DNA from: Candidatus Portnoybacteria bacterium CG_4_9_14_3_um_filter_43_11
GTDB taxonomy: Bacteria; Patescibacteriota; Minisyncoccia; Portnoybacterales; UBA2143
Length of the DNA stretch: 36,998 nt
NCBI GenBank assembly: GCA_002791035.1
Contig: PFWG01000009.1
Location: 1-36,998 of the forward strand
Reading direction: 5' to 3'
Every line of letters starts with the position of its first letter. Positions within the stretch are counted from its first letter, which is position 1. The position numbers were made by a program, and so were the translations under genes. The notes below the pieces were generated by a model that was given only the letters and a program-made list of their open reading frames with translations, had not been told where the DNA came from and did no database searches. This document shows, piece by piece, positions 1 to 36,998 of the stretch.

Positions 1-4
1 AAAA

Positions 5-352
5 ATGTTGGAAAAACAGGTAAAAAAACAAAGAAGAGCCAAACGCGTCAGGACGAAAGCCAAAGCGGGAAATCGTCCGCGTCTTTCCGTTTTTCGCAGC
101 AACCGGCATATCAGCGCTCAGATTATTGACGATAAAAATGGCCAAACGTTATTTTCATTCAGTGACATAAAATTAAAGAACCAAAATAAGATGGCTAAAA
201 TGGAAGCCGCCAAAGAAATTGGCAAAAAAATAGCGCAAGCAGCCCTAAAAAGCGGGCTAAAAAAAGTTGTTTTTGACCGAAGCGGATACAGGTATCACGG
301 TCGGGTAAAAGCGCTGGCGGAAGGAGCCAGAGAAGGAGGATTAGTATTTTAG
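5..352 (+). CDS. rplR: 50S ribosomal protein L18 (uL18)
   Basis: 115-aa basic ORF with [19 protein letters not shown] and C-terminal [20 protein letters not shown], typical of uL18. It lies immediately upstream of S5, as in the spc operon. Confidence 0.95.
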
Positions 353-371
353 TTATCAATTTTCAAACATT

Positions 372-899
372 ATGAGAAGAGAATTAGAGAAAAGGGAATA
401 TGAGCAGAAACTTCTTGGTATCGCTCGGGTTGTCCGGGTTGTGGCCGGCGGCCGCCGTTTTAGGTTTAGAGCAGTGATGGTAATCGGAGACAAAAACGGG
501 CGAGTCGGGGTCGGCGTCAGTAAAGGACGGGACGTCAGCATCGCGGTTGAGAAAGCGATTGCCAACGCCAAAAAGAAAATGATTAAAATTCCAATTGTCA
601 ACGAAACTATCCCTCACAGCGTTGAAGCGAAATTTAGCAGCGCTAAAATAATGCTTAAGCCGGCGGAAAGAGGAAAGGGAATAGTTGTTGGCGGCGCGGC
701 CAGAGCAGTGTGCGATTTAGCCGGCATCAAGAATATTTCCGGGAAAATTTTAGGAAAGACAAAAAACAAACTTAGCAATGCCAGGGCGACTATTTTGGCG
801 TTGAGCAAGTTGCGGCTGAAAGAAATCGACGCCGAAGGCGTTAAGCGGAGCAAACAAAAAATTGACTTGGGGAAAAGCAAGGAAAACGAACAAAAATAG
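372..899 (+). CDS. rpsE: 30S ribosomal protein S5 (uS5) with a short basic C-terminal extension
   Basis: Contains VVRVVAGGRRFRFRAVMVIGDKNGRVGVGVSKGRDVSIAVEKA and GGAARAVCDLAGIKNI, which are conserved uS5 blocks. Synteny is L18-S5-L15. Confidence 0.95.
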   Translation: MRRELEKREYEQKLLGIARVVRVVAGGRRFRFRAVMVIGDKNGRVGVGVSKGRDVSIAVEKAIANAKKKMIKIPIVNETIPHSVEAKFSSAKIMLKPAERGKGIVVGGAARAVCDLAGIKNISGKILGKTKNKLSNARATILALSKLRLKEIDAEGVKRSKQKIDLGKSKENEQK

Positions 900-900
900 T

Positions 901-1365
901 ATGCAATTACACGAATTAAAAGTTATTCATAAAAACAAATCCCGCAAAAGAGTCGGCCGGGGAGGAAAAAAGGGAACTTATTCGGGAAGAGGAGTCAAGG
1001 GGCAGAAATCAAGAGCGGGCAGAAAGCCGCGTCTTGGTTTTGCCGGCGGAGATACGACAATTGTTAAACGTTTGCCCAAACAGAGAGGGACAGTCGGCAA
1101 GGTTCCGATTAGAAAAGGGATAAGGCCGTTTTGGTTGACGTCTAAGCCGGTAATTTTGAACTTGGGCGACATTAAAAAGGCCTTTTCCGGAAAAAAGAAA
1201 GAAGAAATTGTTTCTCCCAAGACCTTGCTTAAAAAGGGAATAATTGGGAAAATCAGAGGTAGAATTCCCCGGGTTAAAATCTTGGGAAAAGGCGCTTTTG
1301 AAGCGGCGGGCAGTTTAAAATTTAGAGGCGTGAAATTATCAAAGAGCGTTCAAAAGAAAATATGA
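901..1365 (+). CDS. rplO: 50S ribosomal protein L15 (uL15)
   Basis: An ATG at 901 directly follows the S5 stop (897-899). The product starts MQLHELK...KRVGRGGKKGTYSGRGVKGQKSRAGRKPRLGFAGGDT. The ORF-track start at 862 is a TTG inside S5 and was not used. Confidence 0.9.
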   Translation: MQLHELKVIHKNKSRKRVGRGGKKGTYSGRGVKGQKSRAGRKPRLGFAGGDTTIVKRLPKQRGTVGKVPIRKGIRPFWLTSKPVILNLGDIKKAFSGKKKEEIVSPKTLLKKGIIGKIRGRIPRVKILGKGAFEAAGSLKFRGVKLSKSVQKKI

Positions 1366-2645
1366 AATGGCTGGAAAAAATCACTCAGATTTTTAAGATA
1401 AAGGAATTGCGAAAGAAAATCATTTTCGTTCTTTTGATTTTTGTCGTTTTTAGGATTGCCGCCAATATTCCGGTTCCCGGCATTGATACTGAACAGCTGA
1501 AGAGTTTTTTCTCTAACAACCAATTATTCGGACTCTTGAACATCTTTACTGGCGGGGCAATGAGTAATTTGTCAATTATTATGCTTGGACTTGGTCCGTA
1601 TATTACCGCCACCATTATTATGCAGCTTTTAACGATGATTTTTCCGCAGATCGAGGTGCTTTATAAAGAGGAAGGTGAAGCCGGCCGGCAGAAATTCAAC
1701 CAGTATAGCCGGATGCTGACTGTTCCCCTGGCCGCGCTTCAGGCATACGCGATGTTGACGATTTTGGGGCGGCAGGGCATTTTAGGCAGCCTGTCCGTTC
1801 TCCAATGGATAATTTCCATTTCGGTTATTACCGCCGGCGCCTTGTTTTTGATGTGGCTGGGGGAATTGATTTCGGAAAAAGGAGTCGGTAATGGCGTTTC
1901 CCTTTTAATTTTCGCCGGGATTGTTTCCGGAGTTCCCTTGTCAATAAGAGAATTGGCCGTTACCTACGATCCGTCAAAAATTCCGTCTTATTTTGCTTTT
2001 TTCGCTTTGGCTCTGATTATCACCGCCAGCGTCGTCGTTATCACTGAAGGCCGGCGCAATATCCCGGTTTCATACGCCAAGCGCGTCCGGGGTAATAAAG
2101 TTTATGGCGGCGTCTCTACTTATCTGCCTCTGAATGTTAATCCAGCCGGTGTTATTCCGATTATTTTCGCTTTGTCAATTATGCTTTTCCCCGGGATGAT
2201 CGCCAGTTTTTTGGGCACCTCTAATATTCCGGCGATTTCCAATGCCGCCCAGGCGATGGGCCGGCTTTTCCAAAATCAGTGGTTTTACGGCATTTCTTAT
2301 TTCATCCTGGTCGTCCTTTTCACCTATTTCTACACCGCGGTGACTTTTGACCCAAAAAACATCGCTGGGAATCTTCAAAAAATGGGCGGGTTTGTGCCGG
2401 GGATTCGTCCGGGCAAGCCGACCTCCGATTTTCTCTATTTTATCCTCAATCGAGTTCTTCTTTTCGGCGCCATTTTCTTGGGTACGATTGCGGTTTTGCC
2501 CTCCATTATTCAGGGTTTAACCGGCATCGCTACTTTTGAATTTGCTGTCGGCGGCACCGCTCTTTTAATCGTTGTCTCGGTCGCCCTAGAAACGGTCCGT
2601 CAAGTCAGCTCGCAATTGACTATGCGCGATTATGAGGGGTTGTAA
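1362..2645 (+). CDS. secY: Preprotein translocase subunit SecY
   Basis: 427-aa polytopic membrane protein with LFGLLNIFTGGAMSNLSIIMLGLGPYITATIIMQLL and WLGELISEKGVGNGVSLLIFAGI. The ATGA start overlaps the L15 stop. Confidence 0.97.
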   Translation: MKWLEKITQIFKIKELRKKIIFVLLIFVVFRIAANIPVPGIDTEQLKSFFSNNQLFGLLNIFTGGAMSNLSIIMLGLGPYITATIIMQLLTMIFPQIEVLYKEEGEAGRQKFNQYSRMLTVPLAALQAYAMLTILGRQGILGSLSVLQWIISISVITAGALFLMWLGELISEKGVGNGVSLLIFAGIVSGVPLSIRELAVTYDPSKIPSYFAFFALALIITASVVVITEGRRNIPVSYAKRVRGNKVYGGVSTYLPLNVNPAGVIPIIFALSIMLFPGMIASFLGTSNIPAISNAAQAMGRLFQNQWFYGISYFILVVLFTYFYTAVTFDPKNIAGNLQKMGGFVPGIRPGKPTSDFLYFILNRVLLFGAIFLGTIAVLPSIIQGLTGIATFEFAVGGTALLIVVSVALETVRQVSSQLTMRDYEGL

Positions 2646-2650
2646 ATATT

Positions 2651-3322
2651 ATGGCAAAAAACAAACCTAAAATTATTATCCTTCTTGGCCGATCGGGAAG
2701 CGGCAAGGGAACGCAAGCCAAACTCTTAATTGATGACTTTGGTTTTGACTATTTAGGCACCGGCGATCTGCTTAGGGAAAGAGTGAAAGAAAATGATTTT
2801 TCCGGGAAAAAACTTAAACAGGAGATGGATAAAGGCGAAAGGGTTTCAACTTATTATGTTTTTCAGCTTTGGGGCAAGGCCGCCGAAAAGATAAAAGAAA
2901 AACCAAATTTAAAAGGAATTATTATTGACGGCAGCCCCCGTTCTCTTTTGGAAGCGGAGTTAATGGATGGCCTTTTGGATTGGTACGAGTGGGAAAATAT
3001 TAAGGTAATTCTAATTGATATTTCCCCCCAAGAGGCCTTTGACCGACTGACTAAAAGAAGAATGTGTAAAATGTGCGGCCGGCTGATTCCTTGGGTTGGG
3101 ACTTTTAAGGATTTGAAGGTCTGCGACCAATGCGGCGGAGAATTAATAGAGAGAGCCGATGACGCCCCGGCGGCAATTAGAAGAAGAATGGATTATTTTA
3201 AAAAAGACGTTGAGCCGGCGATAGAGTATTACCAGAAGCGGAAAAGATTGATTGAAATAGACGGCGAGCAGTCGATTGAAGACGTCTATCGTAATGTCAA
3301 AAAGGCCGTTTCAAAGGTATAG
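2651..3322 (+). CDS. adk: Adenylate kinase with a zinc-lid
   Basis: P-loop GRSGSGKGTQ, a LID with CKMCGR...CDQCGG, and the canonical position after secY. Confidence 0.93.
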   Translation: MAKNKPKIIILLGRSGSGKGTQAKLLIDDFGFDYLGTGDLLRERVKENDFSGKKLKQEMDKGERVSTYYVFQLWGKAAEKIKEKPNLKGIIIDGSPRSLLEAELMDGLLDWYEWENIKVILIDISPQEAFDRLTKRRMCKMCGRLIPWVGTFKDLKVCDQCGGELIERADDAPAAIRRRMDYFKKDVEPAIEYYQKRKRLIEIDGEQSIEDVYRNVKKAVSKV

Positions 3323-3348
3323 TCAAGATTAAATGAAATAACTTAGAA

Positions 3349-4092
3349 ATGATTCCAATAAGAACGCCGCAAGAAATTGAAATAATGTCTCAAGCGGGCA
3401 AAATCCTGGCGGAAGTGATAAGAGAAATAAAGACGATGATTGCGCCGGGAATTGCCACCAACGAGCTGGATAAGGCCGCCGAAGGTCTTATTTTAAAATC
3501 CGGCGCTCAACCGGCCTTTAAAGGTTACCAGGGATTTCCCAAGACGCTCTGTGTTTCAATCAATGAGCAGATTGTTCACGGCGTCCCCTCTGAAAGAATC
3601 ATCAAAGAGGGCGATGTCGTCGGATTGGATTTGGGCATTGTCTATCGCGGCTACTACGCCGATATGGCGATAACCTTGCCGGTTGGTTCGGTTGAGCCGG
3701 AAACGATGCGCCTGATAAAAGCGACTAAAAAAGCCCTTAAGCGGGCGATTGCCCGGGCCAAACCGGGCAAAACCTTGGGCGATATCTCTCACGCTATTCA
3801 AGGGCATATTGAAGACCAGGGGTTTTCCGTTATCCGCGACTTATGCGGACACGGCATTGGCCGAAAACTTCACGAAGAACCGGAAATTCTTAACTACGGC
3901 CAAAGACACAAAGGACCGGAACTAAAACCAGGAATGATTTTGGCCATAGAACCAATGGCGGCAATAGGAAAACCGGGGATAAAAAAAGGCCCGGACGGCC
4001 ACAGTTATCAAACCATTGACAATAGTATTTCAGCTCATTTTGAGCACACTGTCGCTATTACCGCCCAAGGCCCGCGAGTTCTGACAGAGTAA
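3349..4092 (+). CDS. map: Methionine aminopeptidase type I
   Basis: Contains VHGVPS, GDVVGLDLGIVYRGYYADMA, CGHGIG, LAIEPM and AHFEHTV metal-ligand blocks. It follows adk. Confidence 0.95.
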   Translation: MIPIRTPQEIEIMSQAGKILAEVIREIKTMIAPGIATNELDKAAEGLILKSGAQPAFKGYQGFPKTLCVSINEQIVHGVPSERIIKEGDVVGLDLGIVYRGYYADMAITLPVGSVEPETMRLIKATKKALKRAIARAKPGKTLGDISHAIQGHIEDQGFSVIRDLCGHGIGRKLHEEPEILNYGQRHKGPELKPGMILAIEPMAAIGKPGIKKGPDGHSYQTIDNSISAHFEHTVAITAQGPRVLTE

Positions 4093-4129
4093 TAAATCTC
4101 ATCCCTCGAAATTTTTTCGCGCTTTACCC

Positions 4130-5884
4130 TTATTTCTTTTTCTCGATTTCGTCTTTTATTTTCCCAACAAATTTATTTACTTTTACTGGGCCTAGATCGC
4201 CCTTTTTTCTATCTCGGACGGCGACTAATTTGGCCTTTTGCTCTTTTTCCCCCACAATCAAAAGATAGGGGATTTTTTGCAGTTCTCCGTGGCGGATTTT
4301 CCGGCCTAAGGTTTCGTCGCTGTCGTTTAATTCCGTCCGGATATTTTCTTCTTTTAAGCGCTTGGCAACTTTCTCGGCGTAAGCGTTAAATTTTTGGCTG
4401 ATGGGAATAATCTGGGCTTGGACCGGGGAGAGCCAGACCGGAAAGGCGCCGGCGTAGTGTTCTATCAGAAAAGCCATCGTTCTTTCCAGACAGCCGATTG
4501 ACGAGCGATGAATAGCCATCGGTCTTTTTTTGTTGCCTTTTTCATCAATATAGGTCAGGTCAAATTTTTCGGGCAAATCAAAATCAATTTGGACGGTAAA
4601 GGCGGTCTCTTCTTTGCCGTTGACATTTCTCAATTGAATGTCCAGTTTGGGTCCGTAAAAAGCCGCTTCTCCTTCCGCCTCCGCATATTTGGTTTTTATC
4701 TTATCTAATATCTTTTTCATTTGCGCCTGGGTTTCTTTCCATTCTTTCGGCTTGTTGACATATTTTTTCTTGTCTTTCGGGTCCCACTTGGAGAATCTAT
4801 ACCAGTAGTCGTCAATGCCAAATGTTTTCATAACATATTCTATTAATTCCAAGACCCCTTTAAATTCTTCTTCAACCTGGTCGGGACGGCAAATAATATG
4901 AGCGTCAGCCAAAGAAAAGGCCATTACTCGAATCAGTCCGGATAGTTCTCCTGATTGTTCTTTGCGGTACTGTTTGGCGATTTCGGCGTATCTCAAAGGC
5001 AGTTCGCGATAACTTCTCGGCCGGGAAGCGTAAATCATAAACTGATGCGGACAGGTCATCGGCCGAAGAACATATTCTTCACCGTCAATATTCATCGGCG
5101 GATACATATTGTCTTGGTAGTGCTGCCAATGGCCGGATTTTTTATATAATTCCACTTTGGCCATATCGGGAGTATAGGTTCGCAGATATCCTCTTTTGGT
5201 TTCTTCGTCTGTGATGAACCTTTCCAGCTCCTGTCTGATAATCGCGCCCTTGGGAGTCAATAGCGGAAGTCCCTTGCCGACCAGGTCGGAAAAAACGAAC
5301 AAGTCCAGTTCTTTGCCCAACTTGCGGTGGTCTCTTTTTTCGGCCTCGGCCTGTTGGTTGAGATAATCTTTTAGTTCTTTTTCGGTGGCAAAAGCGACGC
5401 CGTAGACGCGGGTAAGCATTTTGTTTTTTTCGTTTCCCCGCCAGTAAGCGCCGGCGATTTTAGTCAGCTTAAACGCCTTGGGATTGATTTCTTTAGTTAA
5501 TTTGACATGAGGGCCTTTACATAAATTCTCAAACCAATCGGACCGGTAAAAGCTAACCTTTTTTTCACCGGCCTTTTTTAATTCTCTTATCACCTCGCTT
5601 TTATACGGGTCTTTTTTGTAGAGTTTTAGGGCCTCGCTAAAACTCATATTATGCTGTTCAAATCTAATGTTTTGCTTAATTAATTCCTTAATCCGTTTTT
5701 CCAATTTGGGCAGCAGTTCCGGCGAAATCGGTTCCGGCAGGCCGTAATCCTGATAAAAACCGTTTTCTATGGCTGGTCCGACGCCTAAACCTGCTTCAGG
5801 ATATATTTCCATAATCGCCATGCTCATCAGATGAGACAAAGAATGGCGTATTCTTTCTAATTGCGGTTCTTCTTTTTGAGGCAT
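4130..5884 (-). CDS. thrS: Threonyl-tRNA synthetase lacking the N-terminal TGS domain
   Basis: 584 aa. It begins at the editing-domain HxxxH motif (RHSLSHLM). Class II core blocks are present (FYRSDWFENLCKGPH, RPMTCPHQ, ELPLRYAEIAKQYRKEQSGELSGLIRV) together with a C-terminal anticodon-binding domain. Confidence 0.93.
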   Translation of the reverse strand: MPQKEEPQLERIRHSLSHLMSMAIMEIYPEAGLGVGPAIENGFYQDYGLPEPISPELLPKLEKRIKELIKQNIRFEQHNMSFSEALKLYKKDPYKSEVIRELKKAGEKKVSFYRSDWFENLCKGPHVKLTKEINPKAFKLTKIAGAYWRGNEKNKMLTRVYGVAFATEKELKDYLNQQAEAEKRDHRKLGKELDLFVFSDLVGKGLPLLTPKGAIIRQELERFITDEETKRGYLRTYTPDMAKVELYKKSGHWQHYQDNMYPPMNIDGEEYVLRPMTCPHQFMIYASRPRSYRELPLRYAEIAKQYRKEQSGELSGLIRVMAFSLADAHIICRPDQVEEEFKGVLELIEYVMKTFGIDDYWYRFSKWDPKDKKKYVNKPKEWKETQAQMKKILDKIKTKYAEAEGEAAFYGPKLDIQLRNVNGKEETAFTVQIDFDLPEKFDLTYIDEKGNKKRPMAIHRSSIGCLERTMAFLIEHYAGAFPVWLSPVQAQIIPISQKFNAYAEKVAKRLKEENIRTELNDSDETLGRKIRHGELQKIPYLLIVGEKEQKAKLVAVRDRKKGDLGPVKVNKFVGKIKDEIEKKK

Positions 5885-5905
5885 AGTTTTTTATTAATCT
5901 GTAAA

Positions 5906-6373
5906 TTAGATACGATTACGGGCGAATCGTGCACCAACCACTTTCATTAGGAGCGTTTCCAGGACAGTTCGTTCCTTGACCGCTCGGCTCCATATTGAAT
6001 TGAAGAATAAAAGTTGAGCCACATCGGAGGTATATTTATAGACCAAATTTGGCGTTCCTGAATCCTGAAGCGGGTCCAGTGGCGTTTTTGAGAGATAATC
6101 TGGTTCTAAACCGGAAATAAAATCTGGACCGACAAGAGGAAGATGGCTATAATCACTGTCGCCGCCATCATTATTATCAATGGGATAGCTTTGATAGCCG
6201 TCATTATACAGATTCAAGGCAGTCATAATCTGGAGTATATCGCTCATTCTTCTCTTGTTTCTGGCGTCCCTTTTGACCTTAGTTAAGCTGGCTAAGGACA
6301 AGGAGGCCAGAATTCCAATAATAGCGACGACAACCAACAATTCAATTAAGGTAAACCCTCTTTTCTTGTTCAT
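5906..6373 (-). CDS. Type IV pilin / pseudopilin-like protein (prepilin N-terminal methylation motif)
   Basis: The N-terminus MNKKRGFTLIELLVVVAIIGILASL is a class III signal peptide with G|FTLIE. The C-terminal part is divergent. Confidence 0.8.
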   Translation of the reverse strand: MNKKRGFTLIELLVVVAIIGILASLSLASLTKVKRDARNKRRMSDILQIMTALNLYNDGYQSYPIDNNDGGDSDYSHLPLVGPDFISGLEPDYLSKTPLDPLQDSGTPNLVYKYTSDVAQLLFFNSIWSRAVKERTVLETLLMKVVGARFARNRI

Positions 6374-6381
6374 TCCTTGTT

Positions 6382-9300
6382 CTACTCTAATACCTTAACA
6401 CTCTCGCACAGGATTTTCAAGTTTTCGTCGCGATCGCTCAGCCGCCCGCTGACTAAAACGATTTTGTCTTCTTGCCAGGCCGGCGCGGTCTGCTCTAAGA
6501 CCTTCGGGAAAACAATGGTTTCAAACCGGCCGGTCAGGTCCTCAATTTCAACAAAAAGCATCGGCTGGCCGTTGCGGGTGTTGATTTTTTTTATTCGGTT
6601 GATTATCCCGCCGATTTTTATCCGACGGCCGGACTGATTTCTTGAAATCTGTCGGTAGGAAGTAGTCAGTTTTTCCAGTTTTTTGCGGTATCTCTCCAGC
6701 GGATGCTCGGAGATATAAAGGCCAAGGAGTTCTTTTTCCCAAGCCAGCATTTCATTTTTATTGGCTGGCGCGACTGACGGAAGCGCAAAAGACGGAATGG
6801 CAACATTGGTTTCGGCGCCGAATAAACTGACTTGGCCGCTTTGCCTGGCGCGTTGGGTTTCTCTGGCCAAAGAGAGCATTTGTTCCATGCCGGCCAAGAG
6901 TTGATTTCTTTCTCCAAAGCCGTCCAAAGCGCCGCATTTGACTAAACTTTCCAGCGATTTTTTATTGAGGTCTTTTGACTCTACCCGTTCAATAAAATCA
7001 GCGATTGACTGGTATGGTCCATTGGTCTTTCTTTCGTTGACGATGGCAGAAACGATGTTATGGCCGACATTTTTAACGGCATTAAGGCCGAAACGAATAG
7101 TCATATTGCCGGCTTTGGTAAAGTCGCAGTCGCTTTCGTTGGCGCTGGGGGGCAGGACTTTTATTCCCATTTGTTTGCACTCATCTACCAAAAAGGCGAT
7201 TCGCTCAATGTCGTTTTGCTCGGAAGTCATCAGCGCCGCCATAAACTCGGTTGGAAAATGAGATTTGAGATATGCGGTCTGATAGCCAATAAGGGCGTAG
7301 CAGACAGAATGGGCTTTATTGAATCCATACTGGGCAAATGGTTCAATTGTTTGCCAGATTTTGACGGCGGTTTTTTTCTCCAGCCCATTGGTGACCATGC
7401 CTTCAATCATTTTGTCCTTTTGCTCATCAAGCAGTTTTTTGATTTTCTTGCCGACAGCTTTTCTTAAAACATCGGCTTCGGGCAGGGAAAAACCGGCCAG
7501 GTCTCGGGCAATGCGCATCAATTGTTCTTGATAAACCATTACTCCGTAAGTGTTTTCAAGAATTGGCTTCAGTTTTGGATGGAGATACTCAATTTCTCTC
7601 AGTCCGTGCTTTCGGGCGATAAATTCCGGGATAAATTCTATTGGGCCCGGCCGATACAAGGCGACGAGAGCGACAATATCTTCAAATTTCGTCGGCTTTA
7701 ATTGTTTAAGGCATCTTTTCATACCTCCGCTGTTATGCACAACAAAACCATTGGCAACGAAGTTATTCCCCGGCGCTTTCATGACAATATCATAAGTTGT
7801 TTCTTTTTTGCCCGGTTTGATTTCTTTGACTTCAAGAAATTTAAAGCTTCTTTTAGTAGGAATGATAGGACATTCCCACTTAACTAGGTTTTTGTATTTG
7901 ATGGATAATTCCGCGAATTTTGTGGCGCTAATTAAAACGAAATTATATTGAGGGTATTGTTTTTGGAATAATTCCATCTTTTTTTGGTCCAACTCATGAA
8001 GCCATCCCTTAATTTCGTAGAAAGTGTTGGTATTCTTGACATAAAAGTCCGGAGTATAGTGAAGAGTTTCGCCACCGCTATTTTTTAATTCGAATGTTTT
8101 TGATTCGTATTCATATTCAACTTTATAGAGATTTAAAATTCTGGCAAAATCGGCTTCCCAATTAGAACGGACATAATGACCTAAATCTTTCCGGTACCCC
8201 CCTTTTCTATGCGGGGACTTTCTGCCAAACATTGGATTATTTTCTCCTCTAAATCTTTCGGATAATTTCTTTTTTATTTCCTTTGACTTCTTTATTCCGT
8301 AGAAGTCATCAAATGTTCTTCCTAATAAGGCCTTAGAAATTTTCTGACCGGTGTGTTGTAAAATTAAACTGGTTTCTTTTGTGAGTCCTTGATTCCATGG
8401 AGTTCCTCCTTTTTCATAAAATATCTTTCTGGCCCTAGAAATTTTTTCTCTTGATTTTGGTTTACTTGGATTTCTATAAAAAGTGGCGGAGCATTTGTAA
8501 CAGAAATTACTTTTTCCTTCTTTTTGTCCGCTTATTTGTTTCCTGCAACTTTGGCAAGTGTTATAAACTAAGTGTTTTGCTTTTGATTTTATTAAAATTT
8601 TTTCACCCTCTTTGATATCTTTTAATTGTTTCCATCCATTTTCGGTGAGAAAATAATGATCCGGCGTTGCTTTGATGTACCAATTATTTTCTGCTACTAA
8701 AATGAGGGTTTCTTTCTTGCCGGCGCAGCAAACATCAATAATTTGATTTTTGTGTATCGCGCCTTCGTCTAAGTAAACTGATTCCAATGCCTTTTTGTCT
8801 TTTCGCTTATATAACCCTTTAATCGTAGTGTTAGAAACTATAGTGTCTCCAGATAGACATTCCAATTGAAACACGCCGACGCTATTAGATTGCTGGAGCA
8901 GATGAAAAGTTTTCTTGTCATTAAGGGGGATGTTGTTGATTTCAGCTTCCTGGCCGGACAGTTCCCTAATTTGATTAAGGGTGTTTTGGATAACAGTCAA
9001 GGTTTTTAGGCCTAAAAAATCCATTTTTAGCAGGCCGAGGTCCTCAATGGCGTGCATTTCATATTGAGTGACAACGCTTTCATTATCCTGAGTCGGGTGC
9101 TGGCAGGGGACGGACTTGTCTAGTGGTTCTTTAGTGATGACGACGCCGGCGGCATGAGTAGAAGCGTGGCGGGCGACCCCTTCCAGCTTTTTAGCCATAT
9201 CAATCAGTCGCTTGGTGTTTTCATCCGATTCATAGGCATTATGGAGTTCCTGTGAATCGTTGACAGCGTTTTCCAAAGTAGAACCGAAAGGAATCATTTT

Positions 9301-9738
9301 TGCTACTTGGTCGCAAAAAGCATAGGAATATTCCATTGCCCGACCGACATCGCGGACCGCGGCTCTAGCGGCCATTGTCCCAAAAGTGATAATTTGAGCA
9401 ACATGGTCATGGCCGTATTTTTGCCGGACATAATCAATAACTTCGTCGCGCCGGTCATCGGCAAAATCCAGGTCAATATCCGGCGGAGAGATTCGTGTGC
9501 TTTCAATCTTTTTACGAGGGTTGAATTTGCCTTGAGGCAGTTGAGATGTTATTCCGAGGGCAAACGCGACAAAGCTGTTAATATCGTTTTTATCTCCCTG
9601 TTTTTTCTGTAGATAAAGATTGTGGAAATCATCAATTAACCCGAATTTTTCTATTTGCTCCAATTCAAAACCTAATCTCTTTTGGTCAAGATCTGTTCTT
9701 TGCCGACAAACTTCTTTTAATTCTTCAAATTTTCCCAT
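6382..9738 (-). CDS. dnaE: DNA polymerase III alpha subunit, C-terminal fragment (palm/thumb/fingers/OB), containing an intein
   Basis: Canonical DnaE resumes at NPRKKIESTRISPPDIDLDFADDRRDEVIDYV. Further blocks are HASTHAAGVVI, LLKMDFLGLKTL, VGVFQLE[intein]SGGM, ALYRPGP, YGVMVYQEQ, FNKAHSVCYA and a C-terminal OB region. Confidence 0.9.
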   Translation of the reverse strand: MGKFEELKEVCRQRTDLDQKRLGFELEQIEKFGLIDDFHNLYLQKKQGDKNDINSFVAFALGITSQLPQGKFNPRKKIESTRISPPDIDLDFADDRRDEVIDYVRQKYGHDHVAQIITFGTMAARAAVRDVGRAMEYSYAFCDQVAKMIPFGSTLENAVNDSQELHNAYESDENTKRLIDMAKKLEGVARHASTHAAGVVITKEPLDKSVPCQHPTQDNESVVTQYEMHAIEDLGLLKMDFLGLKTLTVIQNTLNQIRELSGQEAEINNIPLNDKKTFHLLQQSNSVGVFQLECLSGDTIVSNTTIKGLYKRKDKKALESVYLDEGAIHKNQIIDVCCAGKKETLILVAENNWYIKATPDHYFLTENGWKQLKDIKEGEKILIKSKAKHLVYNTCQSCRKQISGQKEGKSNFCYKCSATFYRNPSKPKSREKISRARKIFYEKGGTPWNQGLTKETSLILQHTGQKISKALLGRTFDDFYGIKKSKEIKKKLSERFRGENNPMFGRKSPHRKGGYRKDLGHYVRSNWEADFARILNLYKVEYEYESKTFELKNSGGETLHYTPDFYVKNTNTFYEIKGWLHELDQKKMELFQKQYPQYNFVLISATKFAELSIKYKNLVKWECPIIPTKRSFKFLEVKEIKPGKKETTYDIVMKAPGNNFVANGFVVHNSGGMKRCLKQLKPTKFEDIVALVALYRPGPIEFIPEFIARKHGLREIEYLHPKLKPILENTYGVMVYQEQLMRIARDLAGFSLPEADVLRKAVGKKIKKLLDEQKDKMIEGMVTNGLEKKTAVKIWQTIEPFAQYGFNKAHSVCYALIGYQTAYLKSHFPTEFMAALMTSEQNDIERIAFLVDECKQMGIKVLPPSANESDCDFTKAGNMTIRFGLNAVKNVGHNIVSAIVNERKTNGPYQSIADFIERVESKDLNKKSLESLVKCGALDGFGERNQLLAGMEQMLSLARETQRARQSGQVSLFGAETNVAIPSFALPSVAPANKNEMLAWEKELLGLYISEHPLERYRKKLEKLTTSYRQISRNQSGRRIKIGGIINRIKKINTRNGQPMLFVEIEDLTGRFETIVFPKVLEQTAPAWQEDKIVLVSGRLSDRDENLKILCESVKVLE
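7732..8859 (-). mobile_element. Intein (376 aa) inserted in the DnaE GVFQLE|SGGM motif
   Basis: Block A is CLSGDTIV, with Cys1 at codon 8857-8859. Block B is TPDH. Blocks F/G are TYDIVMKAPGNNFVANGFVVHN followed by +1 Ser, with Asn at codon 7732-7734. Removing it restores the conserved FQLESGGM. The segment is visibly more AT-rich than flanking dnaE. Confidence 0.85.
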
Positions 9739-10696
9739 GATAGAAATTCTTTACGAAGATATATTTACGTTTGAGAAAATAATTTGAGTTACGATAAAGA
9801 TAATCGACGAATTTTTTGACATCTTCCTTGCGAAAAAGGCGCAGTTGATAACTTCCTTTGCCGCCGCCCCTGTCGTCAAATCTTATTTTATGAAAAGTTA
9901 TCTTTAACTGTTTTTCTAACATACTCTTGATTTCTTTGGAAAATTGATAAGAAGCAGAGGACAAAGCGGAACAAAGATAGATATATCTGTTACTTTCCCG
10001 TTTATCTAAATAGAAGCTTCCGTCGCCGTCGTACATTCCTCGCAAAAAGTGTCTTATTAATTTTTCCGGAATTAAGGGAATGGATAATTCTTTCCAGCTT
10101 TTTCTCGGCATTACGCCCAAATTAATTAATGAATTACGCAAATTTTGGTTACTGATTATTAAACAAAAATAATTTTTGTATTGATGGATGGGGCTAGTCG
10201 TCTCTAACAGTTTTCTACAGGTTTCAATCATATCTCTGTCATTTGAGGAGATATTAATGTGATTGCTTTTACTGGAAACACTGCCGTCGGAAAAAATTAT
10301 TCCTAAAAGGTAGGCCTTGCCTTCAGAATCAATTTTATCAAAAAATTTTTCATTAACTTTGTAGGCCCTACTTTTTATATTACATTGATTGCTGCAAAAA
10401 ATTTGATGAGGATTTCTAGATCTATATCCGAATACAGATTTACAGGTCGGACAAATTTTATCGTCGCGATTATATTTACGACGCGCCTTTGATGAGCATT
10501 TTTCGCCGCAATATTTTCGATTGCGAGTTTCTCTTTTATTTACAAACTCTTCGTTGCATTGAAGGCAAATTTTTTGGTAGGCCGCATTTTTTCGGAAACT
10601 ATTATAACAAGCAAGGGAACAAAAGCGGGCGGCAGATTCTCGATAATTGTGTATATAAAACTCTTTTGAGCAGGACTGGCAGATTTTTTTAATCAT
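9725..10696 (-). CDS. Free-standing double-motif LAGLIDADG homing endonuclease with three N-terminal CxxC...FCxxxC zinc modules
   Basis: LAGLIDADG motifs are [13 protein letters not shown] and [14 protein letters not shown]. The N-terminus has three CxxC-x15/16-CxxxC repeats. The ATG at 10696 overlaps the stop of the upstream dnaE fragment. The stop lies 14 nt inside the downstream dnaE fragment. The frame differs from both dnaE fragments. Confidence 0.85.
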
Positions 10697-11909
10697 GAAT
10701 TCCAAAATCCTCTTTATTCAAAAAGTATGTTTCTTTAACACTCAAGAATCTTTCAAAGAGCAAATCATATTTTAGCGGGTCAATGTCGGTAATGTTCAAA
10801 AGATGGGAAACAATGGAGCCGGCGGCGCTTCCTCGGCCCGGGCCGCAGACAATGCCGTTGGACTTGGCCCAGTTGATGAAATCGGCGACGATAAGAAAAT
10901 ACGAGGCGAAACCGGTTTTGGCAATAACTTTCAATTCGTAGTCCAGTCGTTCCAGAACTTTTTCTATCGGGCTGTCAAATTGGCGCTTCTTCAGCCCCTC
11001 CAGGCAAAGTTTTTTGATGTAGTCGTCGGGTGCTTCGCCGGTTGGAACCTCAAACGAAGGTAGCTGGATTTTGCCCAGTTCAAACTCAAAATTGCACGCT
11101 TGAACGATTTTTTGAGTGTTGGCTATCGCTTCGGGGATATGCTTGAAATCCTGAATCATTCTTTCCGTCGACCGAAGGGAAAAATCGTCGTCTTTCATCG
11201 TCAGCCGCCGCTGATCGTCCACTTTTTTGTCGGTCTGAATACTCATCAAGACATCTTGAGCTTCGGCGTCTTCGGGTCTGATGTAGTGAACGTCGTTGGT
11301 GGCGACCAAGGGGATGCCGCATTTTCTTGCCAGTTCAATCATGGCTTTATTGACCGGTTCCTGGCTGGACAGGCCGGGGTGGTGTTGGATTTCAAGGTAA
11401 AAATTTTCCGGACCGAAGATTTTTTGGTATTCCCGGGCGGCTTCCTCCGCTTCCTTTATTTTGCCGGCGGCAATTTTTTTAGGAACTTCGCCGGAAAGGC
11501 AAGCAGTCAGGGCGATCAGACCCTGGCTATGTTTTTTTAGGAGTTCTTTGTCTATGCGCGGCTTGTAATAAAAGCCGTCCAAATACGCCTTGGTGGTCAA
11601 TTTGACCAAATTGCGGTAACCAGTGTCGTTTTTGACTAAAAGAACAAGATGATTGAGTTTGTTGTCAATTCCCGGTTGGCGGTCAGCCATAGTTCGGGGA
11701 GCGAGATACATTTCGCTGCCGATAATGGGACGGATACCTCTTTTTTTGGCCTTCTGATAAAACTCGACTACGCCATACATAGAGCCATGGTCGGTTAAGG
11801 CGATGGAAGACATCTTCAACTCCTGGCACATATCCAAAATCTGGTCTATTTTAGCCAACCCGTCTAACAGAGAGTAATGAGAGTGAACATGTAAATGAGT
11901 GAATTTCAT
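10689..11909 (-). CDS. dnaE: DNA polymerase III alpha subunit, N-terminal fragment (PHP domain to ...FERFL)
   Basis: Contains the PHP motif [15 protein letters not shown], then [38 protein letters not shown] and [34 protein letters not shown]. This is followed by 17 non-DnaE residues and a stop. Confidence 0.9.
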
Positions 11910-11915
11910 AATCAG

Positions 11916-11924
11916 ATTATATCA
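11916..11924 (-). promoter_or_regulatory. Candidate extended -10 (TGATATAAT) 6 nt upstream of the dnaE ATG, implying a leaderless or near-leaderless mRNA
   Basis: The minus strand reads AGTGATATAATctgattATG. No Shine-Dalgarno sequence fits in the gap. Confidence 0.4.
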
Positions 11925-11935
11925 CTAGAGAAATC

Positions 11936-11984
11936 TTATTCGCTCGGAAATGAAAATACATTTTCATTTCGCTTGCTCATTACG
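11936..11984. repeat. 49-nt repeat, copy 1, centred on the palindrome GAAATGAAAAT-nn-ATTTTCATTTC
   Basis: The perfect 11+11 inverted repeat is at 11947-11970. By hand alignment 43 of 49 positions match copy 2 at 29765-29813. It lies in the dnaE/ligA divergent intergenic region. Confidence 0.8.
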
Positions 11985-12017
11985 ATTATATCACTTTTAT
12001 GTCTTTGGGCAAACTGC

Positions 12018-12046
12018 TTGAAAACGGCGTATTTTCGCGATATAAT
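12018..12046 (+). promoter_or_regulatory. Sigma70-type promoter of ligA (TTGAAA-17 nt-TATAAT), with the predicted start at or next to the ATG
   Basis: TTGAAA is at 12018-12023, the spacer is 17 nt, and TATAAT is at 12041-12046. The ligA ATG is at 12054, 7 nt after the -10 box. Confidence 0.6.
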
Positions 12047-12053
12047 AGAAGAC

Positions 12054-14114
12054 ATGACTAAAAAAGAGGCGGCCAAAAGAATTGCCCAATTAAGGAAAAC
12101 GATTAACTATTACAGTTATCAGTATCATGTTTTAGACAAACTGGATATCAGCGCTGCCGCCTGGGATTCTTTAAAGCATGAATTAAAACAGTTGGAAGAC
12201 GCCTTTCCCGACCTAATTACGCCAGATTCGCCGACCCGGCGCGTCAGTGGCCAGCCATTGGACAAGTTTATCAAAGTCAGCCACAAAGAGAGGATGCTGT
12301 CTTTGGAAGACGCTTTTTCGCCGGAAGAAACGGCGGCTTGGCAAGAGCGAATCCAAAAACTGGTTTCCGCCTCCGCTAAATCTGCGGCGAGCAATCCTCG
12401 CGATAAATTGGACTATTTCGCCGAACTCAAGATTGACGGCTTTGCCATCAGTTTGGTCTACAAAGACGGTCTTTTTGCCGTTGGTTCAACGCGAGGAGAC
12501 GGCCGGACCGGCGAAGATGTCACCCAGAATTTAAAAACAATTGAATCAATTCCTTTGAAATTGGAAATTCGGAACGGATGGCCAAACGACAACATCAAAA
12601 AAAAAGTTGAAGCACTGGTAAAAAAGGGGGAGATTGAAATCCGCGGCGAGGTTTATATGACCAAATCAGCTTTTAAAAAGGTAAACAGAGAAAGGGAAAA
12701 AGAAGGCCGGCCGCTTTATGCCAATCCGCGAAATACAGCCGCCGGCGGCATCCGGCAGCTTGACCCGAAAATAGCCGCTGACCGCCAACTCAATTTTTTG
12801 GCCTATGACATTGTGTCCGATTTGGGCCAAAAGACCCATCGGGAAAAACACCAGATTGCCCGGGCGCTGGGCTTTAAAACCGATATCGGCGGATACTGCC
12901 GCAATTTGGATGAGGTTATTGCTTTCTGGGAAAGAGTAGAAAAAAAAAGGGAAAAGATTCCTTTTCAGATTGACGGGCTGGTGGTCCAGGTCAACAGTGA
13001 TAATTTGTTTAAAAAATTGGGCGTGGTTGGCAAAACGCCGCGAGGAGCGATTGCTTTTAAGTTTAGACCAGCAGAGACGACAACGGTGGTAGAAGACATC
13101 ATCGTCCAAGTCGGCCGGACCGGGGCCTTGACGCCAGTGGCCAAATTGCGGCCGGTTAAAATCGGCGGGGTGGTGGTGACGCGGGCAACTCTCCATAATG
13201 AAGACGAAATCAAGCGGCTGGATGTTCGCATCGGCGATACGGTCTTGATTCAGCGGGCCGGAGATGTTATTCCCGACATTGTCGGAGCGATAAAAAAAAT
13301 GAGAACCGGTAAGGAAAAGAAATTCGTCATGCCTAAAAACTGTCCCATTTGCGGCGGACAAGTTGTCCGCTCCGAGGGGGAAGCGGTCCATCGCTGCGTC
13401 AACAAAAAGTGCGCTGTTATTCAAAAAAGACAGATTAACCACTTTGCTTCCCGAAAGGCCTTTGACATTGACGGACTGGGGCCTAAAATCGTCGCTCAAT
13501 TGATGAATGAAGGGATGATTTCAAAGTCGTCCGATATTTTTACTCTCCAAGAGGGCGACTTGATTCCTCTGGAAAGATTTGACCAGAAGTCGGCAAAAAA
13601 TTTAATCAATGCGGTAAAAGAAAGCCGCAGAATAACTTTGTCCAAGTTTATTTATGCCTTGGGCATTCGCCATGTCGGCGAAGAAACAGCCATAAATTTG
13701 GCTAACTATTTCAGCCGGCTGGAAAAGATTAAAAAGGCGAAATTGGACGACCTGCTAAAAGTCAAAGACACCGGAGAAATTGTTGCTAAAAGCGTTCGGG
13801 AGTGGTTTAATGATAAGAGCAATCAGAAACTCTTGGCCGATTTGGTTGAAAACGGGGTGGAAATAGAGAAACAAAAAACCGTTAAAAGAAAATTAGCCGG
13901 AAAAACGTTTGTTTTGACCGGACAATTGGAAGAGTTCACCCGCGACCAGGTCAAGGACAGAATCAGGCGATTGGGCGGCGATGTTTCTTCGTCGGTCTCC
14001 CCGGAAACCGATTTTGTCGTTGCCGGCGCTGAACCCGGCTCAAAATATGACCGGGCGAAAAAATTGGGGGTTAAAATAATCGGTGAAAAAGAGTTTAAAG
14101 AGATGACAAGGTAG
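12054..14114 (+). CDS. ligA: NAD-dependent DNA ligase
   Basis: The start was chosen at MTKKEAAKRIAQLRKTINYYSYQYHVLD (Ia domain). The adenylation motif is ELKIDGFAIS, and the Zn finger is CPICGGQVVRSEGEAVHRCVNKKC. An HhH region and a C-terminal BRCT (GKTFVLTG...) are present. The ORF-track extension from 11895 runs through the promoter and repeat. Confidence 0.95.
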   Translation: MTKKEAAKRIAQLRKTINYYSYQYHVLDKLDISAAAWDSLKHELKQLEDAFPDLITPDSPTRRVSGQPLDKFIKVSHKERMLSLEDAFSPEETAAWQERIQKLVSASAKSAASNPRDKLDYFAELKIDGFAISLVYKDGLFAVGSTRGDGRTGEDVTQNLKTIESIPLKLEIRNGWPNDNIKKKVEALVKKGEIEIRGEVYMTKSAFKKVNREREKEGRPLYANPRNTAAGGIRQLDPKIAADRQLNFLAYDIVSDLGQKTHREKHQIARALGFKTDIGGYCRNLDEVIAFWERVEKKREKIPFQIDGLVVQVNSDNLFKKLGVVGKTPRGAIAFKFRPAETTTVVEDIIVQVGRTGALTPVAKLRPVKIGGVVVTRATLHNEDEIKRLDVRIGDTVLIQRAGDVIPDIVGAIKKMRTGKEKKFVMPKNCPICGGQVVRSEGEAVHRCVNKKCAVIQKRQINHFASRKAFDIDGLGPKIVAQLMNEGMISKSSDIFTLQEGDLIPLERFDQKSAKNLINAVKESRRITLSKFIYALGIRHVGEETAINLANYFSRLEKIKKAKLDDLLKVKDTGEIVAKSVREWFNDKSNQKLLADLVENGVEIEKQKTVKRKLAGKTFVLTGQLEEFTRDQVKDRIRRLGGDVSSSVSPETDFVVAGAEPGSKYDRAKKLGVKIIGEKEFKEMTR

Positions 14115-14116
14115 TC

Positions 14117-14410
14117 ATGGTGAAATTGACCAAAAAAGAAGTTGAGCATGTGGCTAAACTGGCCCGACTGGGGCTGGCCGAAAAAGAAAAGGAAAAATTC
14201 TCAAACGAACTTTCAGTCATTTTGGATTTTGTTGAAAAATTAAACGAGGTCAAAACCGACAAAGTTGAACCGACAGCGCAGGTGACCGGATTGGAAAATG
14301 TTTACCGTCAGGACAAGGGAAGAGAGAGGGCGAAACAGGGAACCGACAAGCTTTTAGGCCTGACGCCGGAGACGGAGAACCGGTATGTCAAAGTCAAAGC
14401 CGTACTTTAA
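14117..14410 (+). CDS. gatC: Glu/Asp-tRNA amidotransferase subunit C
   Basis: 97 aa with VEHVAKLARLGLAEKEKEKFSNELSVILDFVEKLNEV. It lies directly upstream of gatA. Confidence 0.9.
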   Translation: MVKLTKKEVEHVAKLARLGLAEKEKEKFSNELSVILDFVEKLNEVKTDKVEPTAQVTGLENVYRQDKGRERAKQGTDKLLGLTPETENRYVKVKAVL

Positions 14411-14412
14411 GC

Positions 14413-15840
14413 ATGAATTTAAACGAACTGACAATTGAGAAAGCCCATCAGGGGTTAAAAAAAAGAGAGTTTTCTTCGGTGGAATTAACCGAGACGGTTT
14501 TGGACAGAATCAAAAAAAGAAACAAGGATATCAACGCCTATCTGACTATTAGCGAGGAGTTGGCTTTGAGTCAGGCGAGAAAAGCCGATAAAATAATCGC
14601 CAACGGCGACAAAATCGGACCGCTCGCCGGCATCCCGCTCGCCGTTAAAGACGCTATTTTGGTTGAAGGCGTCAGGTGCACGGCGGCGTCCAAAATTTTA
14701 GAAAGCTATGTTGCGCCCTATGACGCGACGGTGATTAAAAAATTAAGGAAAGCTGGAGCGGTTTTTGTCGGCAAGACCAATTTGGACGAGTTTACCATGG
14801 GGGCTTCGGGGGAAAGGTCGGCTTTTGGCCCGACGAAAAATCCCTATGACTTGGACAGGGTGCCGGGCGGCAGTTCCAGCGGCTCGGCGGCGGCAGTGGC
14901 GGACAATCAGTGCCTGGCCGCTCTCGGGACCGACACTGGCGGCTCTATTCGTCAACCGTCTTCTTTTTGCGGCGTAGTCGGTCTGAAGCCGACCTACGGC
15001 CGGGTTTCTCGCTTTGGGCTGATTGCGCATGCTTCTTCCTTGGACCAGATCGGGCCAATGGCAAAAACAGTTGAAGATGCCCGCCTGCTTTTCAACGCCA
15101 TAAAAGGAAAAGACGAAAACGATTCTACTTCGGTTGAATACGGCGACAAAGAAGAAATGATAGACATTAAAAACCTGAAAATCGGGGTGCCAAAGGAATA
15201 TTTTGTGGAGGGAATTGACCCGGAGGTGGAGAGAATAGTCAAAGAAGCGATTACCCAATACGAAAAATTAGGGGCAAAGATAACAGAAGTCAGCTTGCCG
15301 CATACGCAGTACGCCGTTCCTTGCTACTATATCATTGTGCCGGCCGAGGCCTCGGCCAATTTAGCCCGCTACGACGGAATCAGATACGGATTGTCGGAAC
15401 AAAGCAAAGACCTCTTGAGCGGTTATTTAAAGACGCGGCAAAGGGGTTTTGGCGACGAAGTCAGAAGAAGAATTATGGTCGGGACATATGTTTTATCGGC
15501 TGGCTACTACGACGCCTATTATCTTAAGGCCCAAAAAGTCAGGACTCTAATCAAACGGGATTTTGACAGCGCTTTTGAAAAAAACGATGTTTTAATGACG
15601 CCGGTTTCTCCGACACCGGCGTTTAAGATTGGGGAAAAAACCGATAATCCGTTAGCGATGTATTTAGCCGATATCTATACTGTTTCCTTGAATCTGGCTG
15701 GCGTTCCGGGGCTGTCTTTGCCTTGCGGCAAAACGGCAAGCGAAGGTCTGCCAGTCGGTCTTCAGATAATCGGCCGGCATTTTGACGAGGAGAAAATTTT
15801 CCAAGTAGCCGAGATTTACCGACAATCAAAAAATAACTGA
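14413..15840 (+). CDS. gatA: Glu/Asp-tRNA amidotransferase subunit A
   Basis: Amidase signature GGSSSGSAAAVA, plus GIPLAVKD and GTDTGGSIRQPSSFCGVVGLKPTYGRVSR. Confidence 0.95.
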   Translation: MNLNELTIEKAHQGLKKREFSSVELTETVLDRIKKRNKDINAYLTISEELALSQARKADKIIANGDKIGPLAGIPLAVKDAILVEGVRCTAASKILESYVAPYDATVIKKLRKAGAVFVGKTNLDEFTMGASGERSAFGPTKNPYDLDRVPGGSSSGSAAAVADNQCLAALGTDTGGSIRQPSSFCGVVGLKPTYGRVSRFGLIAHASSLDQIGPMAKTVEDARLLFNAIKGKDENDSTSVEYGDKEEMIDIKNLKIGVPKEYFVEGIDPEVERIVKEAITQYEKLGAKITEVSLPHTQYAVPCYYIIVPAEASANLARYDGIRYGLSEQSKDLLSGYLKTRQRGFGDEVRRRIMVGTYVLSAGYYDAYYLKAQKVRTLIKRDFDSAFEKNDVLMTPVSPTPAFKIGEKTDNPLAMYLADIYTVSLNLAGVPGLSLPCGKTASEGLPVGLQIIGRHFDEEKIFQVAEIYRQSKNN

Positions 15841-15841
15841 C

Positions 15842-16387
15842 ATGCGGACGATTTTTCTTGACTGGTACGACAATTTGTCCGCTTCGTCTTTTTCCATTAT
15901 GGACTCGTATAACGATTTCATTTTTCCGCTTAAAGTCGTTTCAGTAGTTATTTCCATTCTTTTTTTGACGACGATTGTCTTTTTGATTGCCAAACTTAGA
16001 AAGAATATCGGCCAATCACTAAAAACAGCGGGGGAAACCGCCTTTGCGTCTGAAAACGAACTGCCTAGAAAAGAATTTGCCAAGAGCTGGCAAAGCATTT
16101 TAAGTAAAGTTGAGTCGCAAGACGAGAATAGTTATAAAATCGCGGTGATAGAGGCGGATAAAATGCTAGATGACGTTTTGAAACGAATCGGCTGTGCCGG
16201 CGCCGATATGGGCGAACGACTTAAGCAAGTCGGACCCCATCAGTTATCCAATATTGACGACATCTGGCAGGCGCACAAAGCCAGAAACCGGATTGCCCAC
16301 GAGCCGGATTTTCGCCTGACCCAATCGCAGGCCAAGCGGGCGGTGGAGATTTTCCAGCGGGCGCTGGAGGACCTCCAGGCGATTTAA
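15842..16387 (+). CDS. Hypothetical membrane-anchored protein
   Basis: One N-terminal TM segment (VVSVVISILFLTTIVFLIA) and a helical C-terminal domain. It is tightly packed after gatA. I recognise no motif. Confidence 0.5.
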   Translation: MRTIFLDWYDNLSASSFSIMDSYNDFIFPLKVVSVVISILFLTTIVFLIAKLRKNIGQSLKTAGETAFASENELPRKEFAKSWQSILSKVESQDENSYKIAVIEADKMLDDVLKRIGCAGADMGERLKQVGPHQLSNIDDIWQAHKARNRIAHEPDFRLTQSQAKRAVEIFQRALEDLQAI

Positions 16388-16402
16388 GTCGGCTCTGGCC
16401 GG

Positions 16403-17350
16403 CTAATACATTTCAATGGGTCTGTTTTTAAAATCCCTGAACCGGACCGGGCTGAATTTCCAAAAATCCAAGGGTAGAGGAATTTTACCGAAGCCGTTGG
16501 GCGTATCAATCAAGTGGAAGGGGAAAGCGATGCCGGAAATATTTTTTCTCAATTTGGTCATAATCCTGATTTCTTTTTCAATCGGGACGATGAAATGTTC
16601 GGCCCCTTTAACCAGGTCGCAGTGATAGATATAGTAGGGCCTGATGCCCAAGTTGCTTAATTCGGTAAAAAGTTTTTTCAAAACAGAATAGGAATCGTTA
16701 ACGCCCTTCAAGAAAACCGACTGGGAAAGAAGAATGACCCCGGTTTGCCTAAGCGCTTCAAGCGCTTTGATGGTCTGAGGCGTAAATTCATCCGGGTGCT
16801 CAAAATGGACGCTTAAATAAAGCGGCTTTTTTTTGTTGATTTTTTTAAATAAACAGAGAATATCCTTGGTTATCAAGCCGGGTCGAGAAACCGGCACGCG
16901 GGTATGAAGGCGTAATTTCTTGATTTGCGGCAAAACAAGTATTTTATTCAGCGTGGTTGTCAGCAGGCGCGGAACAGTCAGGGGGTCGCCGCCCGAGAAG
17001 ACGGCTTCGTTAATTTCGGGGCGGCTTTTGAGATAATCAATTATTTTTTTGATATCAGCGGGGTAAATTTTGCCCTTTTTGATGTCCGAAACCATTCGAC
17101 GCCGAGTGCAAAAACGGCAGTAAGAAGCGCAATTCATGGTCAACTCTATTAATACCCGGTGCGGATATTTATGGACCAGACCCTTTGTTTTCCGATAAAT
17201 ATCCTCCAAGAGAGGATCTGTTAGAGCTTTTTTAGAAACAATGTTTTCTTTCGGCGAAGGGAAAAATTGTTTCTTTACCGCCGGCGATTTTTGGGCCAGT
17301 TTTTTCAGATGGCGGCTGATTTTAACGAGCATTTTTTCTCTTTTCGGCAA
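16403..17350 (-). CDS. KamA-family radical SAM aminomutase (lysine 2,3-aminomutase / EpmB-like)
   Basis: Contains the CxxxCxxC cluster CASYCRFCTRRR, FSGGDPL, and a short EpmB-like length. The start is ambiguous: TTG at 17350 or ATG at 17332 (MLVKISRH). Confidence 0.8.
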   Translation of the reverse strand: MPKREKMLVKISRHLKKLAQKSPAVKKQFFPSPKENIVSKKALTDPLLEDIYRKTKGLVHKYPHRVLIELTMNCASYCRFCTRRRMVSDIKKGKIYPADIKKIIDYLKSRPEINEAVFSGGDPLTVPRLLTTTLNKILVLPQIKKLRLHTRVPVSRPGLITKDILCLFKKINKKKPLYLSVHFEHPDEFTPQTIKALEALRQTGVILLSQSVFLKGVNDSYSVLKKLFTELSNLGIRPYYIYHCDLVKGAEHFIVPIEKEIRIMTKLRKNISGIAFPFHLIDTPNGFGKIPLPLDFWKFSPVRFRDFKNRPIEMY

Positions 17351-17352
17351 AC

Positions 17353-17380
17353 AAAAAAGAACCTGTGGTTGAGTGGTTCT
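17353..17380 (-). terminator. Hairpin plus U-run on the minus strand abutting the KamA-family ORF start
   Basis: The minus strand reads AGAACC-actcaaccaca-GGTTCT-TTTTTGT, ending 2-3 nt before the TTG at 17350. A similar hairpin (AAGAAC...GTTCTT) lies near 17423-17450. Confidence 0.45.
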
Positions 17381-17602
17381 CCGTCTTTGCTGTTAATTGG
17401 TTAATTTTATCTTGGCCGGTAAAAGAACTCTGCTGTGGCAGTGGCGGTTCTTCGCTTTGAAAGAAATAGTTTTGCGAACTGGCAGTCATTTTTTAAATCC
17501 GTTTAACTCCATTGTAATTCTTTGGTGTGTCTTGTCAACTCTGTTGGGGGTAGAATCTCTTTTAGAGATTCTACGGAGTTGAAATTGGGGATTGGTCTTC
17601 CA

Positions 17603-18526
17603 CTAGGATTTTGCCAAGTCAGAAAATAAGGTTTTAAGCCCGGCGGTATTTAACCAATAATTCTTTGGATTTTTCTTTAAGTATTTTTTGATTTCTTTTC
17701 TTTGTGTTTTTAGTTTATCGCCAGCCCTGCTGTTGGATATGAGTATATTTGAATAACTGCCGTCTAAAAAAGAGATGTAGGAAATATTTGGAGTTTTTTC
17801 CTTGAGATTTAATATTTCAATTAGTTCTGAAATCTGCTTATCTTGTCCGCCGCCGGAGGTGTTAAGATGTTTTGCTTCTATTAAAAATATCTTATTTTTA
17901 TACCTAATAATCAGGTCTAATTTTTTACCTTGCTTTTTGGCTTTAAGTTTAACTTTTAAATTTTCTTTGACTTTTTTAACGCTGAAAACCTTGGAAAATT
18001 GAGCAACGCATTTGTTTGATTTATTAAATTCTTCCCAAGTTTTAACTTCTTTAAAACCCAATTTCTTTAATATCAAGGTTAGTTTTAATTCGCCGCATTT
18101 TCCTTTCTTGCGAGAGGAATTAGAATCTATTATTGCCTGAATCCATTCTTCGGGGACGAGGTCTCTTAACAATCTTTTAGAAAAGTATCTCCGGGTAATT
18201 TTCTTTATTAAGTCCAAATCTTTTCTGACCGCGCCCAAGGTATTATCGCAGGCGTTAACGAAACAGATAAATTCGGAGCAGTTGGAAAATTCCGATAATG
18301 ATTTTTGCAATTCTTCAAAATACTTGTTGATTATTTTTGGATTTTCTTTTTTCTTTTGAAGAGTTTTAATGGTAGTTAAAATTTCCTTGATCTCTTTTGT
18401 ATTTTTGACATATTTTTTCAGATTAGGATTTTTATTGTCAAAAATATAAAAATTATCCAAAGAAGTTTCTGGATTTTCCTGCGATACTTTAAAGTAATGT
18501 TGATTGTTTTGAATGTTTTTGCTCAT
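17603..18526 (-). CDS. Putative type II restriction endonuclease (PD-(D/E)XK-like)
   Basis: It overlaps and follows the methyltransferase gene. The candidate catalytic pattern is GEL...KKLDLIIRYKNKIFLIEAKH (D...ExK). The gene is very AT-rich and lysine-rich. Confidence 0.55.
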   Translation of the reverse strand: MSKNIQNNQHYFKVSQENPETSLDNFYIFDNKNPNLKKYVKNTKEIKEILTTIKTLQKKKENPKIINKYFEELQKSLSEFSNCSEFICFVNACDNTLGAVRKDLDLIKKITRRYFSKRLLRDLVPEEWIQAIIDSNSSRKKGKCGELKLTLILKKLGFKEVKTWEEFNKSNKCVAQFSKVFSVKKVKENLKVKLKAKKQGKKLDLIIRYKNKIFLIEAKHLNTSGGGQDKQISELIEILNLKEKTPNISYISFLDGSYSNILISNSRAGDKLKTQRKEIKKYLKKNPKNYWLNTAGLKTLFSDLAKS

Positions 18527-19628
18527 AGAGATAATTCAAAAATTTATAGGTAAAATCAAACGAAATTCTTTTGCGGCCGTTATCGCGGAAATTAGTGAGA
18601 AAAAATGAAAAATATTTTTTTCTGTTTTGGTTTAACTTCTGGTTGAATTCCTGTATTAGTTTTTCCTGCTCTTCCACGGGAATTCCCTGGCCGAAAATTA
18701 TATGGGCCATATTTCGAGAAGTATTTTTACCAACAAGCCCTAAAATATTATATCTTCTTATATCTTCAAGTTGTATCTTTTTTCCGTTCTTGCTGTCAAT
18801 GGCTCTTAAGAGCAAGATATTTCTTTCTAAAATATTTCTAACATTTCCATGGATATTATAATTTCTTATTTCCTTTATATTTTGAAACGCCATTTTAGCT
18901 CCATAACTTCCAGATTTCAGAAAATCTTCAGTCAGGCGGAAAATTTCTAAATAATTTTTAGCGCTTTTTATCTGATTAATAAAATTGCCGCCTAACTGCC
19001 AGCCGAATTTTCTTTCTATAGCAAAATTGATTTTTTCTTTTTCTGGGAATATGGCAGCTGATATTTTGTTTTTACCATCAAATCCTTTTTTCTTCTTGTA
19101 ATAAAAAGAAATTACATTATAGGTCGTATCTTTAAAAACTTGTTGGGAAAAAACATTTAACTTAATAATCTTAAACTTTTCAAAAAATAGGTTCCTGATT
19201 TTTTTTGAATTTTCGGCGCAAAGAAAATTTAGAGGAACAATTAAAATTCCTTCTTCGGAATCAAGAATTGAATAGATAGAAACTTGATATAGGTCTTCGA
19301 AAAAGGAGTGTGTGCCGGAAAAGAAATTATCTTTTGTTTTTCCATCGGCTTTATTCTTATGCAGATATGGCGGATTGGTTAAAACAAATTTATATTTCTT
19401 CGGAGAATTGATAGAGTCGTTGTAAAAAACCTTTTTGTTGTCGGTATATTTTTTATCACAGTCAAAGCCGGTGATTTTTTTACATTTATTTTTGCTAGCC
19501 CAACTAAACAAATCCTGATTTCCGGCGAATGGATCAGTAATTTCTTTATTCTTTACGAATGATTCTAGCCCTTGGAGAATATAGTCGGAATTTGTAGTAA
19601 AGAATTGTCCGAGTTGGGCTTTGGTCAT
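18489..19628 (-). CDS. N6-adenine DNA methyltransferase (gamma-type motif order)
   Basis: The motif order is LGQFFTT (motif X-like), then DPFAGNQDL (motif I), then LTNPPY (motif IV). Confidence 0.85.
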   Translation of the reverse strand: MTKAQLGQFFTTNSDYILQGLESFVKNKEITDPFAGNQDLFSWASKNKCKKITGFDCDKKYTDNKKVFYNDSINSPKKYKFVLTNPPYLHKNKADGKTKDNFFSGTHSFFEDLYQVSIYSILDSEEGILIVPLNFLCAENSKKIRNLFFEKFKIIKLNVFSQQVFKDTTYNVISFYYKKKKGFDGKNKISAAIFPEKEKINFAIERKFGWQLGGNFINQIKSAKNYLEIFRLTEDFLKSGSYGAKMAFQNIKEIRNYNIHGNVRNILERNILLLRAIDSKNGKKIQLEDIRRYNILGLVGKNTSRNMAHIIFGQGIPVEEQEKLIQEFNQKLNQNRKKYFSFFLTNFRDNGRKRISFDFTYKFLNYLYEQKHSKQSTLL

Positions 19629-19634
19629 ATCTTT

Positions 19635-19640
19635 ATTATA
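19635..19640 (-). promoter_or_regulatory. Candidate -10 box (TATAAT) 6 nt upstream of the methyltransferase ATG
   Basis: The minus strand reads ctagTATAATaaagatATGacc, with no room for an SD sequence. Confidence 0.4.
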
Positions 19641-19664
19641 CTAGAAAATAGAAATTTTGATAAG

Positions 19665-19692
19665 AAAAAACCGATGCATTAGATCGGTTTTT
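19665..19692. terminator. Bidirectional intrinsic terminator-like hairpin
   Basis: AAAAAA-CCGAT-gcattag-ATCGG-TTTTT lies between the 19715-20251 ORF and the R-M operon. Confidence 0.6.
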
Positions 19693-19714
19693 CTACTTTT
19701 GTTTTAATGGGATG

Positions 19715-20251
19715 TCAATGTTTGTGATTTGCTATAACTTTTCTGAAATCTTTTTTTAATTGTTTTTTTATATTTGGTAATTTGTTTTCGATTTCTTGAA
19801 ATGCTTTATTCCATTGTTGAAAGGAAGTATCTTGGTCTTTTATTGATTGCGACATAATTGATGCTTCTAGATTGCTTAAAATTTGAAGCGAACTATCAAT
19901 AAAAGAATGAATCATTAAAACTGAACTTTTGTCTAGAATTATTTCTTTCTCCCAAAAATAATCTTGTAGACCGAAAAATTTTGTTTTTATCAAGGGGAAT
20001 TCATTTATTTTTTCAGATAAAGATCCCTGATTGGTCTTTGCGCCAATTGTTCTGCTATATTTTTTAAAATCTTTCTCAAGAGCAACGATCTTGCTGTATA
20101 TTTCTTCCAAATAAACAAGTTTTCTATCAAAGATTTTTTCAAATGTATATCTTCTTTGAGAAAAGTAGTATGTCAGAACTGCGGTTAAGAGAATACCAAG
20201 TAATGAGATAACGCTTTGTATAAAACTTGGACCAGATAAGAAATCTTTCAT
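19715..20251 (-). CDS. Hypothetical membrane-anchored coiled-coil protein
   Basis: One N-terminal TM segment (VISLLGILLTAVLTYYF) and a helical remainder. The gene is AT-rich. I recognise no family. Confidence 0.5.
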   Translation of the reverse strand: MKDFLSGPSFIQSVISLLGILLTAVLTYYFSQRRYTFEKIFDRKLVYLEEIYSKIVALEKDFKKYSRTIGAKTNQGSLSEKINEFPLIKTKFFGLQDYFWEKEIILDKSSVLMIHSFIDSSLQILSNLEASIMSQSIKDQDTSFQQWNKAFQEIENKLPNIKKQLKKDFRKVIANHKH

Positions 20252-20300
20252 AGATTGTGTCGTAGAACAAATAACAATACTTTATCTAAATGTGGATATT

Positions 20301-20376
20301 TGGCGGGGACGATGGGAATCGAACCCACGATCTCCTGCGTGACAGGCAGGCGCTTTAACCGCTAAGCTACGCCCCC
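20301..20376 (-). tRNA. tRNA-Asp (GUC), CCA encoded
   Basis: The reverse complement folds as GGGGGCG-UA-GCUU..AAGC-G-CCUGC-CUGUCAC-GCAGG-AGAUC-GUGGG-UUCGAUU-CCCAU-CGUCCCC-G-CCA. The anticodon is GUC. Confidence 0.9.
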
Positions 20377-20380
20377 AAAG

Positions 20381-20454
20381 TAGCGGCGACAGGATTCGAA
20401 CCTGTGACATCGGGCTTATGAGTCCCGCGCTCTAACCAACTGAGCTACGCCGCC
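20381..20454 (-). tRNA. tRNA with CAU anticodon (elongator Met or Ile2), no encoded CCA
   Basis: The reverse complement folds as GGCGGCG-UA-GCUC..GAGC-G-CGGGA-CUCAUAA-GCCCG-AUGUC-ACAGG-UUCGAAU-CCUGU-CGCCGCU-A. It has a G1-U72 wobble and an A31/G39 mismatch. Confidence 0.8.
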
Positions 20455-20455
20455 A

Positions 20456-21145
20456 TCATTTTATTTTTAAATTAGATATTCCTTCAATCCAGCCGTCTAT
20501 TTTTCTTCTTAGTCGAGTTCCTTTCCGGACTTTTATTCTTAGGGTTCCAAAATGTTCGTTATAGTTTTCGTAAATTTTTTTTGTTTCTGTCTTTTTTAAA
20601 CTTGGTTTATTGAACTGCGATAGGGGAATCTCCGTAAGATCGGACCAATATTTTTCTACTTCCTTTACTCTTTTTTTATGAATCTTGTTAATTCCCACTC
20701 TAAGAGAAAACCTATCGATGCTTATTTTGCAACAATTTTTGAACCATTCGAGCATAAAAAGAATCATTTTCGGATCTGAATTAGTAAATCCAACGTCATA
20801 ATTAGACGGAGCAGTATATCCTTCACTCCAATACATTGCTATTCCAGCAACAAGTAAATCTCTTTTATTAAGTTTATCGATTTCTTTAATGCCCTCTTTT
20901 CTTAATAACTCTACTTCCGTTTGTCTTTTTTGTCTTATTTTTTCTACCGCCCTTAATCTTCCTTCGTAACTTCCGGATATTTGTTTTTCCACTAATCGTT
21001 TAATCTGAGTATGCGAAAGTGGTATATCTCTACACCATACGCTAACAGTGCCCTTAGAGATATTTATCTTTTGAGCAATTTCATTGATACTCAATCCTCT
21101 TTTGCGTAACTTTTGCGCTTTAGTCTGTTCCTCTATCTTCGCCAT
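20456..21145 (-). CDS. HTH domain protein with a LAGLIDADG-like C-terminal domain (putative free-standing homing endonuclease or maturase-like)
   Basis: The N-terminal HTH is RGLSINEIAQKINISKGTVSVW. LLVAGIAMYWSEGY resembles a single LAGLIDADG motif. The gene is AT-rich and sandwiched between tRNA genes. Confidence 0.5.
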   Translation of the reverse strand: MAKIEEQTKAQKLRKRGLSINEIAQKINISKGTVSVWCRDIPLSHTQIKRLVEKQISGSYEGRLRAVEKIRQKRQTEVELLRKEGIKEIDKLNKRDLLVAGIAMYWSEGYTAPSNYDVGFTNSDPKMILFMLEWFKNCCKISIDRFSLRVGINKIHKKRVKEVEKYWSDLTEIPLSQFNKPSLKKTETKKIYENYNEHFGTLRIKVRKGTRLRRKIDGWIEGISNLKIK

Positions 21146-21197
21146 TTTAGAACCTTATATTATTAGGCACATTAACATTATATATGAGGTTCTAAAA
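21145..21197. promoter_or_regulatory. 16-bp inverted repeat overlapping the start of the HTH-LAGLIDADG-like ORF (candidate operator or tRNA terminator)
   Basis: TTTTAGAACCTTATAT (21145-21160) pairs with ATATATGAGGTTCTAAAA, specifically 21182-21197, with one G-T pair and a 21-nt loop. The loop contains TATATAAT on the minus strand. Confidence 0.45.
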
Positions 21198-21235
21198 TTT
21201 ATCAACCGTTAAATTGCGGAGAACTTTGATACTTG

Positions 21236-21515
21236 TTGCGGGGGTCGGATTCGAACCGACGACCTCGAGGTTCTTAATATTAGCCATTTGTTGCCAAATG
21301 GAATGGACTGTCCCATTCTCTCGCTAATTTAACGAGAGATTCCCATTACAGTCTCTGAACCTTTCCCGTAGTTAATACGGGACTTGGCTGCTGATTGTCG
21401 TAAATATATCTTTACGAGTTCCCAGCAAGTTCGGGAATTTTTCCGCAGAATGTCGCCATCCTGGGCCACAATCATTTTATGGGCCTCGCGAGCTGCCAGA
21501 CTGCTCTACCCCGCG
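21236..21515 (-). tRNA. Initiator tRNA-fMet (CAU) gene interrupted by a group I intron; exons 21479-21515 and 21236-21272
   Basis: The joined exons give CGCGGGG-UA-GAGC-AGUCUGGCA-GCUC-G-CGAGG-CCCAUAA-CCUCG-AGGUC-GUCGG-UUCGAAU-CCGAC-CCCCGCA-A (74 nt). This is nearly colinear with E. coli tRNA-fMet, including the C1xA72 mismatch. Confidence 0.85.
21273..21478 (-). ncRNA. Group I intron (206 nt, no ORF) inserted after the CAU anticodon
   Basis: The 5' exon ends in U and can pair as CCAU with the internal guide GUGG 9 nt into the intron, giving a U-G wobble at the splice site. The intron ends in G. Core-like strings CAAUCAGCAGCCAAGUCCCG and GGUUCAGAGACUGUAAUGGGAA resemble the conserved P/Q and J8/7-P7 regions of tRNA group I introns. 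Size and insertion site resemble the Azoarcus tRNA-Ile intron. Confidence 0.75.
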
Positions 21516-21520
21516 CTGGT

Positions 21521-21549
21521 ATTATAGCCGAAAGTTTCAGAGATATCAA
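21521..21549 (-). promoter_or_regulatory. Sigma70-type promoter of the tRNA-fMet gene (TTGATA-17 nt-TATAAT)
   Basis: The minus strand reads TTGATAtctctgaaactttcggcTATAATaccag followed by tRNA position 1. The -10 box ends 5 nt before the mature 5' end. Confidence 0.6.
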
Positions 21550-21614
21550 GCCCTTTGGGGCGTCAGAGAGGACTTGTCTTTCAACCGCCGTTATAGTAAA
21601 ATAGAAACATAAAG

Positions 21615-22004
21615 ATGAATTTATCCGGATATTTAGCGGGATTAGTTTTAGTGGTCTTTTTAGCCATCGCCTGCTTGACGGCTATTTTAGTTTATTTCAG
21701 TCCCCAGACCTCCAGCGCTGGCGTCTTTTCTCTGTTTTATCTGGCGCTTCTGATTTCGGCGGCGGGGATATTTACTTTAATCGGATTTTTTATTCGGCAG
21801 ATTTCAAGAAAAAAAAGGATTCCTTTGTCCCAAGGACAGGTTGTCCGCAATCTGGAGGTTTCTTTCCGGCAGGGTTTTCTTTTATCAATAATTTTGGTTT
21901 CGGTTTTAATCCTTCAAAGCCAGCGATTGCTTTACTGGTGGGATCTGGCGGCTTTGGTCGGGCTGGTCGGTCTGGCTGAATGGTGGCTGATGAAAAGGCA
22001 ATAG
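21615..22004 (+). CDS. Hypothetical integral membrane protein (about 4 TM)
   Basis: 129 aa and strongly hydrophobic (LVLVVFLAIACLTAILVYF, LFYLALLISAAGIFTLIGFFI and others). It lies immediately upstream of pheS. Confidence 0.6.
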   Translation: MNLSGYLAGLVLVVFLAIACLTAILVYFSPQTSSAGVFSLFYLALLISAAGIFTLIGFFIRQISRKKRIPLSQGQVVRNLEVSFRQGFLLSIILVSVLILQSQRLLYWWDLAALVGLVGLAEWWLMKRQ

Positions 22005-22008
22005 TAAT

Positions 22009-23070
22009 ATGCTTAATCAACTCAAACAAAACGCGTTGAAAGAGATCGCGGCGACCAAAGAACTCAAGGGCTTGGACGCGGTTTACCGCCGCTATTTGGG
22101 CCGGAAGGGAGAATTGACCAAGGTTTTGCGTTCGCTTAAGGACTTATCCGAAAAAGAACGGAAAGAAACGGGGACGGCGGCCAATGAAATCAAACGGGGA
22201 TTGGAAGAAGCGGTTGGAGAGAAGCGCCGAGAGTTTTTGGCGCCGAGCGGGAAAACCCCGTCTTTATCCCGCTTCGGCGGGACGAGCGGGAAAACCCCGC
22301 CGAGCGGGGTAAATTGGCTTGATGTTACCGCGCCCGGCGTCAAGCCGGCGGTGGGTCATTTGCATCCAATTACCTTGGTCCAAAGGCAAGTTGAAGATAT
22401 TTTCCAATCAATGGGTTTTTCGGTCGTTGACGGTCCGGAAGTGGAAACTGAATACTACAACTTTGACGCTTTAAATATTCCCCCAGGCCATCCGGCTAGG
22501 GATGTATTATCTCTTGGAAGGACTTTTTACTTAAAAAAAGGAGGATTAATGAGGAGTCATACTTCTCCTATGCAAATTCGTTATATGGAGAAACATAATC
22601 CTCCTATTAGGATGATTGTTCCCGGAAAAGTTTTTCGAGTAGAAGCCACCGATTCTTCTCATGAGACAAATTTTTATCAACTTGAGGGGTTAATGATCGG
22701 AAAAGACGTTTCAGTGGCTAATTTTAAAGCAGTAATCCAGGAATTTTTGGAAAATTTCTTCAAAAAATCTATTAAGGTTAAATTAAGACCTTCTTATTTT
22801 CCTTTTGTCGAACCGGGTTTTGAAATAGACATGAGTTGCACTATGTGTGTCGGTAAAGGATGTGCTGCTTGTAAATATTCTGGCTGGATAGAGATGATGG
22901 GAGCTGGAATGATACACCCTAAAGTTTTGAAATCTGGCGGTTTAGATCCAAAAAAATGGCAAGGTTTTGCCTTTGGAATGTCGCTGGATAGGTTAACAAT
23001 GATAAAGTATAGGATTAATGATATTCGTTTATTCCACAGTGGAGATTTAAGATTTCTTCAACAATTCTAA
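22009..23070 (+). CDS. pheS: Phenylalanyl-tRNA synthetase alpha subunit, compositionally mosaic
   Basis: Contains an N-terminal coiled coil, DVTAPG, GHLHPIT, HPARD, SHTSPMQIRYM, FRVEATDSSHETNFYQLEGL, YFPFVEPGFEI and GFAFGMSLDRL. Confidence 0.93.
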   Translation: MLNQLKQNALKEIAATKELKGLDAVYRRYLGRKGELTKVLRSLKDLSEKERKETGTAANEIKRGLEEAVGEKRREFLAPSGKTPSLSRFGGTSGKTPPSGVNWLDVTAPGVKPAVGHLHPITLVQRQVEDIFQSMGFSVVDGPEVETEYYNFDALNIPPGHPARDVLSLGRTFYLKKGGLMRSHTSPMQIRYMEKHNPPIRMIVPGKVFRVEATDSSHETNFYQLEGLMIGKDVSVANFKAVIQEFLENFFKKSIKVKLRPSYFPFVEPGFEIDMSCTMCVGKGCAACKYSGWIEMMGAGMIHPKVLKSGGLDPKKWQGFAFGMSLDRLTMIKYRINDIRLFHSGDLRFLQQF

Positions 23071-23133
23071 TTTTTATTAAACAAAACTCAAAAGGTCGAA
23101 TCCTAAATAATTTAAAAATTAAATATTAATTAA

Positions 23134-23286
23134 ATGAATACAATATCTCAAAAACCTAAAATATTAAAGAAAAATTCGGCTAAAAAACATCCAGAATTTG
23201 GTTTCTGTTTTAGAGGACACGGCGGAAAATCATTAAAGCGAAAGAAAAGCTTAACTGAAAAAATTTTAAAAAAGGTTAATAAGTAG
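23134..23286 (+). CDS. Unannotated 50-codon ORF, candidate RiPP precursor peptide (very basic, single Cys in an aromatic patch)
   Basis: Hand translation gives MNTISQKPKILKKNSAKKHPEFGFCFRGHGGKSLKRKKSLTEKILKKVNK. It is the only ATG-initiated ORF I found on the + strand filling the pheS to radical SAM gap, and it ends 21 nt before the radical SAM start. It is below the ORF-track length cutoff. No SD sequence is present. Confidence 0.4.
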   Translation: MNTISQKPKILKKNSAKKHPEFGFCFRGHGGKSLKRKKSLTEKILKKVNK

Positions 23287-23307
23287 ATAGAATTCCTCCC
23301 ATAGACA

Positions 23308-24573
23308 ATGAAAAATAATTTAGTCAAAATTCGTAAAGAAACGGATTATTATCTGGCGTATTTTAATGAATTAAGAAAACTGATCCCTGTTAATTATATC
23401 GGCTCGATAATCATTGATAGTTTCTTTAATAAAAGGTTTTCTATCCGGGAAATTCAAAATTTCATCAGACAAAACGGCAGAAGATATAATCTTTCGTCAA
23501 AAGATATTCAAATCTTTCTTCGACAAATCCAAGACGAACTTATTTTAGCGCCCCGGGGGAATGTTCGTTTATATCAAAGGGAATTGAGCGCTCCAATAGC
23601 GGTTGAAATTGAGATAACTACCCGATGTAATTTAAGGTGTAAGCATTGTTGTATTAAGAAATATGATAAATTGATGTCAATCAATAGAATTGAACGCATT
23701 TTTAAATTATTAAATGAAAAAAGAGTTTTTGAAATTAGCTTAGCCGGAGGAGAGCCCTTTGTTCATCCTCAAATTCTAGATATTCTTTCGTTATGTGAAC
23801 AATATAACTTCGCTACAATTATAACGACTAACGCTACACTCTTGAGCGAGTCTTTAATTAAAAGATTGGCTGAATTTAAAAATTTGGCTTTCGTCGTAAG
23901 CTTAGAAGGGATTGATAGGACTAACGACATAATCAGAGGGAGGGGCGTTTTCAAAAAAGTAGACCAGGCCGTTAGAAACCTTAAAAAAAACGGTATCTAT
24001 GTTGAAATATCTTCGACAATTACCGAGGAAAACATAGACCGCTGTCGAGAATTAGTGGAATATACTAAGTCCTTAGATATCTTTTGTAATTTCAATTTAT
24101 TTAAACCCTTTAAGAAAGATCATAAACCGTATATTCTTGGGCCCAATAAATATTTTAAATTTATAGAAGATCTATTTGAGGAAAGGAATTTTTCTGGGGC
24201 AAAAGTTAATTTGCCAAACGCCGGGGCTATTTTCGCTTATTTAGAAGGACAAGAAAAATGTAATGAGTGTTATGCGATTATGTGTGCTTTTACGATTGAT
24301 GTGGAAGGGAGTATAGTCCCTTGTCCCGCTCTTCAATCCGCCGGTTATTATGATGAAATCTTCTTGCCGAAATTCGAGGAAAATTTTATAGATATTTGGA
24401 AGAATAATCGACATTTTCAAGATTTTCGCAAAGGAAATTTAAGAGAATGTCGAGCGCGTTCATATATATTCAATAGGAATATAAAAAGGAATGATCCTTA
24501 TGGGATAACTGCTTTTCTGAGATACCAAAAAGCGAAAAGTCAAGAAGTAAAAAATAAGCTACTTAATTCTTAA
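23308..24573 (+). CDS. Radical SAM enzyme with an N-terminal PqqD-like RRE and a C-terminal SPASM/twitch-like Cys cluster (RiPP maturase-like)
   Basis: The CxxxCxxC cluster is TTRCNLRCKHCC and the GGE motif is LAGGEPF. The first ~85 residues (VKIRKETDYYLAYFNELRKLIPVNYIGSIIIDSFFNKRFSIREIQNFIRQ...SKDIQIFLRQIQDELIL) match the PqqD/RRE pattern. The C-terminal Cys pattern is CNECYAIMC-x7-GSIVPC ... C. Confidence 0.85.
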   Translation: MKNNLVKIRKETDYYLAYFNELRKLIPVNYIGSIIIDSFFNKRFSIREIQNFIRQNGRRYNLSSKDIQIFLRQIQDELILAPRGNVRLYQRELSAPIAVEIEITTRCNLRCKHCCIKKYDKLMSINRIERIFKLLNEKRVFEISLAGGEPFVHPQILDILSLCEQYNFATIITTNATLLSESLIKRLAEFKNLAFVVSLEGIDRTNDIIRGRGVFKKVDQAVRNLKKNGIYVEISSTITEENIDRCRELVEYTKSLDIFCNFNLFKPFKKDHKPYILGPNKYFKFIEDLFEERNFSGAKVNLPNAGAIFAYLEGQEKCNECYAIMCAFTIDVEGSIVPCPALQSAGYYDEIFLPKFEENFIDIWKNNRHFQDFRKGNLRECRARSYIFNRNIKRNDPYGITAFLRYQKAKSQEVKNKLLNS

Positions 24574-24583
24574 TAAATAATAT

Positions 24584-28475
<3,892 letters not shown>

Positions 28476-28487
28476 TCTGTAATTTTG

Positions 28488-28516
28488 TTGACATTTTGTT
28501 TTTGAGGATATAGGAT
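28488..28516 (+). promoter_or_regulatory. Candidate promoter upstream of secE (TTGACA-17 nt-TAGGAT)
   Basis: A perfect -35 box is at 28488-28493 and a weaker -10 box at 28511-28516, in the gyrB-secE spacer. Confidence 0.35.
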
Positions 28517-28528
28517 AGGAGAAATTGT

Positions 28529-28560
28529 CCCAGCGGGGCATTGCCCCTTCGGGGCTTTTT
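28529..28560 (+). terminator. GC hairpin(s) plus T5, either the gyrB terminator or a secE leader attenuator
   Basis: The segments are CCC(28529-31), GGGGC(28535-39), GCCCC(28543-47) and GGGGC(28551-55), followed by TTTTT. Segments 2:3 and 3:4 are mutually exclusive 5-bp GC helices, and only 3:4 is followed by the T-run. Confidence 0.5.
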
Positions 28561-28568
28561 AAAAAAGA

Positions 28569-28769
28569 ATGCCAGTTAGTCAACTGCCTCAAAAAGGAAT
28601 AGAATTTCTCAAAGAAGTCCGCTTGGAATTAAAGCGGGTGACTTGGCCGACCAAAAAAGAAGCCATTAAACTTACGCTGATTGTGATTGGCTTTGGTTTG
28701 ACCGTCGCCGCTTTTTTGGGCGGGTTGGATTTTTTATTTTCGTATTTATTAGATAGGTTTGTGATTTAA
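28569..28769 (+). CDS. secE: Preprotein translocase subunit SecE
   Basis: 66 aa with FLKEVRLELKRVTWPTKKE followed by a single TM segment. It lies upstream of nusG. Confidence 0.85.
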   Translation: MPVSQLPQKGIEFLKEVRLELKRVTWPTKKEAIKLTLIVIGFGLTVAAFLGGLDFLFSYLLDRFVI

Positions 28770-28773
28770 AATC

Positions 28774-29316
28774 ATGCCAAAGCAAGTGCAACAGGGCCGG
28801 AACTGGTATGTCCTTCATACCTACGCCGGATACGAGGAAGCGGTGGCCAGAAATCTGAAACAGCGGATTGAATCAATGAGCATGGAAGACAAGATTTTCA
28901 GTGTTTTGGTTCCGACCGAGAAAAAAATTAAAATTAAAAACGGCAAACGCCAAACCGTGGAGGAAAAAATCTACCCGGGCTATGTTTTGGTGGAGATGGT
29001 TGTTACCGACGATTCCTGGTATGTTGTCCGCAACACCCCGCGCGTTACCGGCTTTATCGGCGCCGGCACGATCCCGACTCCGATTTCGCCCGAAGAAATC
29101 CAATCACTTCAGAAAAGGATGGGCGTGGAAGAGCCCAAGTTTAAAGTTGACGTTGTGGTCGGCGACGCGGTTAAAATCACTGATGGGCCGTTTAAGGATT
29201 TTGACGGCAAGGTTTCCGAGATTGATGAAAAAAGAGGCAAAATTAAAGTGTTGGTGCCAATATTTGGCCGGGAGACGCCGGTGGAACTGGACTTTTTACA
29301 GATAAAAAAACTTTGA
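28774..29316 (+). CDS. nusG: Transcription termination/antitermination factor NusG
   Basis: The NGN domain contains WYVLHTYAGYEEAV and PGYVLVEM. The KOW domain contains GDAVKITDGPFKDFDGKVSEID. Confidence 0.95.
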   Translation: MPKQVQQGRNWYVLHTYAGYEEAVARNLKQRIESMSMEDKIFSVLVPTEKKIKIKNGKRQTVEEKIYPGYVLVEMVVTDDSWYVVRNTPRVTGFIGAGTIPTPISPEEIQSLQKRMGVEEPKFKVDVVVGDAVKITDGPFKDFDGKVSEIDEKRGKIKVLVPIFGRETPVELDFLQIKKL

Positions 29317-29319
29317 ACT

Positions 29320-29745
29320 ATGGCTTCAAAAACCGTTAAAACAATTATTAAACTTCAGATTCCGGCCGGACAAGCTAATCCGGCTCCTCCGATTGGCCCG
29401 GCGCTCGGCCAACACGGTTTGAGTATCCAGGAGTTTTGCGCTCGCTTCAACGATGCCACTAAGGACAAGGCCGGCGACATTATTCCGGTTGAAATCACCG
29501 TCTATGACGACCGGACTTTTGATTTTAAACTCAAGACCCCGCCGGCATCCGATTTATTGAGAAAAGCGGCCGGTATCCAGAAAGGGTCGGGCGACCTGCT
29601 CAAAACCAAAGTCGGCAAGGTTTCAAAAGCCCAAATCAAAGCCATCGCCGCCAAGAAACTGCCCGACCTGAACGCCTATAGCGCTGAACAAGCGGAAAAG
29701 ATTATTGAAGGCACGGCGCGGAGCATGGGGATAGAAGTAAAGTAA
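29320..29745 (+). CDS. rplK: 50S ribosomal protein L11 (uL11)
   Basis: Contains [35 protein letters not shown] and [15 protein letters not shown]. Confidence 0.95.
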
Positions 29746-29764
29746 AGGCTATGCCTGTAGTTGC

Positions 29765-29813
29765 TCATTCGTTCGGAAATGAAAATAAATTTTCATTTCT
29801 CTCGCTCATTTCG
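29765..29813. repeat. 49-nt repeat, copy 2, with palindrome GAAATGAAAAT-aa-ATTTTCATTTC at 29776-29799
   Basis: 43 of 49 positions are identical to 11936-11984 by hand alignment. It lies between rplK and the dCMP deaminase cassette. Confidence 0.8.
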
Positions 29814-29829
29814 CAAGTAAACGTTTTTT

Positions 29830-29892
29830 AAAAGACAGCTCTGTTGAACACATCTTAATACATTTAAGGTTTATTCAAGGGGGCTGTCTTTT
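29830..29892 (+). terminator. Long interrupted hairpin followed by a T-run (candidate rplK terminator or structured RNA)
   Basis: AAAAGACAGC(29830-39) pairs with GCTGTCTTTT(29883-92). Nested helices are TTGAA/TTCAA and CTTAA/TTAAG, separated by symmetric 4/4 and 5/5 internal loops. TTTGTTTC follows. Confidence 0.5.
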
Positions 29893-29926
29893 TGTTTCTT
29901 TAACAATTAAAAAGTGAGGTGAAATT

Positions 29927-30387
29927 ATGAGTAGACCGTGTTGGGACAAAACAAGAATGTTGATAGTTAGAATTATGGCGGAAAGATCGGTCTGTAAGCA
30001 CTATCAAGTCGGGGTAGTGTTTTACAGAGGAAAAAAGATAATTATCGGAGGATATAACGGTCCGCCGGTAGGAGAGCCACATTGCATAGAAGTAGGTTGC
30101 GCTAAAGAGGTTGATGGGAAAAAACTGCCGGCGGGGGGTCTAATCGTTGCCGGGGGTGCCACGCAGAGATAAACGCAATTATTAATGCGGCATATGACGG
30201 GATAAGTTTGAAAGATTGCGGAGTGGCTTGTACTTTTTCTCCTTGTTATTCCTGCGCCAAACAGTTGGTTAATCTCGGCATCAAGGAATTTGTTTACGAA
30301 ATTTCGTATGATGATGAATTTGAGGCAAACGTGGTGAAGGAACTTTTTGAACGGAGAGGAATTATTCTCCGCCAATTCATTCCATAG
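29927..30387 (+). pseudogene. dCMP deaminase (ComEB/Dctd family) interrupted by a frameshift at a G6 run
   Basis: Frame A (29927-30172) encodes RPCWDKTRML...RSVCKHYQVGVVFYRGKKIIIGGYNGPPVGEPHCIEVGC. The zinc and catalytic motifs CHAEINAI and SPCYSCAK lie in the -1 frame, which is open from 30115 and ends at a TAG at 30385-30387. The two frames can be joined at GGGGGG (30133-30138). Confidence 0.85.
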
Positions 30388-30398
30388 GAGGAAGAAAG

Positions 30399-31175
30399 AT
30401 GGGAAAAATTGCTTATCTTGAGACGACGACCTTGGGAGACGCCTGGTTTCAGGCATTAGACAAAATAATGATGTCGGGCAGGCGGTATTTGATAACTAAG
30501 GGCAGTTTTGCCGGGATTTATCGCGCCGGAATCCCGGTTGTTATTGAAATCAATTGTCCGAGCGGTAGGCCTTTGGCTGTCCAGATGCCCGAGGGTTCCA
30601 GCATTGCTCCGCCGACCACCGAAGAGGATATCGAGGGGTATTGTTCATATCTTATGACGCCGCTCCGTCAGCCAAACGAGCATTATACTTATGGAGAAGA
30701 TCTTTGGTGGCAGATAGAGTGGATTACTGACTACTATCGCAAAAACGGTCATGGCACAAACCATTGCTACATGACCGTTGGTCGTCCGGAAACGCTCTAT
30801 CACTACGATTTAAGCGTTGATTATAATGACACAGTCAGAATAATTGACCGCGCAACTGGAACAGAGATTCATGAATACAAGCGGACGAATCAATGGAATA
30901 AACTTCCAGAGATTCAACCTAGCTCGCAGTGTTTACGCGGGATTGATACTTGGATTGACGACGGAAAACTTTGTTTCTGGGTCTATTTTCGTTCGTGGGA
31001 TCACTGGGGCGGCTTTCCGGTTAATCTTGGCGGGATTCAGTTGATGAAGGAGCTTATGGCCGGCGAAATCGGGGTAGAAGACGGCCCTATGATTGTTTCC
31101 TCTAAAGACCTGCATGTTTACGAACATACCTGGTTGGTTGCTTTAATGCGGCTTAGAAAGGAGGCGGGAAAATGA
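30399..31175 (+). CDS. Divergent thymidylate synthase (ThyA) family protein, archaeal-type-like
   Basis: ThyA-fold landmarks are the candidate nucleophile in PSSQCLRGID, VYFRSWDHWGGFPVNLGG (RSxD...N, with Asn rather than Asp, suggesting dUMP) and KDLHVYEH. The N-terminal half is strongly divergent from bacterial ThyA. A strong SD (AGGAGG) lies 7 nt upstream. Confidence 0.7.
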   Translation: MGKIAYLETTTLGDAWFQALDKIMMSGRRYLITKGSFAGIYRAGIPVVIEINCPSGRPLAVQMPEGSSIAPPTTEEDIEGYCSYLMTPLRQPNEHYTYGEDLWWQIEWITDYYRKNGHGTNHCYMTVGRPETLYHYDLSVDYNDTVRIIDRATGTEIHEYKRTNQWNKLPEIQPSSQCLRGIDTWIDDGKLCFWVYFRSWDHWGGFPVNLGGIQLMKELMAGEIGVEDGPMIVSSKDLHVYEHTWLVALMRLRKEAGK

Positions 31176-31441
31176 TTCAATGCCATAGCTGTAGAGGATA
31201 TTTGTTTTTTGCGCCCTTTCCAGCCGATATCTTTGCTTGTTGTTCTTTGCGTGGAGAGTCGGTGAAAAATATCGATCTGAAAAAGGGCGTTAGTCGAGCC
31301 ATCTGGGAACATGGTATTCGCGGTCACTTATGCTTGCTTTTTAAACCGGGAAAAAGCGTTTGTCATGTTTCTTGGAGAAAACCTTTTGCTCTTTCTCAAA
31401 CCAGAAAGGAAGGCGAAGAATATATACGAAGCCGTCTTTAA
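31172..31441 (+). CDS. Hypothetical small Cys-rich protein (89 aa), coding status uncertain
   Basis: The ATGA start overlaps the ThyA-like stop, and AGGAGG lies 7 nt upstream of the ATG. It begins MIQCHSCRGY...ACC. Three + strand ORFs overlap here, and the region also shows nested helices. Confidence 0.35.
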   Translation: MIQCHSCRGYLFFAPFPADIFACCSLRGESVKNIDLKKGVSRAIWEHGIRGHLCLLFKPGKSVCHVSWRKPFALSQTRKEGEEYIRSRL

Positions 31442-31456
31442 TAAAGTCAGTTTCAA

Positions 31457-31496
31457 AAAGTCCTGTTGGGATTCGTTTCAACAGGACTTTATTTTT
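31457..31496 (+). terminator. Intrinsic terminator
   Basis: The 12-bp stem is AAAGTCCTGTTG / CAACAGGACTTT with a 10-nt loop, followed by ATTTTT. Confidence 0.75.
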
Positions 31497-31549
31497 GAAA
31501 CGAAAGAACTCTTTATTTTTCTCTAAAATTGGTGTAGCATTGAATCACT

Positions 31550-32089
31550 ATGATACTGGGAATTGATAAACTTCATCAATTAGTCAAAGATAAAAAGCTG
31601 GTTGAAGGTCTGTGCGAAAGAGAGTTAAATAATCCGGAAGGAGCCGGTTTTGATTTGCGTCTGGGCGAAGTGTATGAGATAAAGGGTAATTCATTTTTAG
31701 GCATAGACGAAAGAAAAACGCCGGAAGTCAAAGTTCTGGCCAGTTTTGACGAGAATAAAAAGCAAAGTTTTGTTTTTAAACCGGGGAGTTATTATTTAAT
31801 GAAAACAGTTGAAAAAGTAAATACTCCCGATGATATTTTAATACTTTTTCGGCCGCGAACGACGATTTTTCGTTCCGGAATGACGCTTTTTACCGGAAAT
31901 GCTTCGCCGGGATATTGCGGCGAGCTGATTTTTGGTCTGGCTAATTTAGGTCCGATTGAGGTAGAAATTGAATTAGGCGCGCGAGTGGTTCACGCGATGT
32001 TTTATCAGGTGGGCGGAAAGACAAATTTGTATCGCGGCCAATGGCAAAAAGGCAGGGTAACAACGAAAAAGAGGGAGAAGCAAATTTAA
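31550..32089 (+). CDS. dcd: dCTP deaminase / dUTPase superfamily protein (Dcd-like)
   Basis: Starts MIL..., with GAGFDLRLGEVY, and RPRTTIFRSGMTLFTGNASPGYCGELIFGLANLGPIEVEIELGARVVHAMFYQV matching the Dcd/Dut beta-barrel core pattern. Confidence 0.75.
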   Translation: MILGIDKLHQLVKDKKLVEGLCERELNNPEGAGFDLRLGEVYEIKGNSFLGIDERKTPEVKVLASFDENKKQSFVFKPGSYYLMKTVEKVNTPDDILILFRPRTTIFRSGMTLFTGNASPGYCGELIFGLANLGPIEVEIELGARVVHAMFYQVGGKTNLYRGQWQKGRVTTKKREKQI

Positions 32090-32093
32090 TCTT

Positions 32094-33347
32094 GTGTTCA
32101 AAAATCCGCTTGCAAAAACCGATTCTCAAATCGCCGGTTTGATTAGAAAAGAGGCCCTTCGCCATCAAGAGGGGCTTGATTTGGTGGCGGCGGAAAATTA
32201 TCCTTCGCCGGCGGTTCGCCAGGCGGTCGGAAGCGTTTTGAGCACTTGTTACGCCGAGGGCTGTCCGGGAAAAAGGTATTATCCCGGCCTGAAATACATT
32301 GACCAAATTGAACAACTGGCCATTGAACGGGCGAAAAAGCTTTTCGGCGCCAATTACGCCAATGTCCAGCCGCATTCCGGCTCGCAAGCCAATCAGGCGG
32401 TTTATCTGGCTTTGCTTGAGCCGGGCGATAAAATCCTGGCGATGGATTTGGCTCAAGGCGGACATCTTTCGCACGGCTCGCCGGCCAATTTTTCCGGCCG
32501 GTTTTTCAACTGCGTTTTTTACGGACTGAATGAGAAAACCGAAATAATTGACTGGGAAAAAGTAACGGCCATCGCCCGCCAAGAAAAACCGAAACTGATT
32601 ATTGCCGGCGCTTCCAGCTATCCTCGCCGGATTGACTTTAAGCGGTTTGGCGCTGTCGCCAAAGAAACCAAGGCGTATTTGATGGCTGATATCGCCCATA
32701 TCGCCGGTTTGGTGGCGGCTGGCCTCCATCCGCACCCGTTCCCTTATTGCGACATCGTGACCATGACGACGCATAAAACGCTGCGGGGAGCGCGCGGCGG
32801 AATAATTTTGTCCAATAAAAAAGACCTGGCCGATAAAATTGACCGAGCGGTTTTTCCCGGCCTTCAGGGCGGGCCGCTGGAAAACGAAATTGCCGGCAAA
32901 GCCGTCGCTTTAAAAGAGGCCGGCCGGAAAAGTTTTATCCGGTATCAAAAGCAGGTTGTCGCCAACGCCCAAACGCTGGCCAAAACGCTTTTAAAAGAGG
33001 GGCTGGATTTGGTGGCGGGCGGGACGGACAATCATTTTGTTCTGGTCAATTTAACTAAATATAATCTTTCCGGAAAACAAGTCCAGGAAGCGCTGGAAGA
33101 AGTTAATATCTACGCCAACCGCAATGTTGTGCCTTATGACCGGCGCTCCAAGTGGCAGACCTCCGGCATCCGGCTGGGGACGCCGGCCATTACGACCAAG
33201 GGGCTGAAAGAAAAAGAAGTCAGGCAGGTCGGTGTTTGGATAGCTGAAGTGATTAAAAACATTGATGACCAGAAGATAAAAAACAGAATTAAAGCCGAGG
33301 TGATTAAATTGTCCAAAAAGTTTCCTTTACCCTATGAAAATTATTGA
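32094..33347 (+). CDS. glyA: Serine hydroxymethyltransferase
   Basis: GTG start. Contains LVAAENYPSPAVRQAVGSVLS, YAEGCPGKRYY, VQPHSGSQAN, GGHLSHGS and the PLP-lysine block VTMTTHKTLRGARGG. Confidence 0.95.
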   Translation: MFKNPLAKTDSQIAGLIRKEALRHQEGLDLVAAENYPSPAVRQAVGSVLSTCYAEGCPGKRYYPGLKYIDQIEQLAIERAKKLFGANYANVQPHSGSQANQAVYLALLEPGDKILAMDLAQGGHLSHGSPANFSGRFFNCVFYGLNEKTEIIDWEKVTAIARQEKPKLIIAGASSYPRRIDFKRFGAVAKETKAYLMADIAHIAGLVAAGLHPHPFPYCDIVTMTTHKTLRGARGGIILSNKKDLADKIDRAVFPGLQGGPLENEIAGKAVALKEAGRKSFIRYQKQVVANAQTLAKTLLKEGLDLVAGGTDNHFVLVNLTKYNLSGKQVQEALEEVNIYANRNVVPYDRRSKWQTSGIRLGTPAITTKGLKEKEVRQVGVWIAEVIKNIDDQKIKNRIKAEVIKLSKKFPLPYENY

Positions 33348-34167
33348 CGGCAGAAAAAGAGCGGATGAAATTCTGGCGGGGCTGAAAAAAGAGATTAAGG
33401 ATAAAAACCTCAGGCCCGGCTTGGGGATTATTTTGGTCGGCGCCGAGCCGTCTTCTTGTCTCTATGTCAAGGTTAAAGAAACCGCCGCTAAAAAAATCGG
33501 CGTTAGAGTCAGAAAACAAATTTTATCCGGCCGGGCGCCGGAAAGCGAAATTTTAGAAGTTATTGAATCATTCAACCGGGATGCTCAAATTGACGGGATT
33601 TTGGTCCAATTGCCTTTGCCGAAAGAAATTCCAACCGATAAAATTATCCGTTCAATTGAGCCCAACAAAGACGTGGACGGGTTTTTGCCCGAAAGCCGGT
33701 TTGATTCGCCGTTTATCGCCGCTATCTGGCAGGCGCTAAAAGTAAGCGGAGAGAATCTAAAAGGCAAGAAGATATTGGCTTTGGTCAAATCGGATATTTT
33801 CGGCCAACGCTTAACCGGATTTTTAAGCAGAAAGGGTCTTTGTTGCGACTATACCATTTGCCAAAAACCGCAGGATTGTCCAGCCGCTTTAAAAATTGCC
33901 GATATTGTTATTACCGCTCTGGGCCAGCCAGGATTTATTAACGCCGCCATGGTCAATGATGGCGCTGTTCTGATTGACGGCGGGACAACCCGCCAGGGCG
34001 ATAAAACCATTGGCGATATTGACGCTGAAAGTGTTAGCCGGAAAGCCAAATGGCTGGCGCCGTCGCCGGGCGGAGTCGGGCCAATCACGGTGGCGCTTCT
34101 GCTTAGAAACGTCGTCTTGGCTTGCCCCCTTGGGGCTGGCAGAAAAAGAGCGGCTGGGGTAAAATAA
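33334..34167 (+). CDS. folD: Bifunctional methylene-THF dehydrogenase / methenyl-THF cyclohydrolase
   Basis: Contains GLGIILVGAEPSSCLYVKVKETAAKKIG, IDGILVQLPLP, NKDVDGF and SPGGVGPITVALLLRN. It overlaps the glyA end by 14 nt. Confidence 0.93.
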   Translation: MKIIDGRKRADEILAGLKKEIKDKNLRPGLGIILVGAEPSSCLYVKVKETAAKKIGVRVRKQILSGRAPESEILEVIESFNRDAQIDGILVQLPLPKEIPTDKIIRSIEPNKDVDGFLPESRFDSPFIAAIWQALKVSGENLKGKKILALVKSDIFGQRLTGFLSRKGLCCDYTICQKPQDCPAALKIADIVITALGQPGFINAAMVNDGAVLIDGGTTRQGDKTIGDIDAESVSRKAKWLAPSPGGVGPITVALLLRNVVLACPLGAGRKRAAGVK

Positions 34168-34171
34168 TCCT

Positions 34172-35650
34172 ATGTCCAATTATCAGCCAGTGATTGGCTT
34201 GGAAATCCATAGTGAGTTGAAAACGCAGAGTAAAATGTTCTGCGATTGTTTGAATCAGTCGGGAATAAAAGGGCCCAACGTCAATATTTGTCCGATTTGT
34301 TTGGGGCATCCCGGGACTTTGCCGGCGATAAACAGAACCGCGGTTGAATTAGTCGTCAAAGCCGGCCTGGCGCTGAACTGCGCGATTGCCAAGTCGGCCA
34401 AGTTTGACCGGAAAAACTATTTTTATCCCGATTTACCCAAGGGTTACCAGATATCCCAGTATAATTTGCCGCTGGCGCTGGGCGGCTGGTTGGATATCAA
34501 CGGCAAAAAAATCCGGCTGACCCGGATTCATTTGGAAGAAGACGCCGGCAAACTGATTCATCCCAAAGGGACGAGTCCCAAAAACGCCAGACATTCTTTA
34601 GTTGACTTCAACCGCGCCGGCGTTCCTTTGATGGAACTGGTTACCGAACCCGATATTTCTTCCGGCGAAGAAGCCGGAAAATTCTGCGAAGAATTGCAAT
34701 TGATTTTGCGCTATTTGGAAATTTCCGAAGCCAATATGGAAAAAGGGCAAATGCGGTGCGAAGTCAATATCTCCCTTCGGCCAGCCGAGGAAAAAAAGAA
34801 ACTCGGGACGAAAGTTGAAATTAAAAATCTTAACTCTTTCCGCGCTGTCCGGCGGGCGATTGAATACGAAATCAAGCGGCAATCGGACTTATTGGAATCG
34901 GTGCATAAGGTTGTTCATGAGACCAGGGGATGGGACGAAGACAAGCAAAAGACGTTTTCCCAGAGAAGCAAAGAGCAGGCGCAGGACTACCGCTATTTTC
35001 CCGAGCCGGATTTGCCGCCATTGGGCAATCTGGTCGAGATGAGCGGCGAACTGGCAAAAGAAATTCCGGAACTGCCGCTAGCCAAAAGAGAAAGGTTTGT
35101 CGAGGAATACAAATTGCCAGTTAACGACATCGCCACGCTGACGGCCAACAAGGGCCTAGCCGATTACTTTGAGCAGGTAGTTTCAGAACTGGACACTTGG
35201 CTCAAGATTAAGTCAATTAAAGACAAGGATAAGTTGGTTAAATTGACCGCCAACTATCTTTTAACCGAGCTGCAAAAATTAATGCTGTCGCGCAAAACCG
35301 GCATCAACAAATGCCAGATCAGCCCGGAAAATTTTGCCGAGTTTATTACCATGATTGAACGAAAAGAGATTTCCAGCTCGGCGGCGCAAGCGGTTTTGAA
35401 AGAAATGTTTGACACCGGCGCCGACCCGTCTCATGTGGTGGAGGAAAAGCAGTTGACGCAGGTAAGCGGTAGAGACGAGTTGAGCAAAATAGTCAAACGG
35501 GTTGTCGGCGAAAACCAAAAATCGGTCAATGACTACAAAGCCGGCAAGGGAAACGCCCTGCAGTATTTAGTCGGCCAAACAATGAAGGCCAGTCAAGGGA
35601 AAGCCAATCCGGAAGTCGTCCGCGAAATATTAATGGAGATGCTGAGATAG
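34172..35650 (+). CDS. gatB: Glu/Asp-tRNA amidotransferase subunit B
   Basis: Contains VIGLEIHSELKTQSKMFC, CPICLGHPGTLP, FDRKNYFYPDLPKGYQISQY, HLEEDAGK, RCEVNISLR, a YqeY-like tail and LVGQTMKASQGKANP. Confidence 0.95.
   Translation: MSNYQPVIGLEIHSELKTQSKMFCDCLNQSGIKGPNVNICPICLGHPGTLPAINRTAVELVVKAGLALNCAIAKSAKFDRKNYFYPDLPKGYQISQYNLPLALGGWLDINGKKIRLTRIHLEEDAGKLIHPKGTSPKNARHSLVDFNRAGVPLMELVTEPDISSGEEAGKFCEELQLILRYLEISEANMEKGQMRCEVNISLRPAEEKKKLGTKVEIKNLNSFRAVRRAIEYEIKRQSDLLESVHKVVHETRGWDEDKQKTFSQRSKEQAQDYRYFPEPDLPPLGNLVEMSGELAKEIPELPLAKRERFVEEYKLPVNDIATLTANKGLADYFEQVVSELDTWLKIKSIKDKDKLVKLTANYLLTELQKLMLSRKTGINKCQISPENFAEFITMIERKEISSSAAQAVLKEMFDTGADPSHVVEEKQLTQVSGRDELSKIVKRVVGENQKSVNDYKAGKGNALQYLVGQTMKASQGKANPEVVREILMEMLR
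35610..35650. repeat. 41-nt perfect direct repeat, left copy (3' end of gatB including its stop)
   Basis: CGGAAGTCGTCCGCGAAATATTAATGGAGATGCTGAGATAG is identical to 36530-36570. Confidence 0.95.
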
Positions 35651-35732
35651 CAGGGCGTGGGAACAGAAATATTAAAAGAAAGGACAGAAGCAATTGTCAA
35701 AAAAGGCGATACAGTTCAAGATACTGTTTTTT

Positions 35733-35752
35733 GCCGGAAGAACTTTTCCGGC
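35733..35752 (+). terminator. 7-bp GC-rich hairpin downstream of gatB (weak terminator candidate)
   Basis: GCCGGAA-gaactt-TTCCGGC is followed only by a weak T-rich stretch. Confidence 0.35.
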
Positions 35753-35762
35753 CATAATTTTC

Positions 35763-35792
35763 TTGACAGGACAAAATCAGTTGTGCTATTCT
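35763..35792 (+). promoter_or_regulatory. Candidate promoter of the secreted-protein cassette (TTGACA ... TGcTATTCT)
   Basis: TTGACA is at 35763-35768, the spacer is 18 nt, and an extended -10 box TGCTATTCT ends at 35792. A strong SD AGGAGG lies 6-7 nt before the ATG at 35871. Confidence 0.45.
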
Positions 35793-35870
35793 TTATGGGT
35801 TAGTTGGCAGAAGCTTGTAGTACCTTTCAAAAATTCAAAAAAGCAGAGGCAAAACTAAAAGGAGGAAAAG

Positions 35871-36452
35871 ATGAAAAAGAGTTTATTGTTTGTTTTTTTT
35901 ACAATCGCTGTTCTGGTTATGTTGGCAGTTACAAGCACGGTTTTCGCTCAATGTACCACAATCCAAGACGGAACGCTTTTAACCTCAGATGGGCGTACCA
36001 TTGTAACTGGCTATGATGAATGGGGCTATAATTATCAAGCCCACATTTTCAACGGAAAATACTGCGATGCCTATCGCGACGCCAGTTGGTGCCAGGGATG
36101 GGCAGACGACGACCTTGAAATGAAGTGGAATGACGCCTGGTTAAGCAACAAGGATTGCGATGGCGATAACCTACTGGACCGGCACTATGGCTTTGATTCA
36201 TATATCGGTTCGGGCGCCTGGCTGACCAACCATCAAAAGGGCGTCTATTTGGATGCCAATGGCAAAAAGCAAAGATGGAGCTATTTTGTCAAAATCGTGG
36301 CAATTCCGGCAGATGGAACTGAGATTGGCCCTGTTATTTGGGGAGAATTTGCTATCATCCAGGAGGTTTACAATGATACCGGCACTGGTGAACATGGGAT
36401 ATTGTATTTAAGCCCATATGGCGCCGGCTTCGGCAGGTTCAGTCCTCATTAA
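35871..36452 (+). CDS. Secreted hypothetical protein (signal peptide, Trp/Asp-rich, 4 Cys in the mature part)
   Basis: The signal peptide is MKKSLLFVFFTIAVLVMLAVTSTVFA|Q. The gene has a strong SD and its own terminator. I recognise no family. Confidence 0.7.
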   Translation: MKKSLLFVFFTIAVLVMLAVTSTVFAQCTTIQDGTLLTSDGRTIVTGYDEWGYNYQAHIFNGKYCDAYRDASWCQGWADDDLEMKWNDAWLSNKDCDGDNLLDRHYGFDSYIGSGAWLTNHQKGVYLDANGKKQRWSYFVKIVAIPADGTEIGPVIWGEFAIIQEVYNDTGTGEHGILYLSPYGAGFGRFSPH

Positions 36453-36480
36453 AAAAAGAAGGAAGAAATTCCAAAAAAAC

Positions 36481-36517
36481 AAAGGCAGGGTCATTATAGT
36501 CCTGCCTTTTTCATTTT
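36481..36517 (+). terminator. Intrinsic terminator of the secreted-protein gene
   Basis: AAAGGCAGG-gtcattatagt-CCTGCCTTT is followed by TTCATTTT. Confidence 0.7.
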
Positions 36518-36529
36518 AAAAACTTCTAA

Positions 36530-36570
36530 CGGAAGTCGTCCGCGAAATATTAATGGAGATGCTGAGATAG
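36530..36570. repeat. 41-nt perfect direct repeat, right copy (contains the stop and last codons of miaA on the minus strand)
   Basis: Identical to 35610-35650. The miaA stop codon (36550-36552, minus strand) lies inside it. Confidence 0.95.
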
Positions 36571-36998
36571 TAGTTTTACGGCTTGAGAGTAGTTTTTCAC
36601 CCAGTGGATCCTCTTATCCCGCTTGAACCAAGTCATTTGGCGGCGGGCGTATTGAAGAGTGTGAAGAGAAATCAGTTCTCTGGTTTTTTCCAGAGTTGTT
36701 TTTTTGTCTAAATAAAAAATAATTTCTTTATAACCGATGCCGCTCATTGCGGGAAGATTGGCGCTATATCTTTCTAATAATTTTCCGACTTCTTTAACCA
36801 GTCCTGCTTCAAACATTTTTTCCGTTCTGCCGGTAATTCCTTTTTTAATTTCATCCAAGCCAACTTTTAGGCCGATCTGTAAGGCGTCAAACATCGGCCG
36901 GCCTTTTTTTCTTTGCTCGGAAAACGGCTTTTTGGTCAAAAGACAGACCTCCAGGGCGCGGACGAGCCGCCGCTGGTTATTTTGGTCAATTTTTTGGG
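36550..36998 (-). CDS. miaA: tRNA dimethylallyltransferase, C-terminal part (5' end beyond the window)
   Basis: The reading frame is open to the window edge (…QRRLVRALEVCLLTKKPFSE…), with GIGYKEII and TLQYARRQMTWFKRD typical of MiaA. The ORF-track M at 36939 is an internal TTG. Confidence 0.85.
   Translation of the reverse strand, partial: QKIDQNNQRRLVRALEVCLLTKKPFSEQRKKGRPMFDALQIGLKVGLDEIKKGITGRTEKMFEAGLVKEVGKLLERYSANLPAMSGIGYKEIIFYLDKKTTLEKTRELISLHTLQYARRQMTWFKRDKRIHWVKNYSQAVKLLSQHLH

Follow-up and report, generated by a model that had tools for sequence, protein, structure and literature searches.

The window, by which we mean the whole stretch of 36,998 nucleotides that was analysed, carries on its minus strand three overlapping, translationally coupled ORFs encoding an N-terminal piece of DnaE (DnaE-N), a free-standing LAGLIDADG endonuclease and a C-terminal piece of DnaE (DnaE-C). 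The positions and overlaps given for them in the original prediction were borne out when checked against the sequence:

10689-11909, minus strand: DnaE-N ORF, 406 aa, ending in DLLFERFL plus 17 residues
10743-11909, minus strand: DnaE-N extein (aa 1-389), the PHP domain and the beginning of the palm with the nucleotide-binding loop; ends LLFERFL
10743-11030, minus strand: segment X1 of DnaE-N (approximately aa 294-389), four helices and the GS loop; probable source of the leader copy
10689-10742, minus strand: tail, 17 codons and a TAA stop after FERFL; proposed docking strand
9725-10696, minus strand: homing endonuclease gene, 323 aa, three zinc-ribbon repeats and a double-motif LAGLIDADG core
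6382-9738, minus strand: DnaE-C ORF, 72 residues followed by NPRKKIESTRISPPDIDLDF
9523-9738, minus strand: leader of DnaE-C (aa 1-72), apparent four-helix pseudo-repeat of X1 without the GPGRGSAAG loop; proposed docking domain
9496-9522, minus strand: extension NPRKKIEST, between the leader and R-I-S-PPDIDLDF
6382-9495, minus strand: DnaE-C extein, with the PDIDLDF aspartates, KMDFLGL, thumb, fingers, HhH and OB fold; interrupted by an intein
7732-8859, minus strand: intein (aa 294-669 of DnaE-C), GVFQLE/C...VVHN/SGGM
11985-12012, minus strand: site ahead of DnaE-N that resembles a promoter by consensus alone (TTGCCC-16-TATAAT with TG)

No terminator-like site was found between the three ORFs on the minus strand, which fits a single transcript. 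The endonuclease ATG at 10696 lies within cATGATTAA, the TAA of which is the DnaE-N stop codon, and the endonuclease stop at 9725 falls 14 nt inside the DnaE-C ORF. In Pfam searches DnaE-N contains a PHP domain (1.1e-59) and matches positions 2-97 of the DNA_pol3_alpha profile, with DnaE-C matching positions 69-260 together with the finger, HHH_6 and OB domains; the two pieces thus overlap on profile positions 69-97. The DnaE-N extein is 52% identical to aa 1-388 of a canonical protein (P0166).

DnaE-C contains a complete, separate mobile element on which the original prediction was silent. This intein (Intein_splicing 2.6e-18; NUMOD3 1e-6) carries a T7-endonuclease-I-like domain (Phage_endo_I, 28.2 bits, just below the cut-off), and it is absent from the orthologous C pieces of loci L011-L014.

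The product of the central ORF matches LAGLIDADG_3 (Pfam, 1.2e-18). Its first 110 residues form three CxxC...C..C zinc-ribbon repeats and the LAGLIDADG core spans residues ~112-323. Orthologues that are 57-58% identical conserve all 12 cysteines and both motifs (...SDG / DGDGS) without exception. Full-length relatives (25% identity) are found among the intron-encoded endonucleases of Staphylococcus phages, and Clostridium introns carry related LAGLIDADG genes that target this very dnaE hot spot. The order N piece, endonuclease gene, C piece, with the same overlaps, recurs in six sequenced neighbourhoods (L012, L014, L015, L087, L127, L148). Two further loci have kept both pieces, the tail and the leader intact, the endonuclease gene being frameshifted (L011) or replaced by unrelated small ORFs (L013). 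Because the split persists after endonuclease decay, the endonuclease gene is, on this comparative evidence, a selfish passenger and not a cofactor.

The original prediction took the 17 residues following FERFL to be unrelated to DnaE and the start of DnaE-C to be a decayed duplicate. The first idea has to be abandoned: the tail peptide S-V-x-E-K-Y-F-I-x-K-E-D-F-G-I is common to at least 22 diverged Patescibacteria DnaE-N proteins, and 22 of the best 120 N-piece homologues are ~400-415 aa long and end in this same tail after FERFL. The second idea is half right. BLASTP sees no similarity between the leader and upstream DnaE, but an HMM of 70 canonical DnaEs matches the leader collinearly with the upstream segment (E 1e-6 to 1e-4 per comparison), and hhalign of the leader alone against the canonical upstream segment alone gives a probability of 94% (E 1.2e-7, 66 columns). 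Further support comes from tblastn, in which residues 297-602 of a canonical DnaE align from window position 9720 downward. The HMM alignment has a 10-residue gap exactly over the nucleotide-binding loop, in agreement with the predicted lack of GPGRGSAAG. The leader is thus statistically supported as a copy of the DnaE helices preceding FERFL with this loop missing. Far from being decayed, it is conserved in all split loci compared. Similarity of the tail to the canonical NPERISMPDIDLDF segment is not significant (hhalign E 0.62). The predicted break at FERFL/NP holds on its FERFL side only, NP giving way among split alleles to SP, DP, KP or TP. The spacer from this position to PDIDLDF is ~6 residues longer in split alleles than in canonical DnaE (where it begins NPE), and the variability and extra length together indicate that canonical sequence truly resumes near R-I-S-x-PDIDLDF. 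With pS saturated at 0.6-0.85, pN comes to 0.13-0.28 in the tail, 0.17-0.26 in the leader, 0.13-0.27 in the exteins and 0.27-0.30 in the endonuclease, a pattern that marks tail, leader and endonuclease as being under protein-level purifying selection. Judged by these comparisons, tail and leader are conserved, selected peptides of one insertion module.

The same tail, linker and leader are fused in frame in L033, L073, P0129-P0138, P0141 and P0145. These fused, module-bearing DnaEs lack an endonuclease gene and form a sizeable phage-like family, found within a phage-like replication module. An AlphaFold2 (AF2) model of one such homologue (P0131) has a mean pLDDT of 92.5 and adopts the Pol III alpha fold (Foldseek TM 0.75-0.87), and the module itself scores 74-95 per 10-residue block (79-95 in all blocks but one). 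The tail is modelled as a beta strand (393-398) and a short helix (pLDDT ~86-92). It is followed by a coil (405-417) at the place of the stop and start codons of the split forms, by helices (418-475), and by an extra strand (490-495) that matches the NPRKKIEST extension and immediately precedes the catalytic strand (504-508). In a model of the concatenated N and C pieces from the window, X1 forms helices at 294-308, 315-332, 335-350 and 361-370 and the leader helices score 55-67, with the tail and the 469-488 stretch below 50. Since pLDDT is low in the window's own model, the confident picture comes from the phage homologue, which is ~37% identical.

We consider the best explanation of these data to be that dnaE is here a true gene in pieces, its alpha subunit being made as two polypeptides from one operon that would reassemble non-covalently into an active polymerase (probability about 0.72). 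The module peptides on either side of the cut most likely hold the halves together without splicing.

Split alleles are scattered among canonical ones, with 17 Fitch changes on the N-extein tree (bootstrap range 13-20; label-shuffle null 16-22), suggesting at least 13 gains or losses of the split state. This tree is star-like, so that phylogenetic noise or ordinary dnaE recombination could account for some of the scatter. Cassette and N extein are also incongruent: L011 and L014 share 74% identity in the cassette and 60% in the extein, the corresponding values for L011 and L012 being 59% and 72%. One split allele (P0020) is 88% identical to a canonical protein (P0064) and 72% identical to its nearest split relative. 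Measured per 100 nt, the P0020 and P0064 genes share 82-94% DNA identity across their first 900 nt; in the last 270 nt ahead of the junction this falls to 66-75%, and beyond the junction it stands at 65-75%. When 22 split alleles were each compared with the closest canonical one, protein identity showed no general drop near the junction (p = 0.78), so the co-conversion signature derives from this single pair.

The distribution bears on how the split arose. The endonuclease could be a late squatter in the gap of an old two-gene or module-bearing DnaE, the module having arisen first, for example when part of a phage dnaE was duplicated in tandem and in frame, and the linker having later broken into a stop and a start. 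The fused phage-like family fits such an order of events, as do a locus whose halves are split by just 45 nt with no endonuclease gene (L131) and loci with other genes in the gap (L013, and L082, where these are again unrelated). A review raises the same possibility for gene 43 of phages 25 and 44RR (PMC2988022). On the other hand, within Patescibacteria the module is seen only split, nearly always with the endonuclease gene or its remnants; module alleles are interspersed with canonical ones, requiring whole-unit transfer of the kind a homing endonuclease gives; and related endonuclease genes favour the same hot spot in Clostridium. We therefore think this history unlikely. It concerns origin only and does not contradict a two-piece enzyme. 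As the module also exists fused, or split without an endonuclease gene, the presence of the endonuclease does not establish it as creator of the split, and the gene may be occupying and mobilising a pre-existing permissive linker.

A quite different possibility is that everything from tail to leader is a group I, group II or new type of intron carrying the endonuclease ORF, and that the mature mRNA is contiguous. Group I introns bearing a related LAGLIDADG ORF break a Clostridium dnaE within 11 codons of the site, the Staphylococcus phage relatives are annotated as intron-encoded, and CPR bacteria are rich in rRNA introns (PMC11270868). Yet Rfam gave no match at E<=10 in window positions 9300-10900, and six homologous loci were likewise free of group I and group II hits at E<=0.1, whereas a Clostridium dnaE positive control (L028) yielded a pair of group I introns at this hot spot (RF00028, 82 and 65 bits). 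An intron would have only 51 + 216 nt beyond the endonuclease ORF to draw on, and this sequence is conserved at the protein level with saturated synonymous sites, leaving no nucleotide-level constraint for a ribozyme. In fused DnaEs whose GC content differs greatly, the tail and leader peptides are read in frame and fold confidently as protein, and L131 leaves only 45 nt between its halves. We judge RNA splicing to be highly improbable.

Just as improbable is a non-functional relic or artefact, the divided gene being a pseudogene or the product of faulty assembly or a frameshift error, with another polymerase replicating the genome. Frameshifted or mis-assembled dnaE fragments do exist (L149 and L151), and only 37 kb of the genome is visible, a window within which tblastn with canonical DnaE found no second dnaE. 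Against this, at least 22 independent contigs, assembled from separate metagenomes at ENA and JGI, carry the same three-ORF layout with identical sequence, which rules out assembly error, and the layout with its start/stop overlaps recurs in lineages that are 55-80% identical. Both halves retain their catalytic motifs and show strong purifying selection (pN far below pS) across at least 10 diverged lineages, and the locus lies in a conserved chromosomal neighbourhood (ligA, gatCA, thrS, map, adk, secY).

Some known split inteins have a very short N part. Least probable of all, nevertheless, is protein trans-splicing, in which tail and leader would be atypical split intein halves yielding a covalent alpha subunit as in fractured genes, whose order of extein-N, free-standing endonuclease gene and extein-C is the one seen here and which include DnaE loci (PMC2677866): Pfam found no Hint or intein match to tail or leader while readily detecting the separate DnaE-C intein, variation is seen both at the first tail residue (S, A, T, N, G) and at the position just past the leader (N, S, D, K, T, V, L, M; never a conserved Cys, Ser or Thr), the leader never ends in His-Asn, it is alpha-helical and homologous to DnaE helices where inteins are all-beta, and in the fused forms the module remains, confidently modelled, within the protein.

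The original proposal of a free-standing endonuclease gene in a splice-free, two-piece dnaE with neither intron nor intein at the break is thus supported by the negative Rfam and Pfam searches, by selection and by the survival of the split beyond the endonuclease. For this two-piece DnaE we propose the following architecture. The cut falls inside the palm, leaving the PHP domain and nucleotide-binding loop on the N piece and PDIDLDF, thumb, fingers, HhH and OB fold on the C piece. More precisely, it is predicted to lie in a coil of an insertion module of ~100 residues between FERFL and R-I-S-PPDIDLDF. The module would run from the tail (a beta strand and D-F-G turn) through the linker and the four-helix pseudo-repeat lacking the GS loop to a second extra strand running into the catalytic one. 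Once split, the N piece ends with the tail, and the C piece opens with the helices and second strand. Because the two extra strands bracket an insertion in a short canonical loop they must be adjacent, and the tail strand would pair with the C-piece strand and pack on the leader helices, making the module a built-in docking device. The LAGLIDADG gene sits exactly in the linker and is coupled in translation to the halves on either side. Among Patescibacteria dnaE alleles and the related genes of phages, tail, endonuclease gene and leader seem to spread or disappear together as one unit, presumably through cleavage of a canonical FERFL/NPER allele by the endonuclease and repair from a cassette-bearing one.

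The likeness to phage Aeh1 nrdA and mobE drawn in the original prediction holds for the arrangement of a gene split around an endonuclease gene, and goes beyond the data in making the endonuclease the cause of the split. Activity in Aeh1 requires the tails that the insertion created (PMC3045599). Like those tails of NrdA-a and NrdA-b, the module would serve to dock the two DnaE pieces. The locus would thus extend genes in pieces of the Aeh1 nrdA/mobE kind to the cellular replicative dnaE of Patescibacteria, in an ultra-small CPR bacterium.

The dnaE gene of the window is divided between two products of the minus strand, here called DnaE-N and DnaE-C (the N and C pieces), with a third reading frame between them. 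The original prediction had proposed from the sequence alone that dnaE is split by a free-standing LAGLIDADG gene, and re-examination of the three minus-strand ORFs gave exactly the layout and overlaps that it described:

10689-11909, minus strand: DnaE-N, 406 aa; runs from the PHP motif to FERFL, followed by a 17-residue tail and a stop
10696 (ATG) to 9725, minus strand: middle ORF (LAGLIDADG), 323 aa; starts within cATGATTAA, overlapping the DnaE-N stop
6382-9738, minus strand: DnaE-C, 1118 aa; NPRKKIESTRISPPDIDLDF is reached after 72 residues

The stop of the middle ORF lies 14 nt inside the DnaE-C ORF. We refer to the first 72 residues of DnaE-C as the leader and to the DnaE sequence proper as the extein; tail, linker and leader make up the module, and tail, endonuclease gene and leader the cassette. 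In Pfam searches DnaE-N matches PHP and positions 2-97 of the DNA_pol3_alpha profile, and DnaE-C matches positions 69-260 of the same profile together with the finger, HhH and OB domains. The two pieces therefore overlap on the family profile, and taken together they hold the DnaE/Pol III alpha domain set (PHP, palm, fingers, HhH, OB). The GS nucleotide-binding loop is on the N piece, and PDIDLDF and KMDFLGL are on the C piece. Alignment of both fragments to intact DnaE, as originally suggested, gives 52% (N) and 43% (C) identity to a canonical, that is unsplit and module-free, DnaE (tblastn with P0166). The middle ORF matches LAGLIDADG_3 in two stretches (1.2e-18). DnaE is not encoded here as a single polypeptide, since its stop and start codons are parted by this 972-nt ORF in a different frame. 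The chromosomal neighbours are bacterial (ligA, gatCA, thrS, map, adk, secY and ribosomal protein genes). There is a promoter-like site 5' of DnaE-N, no terminator-like site was found between the three ORFs on the minus strand, and tblastn with canonical DnaE found no second dnaE within the window.

An assembly error, which the original prediction had named as a possible source of the frame changes, is ruled out: separately assembled ENA and JGI data sets contain the identical locus, in no fewer than 22 contigs, and the stop/972-nt ORF/start arrangement is repeated in at least 22 contigs and more than 10 lineages.

Nor is the break a split intein. Pfam finds no Hint domain on the tail or leader, and the genuine intein further downstream in DnaE-C was found at 2.6e-18. 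The tail begins with any of S, A, T, N and G, the last leader residues are ..G-K/E-F, and at +1, directly after the leader, N, S, D, K, T, V, L and M all occur; the Hint blocks, Cys/Ser1, His-Asn end and Cys/Ser/Thr +1 of a split intein are thus lacking at the break, where the residues are variable. The leader is helical in AlphaFold2 (AF2) models.

The window element is likewise not an intron. Rfam detected no intron in the window; group I (RF00028) and group II models gave no match at E<=10 in window 9300-10900, and there was no Rfam intron match at E<=0.1 in six homologous loci (L011-L014, L131, L148). The same search found two group I introns (82.1 and 65.3 bits) in a positive control, the dnaE of 'Candidatus Clostridium radicumherbarum' (L028). 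These lie at 4439-6030, after FER/FLNP and, 11 codons on, after MPD/IDSDF, leaving a mini-exon FLNPDRVSMPD. The second holds a free LAGLIDADG ORF 32% identical to aa 101-320 of the window endonuclease, so that this stretch of dnaE is a hot spot for the endonuclease family. Unlike the window element, which has neither a ribozyme signal nor space for one, the L028 introns show ribozyme cores that are significant in Rfam, and they leave no conserved tail or leader in frame. With these results, the original reading of the break as neither intein nor intron holds on both counts.

A separate, complete intein occupies window 7732-8859 (minus strand; aa 294-669 of DnaE-C) at GVFQLE/C...VVHN/SGGM, with junctions FQLE/CLSGDT and VVHN/SGG. 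It has an Intein_splicing match (2.6e-18), Cys1, a terminal His-Asn and a +1 nucleophile, and its nuclease region carries NUMOD3 and a T7-type Phage_endo_I match (slightly short of the Pfam threshold), not LAGLIDADG or HNH. This intein is absent from the orthologous C pieces of L011-L014, and the window dnaE thus carries two independent mobile elements. Elsewhere in the window there are two low-GC islands, at 17500-21000 and 22500-24500 (0.29-0.37 versus about 0.45 elsewhere). The first adjoins two tRNA genes (20304-20454) and a DpnII-like restriction gene that differs among otherwise identical contigs, being intact in some and split in others.

The leader was originally described as a degenerate duplicate of the break region, and profile methods bear this out; they were required because BLASTP of the leader against the N piece gave no match. 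An HMM of 70 canonical relatives aligns collinearly with the leaders (E 1e-6 to 1e-4 per comparison), with a 10-residue gap precisely over the GPGRGSAAG loop. Comparison by hhalign of the leader only with the canonical upstream segment only gives 94% probability (E 1.2e-7, 66 columns), rising to 98.4% (E 6e-14) when the PDIDLDF anchor is added, and the tblastn alignment of canonical P0166 begins at its residue 297 and carries on across the leader. Leaders from different loci align clearly with one another and share the pattern M..L..L+.IC....dLdQ+RL..EL.qIe+.gL.D.F..LY..KKQG..N.INS.vAfALgITS..P.G.F.P.++. The idea that the tail is in turn a degenerate copy of the catalytic strand NPERISMPDIDLDF is not supported, hhalign finding no significant similarity (E 0.62).

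The split form is widespread in Patescibacteria. The same tail peptide after FERFL terminates 22 of the 120 best DnaE-N homologues, each ~400-415 residues long and sharing 55-80% identity with the window protein, for instance SVNEKYFISKEDFGIND, SVSEKYFVTKEDFGIL and SASEKYCVSKKDFGIYD. Among related DnaEs, 86 have the canonical FERFLNPERISMPDIDLDF, and one of these shares 88% identity with a split allele. L012, L014/L087, L015, L127 and L148 repeat the order of N piece, endonuclease gene (LAGLIDADG) and C piece, including the overlaps of starts and stops. The endonuclease gene is a frameshifted remnant in L011, and unrelated small ORFs occupy its position in L013 (where there is also a weak tmRNA/tRNA-like Rfam match at 8031-8099 on the minus strand, 24.8 bits and below the gathering score). 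All these neighbourhoods, L011 and L013 included, retain an intact N piece, tail, leader and C piece. The split thus outlasts decay or replacement of the endonuclease gene, which argues that the endonuclease is not a cofactor of the polymerase. In Nei-Gojobori counts pS is saturated at 0.6-0.85, and pN is 0.13-0.28 for the tail, 0.17-0.26 for the leader, 0.13-0.27 for the exteins and 0.27-0.30 for the endonuclease. The low pN against saturated pS indicates that all four are kept as proteins; nucleotide-level conservation of the kind a ribozyme needs is absent from these counts, synonymous sites being saturated. A phmmer search of the leader against a 50%-clustered library returned only eight matches, three of them clear C pieces, a count that says nothing on prevalence because C pieces cluster with canonical DnaEs.

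Several other candidates for a split were rejected. Among short DnaE fragments (~430-710 aa; inspected contigs of 5-280 kb), several are frameshifted or aberrant at the end and others merely stop in canonical sequence, and P0030 (FERFLKVGWLT), first suspected of a further insertion at this position, turned out to be a canonical gene with a 1-nt frameshift. In Parcubacteria, two dnaE genes that are canonical in other respects are disrupted, one by a duplicated MDFLGLKNL... segment (L149, 1935-1972) and one by a 1-nt frameshift directly after FERFL (L151, 1255-1290), both probably through assembly or sequencing error; some short DnaEs in the data set are thus not real splits. Annotation pipelines mark some canonical dnaE fragments among the matches as 'partial', while the split N piece P0037 is called plainly DNA polymerase III subunit alpha. 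Labels of this kind would be likely to affect counts of single-copy markers in CPR genomes.

In a neighbour-joining tree of 109 N exteins, which is star-like, the 22 split alleles are scattered, and Fitch parsimony gives 17 changes of split state (bootstrap range 13-20; random labels 16-22). For most split alleles the nearest neighbour is canonical, not split: most clearly, split P0020 is 88% identical to canonical P0064 and 72% to its nearest split relative. In 100-nt steps, the first 900 nt of the P0020-P0064 pair are 82-94% identical as DNA; identity is then 66-75% across the 270 nt that lead up to the junction and stays at 65-75% for 345 nt or more beyond it, a mosaic of the kind that would be expected from recombination at the cassette. 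Similarities of cassette and extein are also incongruent between loci. Across all 22 split alleles, no general junction-proximal drop in protein-level identity, as a signature of co-conversion, was found. From these comparisons, repeated gain or loss of the split appears well supported; spread by homing of the whole tail-endonuclease-leader unit may be the most likely route, a reading tempered by the missing protein-level drop and the star-like tree.

Related forms lack the endonuclease gene or the split itself. Metagenome contigs were scanned with a degenerate DNA pattern (FERFL, 11 codons or 33 nt, DFG), eight of the 119 loci listed being relevant. L131 (2295-4375) is a split dnaE with just 45 nt between the halves and no endonuclease gene, and in L082 (5105-9839) the gap holds a DNA methyltransferase-like gene and another ORF. 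Both are low-GC contigs, possibly phage, whose longer tails end in a common G-[GS]-[VI]-[DS]-R-Y stop; L131 has a large repeat-containing ORF upstream. L033 and L073 encode distant fused DnaEs (36-38% identical) with tail, 12-18-residue linker and leader in one frame. A homology search with the fused protein brought up a family (P0129-P0138, P0141, P0145) in which an insert of 103-110 residues separates FERFL from PDVDLDF; its closest relatives are canonical. The neighbours of one member form a phage-like replication module: RecA, primase, RecD-like helicase and RuvC, amid many ORFs without a Pfam match. The tail-linker-leader module alone gave no tblastn match against phage genomes, and with longer queries the leader was for the most part matched to the canonical segment in ordinary phage DnaEs.

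The fused form provides a structural view of the module. The AF2 model of P0131 (81-row alignment) has a mean pLDDT of 92.5, with the insert at 74-95 per 10-residue block and all blocks but one at 79-95, and matches Pol III alpha structures with TM 0.75-0.87. The tail is modelled as a beta strand (393-398) and short helix (401-404), followed by a coil (405-417) with which the stop and start of the split forms align, and the leader as helices 418-426, 433-446, 449-458 and 471-475. An extra strand (490-495, equivalent to RKKIES of the window) then precedes the catalytic strand (504-508). Concatenating the N and C pieces of the window with the intein removed gave a model of mean pLDDT 88.5 and pTM 0.83, in which the tail falls below 50 and the four leader helices, which mirror the four helices of the preceding segment, lie at 55-67, with almost no alignment depth in the module. 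We infer from the models that the two extra strands may pair, because both bracket the insertion in a three-residue loop of canonical DnaE.

The endonuclease orthologues invariantly contain KAYLLG..FSDG and HF.RG..DGDGS, and thus two LAGLIDADG motifs. Full-length relatives of the window endonuclease, ~25% identical and with both the zinc-ribbon region and the LAGLIDADG core, are found in Staphylococcus phages, which make up 91 of 123 matching records; phage StAP1 (L152, 2501-3469) is one of them. Where annotated, these proteins are mostly called (intron-encoded) endonuclease. More distant relatives, with the core only and no zinc ribbons, occur in MAGs mostly labelled CPR (L017, L019-L024, L026). 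Their matches are at about 5001-5690 in most, 2489-3112 in L023 and 3915-4562 in L024, and adjoin or sit within tRNA gene clusters. A tRNA gene begins 10-80 nt downstream of the match in L017, L019, L022, L024 and L026, and in L022 a group I intron (2519-2754) also separates tRNA genes.

We propose that the N piece would supply the PHP domain and GS loop and the C piece the catalytic aspartates and all downstream parts. Docking of the two chains would involve the N-piece tail strand on one side and, on the other, the extra strand and helices with which the C piece begins; the endonuclease would be a translationally coupled passenger. More speculatively, the duplication flanking the endonuclease gene could stem from Campbell-type integration of a circle carrying that gene and an internal dnaE fragment, or from an in-frame tandem duplication whose junction was later broken. 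A further-reaching interpretation, to which we give a probability of roughly 40%, is that tail, LAGLIDADG gene and leader may form one mobile intervening element of a kind undescribed so far, invading the essential replicase gene of CPR bacteria and their phages. Rather than removing itself from RNA or protein, it would bring its own 'repair kit' of two docking peptides, one from a duplicated piece of the host gene, for non-covalent reassembly; once the endonuclease gene is lost, an in-frame re-fusion might make it a lasting new subdomain of the palm, as the phage DnaEs illustrate. A possible life cycle of the element would run from invasion through a split with adaptors and decay of the endonuclease gene to re-fusion as a new subdomain.

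Full-text literature searches found no report of such a split dnaE in CPR bacteria. The principle is already known from phages; what is new is the host gene, an essential cellular replicase, together with the host-derived adaptor, the breadth and patchiness of the distribution and the fused phage forms. If the pieces assemble, chromosome replication in many Patescibacteria relies on a Pol III alpha severed between the nucleotide-binding loop and the catalytic aspartates. To our knowledge, the genes-in-pieces solution has so far been documented experimentally only for a few T4-like phage enzymes; assembly of the two pieces would bring an essential cellular gene into the class of 'genes-in-pieces with docking tails', known until now from phages, and offer a natural, evolution-tested split site and docking module for C-family polymerase engineering.

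The locus had originally been likened to phage Aeh1, where nrdA is reportedly split by the free-standing endonuclease gene mobE (work said to be that of Friedrich et al. 2007), and the likeness is sustained: the host gene is contiguous in relatives, the LAGLIDADG gene is a free-standing ORF between the dnaE halves on the same strand, and there is no splicing signature. In both, a free-standing endonuclease gene interrupts an essential nucleic-acid-metabolism gene close to the active site, with no intron or intein and with new C- and N-terminal tails flanking the cut. The window host differs in being a cellular CPR chromosome, the enzyme in being a C-family replicative polymerase and the endonuclease in being LAGLIDADG with zinc ribbons rather than of the mobE type. 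The N-terminal 'tail' of the C piece is, moreover, a 72-residue conserved copy of the host protein's own helices, and we know of no duplicated host-gene segment described for T4-type split genes. The window-type arrangement, known here from sequence, is also old, widespread, patchy over many lineages and fused in phages. For the Aeh1 pair NrdA-a/NrdA-b, experiments showed that enzyme function depends on the tails that arose with the mobE insertion (Crona et al. 2010, PMC3045599).

Genes-in-pieces logic has also been discussed for T4-type topoisomerase genes 39/60 with mobA and for the PolB gene 43 of Aeromonas phages, split into 43A/43B with seg43 in phage 25 and without an endonuclease gene in 44RR (review PMC2988022). 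Split gp43 and the window share a replicative DNA polymerase encoded as two genes, a gap that holds an endonuclease gene or is empty in a relative, and the same question of whether the endonuclease caused the split or invaded it; split gp43 is, however, of family B and found only in phages, whereas the window enzyme is of family C. 'Fractured genes', which combine a split intein with a free-standing endonuclease gene and include three DnaE loci (Dassa et al. 2009, PMC2677866), have the identical gene order of N half, endonuclease gene and C half on one strand, also in dnaE. Their halves carry Hint motifs with a catalytic Cys1, His-Asn and Cys+1 and are ligated by trans-splicing, features absent from the window break. 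Cyanobacterial split DnaE (Wu et al. 1998), as summarized in PMC2677866, has another split site and separate loci, is joined covalently by a naturally split intein and, in that summary, has no endonuclease gene; what it shares with the window locus is a Pol III catalytic alpha subunit that comes from two genes in a cellular organism.

Follow-up and report, generated by a model that had tools for sequence, protein, structure and literature searches.

A class-1 intein in a patescibacterial DnaE with a predicted homing endonuclease of the T7 endonuclease I type

It was confirmed that positions 7732-8859 of the window (the whole stretch of DNA analysed, 36,998 nucleotides of contig PFWG01000009.1 from Candidatus Portnoybacteria bacterium CG_4_9_14_3_um_filter_43_11, an uncultured member of the candidate phyla radiation) encode a canonical class-1 intein in DnaE, for which splicing is predicted. 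This is probably a mobile, full-length dnaE intein that carries, between Hint blocks B and F where intein endonucleases normally sit, a two-part homing endonuclease of neither the LAGLIDADG nor the HNH type. The nuclease belongs to a large, apparently undescribed family of mobile (homing) endonucleases, the function being a predicted one. About 235 residues separate the splicing blocks, and these comprise a zinc ribbon, three NUMOD3-like helices and a PD-(D/E)XK nuclease. The features are as follows, with residues numbered within the intein:

8860-9738, minus strand: N-extein portion in ORF 6382..9738, the DnaE palm/NTPase domain after a 72-aa leader (Pfam DNA_pol3_alpha, 3.4e-62)
7732-8859, minus strand: complete class-1 intein of 376 aa in the DnaE finger domain, between FQLE and SGGM (translation; Pfam Intein_splicing, 2.6e-17)
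8575-8859, minus strand: Hint N-terminal splicing lobe, residues 1-95, with block A (C1 LSGDTIV) and block B (KATPDHYF)
8491-8556, minus strand: CxxC-x14-CxxC zinc ribbon, C102, C105, C120 and C123 (read directly from the sequence)
8215-8472, minus strand: three predicted NUMOD3-like helical DNA-binding repeats, residues 130-215, with GENNPMFGRK at the end
7870-8214, minus strand: T7-endonuclease-I-type PD-(D/E)XK nuclease domain, residues 216-330 (Pfam, PHROGs, PDB, AlphaFold2/Foldseek)
8155-8157, 8047-8049, 8014-8016 and 8008-8010, minus strand: candidate catalytic residues E235, D271, E282 and K284, respectively
8104-8106, minus strand: E252, likewise invariant
7732-7869, minus strand: Hint C-terminal splicing lobe, residues 331-376, blocks F and G (TYDIVMKAPGNNFVANGFVVHN) (translation, orthologue conservation, model)
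7729-7731, minus strand: +1 Ser codon AGC, the first C-extein residue and predicted splice-junction nucleophile
6382-7728, minus strand: C-extein, the rest of DnaE with finger, HhH and OB domains (Pfam DNA_pol3_finger, HHH_6, tRNA_anti-codon)

The intein corresponds to residues 294-669 of the 1118-aa ORF 6382..9738. A first-pass annotation had named its splicing blocks as CLSGDTIV, TPDH and a C-terminal block followed by Ser, and each of these is present in the translation, in agreement with the Pfam Intein_splicing match (2.6e-17). The minus-strand product starts with CLSGDTIV, has TPDH at residues 65-68, ends with NNFVANGFVVHN and continues into SGGM. The class-1 residues C1, T65-P-D-H68, H375-N376 and S+1 are all there and all invariant among eight orthologues, with Ser found at +1 in 8/8. 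The AlphaFold2 model of the whole intein has a pLDDT of 80.8 and a β-rich N-terminal lobe (pLDDT 75-93); in Foldseek it matched the Ssp DnaB and Mtu RecA mini-inteins with a probability of 1.0, which indicates the Hint fold. The insertion splits the universally conserved FQLES motif, and intein-less DnaE reads VFQLESGGMKR unbroken. The junction sequence of the spliced dnaE is ...GGCGTGTTTCAATTGGAA followed directly by AGCGGAGGTATGAAAAGA..., and the N-extein portion was aligned to the intact 1439-aa DnaE of L001.

The claims made earlier for the DNA-binding part of the insert, a CxxC-x14-CxxC zinc ribbon and basic repeats of the NUMOD3 type, were both borne out. The ribbon is formed by C102/C105 and C120/C123, with exactly 14 residues from one CxxC pair to the next, and its four cysteines are invariant in the 8 orthologues; free-standing relatives of the module have one or two similar zinc ribbons each. 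All three basic repeats are present, at the positions of AlphaFold2 helices 134-149, 165-178 and 189-204, and Pfam NUMOD3 matched residues 190-214 with 27.8 bits, above the cut-off of 20.4.

The nuclease domain had been read as PD-(D/E)XK-like, and PHROGs, PDB phmmer, the family profile and AlphaFold2/Foldseek all agree on this. PHROGs families of Holliday junction resolvases/endonucleases were matched at 3e-15. Pfam Phage_endo_I scored 25.7 bits on the window's own sequence, slightly below the cut-off of 29.1, and 31-34 bits in the orthologues P0036, P0072, P0076 and P0160, where the cut-off is exceeded. The sole match of phmmer in the PDB was T7 endonuclease I, with RSNWE/YTPDF/YEIKG aligned to RSGLE/YTPDF/VETKG of the phage enzyme, and a family profile run against the PDB found the same protein (1M0D) at E=9.8e-13. 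The motif string SNWEADFARIL...YTPDFYV...FYEIKGW spans intein residues 232-286, and E20/D55/E65/K67 of T7 endonuclease I align with E235/D271/E282/K284. The structure was predicted from an alignment of database proteins; the nuclease core has a pLDDT > 90 and the α-β-β-β-α-β topology of the restriction fold. Foldseek placed T7 endonuclease I first for this core (probability 0.98-0.99), followed by TnsA, RecE, Bax1 and AbaSI, all of which are restriction-fold enzymes. The global rmsd between model and T7 endonuclease I is high, which we attribute to a compact model being set against a domain-swapped crystal monomer. The four cysteines, NPMFG, E235, D271, E282 and K284 are invariant across the 8 orthologous inteins at just 63-68% identity, and among 92 family representatives obtained by clustering at 50% identity E235, E252, D271 and E282 never vary, with K284 kept in at least 90%. 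Substitutions of the catalytic D/E/K in close homologues, which would have spoken against the earlier reading, were sought and none was found in the 8 orthologues. This conservation in orthologues and representatives indicates that the motifs are not due to chance.

Profile and structure searches for an HNH, LAGLIDADG or non-nuclease fold assigned no fold other than the restriction fold. The earlier observation that LAGLIDADG and HNH motifs are absent holds as well, since Pfam found neither family in the 1118-aa ORF. A LAGLIDADG match in the neighbourhood lies in a separate ORF, 9725..10705. The NCBIfam scan of the endonuclease region returned no family. Membership of the Vsr/EDxHD group was rejected because neither sequence nor profile matched: no DUF559/Vsr match was given by Pfam in ORF 6382..9738, Vsr and 3R3P had no phmmer or profile match at E<=10, and both fell outside the Foldseek top 50. 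The I-Ssp6803I family (PF11645, 2OST) was likewise rejected, being absent from the Pfam, PDB and profile searches. The resemblance to TnsA that had been pointed out survives in part: TnsA is a structural neighbour with the restriction fold, at Foldseek rank 5, but T7 endonuclease I is closer, and membership of the TnsA family (PF08722) was rejected for want of any Pfam, PDB or profile match.

The intein is under purifying selection, has a foreign base composition and is sporadically distributed. The dN/dS on the nuclease is 0.055-0.068, a level equal to that of the splicing lobes, and the GC content is 34.5% in the intein and 46.5-47.3% in the exteins, a difference of about 12 points. Intein-less dnaE alleles exist, which are 63-68% identical and contiguous across VFQLE/SGGMKR. 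Two patescibacterial genomes (L003 and L004) agree at every position along a tract of 1,180 nt, which consists of the intein, 45 nt on its upstream side and 10 nt on its downstream side, while their dnaE genes are 88-94% identical outside this tract and the flanks differ at 7-9% of sites. We read this tract as the signature of a recent transfer; it may owe something to general recombination or to mosaic genome bins, and the two genomes have a further near-identical stretch in common outside dnaE. Across the 8 genomes intein and extein identities mostly run parallel, and inheritance may therefore be mostly vertical.

The same data bear on whether the nuclease is a decaying relic, such that the intein survives by splicing only and the PD-(D/E)XK module no longer cuts. 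Dead endonucleases are common among inteins in general, the broadly parallel divergence of intein and extein would fit, and two database fragments are substituted at candidate catalytic positions (G for E282 in P0003, Y for D271 in P0002). A relic is nevertheless unlikely, given that the acidic catalytic residues are invariant in the 8 orthologues and the 92 representatives with K284 largely retained, that the nuclease is constrained equally with the splicing lobes, and that the fully identical tract coincides with the intein inside a diverged dnaE.

At least 8 genomes of patescibacterial species and at least 17 DnaE clusters (50% identity) contain the same intein, and the family of the nuclease module runs to 732 clusters or more at a threshold of E<=1e-30. 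In phages, the module occurs in-frame inside inteins of an HK97-gp10-like structural protein, as a free-standing ORF between the split-intein halves of dnaE, and as a 1.1-kb presence/absence cassette directly upstream of dnaE; free-standing relatives lie upstream of dnaE in four more metagenome contexts. Among the relatives in phages, some bear the annotation 'TnsA endonuclease N-terminal domain'. The cassette is sporadic, being present in 4/41 related viral loci as clean 1.1-kb indels, and the idea that the free-standing relatives are a conserved phage resolvase gene was rejected on these grounds. NrdJ and SufB inteins (L009, L013) have related Hint domains with LAGLIDADG endonucleases inside, and the comparison with the DnaE inteins points to swapping of endonuclease modules. 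Several features that characterise homing endonucleases were encountered together: nesting in a self-splicing element or a free-standing place beside the target, DNA-binding modules for long sites, sporadic distribution and evidence of horizontal spread.

It may also be considered that the nuclease keeps the ancestral role of T7 endonuclease I; it would then be a resolvase or branch nuclease selective for structure, set free by splicing or active in repair, and would not home to a specific sequence. The nearest characterised relatives are all junction resolvases, and the free-standing relatives adjoin dnaE in phage replication modules. We regard this role as improbable, since resolvases of the T7 endonuclease I family are about 150 aa long and have no DNA-binding arms, whereas here the zinc ribbon and NUMOD3, both hallmarks of phage homing endonucleases, are conserved together with the nuclease; the free-standing genes, moreover, occur sporadically, as clean indels and not as core genes would, and they also fill the split-intein gap. 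That the element is no true intein at all, but an inserted domain or a bacterial intein-like element staying in the mature polymerase, is hardly credible: block F reads NNF in place of the HNF of many inteins, and splicing is here predicted from the sequence, but no orthologue departs from C1, TxxH, the terminal HN or the +1 Ser, the model has the Hint fold, and the insertion breaks FQLES, which is contiguous in intein-less homologues.

A mobile intein with a two-part homing endonuclease might work as follows. The arm, composed of one zinc ribbon and three NUMOD3-type helices, would lie along about 20-30 bp of intein-less dnaE around GTnTTYCARYTRGAR/AGCGRnGGnATG (slash at the insertion point) and would tether the C-terminal T7-endonuclease-I-type PD-(D/E)XK domain, whose E235/D271/E282/K284 centre would cleave DNA in a metal-dependent manner. 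Either the enzyme would dimerise and make a double-strand break, like the dimerising T7 endonuclease I and I-Bth0305I, or it would act as a monomeric nickase, like I-HmuI. Repair of the break off the intein-bearing allele would copy the intein in, and protein splicing would afterwards restore DnaE. What we infer is DNA cutting as such, together with the site and type of the cut and the oligomeric state of the enzyme. Since T7 endonuclease I is a domain-swapped dimer that resolves junctions and selects them by structure, sequence-specific cutting of duplex DNA by its fold is an extrapolation.

T7 endonuclease I (gp3; PF05367; PDB 1M0D, 2PFJ) has a homologous nuclease core with the YTPDF motif in common, yet it is a free protein of 149 aa that resolves four-way junctions without sequence specificity, whereas the domain in the DnaE intein sits behind a zinc ribbon and NUMOD3 and resembles a mobile element genetically. 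The EDxHD (Vsr-like) homing endonucleases include I-Bth0305I, Hef and 'fractured gene' ORFs, and the forms described in PMC2677866 and PMC3239194 are free-standing or intron-borne. Their layout is the same as that of the intein module, with an N-terminal NUMOD region and a C-terminal restriction-fold catalytic domain, and they occupy the same niches, namely the gap of a split intein in phage dnaE and free-standing positions in phage genomes; they are, however, a separate lineage with an E-D-x-H-D active site and His as general base. Hef, too, proved to be a member of the EDxHD family (PMC3239194). I-Ssp6803I (PF11645; PDB 2OST) is another homing endonuclease built on the restriction fold, and its centre is of the classical D...ExK type (PMC3384342), but it is a small tetramer encoded by a tRNA group I intron and has no NUMOD or zinc modules. 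I-TevI and I-HmuI also combine a zinc finger and NUMOD3 for extended DNA binding with a tethered small catalytic cartridge (PMC3239194); they differ in catalytic fold (GIY-YIG and HNH, respectively), in the N-terminal position of the nuclease and in being intron-encoded. Inteins of the LAGLIDADG type (PI-SceI, PI-PfuI, and NrdJ and SufB in L009 and L013) have the same class-1 Hint organisation with the endonuclease between blocks B and F, and blocks B, F and G of the DnaE intein are recognisably similar to those in L009 and L013, but the endonuclease module is of unrelated fold. TnsA, the Tn7 transposase subunit, was met as a restriction-fold neighbour (Foldseek probability 0.95); unlike it, the DnaE intein has no transposon context.

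Six structural families of homing endonucleases are listed in reviews (PMC3384342), a 2020 review of inteins names LAGLIDADG as the most common type of intein endonuclease (PMC7765530), and a 2012 survey of the PD-(D/E)XK superfamily treats Phage_endo_I solely as a junction resolvase and makes no mention of inteins (PMC3424549). The literature searched yielded no description of a nuclease of the T7 endonuclease I type that resides in an intein or serves in homing. The first-pass annotation had called such a nuclease unusual for an intein; this agrees with the literature searched but not with the sequence databases, given the genomes and DnaE clusters counted above. We lean slightly towards the view that the zinc-ribbon/NUMOD3/T7-endonuclease-I-type proteins constitute a seventh family, in which a resolvase fold has been turned into a sequence-directed duplex cutter, which fills every classical niche (inteins, split-intein gaps, free-standing beside the target) and is largely specialised on dnaE, the intein of the window being an in-frame, intact representative under selection.

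If cleavage is confirmed, the enzyme would represent a new catalytic lineage among mobile inteins and would show how added NUMOD3 and zinc modules can direct a resolvase that selects by structure to one particular duplex sequence. The series from free-standing gene through split-intein gap to in-frame intein would offer a natural system for studying how endonucleases and inteins join and, with at least 732 clusters, the family would also be a large and so far unexploited source of modular long-site nucleases. For annotation, scanners restricted to LAGLIDADG/HNH will label such inteins 'mini-inteins with unknown insert'.

The dnaE gene of the window is also interrupted upstream of the intein ORF, at 9.5-10.7 kb. 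A group I/II intron as the cause was rejected for lack of Rfam support: no match was obtained at gathering thresholds or at E<=1, and a 361-nt sub-window searched at E<=10 gave noise only. It was also considered whether the leader of 72 aa in the downstream dnaE ORF is a duplicate of the end of the upstream ORF: BLASTP between them gave E=14, and the one point in favour is an overlap, at profile positions 69-97, between the Pfam match of one ORF and that of the other.

The insert of the window's DnaE intein holds three elements in intein residues 96-330: a zinc ribbon, three basic helices and a compact domain at residues 216-330.

Window 7732-8859, minus strand: intein of 376 aa, residues 294-669 of the 1118-aa ORF 6382..9738 (translation)
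Intein residues C102-x2-C105-x14-C120-x2-C123, minus strand: zinc ribbon (sequence)
Intein residues 134-149, 165-178 and 189-204, minus strand: three basic helices (AlphaFold2 model)

The translated intein begins with CLSGDTIV and ends with GFVVHN, and SGGM follows. In the Pfam scan of the 1118-aa ORF, an Intein_splicing match (2.6e-17) lies between DNA_pol3_alpha and DNA_pol3_finger, the latter picking up again at profile position 48 directly past the insertion. The AlphaFold2 model of the whole intein (pLDDT 80.8) shows a Hint fold and is matched by the Ssp DnaB and Mtu RecA mini-inteins with a probability of 1.0. Intein-less DnaE fragments, 63-68% identical, are contiguous across the site (...GVFQLESGGMKR...); hence, the predicted splice product is a normal DnaE protein. 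The intein proposed in the first-pass annotation is thus borne out by domain matches, model and intein-less homologues alike. A database DnaE fragment (P0005) was seen to carry an intein of the window type and the beginning of a second one past ADYGFNR/CLTGDAEV (a slash marks the junction).

The same annotation had described a zinc ribbon, NUMOD3-type repeats and a PD-(D/E)XK nuclease in place of LAGLIDADG or HNH. The ribbon is present in the sequence, the third helix, with GENNPMFGRK, scores above the NUMOD3 threshold of Pfam (27.8 bits vs 20.4), and no LAGLIDADG or HNH signal was found by Pfam in the 1118-aa ORF. The compact domain matches Phage_endo_I, the Pfam family of T7 endonuclease I, at 25.7 bits, slightly below the cut-off of 29.1 bits, which four orthologous proteins exceed; its PHROGs matches are Holliday-junction-resolvase and endonuclease families (best 3e-15). 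When all PDB sequences were searched with phmmer, T7 endonuclease I was the only match bar one noise match (E=1.2), and RSNWE, YTPDF and YEIKG of the intein were aligned with its RSGLE, YTPDF and VETKG; these hold the catalytic residues E20, D55, E65 and K67 of T7 endonuclease I. With a profile built from 26 relatives, T7 endonuclease I was retrieved from the PDB at 9.8e-13, followed by the Bax1 nuclease at 5e-4; Vsr, I-Bth0305I, I-Ssp6803I and TnsA gave no match in this search. Modelled with AlphaFold2, the region has a core with pLDDT >90 in the order helix-strand-strand-strand-helix-strand, and its best Foldseek matches are T7 endonuclease I (probability 0.98-0.99), then TnsA, RecE, Bax1 and AbaSI, all restriction-fold enzymes. 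Sequence, profile and structure matches therefore agree with the fold call of the first-pass annotation, and the compact domain belongs to the T7 endonuclease I family. The likeness to TnsA noted there holds as far as TnsA is a restriction-fold neighbour, but it is more distant than T7 endonuclease I and has no profile match.

The window intein was compared with seven complete orthologous inteins and a partial one (L008), which share 63-68% identity with it; their source is metagenome-assembled genomes of patescibacteria, with the labels Parcubacteria, Paceibacterota, Saccharibacteria or Patescibacteria group. The four cysteines, NPMFG, E235, E252, D271, E282 and K284 are unchanged in all of them, so that none of the proposed catalytic D/E/K residues is substituted in these close homologs. 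In 92 other representatives of the family, no two of which share more than 50% identity, E235, E252, D271 and E282 are invariant and K284 is kept in at least 90%. The dN/dS of the nuclease, 0.055 and 0.068 in the two unsaturated pairs, equals that of the splicing lobes. The invariant residues and low dN/dS therefore argue against the module being a decayed relic.

An exhaustive profile search matched 23,334 cluster representatives with E<=1e-3, of which 732 reach E<=1e-30; the weaker matches probably include plain resolvases. Among the best 150 matches, all 17 long DnaE proteins scanned have an intein at the same finger-domain position, with a Phage_endo_I or NUMOD3 match (E<=0.001) in 12. Two database proteins (P0129, P0160) carry the zinc-ribbon/NUMOD3/EndoI module within inteins of a non-DnaE host, in the extein contexts ...YVEYG/C...HN/TS and also ...YAPFIEYG/C..., ...HN/TS...; from its sequence, the host looks like a phage HK97-gp10-type structural (head-tail) protein. 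Free-standing relatives of 220-420 aa combine the nuclease with NUMOD-like repeats and one or two zinc ribbons; in four independent metagenome contexts they lie immediately upstream of phage-type dnaE. Of 41 viral contigs with related dnaE, only four have the upstream gene. The presence or absence of this gene as a clean 1.1-kb cassette directly upstream of dnaE was seen on comparing L073:1865-3006 with L048:2948-3060, and L046:1914-3005 with L048, phages ~77% identical at the nucleotide level; the dnaE of L046 holds a further 1.3-kb insertion (5349-6668). In seven other contigs (L050-L056; L050:2935-7905), phage dnaE is interrupted by a split intein (N-terminal half FERFLNPHR/CLNPET..., C-terminal half ...LLTHN/SGAPDIDSD), with a 311-aa T7-endo-I-type ORF between the halves. 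This is the 'fractured gene' layout reported by Dassa et al. for GIY-YIG and Vsr-like endonucleases (PMC2677866), here with a T7-endo-I-type enzyme. Many similar two-module proteins occur among predicted viral structures, two copies of them in Bacillus phage G; they are variously annotated as endonuclease I, TnsA-like or NUMOD3, and once as putative homing endonuclease. Of the comparative arguments for a homing-endonuclease family, the strongest is that its members fill all three of the niches classical for homing. Two further proteins, P0087 (1186 aa) and P0115 (1079 aa, with a C-terminal HTH_17 domain), show four to six separate family-profile matches without intein or DnaE domains; the nuclease module may be arrayed in tandem or fused in them.

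Reviews distinguish six homing-endonuclease families, with I-Ssp6803I, an intron enzyme, standing for PD-(D/E)XK and I-Bth0305I for the Vsr-like EDxHD group (PMC3384342). Hef is a member of the EDxHD group. In a census of PD-(D/E)XK enzymes, Phage_endo_I is solely a resolvase and the word intein is absent (PMC3424549). A full-text literature search, in which subscription literature was poorly covered and an earlier description may have been missed, gave no description of a T7-endo-I-type module as an intein component or homing enzyme. Standard as an intein, the window element has a new lineage of endonuclease, which is abundant in public data yet apparently unrecognised.

The intein has a GC content of 34.5%, even over its four parts, against 46.5-47.3% in the exteins, and some of the closest DnaE sequences of the database are intein-minus alleles. 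In two genome bins from separate studies (L003, L004), dnaE is 88-94% identical outside a 1,180-nt tract (L003:5503-6682) with zero differences; its flanks differ at ~9% of nucleotides upstream and ~7% downstream. The tract comprises the intein with 45 nt on its upstream and 10 nt on its downstream side. It has the appearance of a recent gene conversion or homing event in which the co-conversion tracts were short, read from genome bins with another near-identical stretch elsewhere in the loci. In L003, 1501-2000 (rpmF/RNase HII region) likewise differs little from L004, while 2000-3750 is unalignable; hence, the two genomes are mosaic. Where related Hint domains occur in inteins of NrdJ (L009) and SufB (L013), the modules they bear are LAGLIDADG; the endonuclease was therefore swapped at its usual insertion point.

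A homing model can be drawn after I-TevI, I-HmuI and above all I-Bth0305I, a dimer with N-terminal NUMODs, a C-terminal restriction-fold domain and a ~60-bp footprint (PMC3239194). The zinc ribbon and NUMOD3 helices would bind an extended stretch of an intein-less dnaE allele and thereby place the T7-endo-I-type domain to cleave near the insertion site, either as a dimer or as a monomeric nick. The intein would be copied into the cut allele during repair, and splicing would restore DnaE.

The window dnaE consists of three overlapping ORFs, which are apparently translationally coupled.

10689..11909, minus strand: DnaE 1-391 plus a 17-aa tail, ending in FERFL before the tail (ORF)
9725..10705, minus strand: free-standing zinc-finger and LAGLIDADG_3 ORF, 34% GC (ORF, Pfam)
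6382..9738, minus strand: 72-aa leader and remaining DnaE (ORF)

The endonuclease ATG overlaps the stop of the first ORF (cATGATTAA; AAGAGG upstream), and the ATG of the third overlaps the endonuclease stop. No intron was detected at the interruption with Rfam, and in the L001 orthologue dnaE is one 1439-aa ORF. The break, just past FERFL, falls where the DnaE of L050-L056 is interrupted by the split intein. Similar arrangements are the fractured but intein-less SbcD gene in Dassa et al. and, in phage Aeh1, nrdA split by mobE (PMC3045599). The DNA_pol3_alpha matches of the upstream and downstream dnaE ORFs overlap at profile positions 69-97 (Pfam). The leader (window 9523-9738, minus strand; ...LYLQKKQGDKNDINSFVAFALGITSQLP...) resembles the N-terminus (...QEKKQRGDRNSCQSVLAYYMGITSLAP...) of P0079 (L024:1223-1500), a phage-like DnaE piece without PHP domain. 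It is similar, too, to the GRGSAAGS...LGITDIDP segment of the upstream ORF, apparently as a decayed copy, a duplication without BLASTP support (E=14) though in line with the Pfam overlap.

Elsewhere in the window, a stretch of 29-36% GC at 17600-21150, adjoining two tandem tRNA genes (20304-20454), is probably an integrated island; it holds a DpnII/Tsp45I-like restriction endonuclease, an HTH protein and two ORFs without Pfam match. Another low-GC stretch, which contains a radical-SAM/SPASM gene, lies at 23-24 kb.

Follow-up and report, generated by a model that had tools for sequence, protein, structure and literature searches.

How can a tRNA gene whose two halves lie 206 nt apart supply the initiator tRNA of a tiny bacterium from groundwater (Candidatus Portnoybacteria)? 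The question is raised by the minus strand of the window (the whole stretch of 36,998 nucleotides analyzed here), where the halves of an initiator-type tRNA(CAU) occupy positions 21515-21479 and 21272-21236 and are split after U36. The original prediction, made from the sequence alone, had placed an initiator tRNA gene with a group I intron at 21236-21515; coordinates and features were recovered as claimed, with the minus strand as the coding strand. Neither ARAGORN nor Rfam with gathering thresholds and default filters reported anything at the split tRNA locus. We conclude that the locus is very probably a functional initiator tRNA gene of the candidate phyla radiation (CPR, Patescibacteria), interrupted between U36 and A37 by a small IC3-like (Azoarcus-like) group I intron that contains no ORF.

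Structure of the split tRNA gene

The 5′ exon (21479-21515, minus strand; 37 nt, ending in GGCCCAU) comprises the acceptor strand CGCGGGG, the D arm GAGC/GCUC with A11:U24, the anticodon stem strand CGAGG, and the loop nucleotides C32, C33, C34, A35, and U36. The 3′ exon (21236-21272, minus strand; AACCUCG...CCCCGCAA) contributes A37 and A38, CCUCG, AGGUC, the T arm GUCGG-UUCGAAU-CCGAC, CCCCGCA, and A73. When joined, the exons were folded by ARAGORN into the predicted 74-nt tRNA-Met(CAU) with a C1xA72 mismatch, A11:U24, and the anticodon loop CCCAUAA, including the C33 that had been foreseen and that 15 of the 17 aligned homologues share. The absence of an encoded CCA was likewise confirmed, as CAA directly follows A73.

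The gene is preceded by a sigma-70-type promoter (21521-21549, minus strand; TTGATA-17-TATAAT, 11 of 12 consensus matches). Its -35 box (TTGATA, 21549-21544) and -10 box (TATAAT, 21526-21521) are separated by a 17-nt spacer, and the promoter ends 5 nt before C1, in agreement with the original prediction. A -10 box ending 4-6 nt upstream of tRNA position 1 recurs at nearly all homologous loci.

A compact group I intron with covarying helices

The intron (21273-21478, minus strand; 206 nt) has an IC3-like (Azoarcus-like) architecture with helices P1-P10 and is devoid of an ORF; the placement in IC3 is tentative and was judged from this architecture, with core strings that match Azoarcus. The Rfam model RF00028 (Intron_gpI) matched positions 21488-21284 of the minus strand at 71.3 bits, above the cut-off of 50 (E = 3.5 × 10−18 for the local stretch and 2.4 × 10−16 for the whole window), a match that surfaces only under permissive Rfam filters. 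The G+C content of the intron stretch is about 45%. Its minimum free energy was -72.9 kcal/mol (z = -5.7 versus shuffles), and the corresponding fold reproduced P2-P6, P8, and P9.

More than 30 homologous introns were found at the same tRNA site in CPR assemblies. These include introns of 196-241 nt at 21 metagenome loci, and more were reached via the neighboring ORF described below. The homologous introns scored 70-89 bits with Rfam. The exon-pattern search skips alleles whose D stem contains a G-U pair; these were found by Rfam and nhmmer. In the viral contigs searched, the split tRNA gene was not found.

Covariation was assessed in an alignment of 17 intron sequences spanning P1-P10. In this alignment, 92.8% of cells were paired, compared with 32-45% in controls with slid partners, and changes on both sides were observed for 33 of 63 pairs. 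None of 500 shuffles reached the observed values.

Helix by helix (all on the minus strand), the internal guide sequence GUGGCCC, which was delimited in the 17-sequence alignment, forms the 3′ strand of P1 (21463-21469). P1 consists of the pairs G21469-U36 (a wobble at the 5′ splice site), U-A35, G-C34, and G21466-C33; it is short, with four solid pairs followed by a C x C mismatch. The U-G, A-U, and C-G pairs are invariant in all 17 sequences; between position 33 and the guide, 15 sequences form C-G and two form U-A. A different P1 register suggested by the Rfam alignment (GGCCCAUAA with UUGUGGCC) was rejected, as the change from C33-G to U33-A is explained only by the pairing CCAU:GUGG. For P10, A37 and A38 have a possible partner in the UU at 21470-21471; since P10 amounts to just two invariant A-U pairs, covariation cannot probe this helix.

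P2 (21446-21463; CAGGAUG-GCGA-CAUUCUG) and P9 (21284-21301; CCAUUUG-GCAA-CAAAUGG) are hairpins with GNRA loops. All seven pairs of P2 changed on both sides, with 99% of cells paired, and five of the seven pairs of P9 showed compensatory changes. The region 21389-21438, supported by the model match, covariation, and the minimum free energy fold, holds the 5′ strand of P3 (21438-21432), J3/4, and the P4/P5 domain, in which P4 pairs 21427-21422 with 21394-21389 and P5 is a hairpin at 21417-21398. P6/P6a (21359-21388) comprises GCCAAG, the hairpin UCCCGUA-UUAAC-UACGGGA, and AAGGU, with compensatory changes in all seven P6a pairs. Covariation also supports the region 21339-21355, composed of the 5′ strand of P7 (GAGACUGU, 21355-21348) with its bulged A and the 3′ strand of P3 (UGGGAAU, 21345-21339). 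Five of the six pairs of the P8 hairpin (21318-21338; CUCUCG...CGAGAG) changed on both sides. The 3′ strand of P7 (21305-21311; ACAGUCC), paired in 100% of cells, forms the guanosine-binding helix and closes the P3/P7 pseudoknot. The P7 pair G21349-C21310 is private to the window; it corresponds to A-U in the other 16 sequences, a compensatory change. Finally, all 17 sequences have the terminal guanosine (omega-G, 21273; alignment column G243).

The 206-nt group I intron proposed to follow CAU is therefore backed by the covariance model, by covariation among homologues, and by intact exons. The individual hallmarks cited for it fared equally well: the final U of the 5′ exon forms the invariant wobble with the guide, GUGG pairs with CCAU, and the intron ends in G. 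The covariance-model check suggested at the time gave Intron_gpI above threshold and a conserved P3-P9 core including the pseudoknot. Taken together, the covariation and the pairing of position 33 with the guide indicate that the intron is selected as a ribozyme and that C33 is real. The data fix the exon-intron boundaries and the group I fold and reveal selection on both the fold and the P1 pairing. The covarying pair between position 33 and the guide, as read from the aligned sequences, shows the intron tracking its host exon.

Predicted splicing pathway

From these features, the following pathway can be proposed. Transcription from the promoter 5 nt upstream would yield a nearly leaderless precursor. 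The intron would fold into P1-P9 including the P3/P7 pseudoknot, with GNRA loops on P2 and P9, and C33-C34-A35-U36 at the exon end would pair with the guide GUGG, placing the U-G wobble at the splice site. Exogenous guanosine would cleave after U36; the terminal G (21273) would then enter the P7 site, and exon ligation would be aligned by the short P10 (A37 A38 with UU). The predicted product is the 74-nt tRNA with C1xA72, A11:U24, and the loop CCCAUAA, which would still require 3′ trimming and CCA addition. Sequence and fold predict that the intron is catalytic and splices unaided in vivo, where transcription begins, and that the tRNA acts as an initiator. The co-occurring protein gene downstream could mean that splicing or maintenance of the intron is not fully autonomous.

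Comparison with known introns

An intron in an initiator tRNA gene is a fresh example of a known arrangement. For cyanobacteria, Biniszkiewicz et al. reportedly described in 1994 a group I intron in initiator tRNA-fMet genes, the site of which is presumably the same as here, in the anticodon loop after CAU. The endonuclease of the intron in Synechocystis PCC 6803 is I-Ssp6803I. The cyanobacterial introns resemble the present one in host gene, group I chemistry, and patchy spread among relatives. The tRNA-fMet intron of Synechocystis PCC 6803 comprises 655 nt and contains a PD-(D/E)XK homing endonuclease (PMC1995217), whereas the intron studied here has 206 nt, lacks an ORF, resides in a CPR genome, and follows a C33 exon.

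The intron of the pre-tRNA-Ile(CAU) of Azoarcus sp. BH72 (IC3) is alike in length (about 200 nt), in its anticodon-loop site after U, in its helices, among which P2.1 and P5abc are lacking, and in the GNRA loops on P2 and P9. Core strings of the intron agree with the Azoarcus ribozyme sequence near J3/4-P4, P6, J6/7-P7, and J8/7-P7′ (window GAACUUGCUGGGAAC versus Azoarcus CAAAUUCGGCGAAAC, CAGCCAAG versus GAGCCAAG, AAGGUUCAGAGACU versus AAGGUGUAGAGACU, and ACAGUCCA versus AUAGUCCA; PMC8890501). The two introns differ in host tRNA and in base composition, with about 45% G+C here and a G+C-rich printed sequence for Azoarcus (PMC8890501). This comparison was made string by string; a global pairwise alignment misaligned the cores and was discarded.

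[quoted passage not shown] (10.1101/2025.07.03.662931). Host phylum and general phenomenon are shared with the present case, and the failure of tRNA finders to detect such genes is thereby explained.

An intron-associated ORF downstream of the split gene

A 229-aa ORF (20456-21145, minus strand) lies between the tRNA-fMet and tRNA-Met genes and encodes an N-terminal helix-turn-helix followed by an alpha/beta C-terminal domain. Its own promoter (21147-21205, minus strand; TTGATA at 21205-21200, TATAAT at 21182-21177, 11 of 12 consensus matches) is nested in an inverted repeat, the left arm of which spans 21195-21187 (UUAGAACCU) and the right arm 21155-21147 (AGGUUCUAA), ending 1 nt before the start codon. 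Across 13 loci, 92.8% of cells in the repeat arms were paired and six of the nine pairs changed in a compensatory manner. Loci with flanks of 99-100% identity differ in the presence or absence of this ORF cassette: locus L133 has an 18-nt spacer without the ORF, and L140 and L144 carry it at that site, as alleles with 45% protein identity. Such presence or absence at a fixed site with divergent alleles, a feature of homing genes, was also found in a lineage with an intron-bearing tRNA-Phe gene. There, in L104 and L082, a homologue with 25-27% identity is located directly 3′ of the tRNA-Phe gene and is followed by tRNA-Pro; L089, a relative in this lineage, lacks the ORF.

The ORF is associated with the intron, any part in the intron mechanism being hypothetical, and could act as a homing gene in its own right. 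Although the balance leans somewhat against it, intron and ORF could form a composite mobile unit, in which the ORF would specify either a free-standing homing endonuclease or some other factor for mobility or splicing. The target of this protein would lie in or beside the uninterrupted tRNA gene, and the intron would ride along and protect the host gene ('collaborative homing'). This reading extends that of a functional, intron-bearing initiator tRNA gene and does not exclude it. Free-standing homing endonucleases accompanying ORF-less introns are exemplified by F-CphI beside the cyanophage psbA intron and by the seg/mob genes of T4, and homing-endonuclease genes of phage T4 have their promoter nested in a hairpin over the ribosome-binding site. 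The 229-aa ORF shares with them a position in the spacer beside an intron-bearing gene, presence or absence at one site with divergent alleles, and the hairpin-nested promoter; it differs in its chromosomal CPR context and in lacking a recognizable nuclease fold.

The distribution of the ORF points in the same direction. It adjoins an intron-bearing tRNA gene in 16 of 18 distinct cases, and all six look-ups starting from the ORF led to an intron-bearing tRNA(CAU) directly upstream, but these counts are inflated by shared ancestry and synteny. The intron-less relative L004 has the same gene order without the ORF, which is also missing from about 35 intron-less CPR initiator loci. Moreover, the -10 box of the ORF sits inside the covarying inverted repeat, and the ribosome-binding site or start codon is covered by the right arm of this repeat. 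In relatives, free-standing LAGLIDADG_3 and GIY-YIG genes are found in further spacers of this tRNA cluster. On the other hand, at least seven loci have the intron without the ORF, and the copy in L009 and a second copy in L143 adjoin intron-less tRNA genes. A plain autoregulated transcription factor is an alternative for the ORF.

Also weighing against a mobility function, searches of Pfam, NCBIfam, and PHROGs for a nuclease domain (LAGLIDADG, GIY-YIG, HNH, His-Cys, PD-(D/E)XK, or EDxHD) returned only the helix-turn-helix. A profile search against PDB found nothing, and for an AF2 model (pLDDT 85), the E values of Foldseek matches in PDB and BFVD never fell below 0.09. In Pfam, a faint match to 2CompART (E = 0.03) stayed under any threshold. 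No relatives of the ORF were found in viral contigs. An assignment to LAGLIDADG, considered for the motif 'AGIAMYWSEG...GFTNSD', was dropped, as Pfam had no match, the Foldseek matches included no LAGLIDADG structure, and comparison with the LAGLIDADG_3 neighbor by hhalign gave a probability of 0.1.

As a tentative proposal, the Parcubacteria family of helix-turn-helix ORFs of about 228 aa, located in spacers beside intron-bearing tRNA genes, might represent a new class of free-standing homing or mobility genes working with ORF-less tRNA group I introns, in which the intron would split or shield the target within an essential tRNA gene of the host, the ORF would spread the entire segment, and the hairpin would gate expression. 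Such gating might operate by hiding the ribosome-binding site on transcripts that read through from the tRNA promoter.

Integrity and identity of the initiator gene

A highly improbable explanation is that the split gene is decaying, with initiation served by an intact initiator tRNA gene at another place in the genome. What leaves room for it is that the genome parts inspected were the 37-kb contig and the overlapping 33-kb contig L001 only; on these, no second initiator gene was found. The dependence of initiation on splicing, as put forward in the original prediction, is accordingly a putative one. Decay is contradicted by the intact exons with their canonical tRNA fold, by the conserved promoter, and by compensatory changes through which more than 17 lineages preserve the helices of the intron and its pairing with the exon. 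The syntenic place is also kept (GatCA, small ORF, tRNA-fMet, tRNA-Met, tRNA-Asp, PheS), and the only visible initiator of L004 occupies that place.

Still less probable is that the split tRNA is an elongator tRNA-Met, or a tRNA-Ile2 with a modified C34. Bacterial initiators typically have three consecutive G-C pairs at 29-31/39-41; here, G30-C40 and G31-C39 follow A29-U41, and the mere two consecutive G-C pairs would suit such a tRNA, as would the U1 of several homologues, which allows a weak U1-A72 pair. However, the A29-U41 anticodon arm also occurs in L004 and in many CPR genes. Two of the three G-C pairs are thus the norm of the lineage, and initiator function therefore remains the best reading. 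The two remaining initiator features are present, namely the lack of a Watson-Crick pair at 1:72 (C1xA72; position 1 is C, A, or U in homologues) and A11:U24 in the D stem (GAGC/GCUC). In addition, the 5′ half fits the bacterial initiator pattern derived from more than 100 species, and an elongator-type tRNA-Met(CAU) with G1-C72 adjoins the split gene directly downstream (20380-20454).

That the locus is an assembly chimera or sequencing artefact, as might be feared for a metagenome-assembled contig, is scarcely credible given the identical arrangement in three other, independent assemblies of the same organism from different projects (L001-L003) and the more than 30 homologous loci.

One claim of the original prediction failed, namely that C33 is otherwise a trait of eukaryotic initiators. 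In a scan with one genome per species, at least 120 initiator-type genes with C33 were present among the matches listed; their sources include Patescibacteria, DPANN archaea, Elusimicrobia, Planctomycetota, Leuconostocaceae/Erysipelotrichia, Mycoplasma, and actinobacteria. The anticodon arm of the intron-less L004 is identical to that of the split gene. C33 is thus a lineage trait, and the prokaryotic C33 genes contradict the widespread view that C33 in an initiator marks higher eukaryotes.

Implications for CPR genomes

As standard tRNA finders and Rfam with default filters miss the split gene, CPR genomes of this clade seem to be without an initiator tRNA. Split genes should hence be sought in completeness checks and in studies of the tRNA repertoire of CPR genomes. 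For the organism, an essential and probably single-copy gene of a minimal genome is kept behind a predicted ribozyme step. Should the neighboring cassette turn out to serve homing or mobility, the few engines that move group I introns would be joined by a new protein family, and the patchy distribution of tRNA introns among CPR bacteria would be explained.

Organization of the split initiator tRNA gene

The initiator tRNA(CAU) gene was found on the minus strand as a 5′ exon at 21515-21479 (CGCGGGGUAGAGCAGUCUGGCAGCUCGCGAGGCCCAU) and a 3′ exon at 21272-21236 (AACCUCGAGGUCGUCGGUUCGAAUCCGACCCCCGCAA), separated by 206 nt (21478-21273) that start with AAAAUGAUUGUGGCCC and end with UAAUAUUAAG. Joined in silico, the exons yield a 74-nt tRNA-Met(CAU) with C1xA72, a GAGC/GCUC D stem and the anticodon loop CCCAUAA. 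The promoter (TTGATA-17-TATAAT) ends 5 nt upstream of tRNA position 1, and CCA is absent from the encoded 3′ end. Since exons, intron, fold, promoter and the missing CCA were all found, the observation of the original prediction, an initiator gene interrupted after CAU and carrying these very features, is confirmed as a whole. Near the locus, ARAGORN reported only a tRNA-Asp and an elongator-type tRNA-Met; the split gene was not called.

At nearly all loci, with or without an intron (window 21516-21526 on the minus strand; L125-L145, L166-L172 and the intron-less relative L004), 4-6 nt separate the end of the -10 box from tRNA position 1, which would place the transcription start at, or 1-2 bases from, the mature 5′ end. 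The precursor may be near-leaderless and may require little or no RNase P cleavage.

Besides C1xA72, initiator features of the split tRNA are A11:U24, G30-C40 and G31-C39. Pair 29:41 is A-U, unlike the textbook initiator, and this is the norm within the clade. A distinct elongator-type tRNA-Met adjoins the gene, and the fMet-Met-Asp tRNA cluster is conserved between gatCA and pheS. No second initiator gene was found within the 37-kb window or in L001, a near-identical contig from another assembly. The initiator exons of L125, L127, L135, L137, L139, L004 and L009 form a subclass. Their D loop is short and lacks GG (GAGA-AGUAGUA-UCUC), their variable region has 4 nt, and UGCAAYU takes the place of UUCRAAU in the T loop; elbow contacts of the usual G18/G19-U55/C56 type would be changed in these tRNAs.

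The host belongs to the Parcubacteria group of the Patescibacteria group. Three groundwater-metagenome contigs (L001-L003), all with the identical split gene, encode proteins of 99% identity to its PheS, and the closest named PheS relatives (Nealsonbacteria, Minisyncoccales, Parcubacteria) share 58-65% identity.

Several other genes of the window were also noted. Between the tRNA promoter and pheS there is a 129-aa ORF of membrane-like character (21615-22004), and pheS and pheT, direct neighbours in L004, are separated by an inserted radical-SAM/SPASM gene (23308-24573, plus strand). A low-G+C island (17603-19628, minus strand; 30% vs 39-49% in other 2-kb blocks) holds a DpnII/Tsp45I-like restriction endonuclease gene, split in L001 into two pieces of 152 and 131 aa, and an overlapping 379-aa ORF, which had no match in Pfam and is probably a methyltransferase.

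Evidence for a group I intron

With permissive filters, the Rfam model Intron_gpI (RF00028) matched 21488-21284 on the minus strand with 71.3 bits (gathering score 50; E-value 3.5e-18 for the local stretch, 2.4e-16 across the whole window), so that the proposed group I assignment is backed by a significant covariance-model match. It is the sole intron within the window under these settings; a whole-window search with gathering thresholds and default speed filters missed it. The intron alone folds with a minimum free energy of -72.9 kcal/mol (z = -5.7 vs dinucleotide shuffles), and P2, P3, P4, P5, P6/P6a, P8 and P9 all appear independently in this structure.

With an exon-anchored core pattern, homologous introns of 196-241 nt were located at the identical position in 21 metagenome loci. 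Further intron loci were reached independently via the neighbouring ORF, and an nhmmer profile re-found all homologous intron loci. This profile was built from A1, a 17-sequence MAFFT alignment of intron-bearing initiator loci, on which we scored a P1-P10 structure derived by combining the Rfam alignment with the sequence. Standard pairs occupy 92.8% of the cells, against 32-45% after shifting the 3′ partners by 1-3 columns. Both sides changed at 33 of 63 pairs (117 cells), including nearly every pair of P2, P6a, P8 and P9, and none of 500 column shuffles reached the values observed. Pairing in P7 is 100%; at one of its pairs, the A-U of all 16 other sequences is replaced by G-C in the window alone. 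The putative P10 consists of A37 A38 with UU only and does not vary.

In A1, the U-G wobble formed by the final U of the 5′ exon, the two adjoining P1 pairs and the G that ends the intron are invariant. As the fourth P1 pair, between tRNA position 33 and the guide, 15 sequences have C-G, and the two U33 alleles have U-A (L126 and L134, with the guide GUGACC instead of GUGGCC). This covariation fixes the P1 register as CCAU:GUGG, the predicted pairing, and shows that, across the aligned loci, the intron tracks its exon. The interpretation as an initiator gene with a group I intron and a C33 spliced product is supported.

C33 in prokaryotic initiators

The joined exons give the anticodon loop C32 C33 C34 A35 U36 A37 A38, as predicted. 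In L004 (65% PheS identity), the gene order is the same, the initiator is uninterrupted and its anticodon arm is identical (CUCGCGAGG-CCCAUAA-CCUCGAG); C33 is therefore no artefact of a mis-set boundary.

According to reviews, many eukaryotic initiators have C33 and bacterial ones U33 (PMC5041475, PMC8887486), and C33 had been taken as otherwise characteristic of eukaryotic initiators. This view did not hold. A scan for C33 initiator 5′ halves, one genome per species, gave at least 120 matches (L005-L124; 3 chance matches removed), those listed being initiator-type (C/A/U1, GAGMAG, CUCG, RGG, CCCAU). By record title, they include at least about 20 genes from Patescibacteria, 26 from DPANN archaea, 10 from Elusimicrobia, 11 from Planctomycetota and 21 from Bacillota and Mycoplasmatota (with cultured Weissella, Leuconostoc, Convivina and Eupransor), as well as Nocardia and others; CCCAUAA initiators of Erysipelotrichia, Mycoplasma, actinobacteria and Leuconostocaceae are also among the matches listed. 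These genes show that 'bacterial initiators have U33' is too narrow and that initiator-type genes with C33 are widespread in prokaryotes. None of about 115 listed C33 initiator genes carries a group I intron, which makes the intron a minority state even there. Four DPANN genes (L006, L040, L054 and L072) have insertions that begin after the CCCAUAA loop and are probably archaeal introns of the endonuclease type.

A variable ORF downstream of the intron-bearing gene

About 90 nt after the tRNA starts a 229-aa ORF (20456-21145, minus strand) with an N-terminal helix-turn-helix, present in NCBI as a 178-aa call (PJA64121.1, locus tag CO160_00290, Candidatus Portnoybacteria). Over 250 homologues, about 228 aa long, were found in CPR. 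By tblastn, homologues directly adjoin the intron-bearing initiator in most homologous loci, and all six loci entered from the ORF side have an intron-bearing tRNA(CAU) immediately upstream. Family loci are the window, L125, L128, L129, L134, L139, L140, L144, L146, L156, L166, L168, L170, L171, L104, L082 and L009. Counted as distinct cases, the ORF occurs 16 times beside an intron-bearing tRNA and twice without one (L009 and a second copy in L143), the intron occurs without the ORF at least seven times, and neither is present in L004 and about 35 CPR loci.

Three loci with identical exons and 96-99% identical introns (L133, L140 and L144) differ in the ORF. L133 lacks it, the next tRNA following after an 18-nt spacer; in L140, a cassette of about 730 nt is present, and the flanks are 99.4% and 100% identical; the L144 allele has only 45% protein identity and a different following tRNA-Met. 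At one and the same site, this cassette is either cleanly present or absent, and its alleles are highly divergent.

A related group I intron occurs in a second lineage, where the initiator is intron-less and the next gene, tRNA-Phe(GAA), is interrupted between U33 and G34 (L104:1262-1578, plus strand; L082:~1640-1960 and L089:~2990-3210, minus strand). The Rfam scores are 82.7 and 79 bits, and P1 is GGACU:GGUCC; ARAGORN detected none of the three split genes. In L104 and L082, a 25-27% identical ORF homologue lies just downstream of tRNA-Phe, before tRNA-Pro; L089 has the same cluster and no ORF.

The ORF has its own promoter (TTGATA-17-TATAAT, 21205-21177, minus strand; -10 at 21182-21177), and a 9-bp inverted repeat (21195-21187 and 21155-21147, minus strand; region 21147-21205) surrounds the -10 box. 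Its right arm covers the Shine-Dalgarno sequence or start codon, which it abuts in the window. Across 13 loci, 92.8% of the cells of the two arms form pairs, with compensatory changes at six of nine pairs. Transcripts reading through from the tRNA promoter would include both arms, and those begun at the internal promoter the right arm alone. The repeat could be a hairpin hiding the ribosome-binding site on read-through RNA, or a palindromic operator.

Taken together, these features resemble free-standing homing endonuclease genes of the phage T4 and cyanophage psbA literature. Because neither a nuclease nor another fold was assignable to the C-terminal domain, we report the ORF-intron association as an observation and put forward a homing gene, by analogy, as a doubtful hypothesis. 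Nealsonbacteria-like and Parcubacteria relatives carry free-standing LAGLIDADG_3 (205 aa, L146:2323-2940, plus strand) and GIY-YIG (87 aa, L167:2519-2782, plus strand) genes in further spacers of this tRNA cluster, which homing-type genes seem to use as a landing zone.

Relation to known tRNA introns

The intron's architecture (about 200 nt, P2.1 and P5abc absent, GNRA loops on P2 and P9) matches small tRNA-resident IC3 introns, such as the 205-nt IC3 intron of Azoarcus tRNA-Ile. Its core strings agree with those of the Azoarcus ribozyme as given in PMC8890501, and architecture and core strings together suggest that it is a putative member of IC3. For cyanobacteria, group I introns in tRNA-fMet genes have been on record since 1994, the Synechocystis intron being 655 nt long and encoding I-Ssp6803I (PMC1995217), and CPR tRNAs, as Lui et al. 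(2021, PMC8172020) remark, often contain group I introns and are thereby hidden from detection. In view of these cyanobacterial, Azoarcus and CPR introns, the present one is a well-supported further example of a kind already known. The weight of the finding lies in its consequences for annotation, in the covariation between exon position 33 and the guide, and in the unexplained mobile neighbour.

Follow-up and report, generated by a model that had tools for sequence, protein, structure and literature searches.

A probable recombinational import of a pheS 3' half and a peptide-modification cassette in a Portnoybacteria genome

A tract of ~2.13 kb that begins within pheS and ends just inside pheT in Candidatus Portnoybacteria bacterium CG_4_9_14_3_um_filter_43_11, a very small groundwater organism, has in all probability (about 0.85 in our estimation) been replaced, in a single homologous (homeologous) recombination event, by DNA from an AT-rich lineage of Patescibacteria outside the family to which the organism belongs. 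The tract lies in contig PFWG01000009.1 (assembly GCA_002791035.1), of which a stretch of 36,998 nucleotides was analysed; this whole stretch is called the window here and all coordinates refer to it. A preliminary description of the same DNA had suggested that a cassette was acquired by homologous recombination entering through the conserved part of pheS, a suggestion that is supported by the breakpoints, the PheS trees and the empty site described below. The parts of the locus are as follows.

22009-22503, + strand: native pheS 5' part, codons 1-165 (N-terminal coiled coil and class II motif 1 GFSVVDGP, to HPARD)
22485-22503, + strand: left crossover zone, codons for G-HPARD (located by maximum chi-square and by the informative-site switch)
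22504-23070, + strand: probably imported pheS 3' part, codons 166-353 (motifs 2 and 3, LSLG insertion, CxxC-x5-CxxC knuckle)
23134-23286, + strand: 50-aa basic peptide gene, likely RiPP precursor (GC 27.5%)
23308-24573, + strand: 421-aa radical SAM/SPASM enzyme extended at its N terminus, likely peptide maturase (GC 33%)
24584-24637, + strand: pheT codons 1-18, divergent and AT-rich, with which the imported tract probably ends
24638-26557, + strand: native remainder of pheT (GC3 0.526, 85% nucleotide identity to sister)
22504-24637, + strand: whole tract of probable import (~2.13 kb, two breakpoints, low uniform GC3 throughout)

Composition and codon usage

Genome GC has a mean of 0.435 (sd 0.051 in 500-nt windows). 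Along the locus, sliding-window GC drops from 0.54-0.56 at 22100-22499 to 0.33 at 22500-22799, stays at 0.25-0.36 on to ~24600 and has recovered to 0.50 at 24700-24999. Third codon positions change in the same way, with a GC3 of 0.576 in pheS codons 1-165 (93rd percentile of 393 gene proxies) and 0.282 in codons 166-353 (3rd percentile of the same set), the latter to be set against a genome mean of 0.48. The difference between the two halves is highly significant (Fisher p = 2.8e-8), and among the 209 ORFs of at least 300 codons in the genome none has a larger within-gene contrast than pheS (0.294). GC3 is 0.22 in the peptide ORF, 0.297 in the radical SAM (rSAM) gene and 0.278 in codons 1-18 of pheT, rising to 0.526 in pheT codons 19-657. 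Between the 5' and 3' parts of pheS, arginine codons shift from 9:2 to 3:7 (CGN:AGR) and lysine codons from 8:6 to 15:2 (AAA:AAG), leucine TTA increases from 3 to 9 and glycine GGC/G falls from 10 to 3. The AT-richness originally noted for the 3' half of pheS and the cassette downstream therefore has statistical support in both GC and GC3, and the codon switch (to AGA/AGG arginine, AAA and TTA) is borne out by the counts. For pheT, the return to backbone composition stands but its extent does not: it is complete after about 54 nt (at 24638) and not over 100-150 nt.

Breakpoints

Maximum chi-square analysis places the left breakpoint at 22494 (p=0.0002) and the right breakpoint at 24638 (p=0.0006). 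On the left, the informative sites of the sequence triplet switch from A19/B2 at 22410-22499 to A9/B32 at 22500-22634, and in the crossover zone the sister lineage and donor-like sequences are identical over runs of as many as 18 nt. The junction at the HPARD motif, as first proposed by eye, is thus confirmed to within ~10 nt by maximum chi-square, informative sites and shared runs together. A change point based on GC3 only, at codon 115 (22354), was dropped, relatives placing the junction at 22494-22503; it falls too early because GC3 over pheS codons 1-110 is raised by a GC-rich insertion of 11 aa. Codons 110-160 have intermediate GC3 in the sister as well.

The right crossover lies inside pheT, at about nucleotide 55, and had not been part of the preliminary description. 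The first 18 codons of pheT share 59% nucleotide identity with the sister contig L029 compared with 85% thereafter. These codons are a good match neither to the sister nor to the sampled donor-like sequences, so that the right boundary is approximate. No repeats were found in the flanks of the tract and no integrase or recombinase domains in its ORFs, and a search for promoters and terminators that might point to a mobile element gave nothing meaningful. With neither repeats nor a recombinase domain, insertion of a site-specific island or transposon was rejected; a simple insertion of any kind is a poor fit because homologous coding sequence has been replaced on both sides.

Conflicting phylogenies of the two parts of PheS

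The tree of the N-terminal half of PheS (residues 1-165) pairs the window with its sister (P0024; support 100/99) within a clade of their own family. In the tree of the C-terminal half (residues 166-353) the window is excluded from the family clade (99/92) and is found in a donor clade of AT-rich Patescibacteria (96/87, or 96/80 with added rows), the C half of the sister grouping with the family. Strong incongruence is also seen in AU tests, with p about 0.0005 in both directions: pairing of window and sister is rejected for the C half (delta lnL 116, p=0.0005) and placement of the window in the donor clade is rejected for the N half (delta lnL 124, p=0.0006), these being tests for which the clades were picked after the identity tables had been seen and the second being inflated, as the 10 'donor' rows do not form one clade in the N-half tree.

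Similarity searches are in keeping with the trees. Among 401 genomes of the class, the best match to the PheS C half belongs to another family (E 4e-98), the best match from the organism's own family having an E value of 7e-79; identity to P0013, P0007 and P0005 is 78-81% at the amino acid level. Starting straight after HPARD, the C half carries two donor-type indels, an LSLG insertion and a 4-Cys knuckle, that are absent from the organism's own family and that, as sequence characters, mark the C half as foreign. The GC3 of donor-clade pheS genes (0.25-0.34) is similar to the value of 0.28 in the tract.

The peptide gene and the radical SAM enzyme

The 50-aa peptide is basic, with the core PEFGFCFRGHGGK. 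Homologous ORFs of 47-55 aa immediately precede all of the related rSAM genes examined that have any ORF on that side; none is present in the 263 nt upstream of rSAM in L036. Upstream ORFs of 47-63 aa that have a core motif in common are found in L030, L032, L035, L037, L039, L052, L053 and L054. The core motif E[FS]G[FC]CF[RT][GS][HC]GG matched no family in Pfam or NCBIfam.

The enzyme encoded next to it matches the Pfam families Radical_SAM (PF04055, 4.9e-22), SPASM (PF13186, 8e-5 and 2.2e-5) and Fer4_12. Its cluster motif CNLRCKHC occupies residues 107-114, with C107, C111 and C114 invariant, and among solved structures 5v1q is the best match (E 1.6e-14, in an alignment that starts at query residue 32). 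The CxxxCxxC core, the SPASM domain, the N-terminal extension and the adjacent short conserved peptide gene are all features shared with RRE-dependent rSAM/SPASM RiPP maturases of the SuiB/streptide, SkfB and PqqE type. Unlike these, the protein has no PqqD match (Pfam scan of residues 1-101), although PqqD (PF05402) is annotated in family members 38-45% identical to it, and it falls far below the cutoff of every curated NCBIfam rSAM maturase family (WgkB, mycofactocin MftC, ScmE/F, PapB, AlbA and others), scoring best against WgkB with 106 bits (cutoff 650) and reaching 94.6 bits against another family (cutoff 265). Taken on sequence, the peptide is likely to be a RiPP precursor and the enzyme its likely maturase.

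Relatives that carry the cassette

The order pheS, peptide gene, rSAM, pheT is found in L030/L031 and L037 (30-31% GC), and in L036 rSAM is followed by pheT. In the AT-rich metagenome contigs with rSAM directly upstream of pheT (n=3), the rSAM protein is 72-76% identical to that of the window. The close cassette subclade as a whole adjoins pheT in 4/4 lineages, with pheS upstream in all three that are readable on that side; more distant cassette homologues occupy other genomic places. A near-identical donor over the tract was not among the sequences sampled, the best matches being 81% (amino acid) or ~77% (nucleotide) for the PheS C half and 76% for rSAM. The nearest relatives of the PheS C half with readable context (P0013, P0007, P0005 and P0002) lack the cassette, having pheT straight after pheS or a 158-nt spacer, and were rejected as donors on this ground. 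Also rejected was G391, the best GTDB match, in which the gap contains an unrelated 85-aa ORF, and when GTDB genome contigs were scanned with the rSAM alignment, no sequence above 46% identity came up. A donor combining the closest PheS C half with the cassette would thus appear to lie outside the sampled sequences.

It is against this background that a history in two steps has to be weighed, in which one event brought the cassette into the pheS-pheT gap by a different route and another, independent of it, converted the pheS 3' half through recombination with a foreign pheS. That the nearest PheS C-half relatives (81%) have no cassette and that L030, which does have it, is just 71% identical to the window in the C half of PheS would both fit such a history, as would the presence of different cargo in the gap in relatives, such as the AbiEii TA pair of L002. 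We nevertheless consider two events quite unlikely: the AT-rich tract is contiguous, with a uniform GC3 of 0.22-0.30, the cassette has neither flanking repeats nor mobility genes, the gene order is kept in the relatives just described, and the divergences of the PheS tail and rSAM run parallel across cassette-bearing pairs (76% and 75.5%, respectively, between the window and L037).

The same association could be read as the sign of a selected unit in which the catalytic half of PheS is passed on together with the peptide/rSAM cassette. In one version, phenylalanyl-tRNA synthetase may be the target of the modified peptide, which is Phe-rich (core EFGFCFRG), with the linked PheS allele providing self-protection; in the other, the universally conserved pheS and pheT flanks may serve as a 'landing pad' by which the cassette spreads among divergent Patescibacteria without mobility genes. 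A signature of self-immunity in PheS was looked for and rejected: just I273 is specific to cassette-linked alleles when these are compared with cassette-less near relatives, and I273 is common elsewhere. We accordingly give the selected-unit reading, in either version, little credence.

The cassette-less sister and the origin of the tract

The sister lineage (contig L028/L029) has no cassette, its pheS and pheT genes being 1 nt apart. Its nucleotide identity to the window is ~85% in the ORF upstream, over codons 100-162 of pheS and from nucleotide 55 of pheT onwards, reaching up to 96% (to L028) in pheS codons 132-161; inside the tract it is ~60%, with third positions in the 3' part of pheS only 23-40% identical. 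Comparison of the spacer across the family, as the preliminary description had recommended, gives 0-20 nt in most genomes. None of the other 35 family genomes has the rSAM gene, which was found in only 2/59 genomes of the order.

With a single sister lineage and unrooted trees, it might be argued that nothing was imported, the tract being ancestral and the L028 lineage having lost the cassette and swapped the 3' half of its pheS, or the composition of the tract having arisen by local mutational drift. This is decidedly improbable. It is the tract that departs from the composition of its own genome, whereas the pheS of the sister does not (second-half GC3 0.47-0.63, contig GC 47-48%). The grouping of the sister's C half with the family is what vertical descent predicts, the rSAM gene is absent from the other 35 family genomes, the LSLG and 4-Cys indels are absent from the family, and drift is unable to create indels and residues common to another clade.

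A misjoin in assembly of reads from two co-occurring Patescibacteria is very unlikely: both junctions do lie in conserved coding sequence of pheS and pheT, where metagenome assemblers can cross strains, and sample 3300004106 yielded both the relative's contig L029 and the organism's own L023, but the arrangement recurs with 99.7-100% identity across the tract in four independent assemblies from different samples and pipelines (ENA ERZ909571 of 33 kb, ERZ22297208, JGI 3300004106 and JGI 3300007986; left junction spanned in 4/4, right junction in 2/4), a double misjoin that preserved the reading frame at both ends every time is hardly credible, and there is no second pheS in the genome.

A model for the proposed import

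In the reading we favour, import by homologous recombination, the cassette would already have been situated between pheS and pheT in the donor lineage. The left crossover would have taken place in the conserved pheS stretch encoding NIPPGHPARD and the right crossover somewhere in the ~54 nt with which pheT begins, so that the incoming DNA would have comprised the catalytic 3' half of pheS (with class II motifs 2 and 3), the 50-aa precursor gene, the gene for the rSAM/SPASM maturase and the initial pheT codons. The outcome would be a full-length chimeric PheS together with a newly gained two-gene peptide-modification module. As the genome has a single pheS, with no second copy, the chimeric protein is its sole PheS and must therefore be functional. 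Entry of the DNA could have been by natural competence, followed by RecA-mediated integration; RecA and ComEC are both encoded in the genome. That there was a single event, and that transfer ran from the AT-rich lineage to this organism, are likewise what we infer from the data. RecA recombination is inefficient between DNAs that are ~25% divergent, and one end of the import may have been illegitimate or microhomology-based.

Comparison with known systems

The proposed import is a clear-cut case of an already known process. Accessory loci are swapped by recombination in flanking genes at the pneumococcal capsule locus (on the dexB and aliA sides), at the O-antigen locus (galF-gnd) and at core-flanked integration hotspots. 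As in capsule and O-antigen exchange, the cargo here is devoid of mobility genes, the crossovers lie in conserved flanking genes that are partly replaced by donor alleles, and the nearest relative has an empty site. It differs from these in that the flanks are both subunit genes of an essential tRNA synthetase, in that the left crossover falls within the catalytic subunit and would so give rise to a chimeric enzyme, in that donor and recipient would belong to different families and possibly orders, with ~60% nucleotide identity within the tract, and in that the host has the ultra-small genome of the Patescibacteria. Mosaic genes that result from interspecies recombination are familiar from the penicillin-binding-protein genes of Streptococcus and Neisseria, and aminoacyl-tRNA synthetase genes are also known to be exchanged horizontally. 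A sharp intragenic breakpoint, discordant phylogeny on either side of it and retention of donor composition are features that pheS shares with the mosaic penicillin-binding-protein genes, but here the foreign block does not stop inside the gene and continues with the accessory cassette linked to it.

Horizontal transfers and genomic islands have been reported in groundwater Patescibacteria (PMC12455944, mSystems 2025), with competence (comEC, pili) and retained recombination genes proposed as routes, and the presence of both RecA and ComEC is a point of likeness between this genome and the genomes of that report. The parts of the report drawn on here describe transfer events and islands, rather than an intragenic synthetase mosaic with mapped breakpoints.

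Significance

Patescibacteria (CPR) are not yet genetically manipulable and their routes of gene gain are otherwise mostly inferred from bulk statistics, whereas the locus described here allows a gene transfer in this group to be reconstructed at the level of individual bases. If the import took place as we propose, recombination in Patescibacteria can span family-level divergence, an essential synthetase can tolerate a chimeric catalytic subunit alongside its native beta subunit, and a cassette for peptide modification can, with no mobility genes of its own, spread by being carried along with conserved neighbouring genes. It would also call for caution in the use of pheS for phylogenies and as a taxonomic marker in such lineages.

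The pheS locus and its genome

The genome to which the window belongs amounts to 510 kb in 68 contigs (43.5% GC), among which the window is contig C27, complete at 36,998 bp. Protein matches place it in the Patescibacteria, with relatives at ~60% identity that carry the labels Nealsonbacteria, Minisyncoccales or Parcubacteria. The following features are relevant here:

21615-22004, membrane ORF (129 aa)
22009-23070, pheS
23134-23286, 50-aa ORF
23308-24573, radical SAM/SPASM gene (rSAM)
24584-26557, pheT
next after pheT in gene order, gyrB

The 50-aa ORF and rSAM gene (together, the cassette) lie within an AT-rich tract that runs from inside pheS into the start of pheT (22504-24637, + strand).

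Composition of pheS and the cassette

Sliding-window GC, 0.54-0.56 immediately upstream of 22500, is only 0.33 immediately downstream; it remains at 0.25-0.36 until ~24600 and has recovered to 0.50 by 24700-24999. Third positions of the two pheS halves differ significantly (Fisher test p = 2.8e-8), and the GC shift near 22500 described in the preliminary description is real; the accompanying shift in codon choice is likewise seen, with Arg, Lys, Leu, Gly and Ala codons all changing as described there.

GC3 of pheS, the cassette, pheT and the genome
pheS codons 1-165: 0.576
pheS codons 166-353: 0.282
peptide ORF: 0.22
rSAM: 0.297
pheT codons 1-18: 0.278
pheT remainder: 0.526
genome, 393 long ORFs: mean 0.479, sd 0.079

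None of the 209 ORFs with at least 300 codons shows a stronger internal contrast than pheS, whose halves differ by 0.294; this contrast is exaggerated by an 11-aa GC-rich insertion (LAPSGKTPSLS...; 22237-22310) in the native 5' half that is missing from a cassette-less sister lineage and raises local GC3 to 0.7-0.8. Because of this insertion the first 110 codons are unusually GC-rich; a two-segment fit on GC3 alone places the change at codon 115.

About eleven AT-rich islands of at least 1 kb occur in the genome, this region among them. A second, at 17000-21200 (29-37% GC), contains a DpnII/Tsp45I-like restriction enzyme ORF, an unannotated 379-aa ORF, a 178-aa ORF, two tRNAs and an HTH ORF. 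The last of these (229 aa, 20456-21145) is missing from sister contig L028, as is a stretch of ~205 nt at 21273-21476: in L028:1-290 the counterpart of 20369-20456 (tRNA-Met) is followed almost immediately by that of 21222-21272, and this in turn by that of 21477-21616. The sister thus represents the empty site for both.

Breakpoints against the sister lineage

In the sister (contigs L028/L029, 47-48% GC), pheS and pheT are separated by 1 nt. Its PheS (P0024) is by far the nearest match to the N part of the window protein among 118 homologues (69% over residues 1-78, 89% over 104-165) and among the most distant for the C part (64%). At the nucleotide level, identity is 84.5% in the upstream ORF and 84.6% in pheS codons 100-162, reaching 96% in codons 132-161 (third positions 93%); it falls to just 60.5% across codons 166-353 (23-40% at third positions) and to 59% over pheT nt 1-54, and is 85% from nt 55 of pheT onwards.

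Maximum chi-square analysis of this pair sets the left breakpoint at 22494 (p=0.0002) and the right one at 24638 (p=0.0006). When informative sites are compared between the sister and an AT-rich cassette-bearing contig, the window sides with the sister at 19 sites and with the other contig at 2 in 22410-22499, at 9 and 32 respectively in 22500-22634, and predominantly with the sister again from ~24600. The junction alignment is near-perfectly sister-like through the GAT codon of the conserved HPARD motif and donor-like thereafter, and exactly at this point sister and donor-like sequences agree with each other over stretches as long as 18 nt. The left limit proposed earlier, at HPARD, therefore holds and can be narrowed to 22494-22503, with the right limit moved to ~24638.

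The mosaic is very unlikely to be an artefact of assembly. There is a single pheS in the genome, the same PheS is present in further public assemblies, and contigs from four of these (ENA ERZ909571, 33 kb; ENA ERZ22297208; JGI 3300004106; JGI 3300007986) match the window at 99.7-100% nucleotide identity with no rearrangement, all four spanning the left junction and two the right.

PheS phylogeny and indels

Separate trees for the two parts of PheS, suggested in the preliminary description, give conflicting placements. For residues 1-165, the window pairs with P0024 (100/99) inside the clade of its own family (99/90). For residues 166-353, the family clade (99/92) contains P0024 and leaves out the window, which groups instead with P0013, P0007, P0005, P0002-6, P0009/10 and P0040 (96/87; 96/80 after rows were added), AT-rich Patescibacteria from outside the family that we term the donor clade. 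AU tests reject window plus P0024 for the C half (delta lnL 116, p=0.0005) and window plus donor clade for the N half (delta lnL 124, p=0.0006), the latter result being inflated because the constraint also unites rows that do not form one clade in that tree. Among 401 sampled genomes of the class, the C half is matched best by G391, which belongs to another family (72% identity, E 4e-98); no genome of its own family does better than E 7e-79.

Two indels, starting right after HPARD, are common to the window and the donor clade and not to its own family. The first is an LSLG insertion (22504-22515; 'VLSLGRTFYLKKGG' in window and donor clade versus 'LWDTFWLKDANL' in the family), the second an 11-residue CxxC-x5-CxxC insertion (22831-22878, PheS residues ~275-290). 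Both are common across the class. The four-cysteine insertion would be a putative metal-binding knuckle given to the window PheS by the import. Of the textbook class II motifs, motif 1 (GFSVVDGP) lies in the native part, and motifs 2 (FRVEATD...) and 3 (GFAFGMSLDRL) in the imported part.

Distribution of the cassette

The rSAM family comprises ~70 proteins in a set of 5.8 billion (38-76% identity), almost all labelled Patescibacteria. The rSAM itself was detected in no more than 2 of 59 genomes from the order to which the window belongs, and none of the 35 other family genomes has it. The three nearest homologues (72-76%) are on AT-rich contigs of 30-31% GC. Contigs L030/L031 and L037 have the order pheS, 47-48-aa peptide gene (core PE[FL]GFCFRGHGGK), rSAM, pheT. 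In L036, which carries the closest homologue (76%), rSAM is followed by pheT, and the 263 nt upstream of it (L036:1-263) contain no recognisable peptide gene or pheS; this may be a rearranged or truncated variant.

In cassette-bearing lineages, PheS-tail and rSAM identities are similar, at 76% and 75.5% between window and L037 and 82% for both between L030 and L037, a pattern consistent with the pheS 3' end and the cassette having been inherited together. Donor-clade pheS C halves have the GC3 of the tract (0.25-0.34), hence there is no visible amelioration. The contigs that encode the closest C halves (81%) lack the cassette, and the C half of L030 is only 71% identical to the window; the true donor lies outside the sampled sequences.

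Other cargo is found between pheS and pheT in relatives: a DUF6922 and AbiEii toxin-antitoxin pair in L002 (L002:2578-3448, genome G031; 25% GC), a 456-nt spacer in L003 and an 85-aa ORF in G391 (L041:2086-2343). The gap has the appearance of a site where insertions recur.

A predicted RiPP precursor and maturase

The rSAM enzyme combines a SPASM domain with an N-terminal extension of ~95 residues, and its cluster motif, CNLRCKHC, spans residues 107-114. Its best solved relative is 5v1q, the streptide maturase SuiB (E 1.6e-14, alignment from residue 32), with SkfB and PqqE next. PqqD is annotated in several members of the family; a PqqD search of the window protein gave no match, and no NCBIfam family reaches its own cutoff against it. 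Every related rSAM examined that has an upstream ORF is preceded by a basic peptide of 47-63 aa, with motifs K[PT]KI[IL]KK (N-terminal) and E[SF]G[CF]CF[RT][SG][CH]GG (core). Such precursor-like genes lie beside rSAM at 23134-23286 and in L030, L032, L035, L037, L039, L052, L053 and L054, the labels of these contigs including Parcubacteria, Falkowbacteria and Saccharibacteria; in the pheS-linked subclade, Phe and His replace two of the three Cys. The two genes most likely encode a RiPP precursor and its maturase. Were the peptide to target PheRS, the linked PheS half could be an immunity allele, but only one residue specific to cassette-linked PheS was found, at an unremarkable position, so this idea is without support so far.

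Probable acquisition by recombination

The tract is not flanked by repeats and contains neither an integrase nor a transposase. Homologous coding sequence has been replaced at both ends, with the crossovers in the most conserved patches, and the genome encodes RecA and ComEC. For Patescibacteria, competence and retained recombination genes have been proposed in the literature as routes by which genes are gained (PMC12455944). On these grounds we infer uptake of foreign DNA followed by recombination. The cell would have taken up foreign DNA that was then integrated by double crossover, or through one homologous anchor and one microhomology end, leaving a chimeric yet intact pheS and a newly gained cassette. 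Import took place after the L028 lineage had split off (~15% nucleotide divergence) and before the present population spread (≤0.3%). Composition, breakpoints, the empty site in the sister and the discordant trees all support the original proposal that cassette and pheS 3' half were imported by homologous recombination. The locus is a well-resolved case of a known process, in which cargo enters via recombination in conserved flanks and leaves a mosaic housekeeping gene behind; what is unusual is the setting, since the synthetase is essential, the CPR genome ultra-small and the donor a member of another family.

What the first reader, a model, noticed from the sequence alone, without database searches (positions are those of the whole stretch)
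23134..24573. RiPP-like pair (50-aa basic peptide plus RRE-radical SAM-SPASM/twitch enzyme) embedded between pheS and pheT
pheS and pheT are normally adjacent. Here they are separated by an unannotated 50-codon ORF (MNTISQKPKILKKNSAKKHPEFGFCFRGHGGKSLKRKKSLTEKILKKVNK). It is followed 21 nt later by a 421-aa radical SAM protein. The first ~85 residues of that protein match the PqqD-like RiPP recognition element pattern. A CNLRCKHC cluster, a GGEPF motif and a C-terminal CxxCx4C-x7-Gx4C...C auxiliary-cluster region follow. RRE plus rSAM plus SPASM/twitch is the architecture of peptide-modifying maturases for sactipeptides, ranthipeptides, streptide, darobactin and triceptides. The peptide has one Cys inside an aromatic/His patch (HPEFGFCFRGHGG). 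That patch could host a thioether or an aromatic C-C crosslink. The long basic tail after the patch is atypical for known classes. Embedding in the essential PheRS operon of a reduced genome is also unusual. It raises the alternative that the target is linked to translation rather than being a secreted natural product. There is no transporter or protease gene in the window.
Basis: partly seen in the sequence, partly recalled or inferred. Interest (0 to 1): 0.8.

Follow-up and report, generated by a model that had tools for sequence, protein, structure and literature searches.

The report
Peptide-plus-maturase cassette inside the PheRS operon
A small, unannotated peptide gene and the radical SAM enzyme that probably modifies it were inserted between the two phenylalanyl-tRNA synthetase genes of a Portnoybacteria (CPR) genome; they belong to an apparently undescribed modified-peptide family whose other members always sit next to ribosome-protection genes, which suggests the peptides act on the ribosome.

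Summary
A 50-codon ORF (23134-23286) and a 421-aa radical SAM enzyme (23308-24573) lie between pheS and pheT. The segment is compositionally foreign (GC3 0.24-0.30 against 0.42-0.56 in neighbouring genes).

The RiPP reading is supported. The enzyme models with high confidence as an RRE domain, a radical SAM core and a twitch-like auxiliary-cluster domain; its best structural matches are SuiB, CteB and SkfB. It belongs to a sharply bounded family of about 68 clusters, mostly CPR. In every locus with enough sequence the family is paired with a short peptide. Of 120 such peptides, 119 carry the core E-x-G-C-C-[LF]-x-S-C-G-G-x-P. No Pfam or NCBIfam model and no searchable paper covers this peptide.

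New result: in 17 of 17 family loci outside the window's clade, the pair sits next to an ABC-F protein (mostly "ribosomal protection-like"), an Erm-type 23S rRNA methyltransferase, or both. None of 171 control loci does. This points to the large ribosomal subunit as target, with these genes as self-protection.

The window's clade is derived. Its core (EFGFCFRGHGGKS) keeps one of three cysteines. It has no linked protection gene. It is fixed between pheS and pheT in four loci. Both genes are under purifying selection (dN/dS 0.11-0.21). The chemistry and the target are inferred, not shown.

The parts
23134..23286 (+). Precursor peptide gene (50 aa, pI 10.8), a derived member of the E-x-G-C-C-[LF]-x-S-C-G-G-x-P peptide family
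   Evidence: ORF. Homologous peptides lie next to every family enzyme with enough flank. Alignment A2 has invariant E21, G23, C25, G30 and G31. dN/dS is 0.12-0.21. The exact sequence (P0162) occurs on 71 contigs.
23194..23232 (+). Core motif EFGFCFRGHGGKS (residues 21-33). The family consensus is E[STA]GCC[LF][RT]SCGGxP. Only the middle Cys (C25) is retained.
   Evidence: 119 of 120 database peptides have the canonical core, and the window's is the only outlier. The variant is conserved in L165 and L168 with synonymous codon changes only.
23308..24573 (+). Radical SAM peptide maturase (421 aa)
   Evidence: PF04055 and PF13186 hits. Member of a tight family of about 68 clusters. AlphaFold pLDDT 91.4. 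Foldseek best matches SuiB, CteB and SkfB.
23308..23562 (+). N-terminal RRE (PqqD-like) peptide-recognition domain, residues about 1-85
   Evidence: The model shows three strands (6-10, 15-19, 24-28) followed by three helices (30-41, 46-56, 64-79). PF05402 hits occur in at least 15 family homologs. Profile alignment to SuiB and CteB starts at positions 26-27. Full-length Foldseek alignment to SuiB.
23587..24207 (+). Radical SAM core with the C107-x3-C111-x2-C114 cluster motif and the G147-G148-E149 SAM-binding motif
   Evidence: These columns are invariant in alignment A1. PF04055 covers residues 101-245.
24208..24507 (+). Truncated SPASM (twitch-like) auxiliary-cluster region: C321-x12-G334-x4-C339 ... 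C381
   Evidence: Only three C-terminal Cys are invariant in the family. PF13186 covers residues 321-382.
23091..23099 (+). Conserved AAAGGTCGA element 42 nt upstream of the peptide start; function unknown
   Evidence: Present 29-46 nt upstream of the peptide ATG in 8 loci of the same subfamily and absent from the others.
22009..23070 (+). pheS, upstream flank of the insertion
   Evidence: Pfam. The same flank is seen in L165, L166 and L168.
24584..26557 (+). pheT, downstream flank of the insertion
   Evidence: Pfam. The same flank is seen in L165, L167 and L168.

Best explanation
The two ORFs are a real precursor-peptide and maturase pair from an apparently undescribed radical SAM RiPP family. 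The family is found mostly in CPR/Patescibacteria.

How it most likely works:
1. The enzyme's N-terminal RRE domain binds the peptide.
2. The radical SAM core generates a 5'-deoxyadenosyl radical.
3. The single twitch-like auxiliary cluster has only three invariant protein Cys ligands. By analogy with CteB, it engages a core cysteine.
4. The enzyme installs an intramolecular crosslink at the conserved core. The most likely product is a thioether from the universally conserved Cys (C25) to a nearby carbon. The invariant Glu four residues upstream (E21) is the best acceptor candidate, by analogy with Cys-Asp/Glu links made by QhpD and PapB.

In the rest of the family the pair is always adjacent to an ABC-F protein and/or an Erm-type 23S rRNA methyltransferase. 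The mature peptide is therefore inferred to act on the large ribosomal subunit (peptidyl-transferase centre or exit tunnel), with those genes protecting the producer.

The window's copy belongs to a derived Portnoybacteria clade.
- The low-GC two-gene cassette was inserted into the pheS-pheT spacer and is probably co-transcribed with PheRS.
- It lost the linked protection genes.
- Its peptide core lost two of three cysteines and the proline.
- Both genes nevertheless remain under purifying selection.

Shown: gene pair, fold, family, co-occurrence, selection, insertion.
Inferred: the crosslink chemistry, the ribosomal target, and whether the window variant keeps that target.
For: Enzyme
- The family is sharply bounded: E<=1e-77 for about 68 clusters, then a drop to 1e-26.
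- C107/C111/C114, GGE and C321/C339/C381 are invariant.
- The AlphaFold model has pLDDT 91.4 and a beta3-alpha3 N-terminal domain.
- Foldseek best matches: SuiB E 5e-22 with TM 0.65-0.68 over the full length, then CteB and SkfB.
- PDB profile search: SkfB 8e-27, SuiB 1e-23.

Peptide
- It is found beside the enzyme in all 20 loci with adequate flank.
- 153 peptide clusters were found, and 119 of the best 120 carry the canonical core.
- The window leader KPKILKKNSAKK is homologous to KPKIIKKNSSKK in the nearest outgroups.

Selection
- dN/dS is 0.11-0.21 for both genes.

Ribosome link
- 14 loci have a tandem-NBD ABC-F directly adjacent, in at least five different arrangements.
- 11 of 13 intact ABC-Fs pass the NCBIfam NF000355 'ribosomal protection-like ABC-F' cutoff, and none passes the EttA or Uup cutoffs.
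- Erm-type methyltransferases pass the NF000499 cutoff in L169, L171, L002 and L174. L086 scores 208 against a cutoff of 212. All are below the KsgA cutoff except L171, which marginally passes it (173.2 against 171) while scoring far higher for Erm (247.3).
- The three loci without an ABC-F have an Erm-type gene instead.
- Control: 0 of 171 unrelated rSAM/SPASM loci (1.52 Mb) have either gene, against 17 of 17 family loci (Fisher p = 1.6e-24).
- rSAM and ABC-F identity matrices correlate (Mantel r = 0.62, p = 0.0005).

Insertion
- GC3 is 0.24-0.30 in the cassette against 0.42-0.56 in pheS, pheT and gyrB.
- The same pheS/pheT flanks occur in four loci of the clade at 72-76% enzyme identity.
- No terminator-like site lies on the + strand inside the insert.
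Against: - No chemistry was observed. Thioether formation and the Glu acceptor are analogies only.
- No conserved leader protease or exporter accompanies the pair, which is unusual for a secreted antibiotic.
- NF000355 is a broad model. A PDB profile search does not separate resistance ABC-Fs from housekeeping ones: VmlR-type ExpZ scores 402 bits, while YheS, YbiT, Uup and EttA score 374-388.
- A database search with the ABC-F profile was swamped by ordinary Uup-type proteins. The ABC-Fs could therefore be the hosts' ordinary translation factors.
- The loci are not phylogenetically independent, so the Fisher p-value overstates the evidence.
- The window's own clade has neither protection gene nearby and a strongly altered core. 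The ribosome inference may not carry over to it.
- L167, the closest relative, shows no peptide in its 263 nt of available upstream sequence.
Confidence: 0.6

Rival explanations
1. It is an ordinary secreted bacteriocin-type RiPP with a non-ribosomal target such as the membrane or cell envelope. The ABC-F and methyltransferase neighbours are there for another reason. For example, the ABC-F could be a translation factor that helps ribosomes through the Gly/Cys/Pro-rich core, or the adjacency could be inherited synteny within CPR genomes.
For: Many peptides are cationic with amphipathic-looking tails: the window peptide has pI 10.8 and 16 Lys+Arg. ABC-F subfamily assignment is not decisive. One locus (L001) also has a TMD-NBD exporter upstream.
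Against: Erm-type 23S rRNA methyltransferases are not housekeeping genes, and they replace or accompany the ABC-F in five loci. The gene arrangement varies (upstream, downstream, divergent, convergent, or ABC-F between enzyme and peptide) while adjacency is kept. Tail charge ranges from -5 to +8 across the family, so a common membrane-active tail is unlikely. None of 171 control loci shows either gene.
Confidence: 0.15
2. It is an intracellular translation-control or toxin/antidote module rather than a secreted antibiotic. The modified peptide binds the producer's own ribosomes, for dormancy or as an addiction or defence function, and the ABC-F or Erm-type protein reverses or prevents this. 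In the window's clade a detoxified variant is expressed together with PheRS.
For: No exporter or protease is conserved in 20 loci. The module is compact and compositionally foreign, with variable genomic context and a resolvase beside it in L003. The window genome is rich in selfish elements.
Against: The PADLOC defence library gives only generic hits. No family member was found on viral contigs. No precedent was found in the searchable literature. Generic host proteases and exporters could serve a secreted product.
Confidence: 0.13
3. It is a ribosome-resistance island. The radical SAM enzyme would modify rRNA or a ribosomal protein (Cfr-like logic), and the short ORF would be a regulatory leader peptide controlling the downstream genes by ribosome stalling, as with erm and ABC-F leader ORFs.
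For: The arrangement short ORF, radical SAM, ABC-F, erm-like superficially resembles cfr/erm/ABC-F resistance clusters with leader ORFs (my own knowledge of those clusters). The neighbours are ribosome-related.
Against: The enzyme has an RRE peptide-binding domain and matches SuiB, CteB and SkfB. No RlmN/Cfr entry appears among the 50 Foldseek matches listed. In L003 and L004 the peptide lies downstream of the ABC-F with no cluster gene after it. The Cys-rich 13-residue core is conserved across 120 peptides and different phyla. The window clade keeps the peptide and enzyme without any resistance gene.
Confidence: 0.05
4. It is a peptide-derived redox cofactor pathway of the PQQ or mycofactocin type, in which the conserved Glu/Cys core is crosslinked and excised to give a small cofactor.
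For: MftC is the second-best NCBIfam match with a near full-length alignment (94.6 bits), and PqqE also aligns over its full length. The invariant E-x3-C spacing recalls the E-x3-Y of PqqA (my own knowledge).
Against: All these scores are far below their cutoffs (265 and 381). No peptidase, dehydrogenase or cofactor-dependent enzyme recurs in the neighbourhoods. The recurrent partners are ribosome-related.
Confidence: 0.05

Closest known systems
SuiB/StrB (streptide) and CteB (thermocellin sactipeptide) maturases: RRE-radical SAM-SPASM enzymes
   Same: Same three-part architecture. Best structural matches are SuiB (TM 0.65-0.68 over the full length) and CteB. Profile alignments reach into the RRE domain. 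A small precursor gene lies beside the enzyme.
   Different: Sequence identity is only 17-20%. SuiB and CteB have a full SPASM domain with two auxiliary clusters, whereas this family has three invariant C-terminal Cys. The peptide has no Trp (no Lys-Trp link possible) and a different core. No NCBIfam maturase model comes near its cutoff.
SkfB (sporulation killing factor maturase): RRE-radical SAM-twitch enzyme
   Same: Best PDB sequence match (8e-27). It has an N-terminal RRE and a single auxiliary cluster in a twitch domain, and it forms a Cys thioether (the thioether chemistry is from my own knowledge).
   Different: The alignment covers only the radical SAM core (profile positions 93-257). 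The precursor is different, and the skf operon carries export and immunity genes of another kind (from my own knowledge).
Ranthipeptide (PapB/SCIFF) and QhpD-type Cys-to-Asp/Glu thioether formation
   Same: Cys-rich core with an invariant acidic residue four positions from the invariant Cys. PapB aligns over nearly its whole length.
   Different: PapB scores 64.6 bits against a cutoff of 340. The orientation is E-x3-C, not C-x3-D. The precursors do not match the SCIFF model (no NCBIfam hit).
Ribosome-targeting RiPPs klebsazolicin and phazolicin (linear azole-containing peptides that plug the exit tunnel), and antibiotic clusters that carry ABC-F or Erm self-resistance genes (macrolide and lincosamide producers)
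   Same: The logic is the same: a peptide product whose inferred target is the 50S tunnel or PTC, with target-protection genes inside the cluster. Phazolicin is described in PMC6783444, listed. NCBIfam has a producer-type ABC-F model, NF000171.
   Different: The modification enzyme here is a radical SAM, not a YcaO/dehydrogenase. I found no RiPP cluster with ABC-F plus Erm-type protection described in the searchable literature. The target is inferred, not shown.

Membership tests
Radical SAM superfamily (PF04055) | CX3CX2C motif binding the [4Fe-4S] cluster, plus the GGE SAM-binding motif, in a partial TIM barrel | tested here: met
   PF04055 scores 79.3 bits against a cutoff of 29.5. C107, C111, C114, G147, G148 and E149 are invariant in 32 sequences. 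The barrel is modelled at pLDDT above 90.
SPASM domain (PF13186 / TIGR04085) | Seven-Cys pattern CX9-15GX4C ... CX2CX5CX3C ... C that binds two auxiliary [4Fe-4S] clusters | tested here: not met
   PF13186 just passes (23.3 bits against 21.5). However, only C321-x12-G334-x4-C339 and C381 are invariant. The CX2C second Cys is Arg in the window and in several clades, and no CX5CX3C follows. This is best described as a truncated SPASM, or twitch-like, domain with one auxiliary cluster.
Twitch-domain radical SAM enzymes (SkfB, BtrN, MoaA type) | One auxiliary cluster held by a CX9-15GX4C beta-hairpin plus a downstream Cys | tested here: met
   The motif C321...G334-x4-C339...C381 is invariant. SkfB is the top PDB sequence match and a strong Foldseek match. 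NF033640 N_Twi_rSAM scores 76 bits against a cutoff of 170, so the protein is not a member of that particular subfamily. Cluster occupancy cannot be tested here.
RRE / PqqD-like domain (PF05402) | Winged-helix fold of a three-stranded sheet plus three helices that binds the precursor peptide | tested here: met
   There is no PF05402 hit in the window protein itself at E<=0.1. The model shows strands 6-10, 15-19 and 24-28 followed by helices 30-41, 46-56 and 64-79. PF05402 is recorded for at least 15 family homologs. Alignment to the SuiB and CteB N-terminal domains is seen. Peptide binding itself was not tested.
RiPP precursor/maturase pair (generic) | A short precursor gene co-occurs and co-varies with the modifying enzyme | tested here: met
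   The peptide was found in 20 of 20 loci with adequate flank. Subtypes of peptide, enzyme and ABC-F group together.
RiPP precursor/maturase pair (generic) | The enzyme post-translationally modifies the peptide | not testable with these tools
   This needs co-expression and mass spectrometry.
Sactipeptides | Cys sulfur to alpha-carbon thioether bridges | not testable with these tools
   The sactipeptide maturase models are all far below cutoff: AlbA 59.8 against 850, StsB 62.7 against 625.
Ranthipeptides (SCIFF / PapB) | Membership of the PapB or SCIFF maturase and precursor families | tested here: not met
   NF047865 scores 64.6 bits against a cutoff of 340. No NCBIfam precursor model matches any of the 17 peptides.
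Streptide / WgkB-type Lys-Trp or Trp-Lys crosslinked peptides, darobactin, triceptides (aromatic crosslinks) | A conserved aromatic residue (Trp, Tyr or Phe) as crosslink partner in the core | tested here: not met
   WgkB scores 106 bits against a cutoff of 650. The core has no Trp. The only hydrophobic or aromatic core position is Leu in 93 of 120 peptides, and His occurs only in the window clade.
Mycofactocin (MftC) and PQQ (PqqE) cofactor maturases | Membership of the equivalog family, and a precursor with C-terminal Gly-Val-Tyr or with E-x3-Y | tested here: not met
   TIGR03962 scores 94.6 bits against 265, and TIGR02109 scores 65.3 against 381. The peptides lack those motifs.
Ribosomal-protection (ARE-type) ABC-F proteins (neighbours in related loci, not in the window) | Tandem ABC domains without a membrane domain, scoring above the NF000355 cutoff | tested here: met
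   All have two ABC_tran stretches. 11 of 13 intact proteins score 381-445 bits against a cutoff of 380. L086 scores 375 and L174 scores 298.
Ribosomal-protection (ARE-type) ABC-F proteins (neighbours in related loci, not in the window) | Distinct from housekeeping ABC-Fs (EttA, Uup, YbiT, YheS) and able to confer resistance | tested here: inconclusive
   None reaches the EttA or Uup cutoffs. But the PDB profile search ranks resistance and housekeeping ABC-Fs within 30 bits of each other, and the database search was swamped by Uup-type proteins. The resistance phenotype cannot be tested here.
Erm 23S rRNA (A2058) methyltransferases (neighbours in related loci, not in the window) | Score above the NF000499 cutoff and better than the KsgA/RsmA score | tested here: met
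   L169 231 bits, L171 247, L002 229 and L174 221, against a cutoff of 212. KsgA scores are 159-173 against a cutoff of 171; L171 marginally passes the KsgA cutoff but scores far higher for Erm. L086 scores 208, just below. L085's more distant gene is a true KsgA (225 bits). The methylated nucleotide was not tested.

The most novel reading that the evidence does not exclude
The family is a new class of radical SAM-modified peptides that bind the large ribosomal subunit. Because no exporter or protease is conserved, they may act inside the producer as a translation-control or addiction module that an ABC-F or Erm-type partner counteracts. In the window's clade, a variant with one cysteine has lost the antidote and is hard-wired into the essential PheRS operon. 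That would make it a modified peptide co-expressed with the translation apparatus rather than a secreted natural product.
Probability: 0.13. Interest if true: 0.85.

Novelty: new variant of a known kind. Interest (0 to 1): 0.66.

Why it matters
CPR/Patescibacteria have tiny genomes and are generally thought to be poor in natural-product pathways. This work points to a widespread, compact RiPP family in them, with at least 153 peptide clusters. No Pfam or NCBIfam model covers the peptide, and I found no paper describing it.

The invariable linkage to ABC-F and Erm-type genes gives a specific, testable prediction of the target: the 50S exit tunnel or peptidyl-transferase centre. If that is right, the family would be a new chemical scaffold for ribosome inhibition. 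It would also be a natural setting in which ABC-F and Erm resistance genes are maintained outside classical antibiotic producers.

The window's clade is a natural experiment. It carries the same enzyme with a peptide core reduced to one cysteine, has no protection gene, and sits inside an essential operon. Comparing it with canonical members could show which crosslinks are needed for activity and toxicity.

Tried and rejected
- NCBIfam scans of the enzyme and of 17 peptides found no family above cutoff and no precursor model.
- A literature search for the core motif strings found no paper. Searches combining RiPP, ABC-F, Erm, Patescibacteria, CPR and ranthipeptide found nothing describing this system.
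- A viral-contig scan found only distant radical SAM relatives (at most 31% identity), so the cassette is not phage-borne in that collection.
- A PADLOC scan gave only generic viperin-core, ATPase and methyltransferase hits, so it is not a known defence system.
- A search for flanking direct or inverted repeats and target-site duplications around the insert found only AT-rich chance matches.
- An attempt to classify the linked ABC-Fs as resistance or housekeeping type, by PDB profile search and by a database search with their profile, was inconclusive.
- Clade-specific substitutions in the enzyme were examined as evidence of co-variation with the altered peptide. Only 9 of 100 conserved columns are affected. 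Three are near the active site or auxiliary cluster (Q116, R318, G327). This is weak evidence.
- The idea that the short ORF is an RNA or DNA element rather than a gene was rejected because of the synonymous variation in its codons.
- PheRS as target was considered and set aside. The pheS-pheT location is limited to one clade, and these are ordinary housekeeping genes.
Full report
**1. The observation**

- pheS lies at 22009-23070.
- A 50-codon ORF lies at 23134-23286.
- After a 21-nt spacer comes a 421-codon radical SAM ORF at 23308-24573.
- After a 10-nt spacer comes pheT at 24584-26557.

The inserted segment is compositionally foreign. G+C is 0.31 in the 23-24 kb bin against about 0.45 nearby. 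GC3 is 0.24 for the peptide gene and 0.30 for the enzyme gene, against 0.42 for pheS, 0.52 for pheT and 0.56 for gyrB.

Exact-sequence look-ups place the window in *Candidatus* Portnoybacteria MAGs. The NCBI protein accessions for gyrB, pheT, the radical SAM gene and pheS are consecutive, so the 50-codon ORF is indeed unannotated there.

**2. The enzyme**

Pfam finds Radical_SAM (residues 101-245) and a marginal SPASM hit (321-382), but no PqqD hit. No NCBIfam family comes near its cutoff. The best is WgkB at 106 bits against 650, followed by MftC, ScmE and others.

A search of 5.8 billion proteins shows a sharply bounded family. About 68 clusters of 396-433 aa score E<=1e-77, and the next hit scores 1e-26. 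Named members are Parcubacteria, Pacebacteria, Patescibacteria and one Dehalococcoidia. Many members carry a precomputed PqqD hit.

In a 32-sequence alignment the invariant residues are:
- C107, C111 and C114 (the radical SAM cluster motif);
- G147, G148 and E149;
- only three C-terminal cysteines, in the pattern C321-x12-G334-x4-C339 ... C381.

The region is therefore a truncated SPASM, or twitch-like, domain that probably holds one auxiliary cluster.

An AlphaFold model built on this alignment is confident (pLDDT 91.4, pTM 0.89). Residues 6-79 form three strands followed by three helices, which is the RRE topology. Foldseek against the PDB ranks SuiB first (E 5e-22, TM 0.65-0.68, aligned over the full length), then CteB, SkfB and anSME. 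A sequence-profile search of the PDB gives SkfB, SuiB and CteB, with the SuiB and CteB alignments starting inside the N-terminal domain.

**3. The short ORF is a real precursor gene**

I collected related loci from species-representative genomes (only 3 family members among 185,579 species), from metagenomes (5 more), and from look-ups of individual homologs.

In every locus with enough flank, a short ORF next to the enzyme carries the same core. A profile of 17 such peptides recovers 153 clusters in the large database. All are unnamed or "hypothetical", and none has a Pfam domain. Among the best 120, 119 have E-[STA]-G-C-C-[LF]-[RT]-S-C-G-G-x-P. The core sits about 20 residues from the N-terminus and is followed by a variable tail of 19-53 residues. 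No NCBIfam precursor model matches, and the motif strings occur in no searchable paper.

The window's peptide (P0162, found on 71 contigs) is the single outlier. Its core is EFGFCFRGHGGKS, which keeps only the invariant E21, G23, C25, G30 and G31.

This is not decay.
- The same variant core, PE[FL]GFCFRGHGGK, occurs in two further loci whose enzymes are 72-75% identical (L165/L166 and L168).
- Core codons differ only at synonymous positions.
- dN/dS is 0.12-0.21 for the peptide and 0.11-0.17 for the enzyme, with dS about 0.6-2.

The nearest outgroups (enzymes 53-56% identical; L169, L170, L171) have canonical ESGCCF[RT]SCGG cores with clearly homologous leaders. One database peptide (P0130, EFGCCFRSCGG) is intermediate.

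**4. The pheS-pheT position is specific to one clade**

L165/L166 and L168 have pheS, peptide, enzyme and pheT in that order. L167 has enzyme and pheT, but its 263 nt of upstream sequence are unrelated to the others. That locus is a short-read contig and is uninformative.

All other family loci sit in different contexts. I found no flanking repeats, and no terminator-like site on the + strand inside the insert. Co-transcription with PheRS is therefore plausible but not shown.

**5. The unexpected result: a conserved link to ribosome-protection genes**

Clustering the neighbours of all family loci yields only two recurrent partners.

*ABC-F.* A tandem-NBD ABC protein of 491-576 aa with no membrane domain is directly adjacent in 14 loci. 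The arrangements vary: downstream on the same strand, upstream on the same strand, divergent, convergent, and, in L003/L004, between the enzyme and the peptide. Of 13 intact copies, 11 pass the curated cutoff of NCBIfam NF000355, "ribosomal protection-like ABC-F family protein" (381-445 bits against 380). The remaining two score 375 and 298 with that model still best. None approaches the EttA or Uup cutoffs. In the Clostridium MAG locus L172 the gene appears split.

*Erm-type methyltransferase.* An RrnaAD-family methyltransferase is adjacent in L002, L169, L171, L174 and L086. Four pass the curated Erm (23S rRNA A2058) cutoff at 221-247 bits against 212. Three of these fall below the KsgA cutoff; L171 marginally passes it (173.2 against 171) but scores far higher for Erm. 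L086 scores 208. A more distant copy in L085 is an ordinary KsgA.

The three loci without an ABC-F (L002, L169, L171) have the Erm-type gene. L086 and L174 have both.

Overall, 17 of 17 distinct loci outside the window's clade have one or both. None of 171 unrelated rSAM/SPASM loci that I held (1.52 Mb) has either (Fisher p = 1.6e-24). This p-value is overstated because the loci share ancestry.

Pairwise identities of enzyme and ABC-F correlate (Mantel r = 0.62, p = 0.0005), and the best pairs match the peptide subtypes.

ABC-F resistance factors and Erm methylation both protect the peptidyl-transferase centre and exit-tunnel region of the 50S subunit (established knowledge of those families). 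Two mechanistically different protection genes converging on one site is the classic signature of self-resistance. On that basis I infer that the mature peptide acts there.

**6. Caveats on that inference**

- NF000355 is a broad model.
- A PDB profile search does not separate resistance from housekeeping ABC-Fs. VmlR-type ExpZ scores 402 bits, YheS 388, and YbiT, Uup and EttA 374-375.
- A database search with the ABC-F profile was swamped by Uup-type proteins.
- No exporter or leader protease is conserved. The product may therefore be released by generic systems, or it may act inside the cell.
- PADLOC gives only generic hits, and no family member lies on viral contigs.

**7. The window's copy**

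The window's clade has no ABC ATPase and no RrnaAD gene anywhere in the 37-kb window. The contrast with the rest of the family is 0 of 4 loci against 17 of 17 (p = 1.7e-4).

Together with the loss of two cysteines and the proline, this suggests a change of activity: reduced self-toxicity, a different target, or an unlinked protection gene elsewhere in the genome. I cannot distinguish these possibilities.

Nine clade-specific substitutions fall at otherwise conserved enzyme positions. They include Q116 (next to the cluster motif) and R318 and G327 (in the auxiliary-cluster hairpin). This is weak evidence that the enzyme co-varied with the peptide.

**8. Likely chemistry (inferred)**

The residues conserved in all peptides, including the window's, are E-x-G-x-C ... 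G-G.

Position 6 of the core is Leu in 93 of 120 peptides, and His is unique to the window clade.

An RRE-rSAM enzyme whose auxiliary cluster has only three invariant protein ligands resembles CteB, where the substrate cysteine ligates the cluster (my own knowledge of that structure). Cys-to-Glu/Asp thioethers are made by QhpD and PapB (my own knowledge).

My best guess is a thioether from C25, possibly to E21, with additional bridges from the two extra cysteines in canonical members. This needs mass spectrometry.

**9. Comparison with known systems, and novelty**

In architecture the system works like the sactipeptide, ranthipeptide and streptide maturation systems. It fails the membership tests for each named family.

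The peptide family has no model and, as far as the searchable literature shows, no description. A radical SAM RiPP linked to ABC-F and Erm-type genes is also something I could not find described.

I classify it as a new variant of a known kind: a radical SAM RiPP with a testable ribosome-target prediction. The window's copy is a derived sub-variant embedded in the PheRS operon.

**10. Verdict**

| Claim | Confidence |
|---|---|
| Observation | confirmed |
| RiPP pair | about 0.9 |
| Ribosome-directed activity for the family | about 0.55 |
| Same activity for the window's variant | about 0.3 |
| Composite best explanation | 0.6 |

Interest is 0.66.

Noticed in passing
window 21284-21488 (-), exons about 21489-21530 and 21210-21283: A group I intron is present (Rfam RF00028, 71.3 bits against a gathering score of 50, E 3.8e-18, full model). 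The whole-window gathering scan missed it. Removing it in silico lets ARAGORN call a tRNA of about 76 nt, so it interrupts a tRNA anticodon loop. The exon sequences (GCGGGGTAGAGCAG... / ...GGTCGTCGGTTCGAATCCGACCCCCGCA) resemble initiator tRNA-Met, judged from my recollection of the E. coli sequence.
   Followed up: partly
window 6382-11909 (-): dnaE (DNA polymerase III alpha) is broken up by selfish elements. There is a PHP plus N-terminal part at 10689-11909, a LAGLIDADG_3 ORF at 9725-10705, and the remainder at 6382-9738. The remainder carries an intein splicing domain with NUMOD3 and endonuclease-I-like inserts.
   Followed up: no
window 17000-21000: A second low-GC block (G+C 0.29-0.37) holds a DpnII/Tsp45I-like restriction enzyme (17603-18526, -), a weak Type II methyltransferase-like ORF (18489-19628, -), an ORF with no family hit (19715-20251, -), tRNA-Asp and tRNA-Met (20301-20454, -), and an HTH protein (20456-21145, -). 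It is probably a restriction-modification island beside tRNA genes.
   Followed up: no
window 16403-17350 (-): A second, unrelated radical SAM gene encodes a KamA-family protein similar to lysine 2,3-aminomutase or EpmB (TIGR00238, 219 bits against 199). It is probably housekeeping (EF-P modification type).
   Followed up: partly
window 23091-23099; also upstream of the peptide in L165, L168, L169, L170, L171, L001 and L085: A conserved AAAGGTCG(A) element lies 29-46 nt upstream of the peptide start codon in the 'CCF/FCF' subfamily only. These loci lack a Shine-Dalgarno sequence, while other subfamilies have GGAGG directly before the ATG. It could be a promoter, an operator, or a remnant of a tRNA-like sequence. 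It is unexplained.
   Followed up: partly
L170 198-1586 (-) and L085 8971-9939 (+): Two family loci carry an additional, different radical SAM/SPASM gene nearby. L170 has a 446-aa PqqD-rSAM-SPASM protein, and L085 has a 322-aa PapB/WgkB-like protein. L170 also has a class I methyltransferase and a FeeM-like acyltransferase after the ABC-F. The acyltransferase recurs in L087.
   Followed up: no
L003 4211-4822 and L004 91-702: A serine recombinase (resolvase) lies directly upstream of the rSAM, ABC-F and peptide module. The host context has much higher G+C (0.46-0.49 against 0.31 for the enzyme gene), which is consistent with horizontal transfer of the module.
   Followed up: no
L172 7577-9131: In a Clostridium MAG the ABC-F next to the cassette is split into two overlapping ORFs of 348 and 184 aa. 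This may be a frameshift, a pseudogene or an assembly error.
   Followed up: no

Follow-up and report, generated by a model that had tools for sequence, protein, structure and literature searches.

A single-gene insert between duplicated ends of gatB and a miaB-miaA fusion gene in a Candidatus Portnoybacteria genome

Comparison with an insert-free relative shows that, in a population of Candidatus Portnoybacteria, 876 bp of foreign DNA lies between two convergent genes, gatB and miaBA, and that 44 nt of the target have been duplicated in such a way that the ends of both genes are intact. As read from its sequence, the insert is one complete transcription unit, comprising a promoter-like site, an SD, a gene for a signal-peptide protein, and a terminator. 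On balance, we favor the view that this was a case of "insertion with long target duplication," in which host or trans-acting functions joined the incoming DNA to the chromosome. Below, "the window" is the whole stretch of DNA that was analyzed (36,998 nt).

The duplicated target and the empty site

The 41-mer CGGAAGTCGTCCGCGAAATATTAATGGAGATGCTGAGATAG occurs in two exact copies, at 35610-35650 and 36530-36570 (0 matches in 100 shuffles), as a sequence-only reading of this DNA had reported, and is the sole direct repeat of at least 24 nt within 6 kb across the full window. That reading placed the repeat length at 41 nt, with 879 bp between the copies, but the duplication in fact extends over 44 nt (35610-35653 and 36530-36573) with a single mismatch at 36571. 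We therefore take the insert to be the 876 bp at 35654-36529, with a 3-nt ambiguity in its bounds. The outgroup contig L187 reads ...GATAG-CAG-TTTT at the end of the repeat, so that CAG is ancestral there, and by the same comparison the TAG of the right copy is a later, synonymous leucine change in miaA. In the strain variants L190 to L193, the two 44-mers are identical (44/44). The features of the locus are as follows.

34172-35650, + strand: gatB, 492 aa, intact (open reading frame; Pfam GatB_N, 1.3e-115, and GatB_Yqey, 9e-41, with the match reaching residue 491 of 492)
35610-35653, no strand: duplicated 44-nt target, left copy (41 exactly repeated nt followed by CAG; 43/44 match to the single copy in the empty site of L187)
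35654-36529, + strand: inserted DNA, 876 bp (absent from L187/L188 and 80 GTDB relatives; 43% GC versus 48% in the flanks)
35654-35753, + strand: left end of the insert (100 nt), non-coding, where two hairpins resemble terminators, at about 35710-35731 and at 35733-35752 (terminator-like site at 35733-35752; fold)
35763-35792, + strand: putative sigma-70-type promoter-like site, TTGACA-18 nt-TG-n-TATTCT (consensus match, 10/12, with extended -10 TG)
35797-35870, + strand: 5' leader that is conserved and includes AGGAGG at 35860-35865 (nucleotide similarity to the independent contexts L101/L118 and L110 from about 35795-35798)
35871-36452, + strand: cargo gene, 193 aa, with a signal-peptide-like N-terminal helix (…VFA/QC) and a conserved Cys/Trp-rich, beta-rich domain (open reading frame)
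36481-36519, no strand: terminator hairpin with upstream A-run and downstream T-run, bidirectional (fold z-scores, -3.8 on the + strand and -3.5 on the - strand)
36530-36573, no strand: duplicated 44-nt target, right copy (repeat comparison and strain variants)
36550-36998, - strand: 3' part of a gene for a 625-aa MiaB-MiaA fusion, truncated where the window stops (Pfam IPPT, 2.4e-28, reaching the last position of the profile)

The left copy of the repeat holds the last 13 codons and the stop of gatB, in keeping with the earlier identification of that gene. Its partner had been taken for a plain miaA and turns out to be the C-terminal IPPT part of a MiaB (UPF0004 plus Radical_SAM)-MiaA fusion, which is complete, with all three domains, at 10680-12557 of contig L001. 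Positions 36550-36573 of the right copy make up the final 7 codons and the stop of this miaBA gene, and because the stop lies at 36550-36552, collapsing the two copies into one gives a gatB/miaBA overlap of 21 nt. The rest of the right copy (36530-36549) no longer has a coding role but still matches the left copy base for base. Given that these 20 bases have not decayed, and that the copies differ at 0 to 1 of 44 nt (versus about 4.5% between the window and L187/L188), the insertion is recent. The repeat belongs to the coding parts of gatB and miaBA; it is neither a tRNA nor a dispersed element, and it occurs twice within the window.

Contigs L187 and L188, which were found via the gatB variant P0127, are a true empty site. 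They have the 44-mer only once (43/44) and lack the insert, and their gatB and miaA genes overlap by 21 nt; the sequence-only reading had predicted an overlap of about 20 nt for the collapsed locus. Their alignment to the collapsed window is gap-free at 95.5% nucleotide identity over 1,924 nt, and the GatB proteins are 97% identical. Overlaps of 21 to 24 nt are also present in at least 10 distant relatives (L023, L026, L027, L032, L034, L038, L040, L046, L051, and L080), and the cargo gene was found in none of 80 GTDB relatives. The gatB/miaA junction is itself variable among relatives and houses unrelated small genes, and no recombinase-bearing element was seen at this junction in the 80. The possibility, raised in the sequence-only reading, that all relatives share the occupied arrangement is removed by L187/L188. 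The variants P0002, P0004, and P0006 led to the known miaBA context only. An exact search of JGI metagenome contigs for the empty junction (5 + 41 + 5 nt), conducted with the TAG variant only and hence blind to CAG-type or diverged sites, gave no match; neither a circular junction nor an empty site was seen in the same population.

The occupied arrangement is present in more than 25 independent contigs, including 19/19 spanning contigs (MEGAHIT k141, SPAdes, JGI, and NCBI) together with L190, L193, L195, and L196. Because these assemblies agree, the arrangement is not a mis-join at k of 41 or less; an assembly artefact, which the sequence-only reading had listed as a danger, can be set aside.

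The cargo and its relatives in other contexts

All of the parts that the sequence-only reading had assigned to a self-sufficient unit (hairpin, promoter-like site, strong SD, one secreted-protein gene, and terminator) are present, and, as it also stated, the unit has no integrase or transposase; we found none in the insert and none in the 37-kb window. The SD, AGGAGG, lies 5 nt ahead of the ATG at 35871. The terminator hairpin proper spans 36481-36509 and, judging by its predicted fold, can end transcription of the cargo gene as well as of the convergent miaBA. The roughly 220 nt upstream of the cargo gene contain hairpins and the promoter-like site only. A 48-aa open reading frame had no match in Pfam, and a search of Rfam with the non-coding parts of the insert returned no family. 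There are no terminal inverted repeats at the insert ends. The window also contains a restriction-modification (RM) island (DpnII-like, 17.6 kb), which has no flanking long repeats.

The cargo protein has 3,976 homologues, with identities of 65 to 79% across phyla, including matches in Brocadiaceae, Deltaproteobacteria, and Syntrophales. By sequence comparison, the family is highly conserved and patchily distributed across phyla. The protein had no match in Pfam, NCBIfam, PHROG, or the PDB sequence profile, and an AlphaFold2 model (pLDDT, 67) had no Foldseek match in PDB; domain, profile, and structure searches revealed neither a nuclease nor a methyltransferase domain. No member of the family is present among 2.9 million viral contigs or among 50,697 phage records, and the one plasmid match, at 42% identity, is to a gene carried by a plasmid of the archaeon Halanaeroarchaeum.

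The cassette core recurs in contig L124 at 99.7% identity (2 mismatches in 705 nt), with an ankyrin-repeat gene upstream in place of gatB. In L191 and L194, a third upstream sequence meets the cassette at this point too (within 4 nt, at 35754-35757), immediately 5' of the -35 element. As L124, L191, and L194 all diverge from the window at 35754-35757, the leftmost 100 nt of the insert are not common to the other contexts of the cassette. Contigs L192 and L123 begin at this same breakpoint, which suggests a branch in the assembly graph. On the right, similarity to the independent copy L110 (82%) runs out at 36527, which is 2 nt short of where the insert ends. Other family pairs share about 90 to 150 nt upstream and 5 to 75 nt downstream of the gene, with the shared DNA ending right after the terminator. 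No donor sequence came to light, the nearest DNA being 75 to 82% identical, and no microhomology is evident at the junctions of the insert in the window.

Locus-specific direct repeats of 35 to 178 nt bracket family genes in 6 of 45 non-redundant contexts, compared with 0 of 241 CPR open reading frames and 3 of 87 matched positions (p≈0.04 for the latter comparison). These repeats are mutually unrelated in sequence, and the inserts at family loci elsewhere frequently have a lower GC content than their hosts. Nothing consistent was found among nine loci in the way of a terminal motif or microhomology at the insert ends. Proof that the repeats derive from the target exists for the window only. 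Several individual loci turned out to be something else. L172, a candidate integron array, has as its recurring element a motif that resembles a promoter and lies immediately ahead of ordinary genes; the control match in L029 reflects a motif common to the upstream regions of nusG and rplK and is not an insertion; and the repeats in L105 are not the template and variable repeats of a DGR-like system, given that their mismatches are not adenine-specific. At L156, a GC-rich locus, the genes neighboring the family member encode a fucosidase and a GH97 protein, and one open reading frame there is spurious.

How the insert may have arrived

As the empty site shows, gatB and miaB-miaA were convergent, with 21 nt of coding DNA in common, in an ancestor from which this Candidatus Portnoybacteria population recently descended. 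In the history that we favor, the ends of an incoming fragment (or opened circle) would then have been attached to the chromosome at two positions separated by 44 nt and lying on opposite strands or on sister duplexes, either through staggered breaks with fill-in or through template switching during replication. The agent would have been a host or trans-acting function rather than an enzyme encoded by the element. Selection would have acted as a filter: with two conserved genes overlapping by 21 nt, only a duplication that covers the full overlap would keep both intact. Subsequently, the bidirectional terminator would separate two transcription units that formerly collided, and the cargo was probably kept because its secreted protein is useful. 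The two 44-mers may now permit excision by homologous recombination, as well as re-entry into the empty sites of relatives. Some points weigh against this history, among them the negative exact search for an empty junction in the same population (TAG variant only). The joining mechanism is deduced from the product, there being no donor sequence in which to check the junctions for microhomology; moreover, random illegitimate joining does not predict coincident breakpoints, such as those of three contexts within 4 nt at 35754-35757 and of a right end within 2 nt of that of L110. The converse order of events, in which the lineage of L187 lost the cassette by repeat-mediated deletion and the lineage of the window did not gain it, is far less parsimonious, as the 80 cassette-free relatives favor gain.

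The coincident breakpoints would be expected if the promoter-ORF-terminator unit (about 35754-36529, or some 775 bp) were a defined, recombinase-less mobile cassette with discrete ends, moved by a trans-acting or host function that makes long and variable staggered cuts, with 35654-35753 as a passenger or a separate event. We regard this as possible, albeit doubtful. The near-identical core in the other context of L124, the shared left breakpoint, the place at which similarity to L110 ends, and the ending of shared DNA after the terminator in family pairs all argue for such a cassette, as do the repeats around family genes and the GC-poor inserts. However, the subfamilies have no end motif in common, terminal inverted repeats are absent, and the window's own left boundary (35654) lies 100 nt outside the shared breakpoint. 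Enrichment of the repeats over the matched control reaches only p≈0.04, some of them (L106 and L118; compare L029 and L172) are probably regulatory motifs, and part of the "repeat" in L105 lies in a unit shared with L107 and so may not be derived from the target; only in the window has this derivation been shown.

A Campbell-type event seems unlikely to us as the origin of the arrangement. Here, a small circle with the cassette and one 44-mer, derived from a related strain, would have crossed into the resident 44-mer. A single circle-chromosome crossover yields exactly repeat-insert-repeat, an identity of 44 nt is near the minimum for RecA-dependent exchange, and such crossovers would account for spread and fixation within the population. 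Nevertheless, the first repeat-insert-repeat would still need another route, considering the 80 relatives without the cassette, and neither a circular junction nor an empty site was seen in the same population in the exact search described above (TAG variant only).

Still less probable is that the 44-mers are the attL and attR of a larger, integrase-bearing island, site specific for the gatB/miaBA junction, that later deletions reduced to a single cargo gene (a CIME-like remnant). Repeats of tens of base pairs that rebuild the 3' end of a gene are typical of integration by tyrosine recombinases, and convergent-gene junctions are tolerated sites, the gatB/miaA junction being variable among relatives. 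Against this, the 876 bp contain neither an integrase fragment nor any other coding remnant, the window at large has no integrase, the same minimal insert is found in all sampled strains, and the target is not a tRNA. Moreover, at family loci elsewhere single genes are inserted between repeats that differ widely in both length and sequence, unlike the work of one site-specific enzyme.

Finally, a short repeat on either side of a gene can turn out to be a promoter motif, examples being L029 (nusG/rplK) and L172, but we give virtually no credence to an assembly artefact or an old fixed repeat unrelated to insertion, inasmuch as k=141 and SPAdes assemblies of many samples concur, the repeat is coding sequence and not a promoter, and a 95.5%-identical relative has the empty site.

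Relation to known systems and significance

The sequence-only reading considered the mode of insertion uncharacterised. This is not wholly so: it matches "insertion with long target duplication," as described by Nobusato, Uchiyama, Ohashi & Kobayashi (2000, Gene 259:99) and by Furuta, Abe & Kobayashi (2010, NAR 38:2428, PMC2853133), a process whose mechanism is still unexplained. In the published cases, the cargo is always an RM system, RM genes having been a screening criterion of the survey, and the favored hypothesis combines DNA breakage by the RM system with a repeat-driven cycle of amplification; the examples from H. influenzae include 46-bp repeats that overlap gene 3' ends (PMC2853133). 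Held against the criteria of Furuta et al., the window has repeats of more than 30 bp (44 nt) flanking the insert, a repeat that is single copy in an insert-free relative (L187/L188), an insert that is shorter than 20 kb (876 bp) and free of transposase, integrase, and prophage genes, and a repeat that is neither tRNA or att sequence nor dispersed (two occurrences in the window). RM genes are missing from the cargo, which makes this the same insertion mode with a different class of cargo. The likeness extends to the lack of a mobility gene, the difference in GC content between insert and host, and the overlap of the repeat with the 3' end of a neighboring gene. The window differs in that its cargo is a single predicted secreted protein without a nuclease signature, its host belongs to the CPR/Patescibacteria, and its target includes 21 nt of overlapping convergent genes, where the duplication would also be required for the survival of both.

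Other systems are further removed. Long and variable target duplications are known from IS1549 and IS1634 (IS1634 family), and in this respect the 44 nt seen here, as well as the 35 to 178 nt around family genes elsewhere (where the target origin is putative), are similar; however, these insertion sequences have a DDE transposase and terminal inverted repeats, and the insert has neither. Classical DDE transposons, with their inverted repeats and fixed duplications of 2 to 14 bp, are likewise unlike it. CIMEs at gene 3' ends also have repeats that regenerate the target 3' end and lack a recombination module of their own, but the insert is a single gene with no nearby integrase and no remnants, and the repeats at family loci are unrelated to one another, which argues against one shared att core. 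Neither the insert, the window, nor the junctions in the 80 relatives contain the recombinase or related full element expected of a site-specific integrative element. Like integron gene cassettes, the insert is a compact single-gene unit of about 0.8 to 0.9 kb found in many contexts. Its 3' hairpin, however, has the GC stem and T-run of a Rho-independent terminator and does not look like an attC site, it has its own promoter-like site, and the window has no IntI or attI; furthermore, integron recombination does not produce a duplicated target such as flanks this insert. Phage morons are similar as autonomous promoter-gene-terminator units between two genes, but the insert is not in a prophage, and the cargo family was not seen among viral contigs or phage records.

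The comparisons above make the locus a clean, non-restriction-enzyme case of the published insertion class. The class has been known since 2000, to our knowledge its mechanism has never been worked out, and few mobile elements are known from the CPR/Patescibacteria. Because the cargo cannot plausibly cut DNA, and because the host group has so few known mobile elements, we would argue that the process is host driven and general. It is also conceivable, if rather doubtful, that the cargo gene with its promoter and terminator (about 0.75 to 0.9 kb) is a minimal mobile element of an undescribed kind, one that has no recombinase and discrete ends (5' of the -35 element and 3' of the terminator), moves across distant phyla, including CPR, and generates its long and variable target duplications (35 to 178 nt) through host or trans-acting activity. 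Were this true, genes in general could become mobile by insertion with long target duplication, independently of RM systems.

With an occupied site, a 95.5%-identical empty site, junctions resolved to the base on both sides, and a duplication of 44 nt that is perfect in some strains, the locus is a clean natural example of insertion with long target duplication. The near-identical cassette in other contexts of the same aquifer, along with the repeats around other family members, offers a concrete system for studying the mechanism. More broadly, the locus shows a route by which foreign genes can enter streamlined genomes even where the ends of conserved genes overlap, leaving those genes undamaged.

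The gatB-miaA junction and its empty site

An exact 41-mer occurs in only two copies, at 35610-35650 and 36530-36570 (0 of 100 shuffles matched this), as the sequence-only reading had reported. The match extends to 44 nt with a single mismatch at 36571, and when the whole 36,998-nt window was scanned, no other direct repeat of 24 nt or longer turned up within 6 kb. The left copy contains the last 13 codons and stop of gatB, and the right copy the final codons and stop (36550-36552) of a minus-strand gene. The latter had been called miaA; it is not a plain miaA, for its IPPT part closes a 625-aa MiaB-MiaA fusion that is complete in longer contigs. Several relatives have such a fusion too (tblastn gave single segments in L027, L030, L031 and L041; also L189), and miaB and miaA are separate genes in others.

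Features of the junction
34172-35650: gatB, 492 aa; both GatB Pfam domains reach the last residue
between the repeat copies: two terminator-like hairpins
35763-35792: promoter-like site, TTGACA-18-TGnTATTCT
35860-35865: AGGAGG
35871-36452: cargo ORF, 193 aa
36481-36509: strong hairpin terminator, A-run upstream and T-run downstream
36550-36998, minus strand: 3' part of the miaB-miaA fusion; the full gene (625 aa with UPF0004, Radical_SAM and IPPT) is in contig L001 (10680-12557)

All of the parts previously ascribed to the cassette (hairpin, promoter-like site, Shine-Dalgarno sequence, single gene and terminator) were located. The terminator hairpin folds well on both strands (z of -3.8 and -3.5), and the insert has 43% GC versus 48% in its surroundings. 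No terminal inverted repeats of the insert were found, and a search of it against Rfam families gave no match.

The convergent arrangement of gatB and miaA(-miaB) is conserved among 80 species-level relatives (gatB 53 to 72% identical), none of which has the cargo gene; in at least 10 of the 80 the two genes overlap by 21 to 24 nt, and others have spacers of 0.2 to 1.7 kb. Across the junctions of L021-L100, overlaps that range from 4 to 59 nt and, in other relatives, spacers of 0.2 to 5 kb, mostly holding unrelated small ORFs (e.g., GIY-YIG-like in L048, 4993-5277, and a receiver domain in L067, 7935-8330), mark this junction as a variable spot; no long repeats were found there. A protein search showed an identity gap between the window species (97 to 100%) and all else (75% or less). 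Comparing the junction among relatives, as had been suggested, revealed a single-copy empty site in a 97% gatB variant (P0127). The two short contigs that carry it, L187 and L188, come from two samples; on them gatB (567-2045) shares exactly 21 nt with the convergent gene (from 2025) and there is no insert, in accord with the overlap of about 20 nt predicted for the window once one repeat and the insert are removed. The window so edited in silico aligns with L187 at 95.5% over 1,924 nt, gapless. The L187 junction reads CCAATC, the 41-mer with one G/A difference, CAG and TTTTACGG, from which it follows that the duplicated target is 44 nt (rather than the 41 nt of the exact pair) and that the insert spans 876 bp, 35654-36529. 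The cassette is a horizontally acquired single-gene unit whose insertion duplicated 44 nt of the target.

The T at 36571 arose later, as a synonymous substitution; the two 44-mers are still identical in L190-L193. Since the 20 right-copy bases that are now non-coding (36530-36549) are undecayed in every contig, the insertion is younger than the divergence of ca. 4.5% from the L187 lineage.

Elsewhere in the window, the dnaE region (DNA polymerase III alpha; 6382-11909, minus strand) is broken into three ORFs with PHP/NTPase, LAGLIDADG_3 endonuclease, and Intein_splicing plus NUMOD3/endonuclease modules, which suggests inteins or homing endonucleases. A second region (17603-21145, minus strand) comprises a DpnII/Tsp45I-like restriction endonuclease ORF (17603-18526), then three ORFs that match no Pfam family, together with a weak HTH protein; tRNA-like sequences (20303-20417 and 21235-21272) adjoin it, and no long direct repeats flanking it were found.

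The cargo family and its surroundings

The N-terminus of the cargo protein resembles a signal peptide, and its conserved domain is rich in Cys and Trp and chiefly beta; the protein matched nothing in Pfam, NCBIfam, PHROG, PDB sequences or PDB folds. Databases hold 3,976 relatives, the best 120 of which (65 to 79% identity) lie on contigs named Brocadiaceae, Wunengus, Deltaproteobacteria and Syntrophales; the family is absent from viral collections. The window copy lacks an ~11-residue segment (consensus ADATLxGGxWYA) found in nearly all other members (alignments A1/A2), and every invariant residue is retained. In the closest non-Portnoybacteria copies (L118, ~3895-3940, and the L110 equivalent), an SD-ATG and then a short Trp-rich ORF stand in the leader that precedes the conserved 5' UTR; the L118 peptide (MWTWLSWQKPVVP) is not conserved in L110 or the window.

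Locus-specific direct repeats bracket the family gene in 6 of 45 non-redundant contexts. As controls, ORFs of similar size in CPR loci gave 0 of 241 (Fisher P = 1e-5) and positions matched in the same loci gave 3 of 87 (P = 0.04), two of these three being one tandem-paralogue event.

Bracketing repeats
L156: 178 nt, 98.9% identity
L175: 125 nt, 94% identity
L105: 87 nt, 92% identity
L136: 46 nt, 96% identity
L106: 64 nt, 86% identity
L150: 35 nt, 94% identity

In no case did an inverted match in these flanks exceed 43 bits. The neighbours of these genes are housekeeping genes, and several of the inserts are GC poor relative to their host. The repeats of L106 and L118 are likely regulatory motifs, and a portion of the L105 repeat lies within the unit common to L107; target origin of the repeat is proven solely for the window.

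Clear cases of regulatory-motif repeats are L029 and L172. In L029, a Parcubacteria relative, a 34-nt motif (94% identical; 1513-1546 and 2124-2157) lies upstream of nusG and again upstream of rplK, and the two probably share it as a promoter or regulatory element. L172 (1-8185) has ten small genes that run in one direction, one of them a family member (3983-4588), with a conserved motif (CAAAAAGTCGAAAAATTAATTGAGAAATAAAAT) before each, and a 99-nt hairpin element common to two intergenic regions (1022-1120 and 4701-4799); an integron array was rejected here, the recurring motif being read as promoter type.

Mode of insertion and spread

Furuta, Abe, and Kobayashi (2010; PMC2853133), after Nobusato et al. 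(2000), described a class termed "insertion with long target duplication," in which units without mobility genes are flanked by repeats of >30 bp that are single copy in a related genome and sometimes overlap a neighbour's 3' end. The class has so far been found for restriction-modification systems; its authors suggest dependence on a shared property of these, double-strand breakage for instance, and put forward an amplification cycle driven by the repeats (PMC2853133). The window event has every structural feature of the class and differs in its cargo, a secreted-type protein. The earlier suggestion of an uncharacterised insertion mechanism thus does not wholly hold: the mode matches a published category, and its mechanism we can only infer. 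IS1549 and IS1634 likewise make duplications, of 8 to 514 bp, but they do so with a transposase and inverted repeats, both absent from the insert.

One possibility, kept open by coincident breakpoints, is a defined mobile gene unit that lacks a recombinase. Contig L124 (1-1899, JGI Ga0210049_1070792) differs from 35754-36458 at 2 of 705 nt (99.7% identity), ends 6 nt past the cargo stop codon and has an ankyrin-repeat ORF (427-987) upstream in gatB's place; it is a second genomic context of the cassette core in the same ecosystem. L191 (1-69) and L194 (1-89) have a third upstream sequence, with the normal miaBA context downstream, and join at the equivalent of 35757, within 4 nt of the L124 break; their upstream ORF (ending in LQYLVDKLTPEKSNMLWTDTFS) stops at a TGA within the -35 TTGACA. 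Other contigs start at the same break, which is what a branch in the assembly graph would give. Against the independent copy L110 (82%), similarity ends at 36527, 2 nt short of the insert boundary; in other family pairs the common part is no more than the gene with ~90 to 150 nt upstream and 5 to 75 nt downstream; and the repeat-flanked family contexts also hint at such a unit. However, neither a common end motif nor microhomology was found at the insert ends. An integrase-bearing element reduced to a remnant is unlikely, with no integrase or transposase gene in the insert, an absence already noted from the sequence, or in the 37-kb window. Least of all does assembly artefact survive: both repeat copies, 920 nt apart, are present in 19 of 19 spanning contigs (from many samples, assembled by MEGAHIT k141 or SPAdes or taken from JGI and NCBI) and in additional strain variants, which rules out the mis-join at the repeat that had been raised as a concern. 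The host is a Candidatus Portnoybacteria bacterium of Crystal Geyser-type groundwater.

Two-ended illegitimate joining is the best-supported account. Host or trans functions would join both ends of the incoming unit illegitimately, with staggered breaks or template switching at points 44 nt apart yielding the duplicated target, and only events that left both overlapping genes intact would pass the filter. Later, homologous recombination mediated by the repeats may have spread the unit within the species. More widely, the archaeon Halanaeroarchaeum sulfurireducens has a 42%-identical homologue on a plasmid of 124 kb (NZ_CP008875.1, 103330-103941), which indicates that the cargo family crosses domains.
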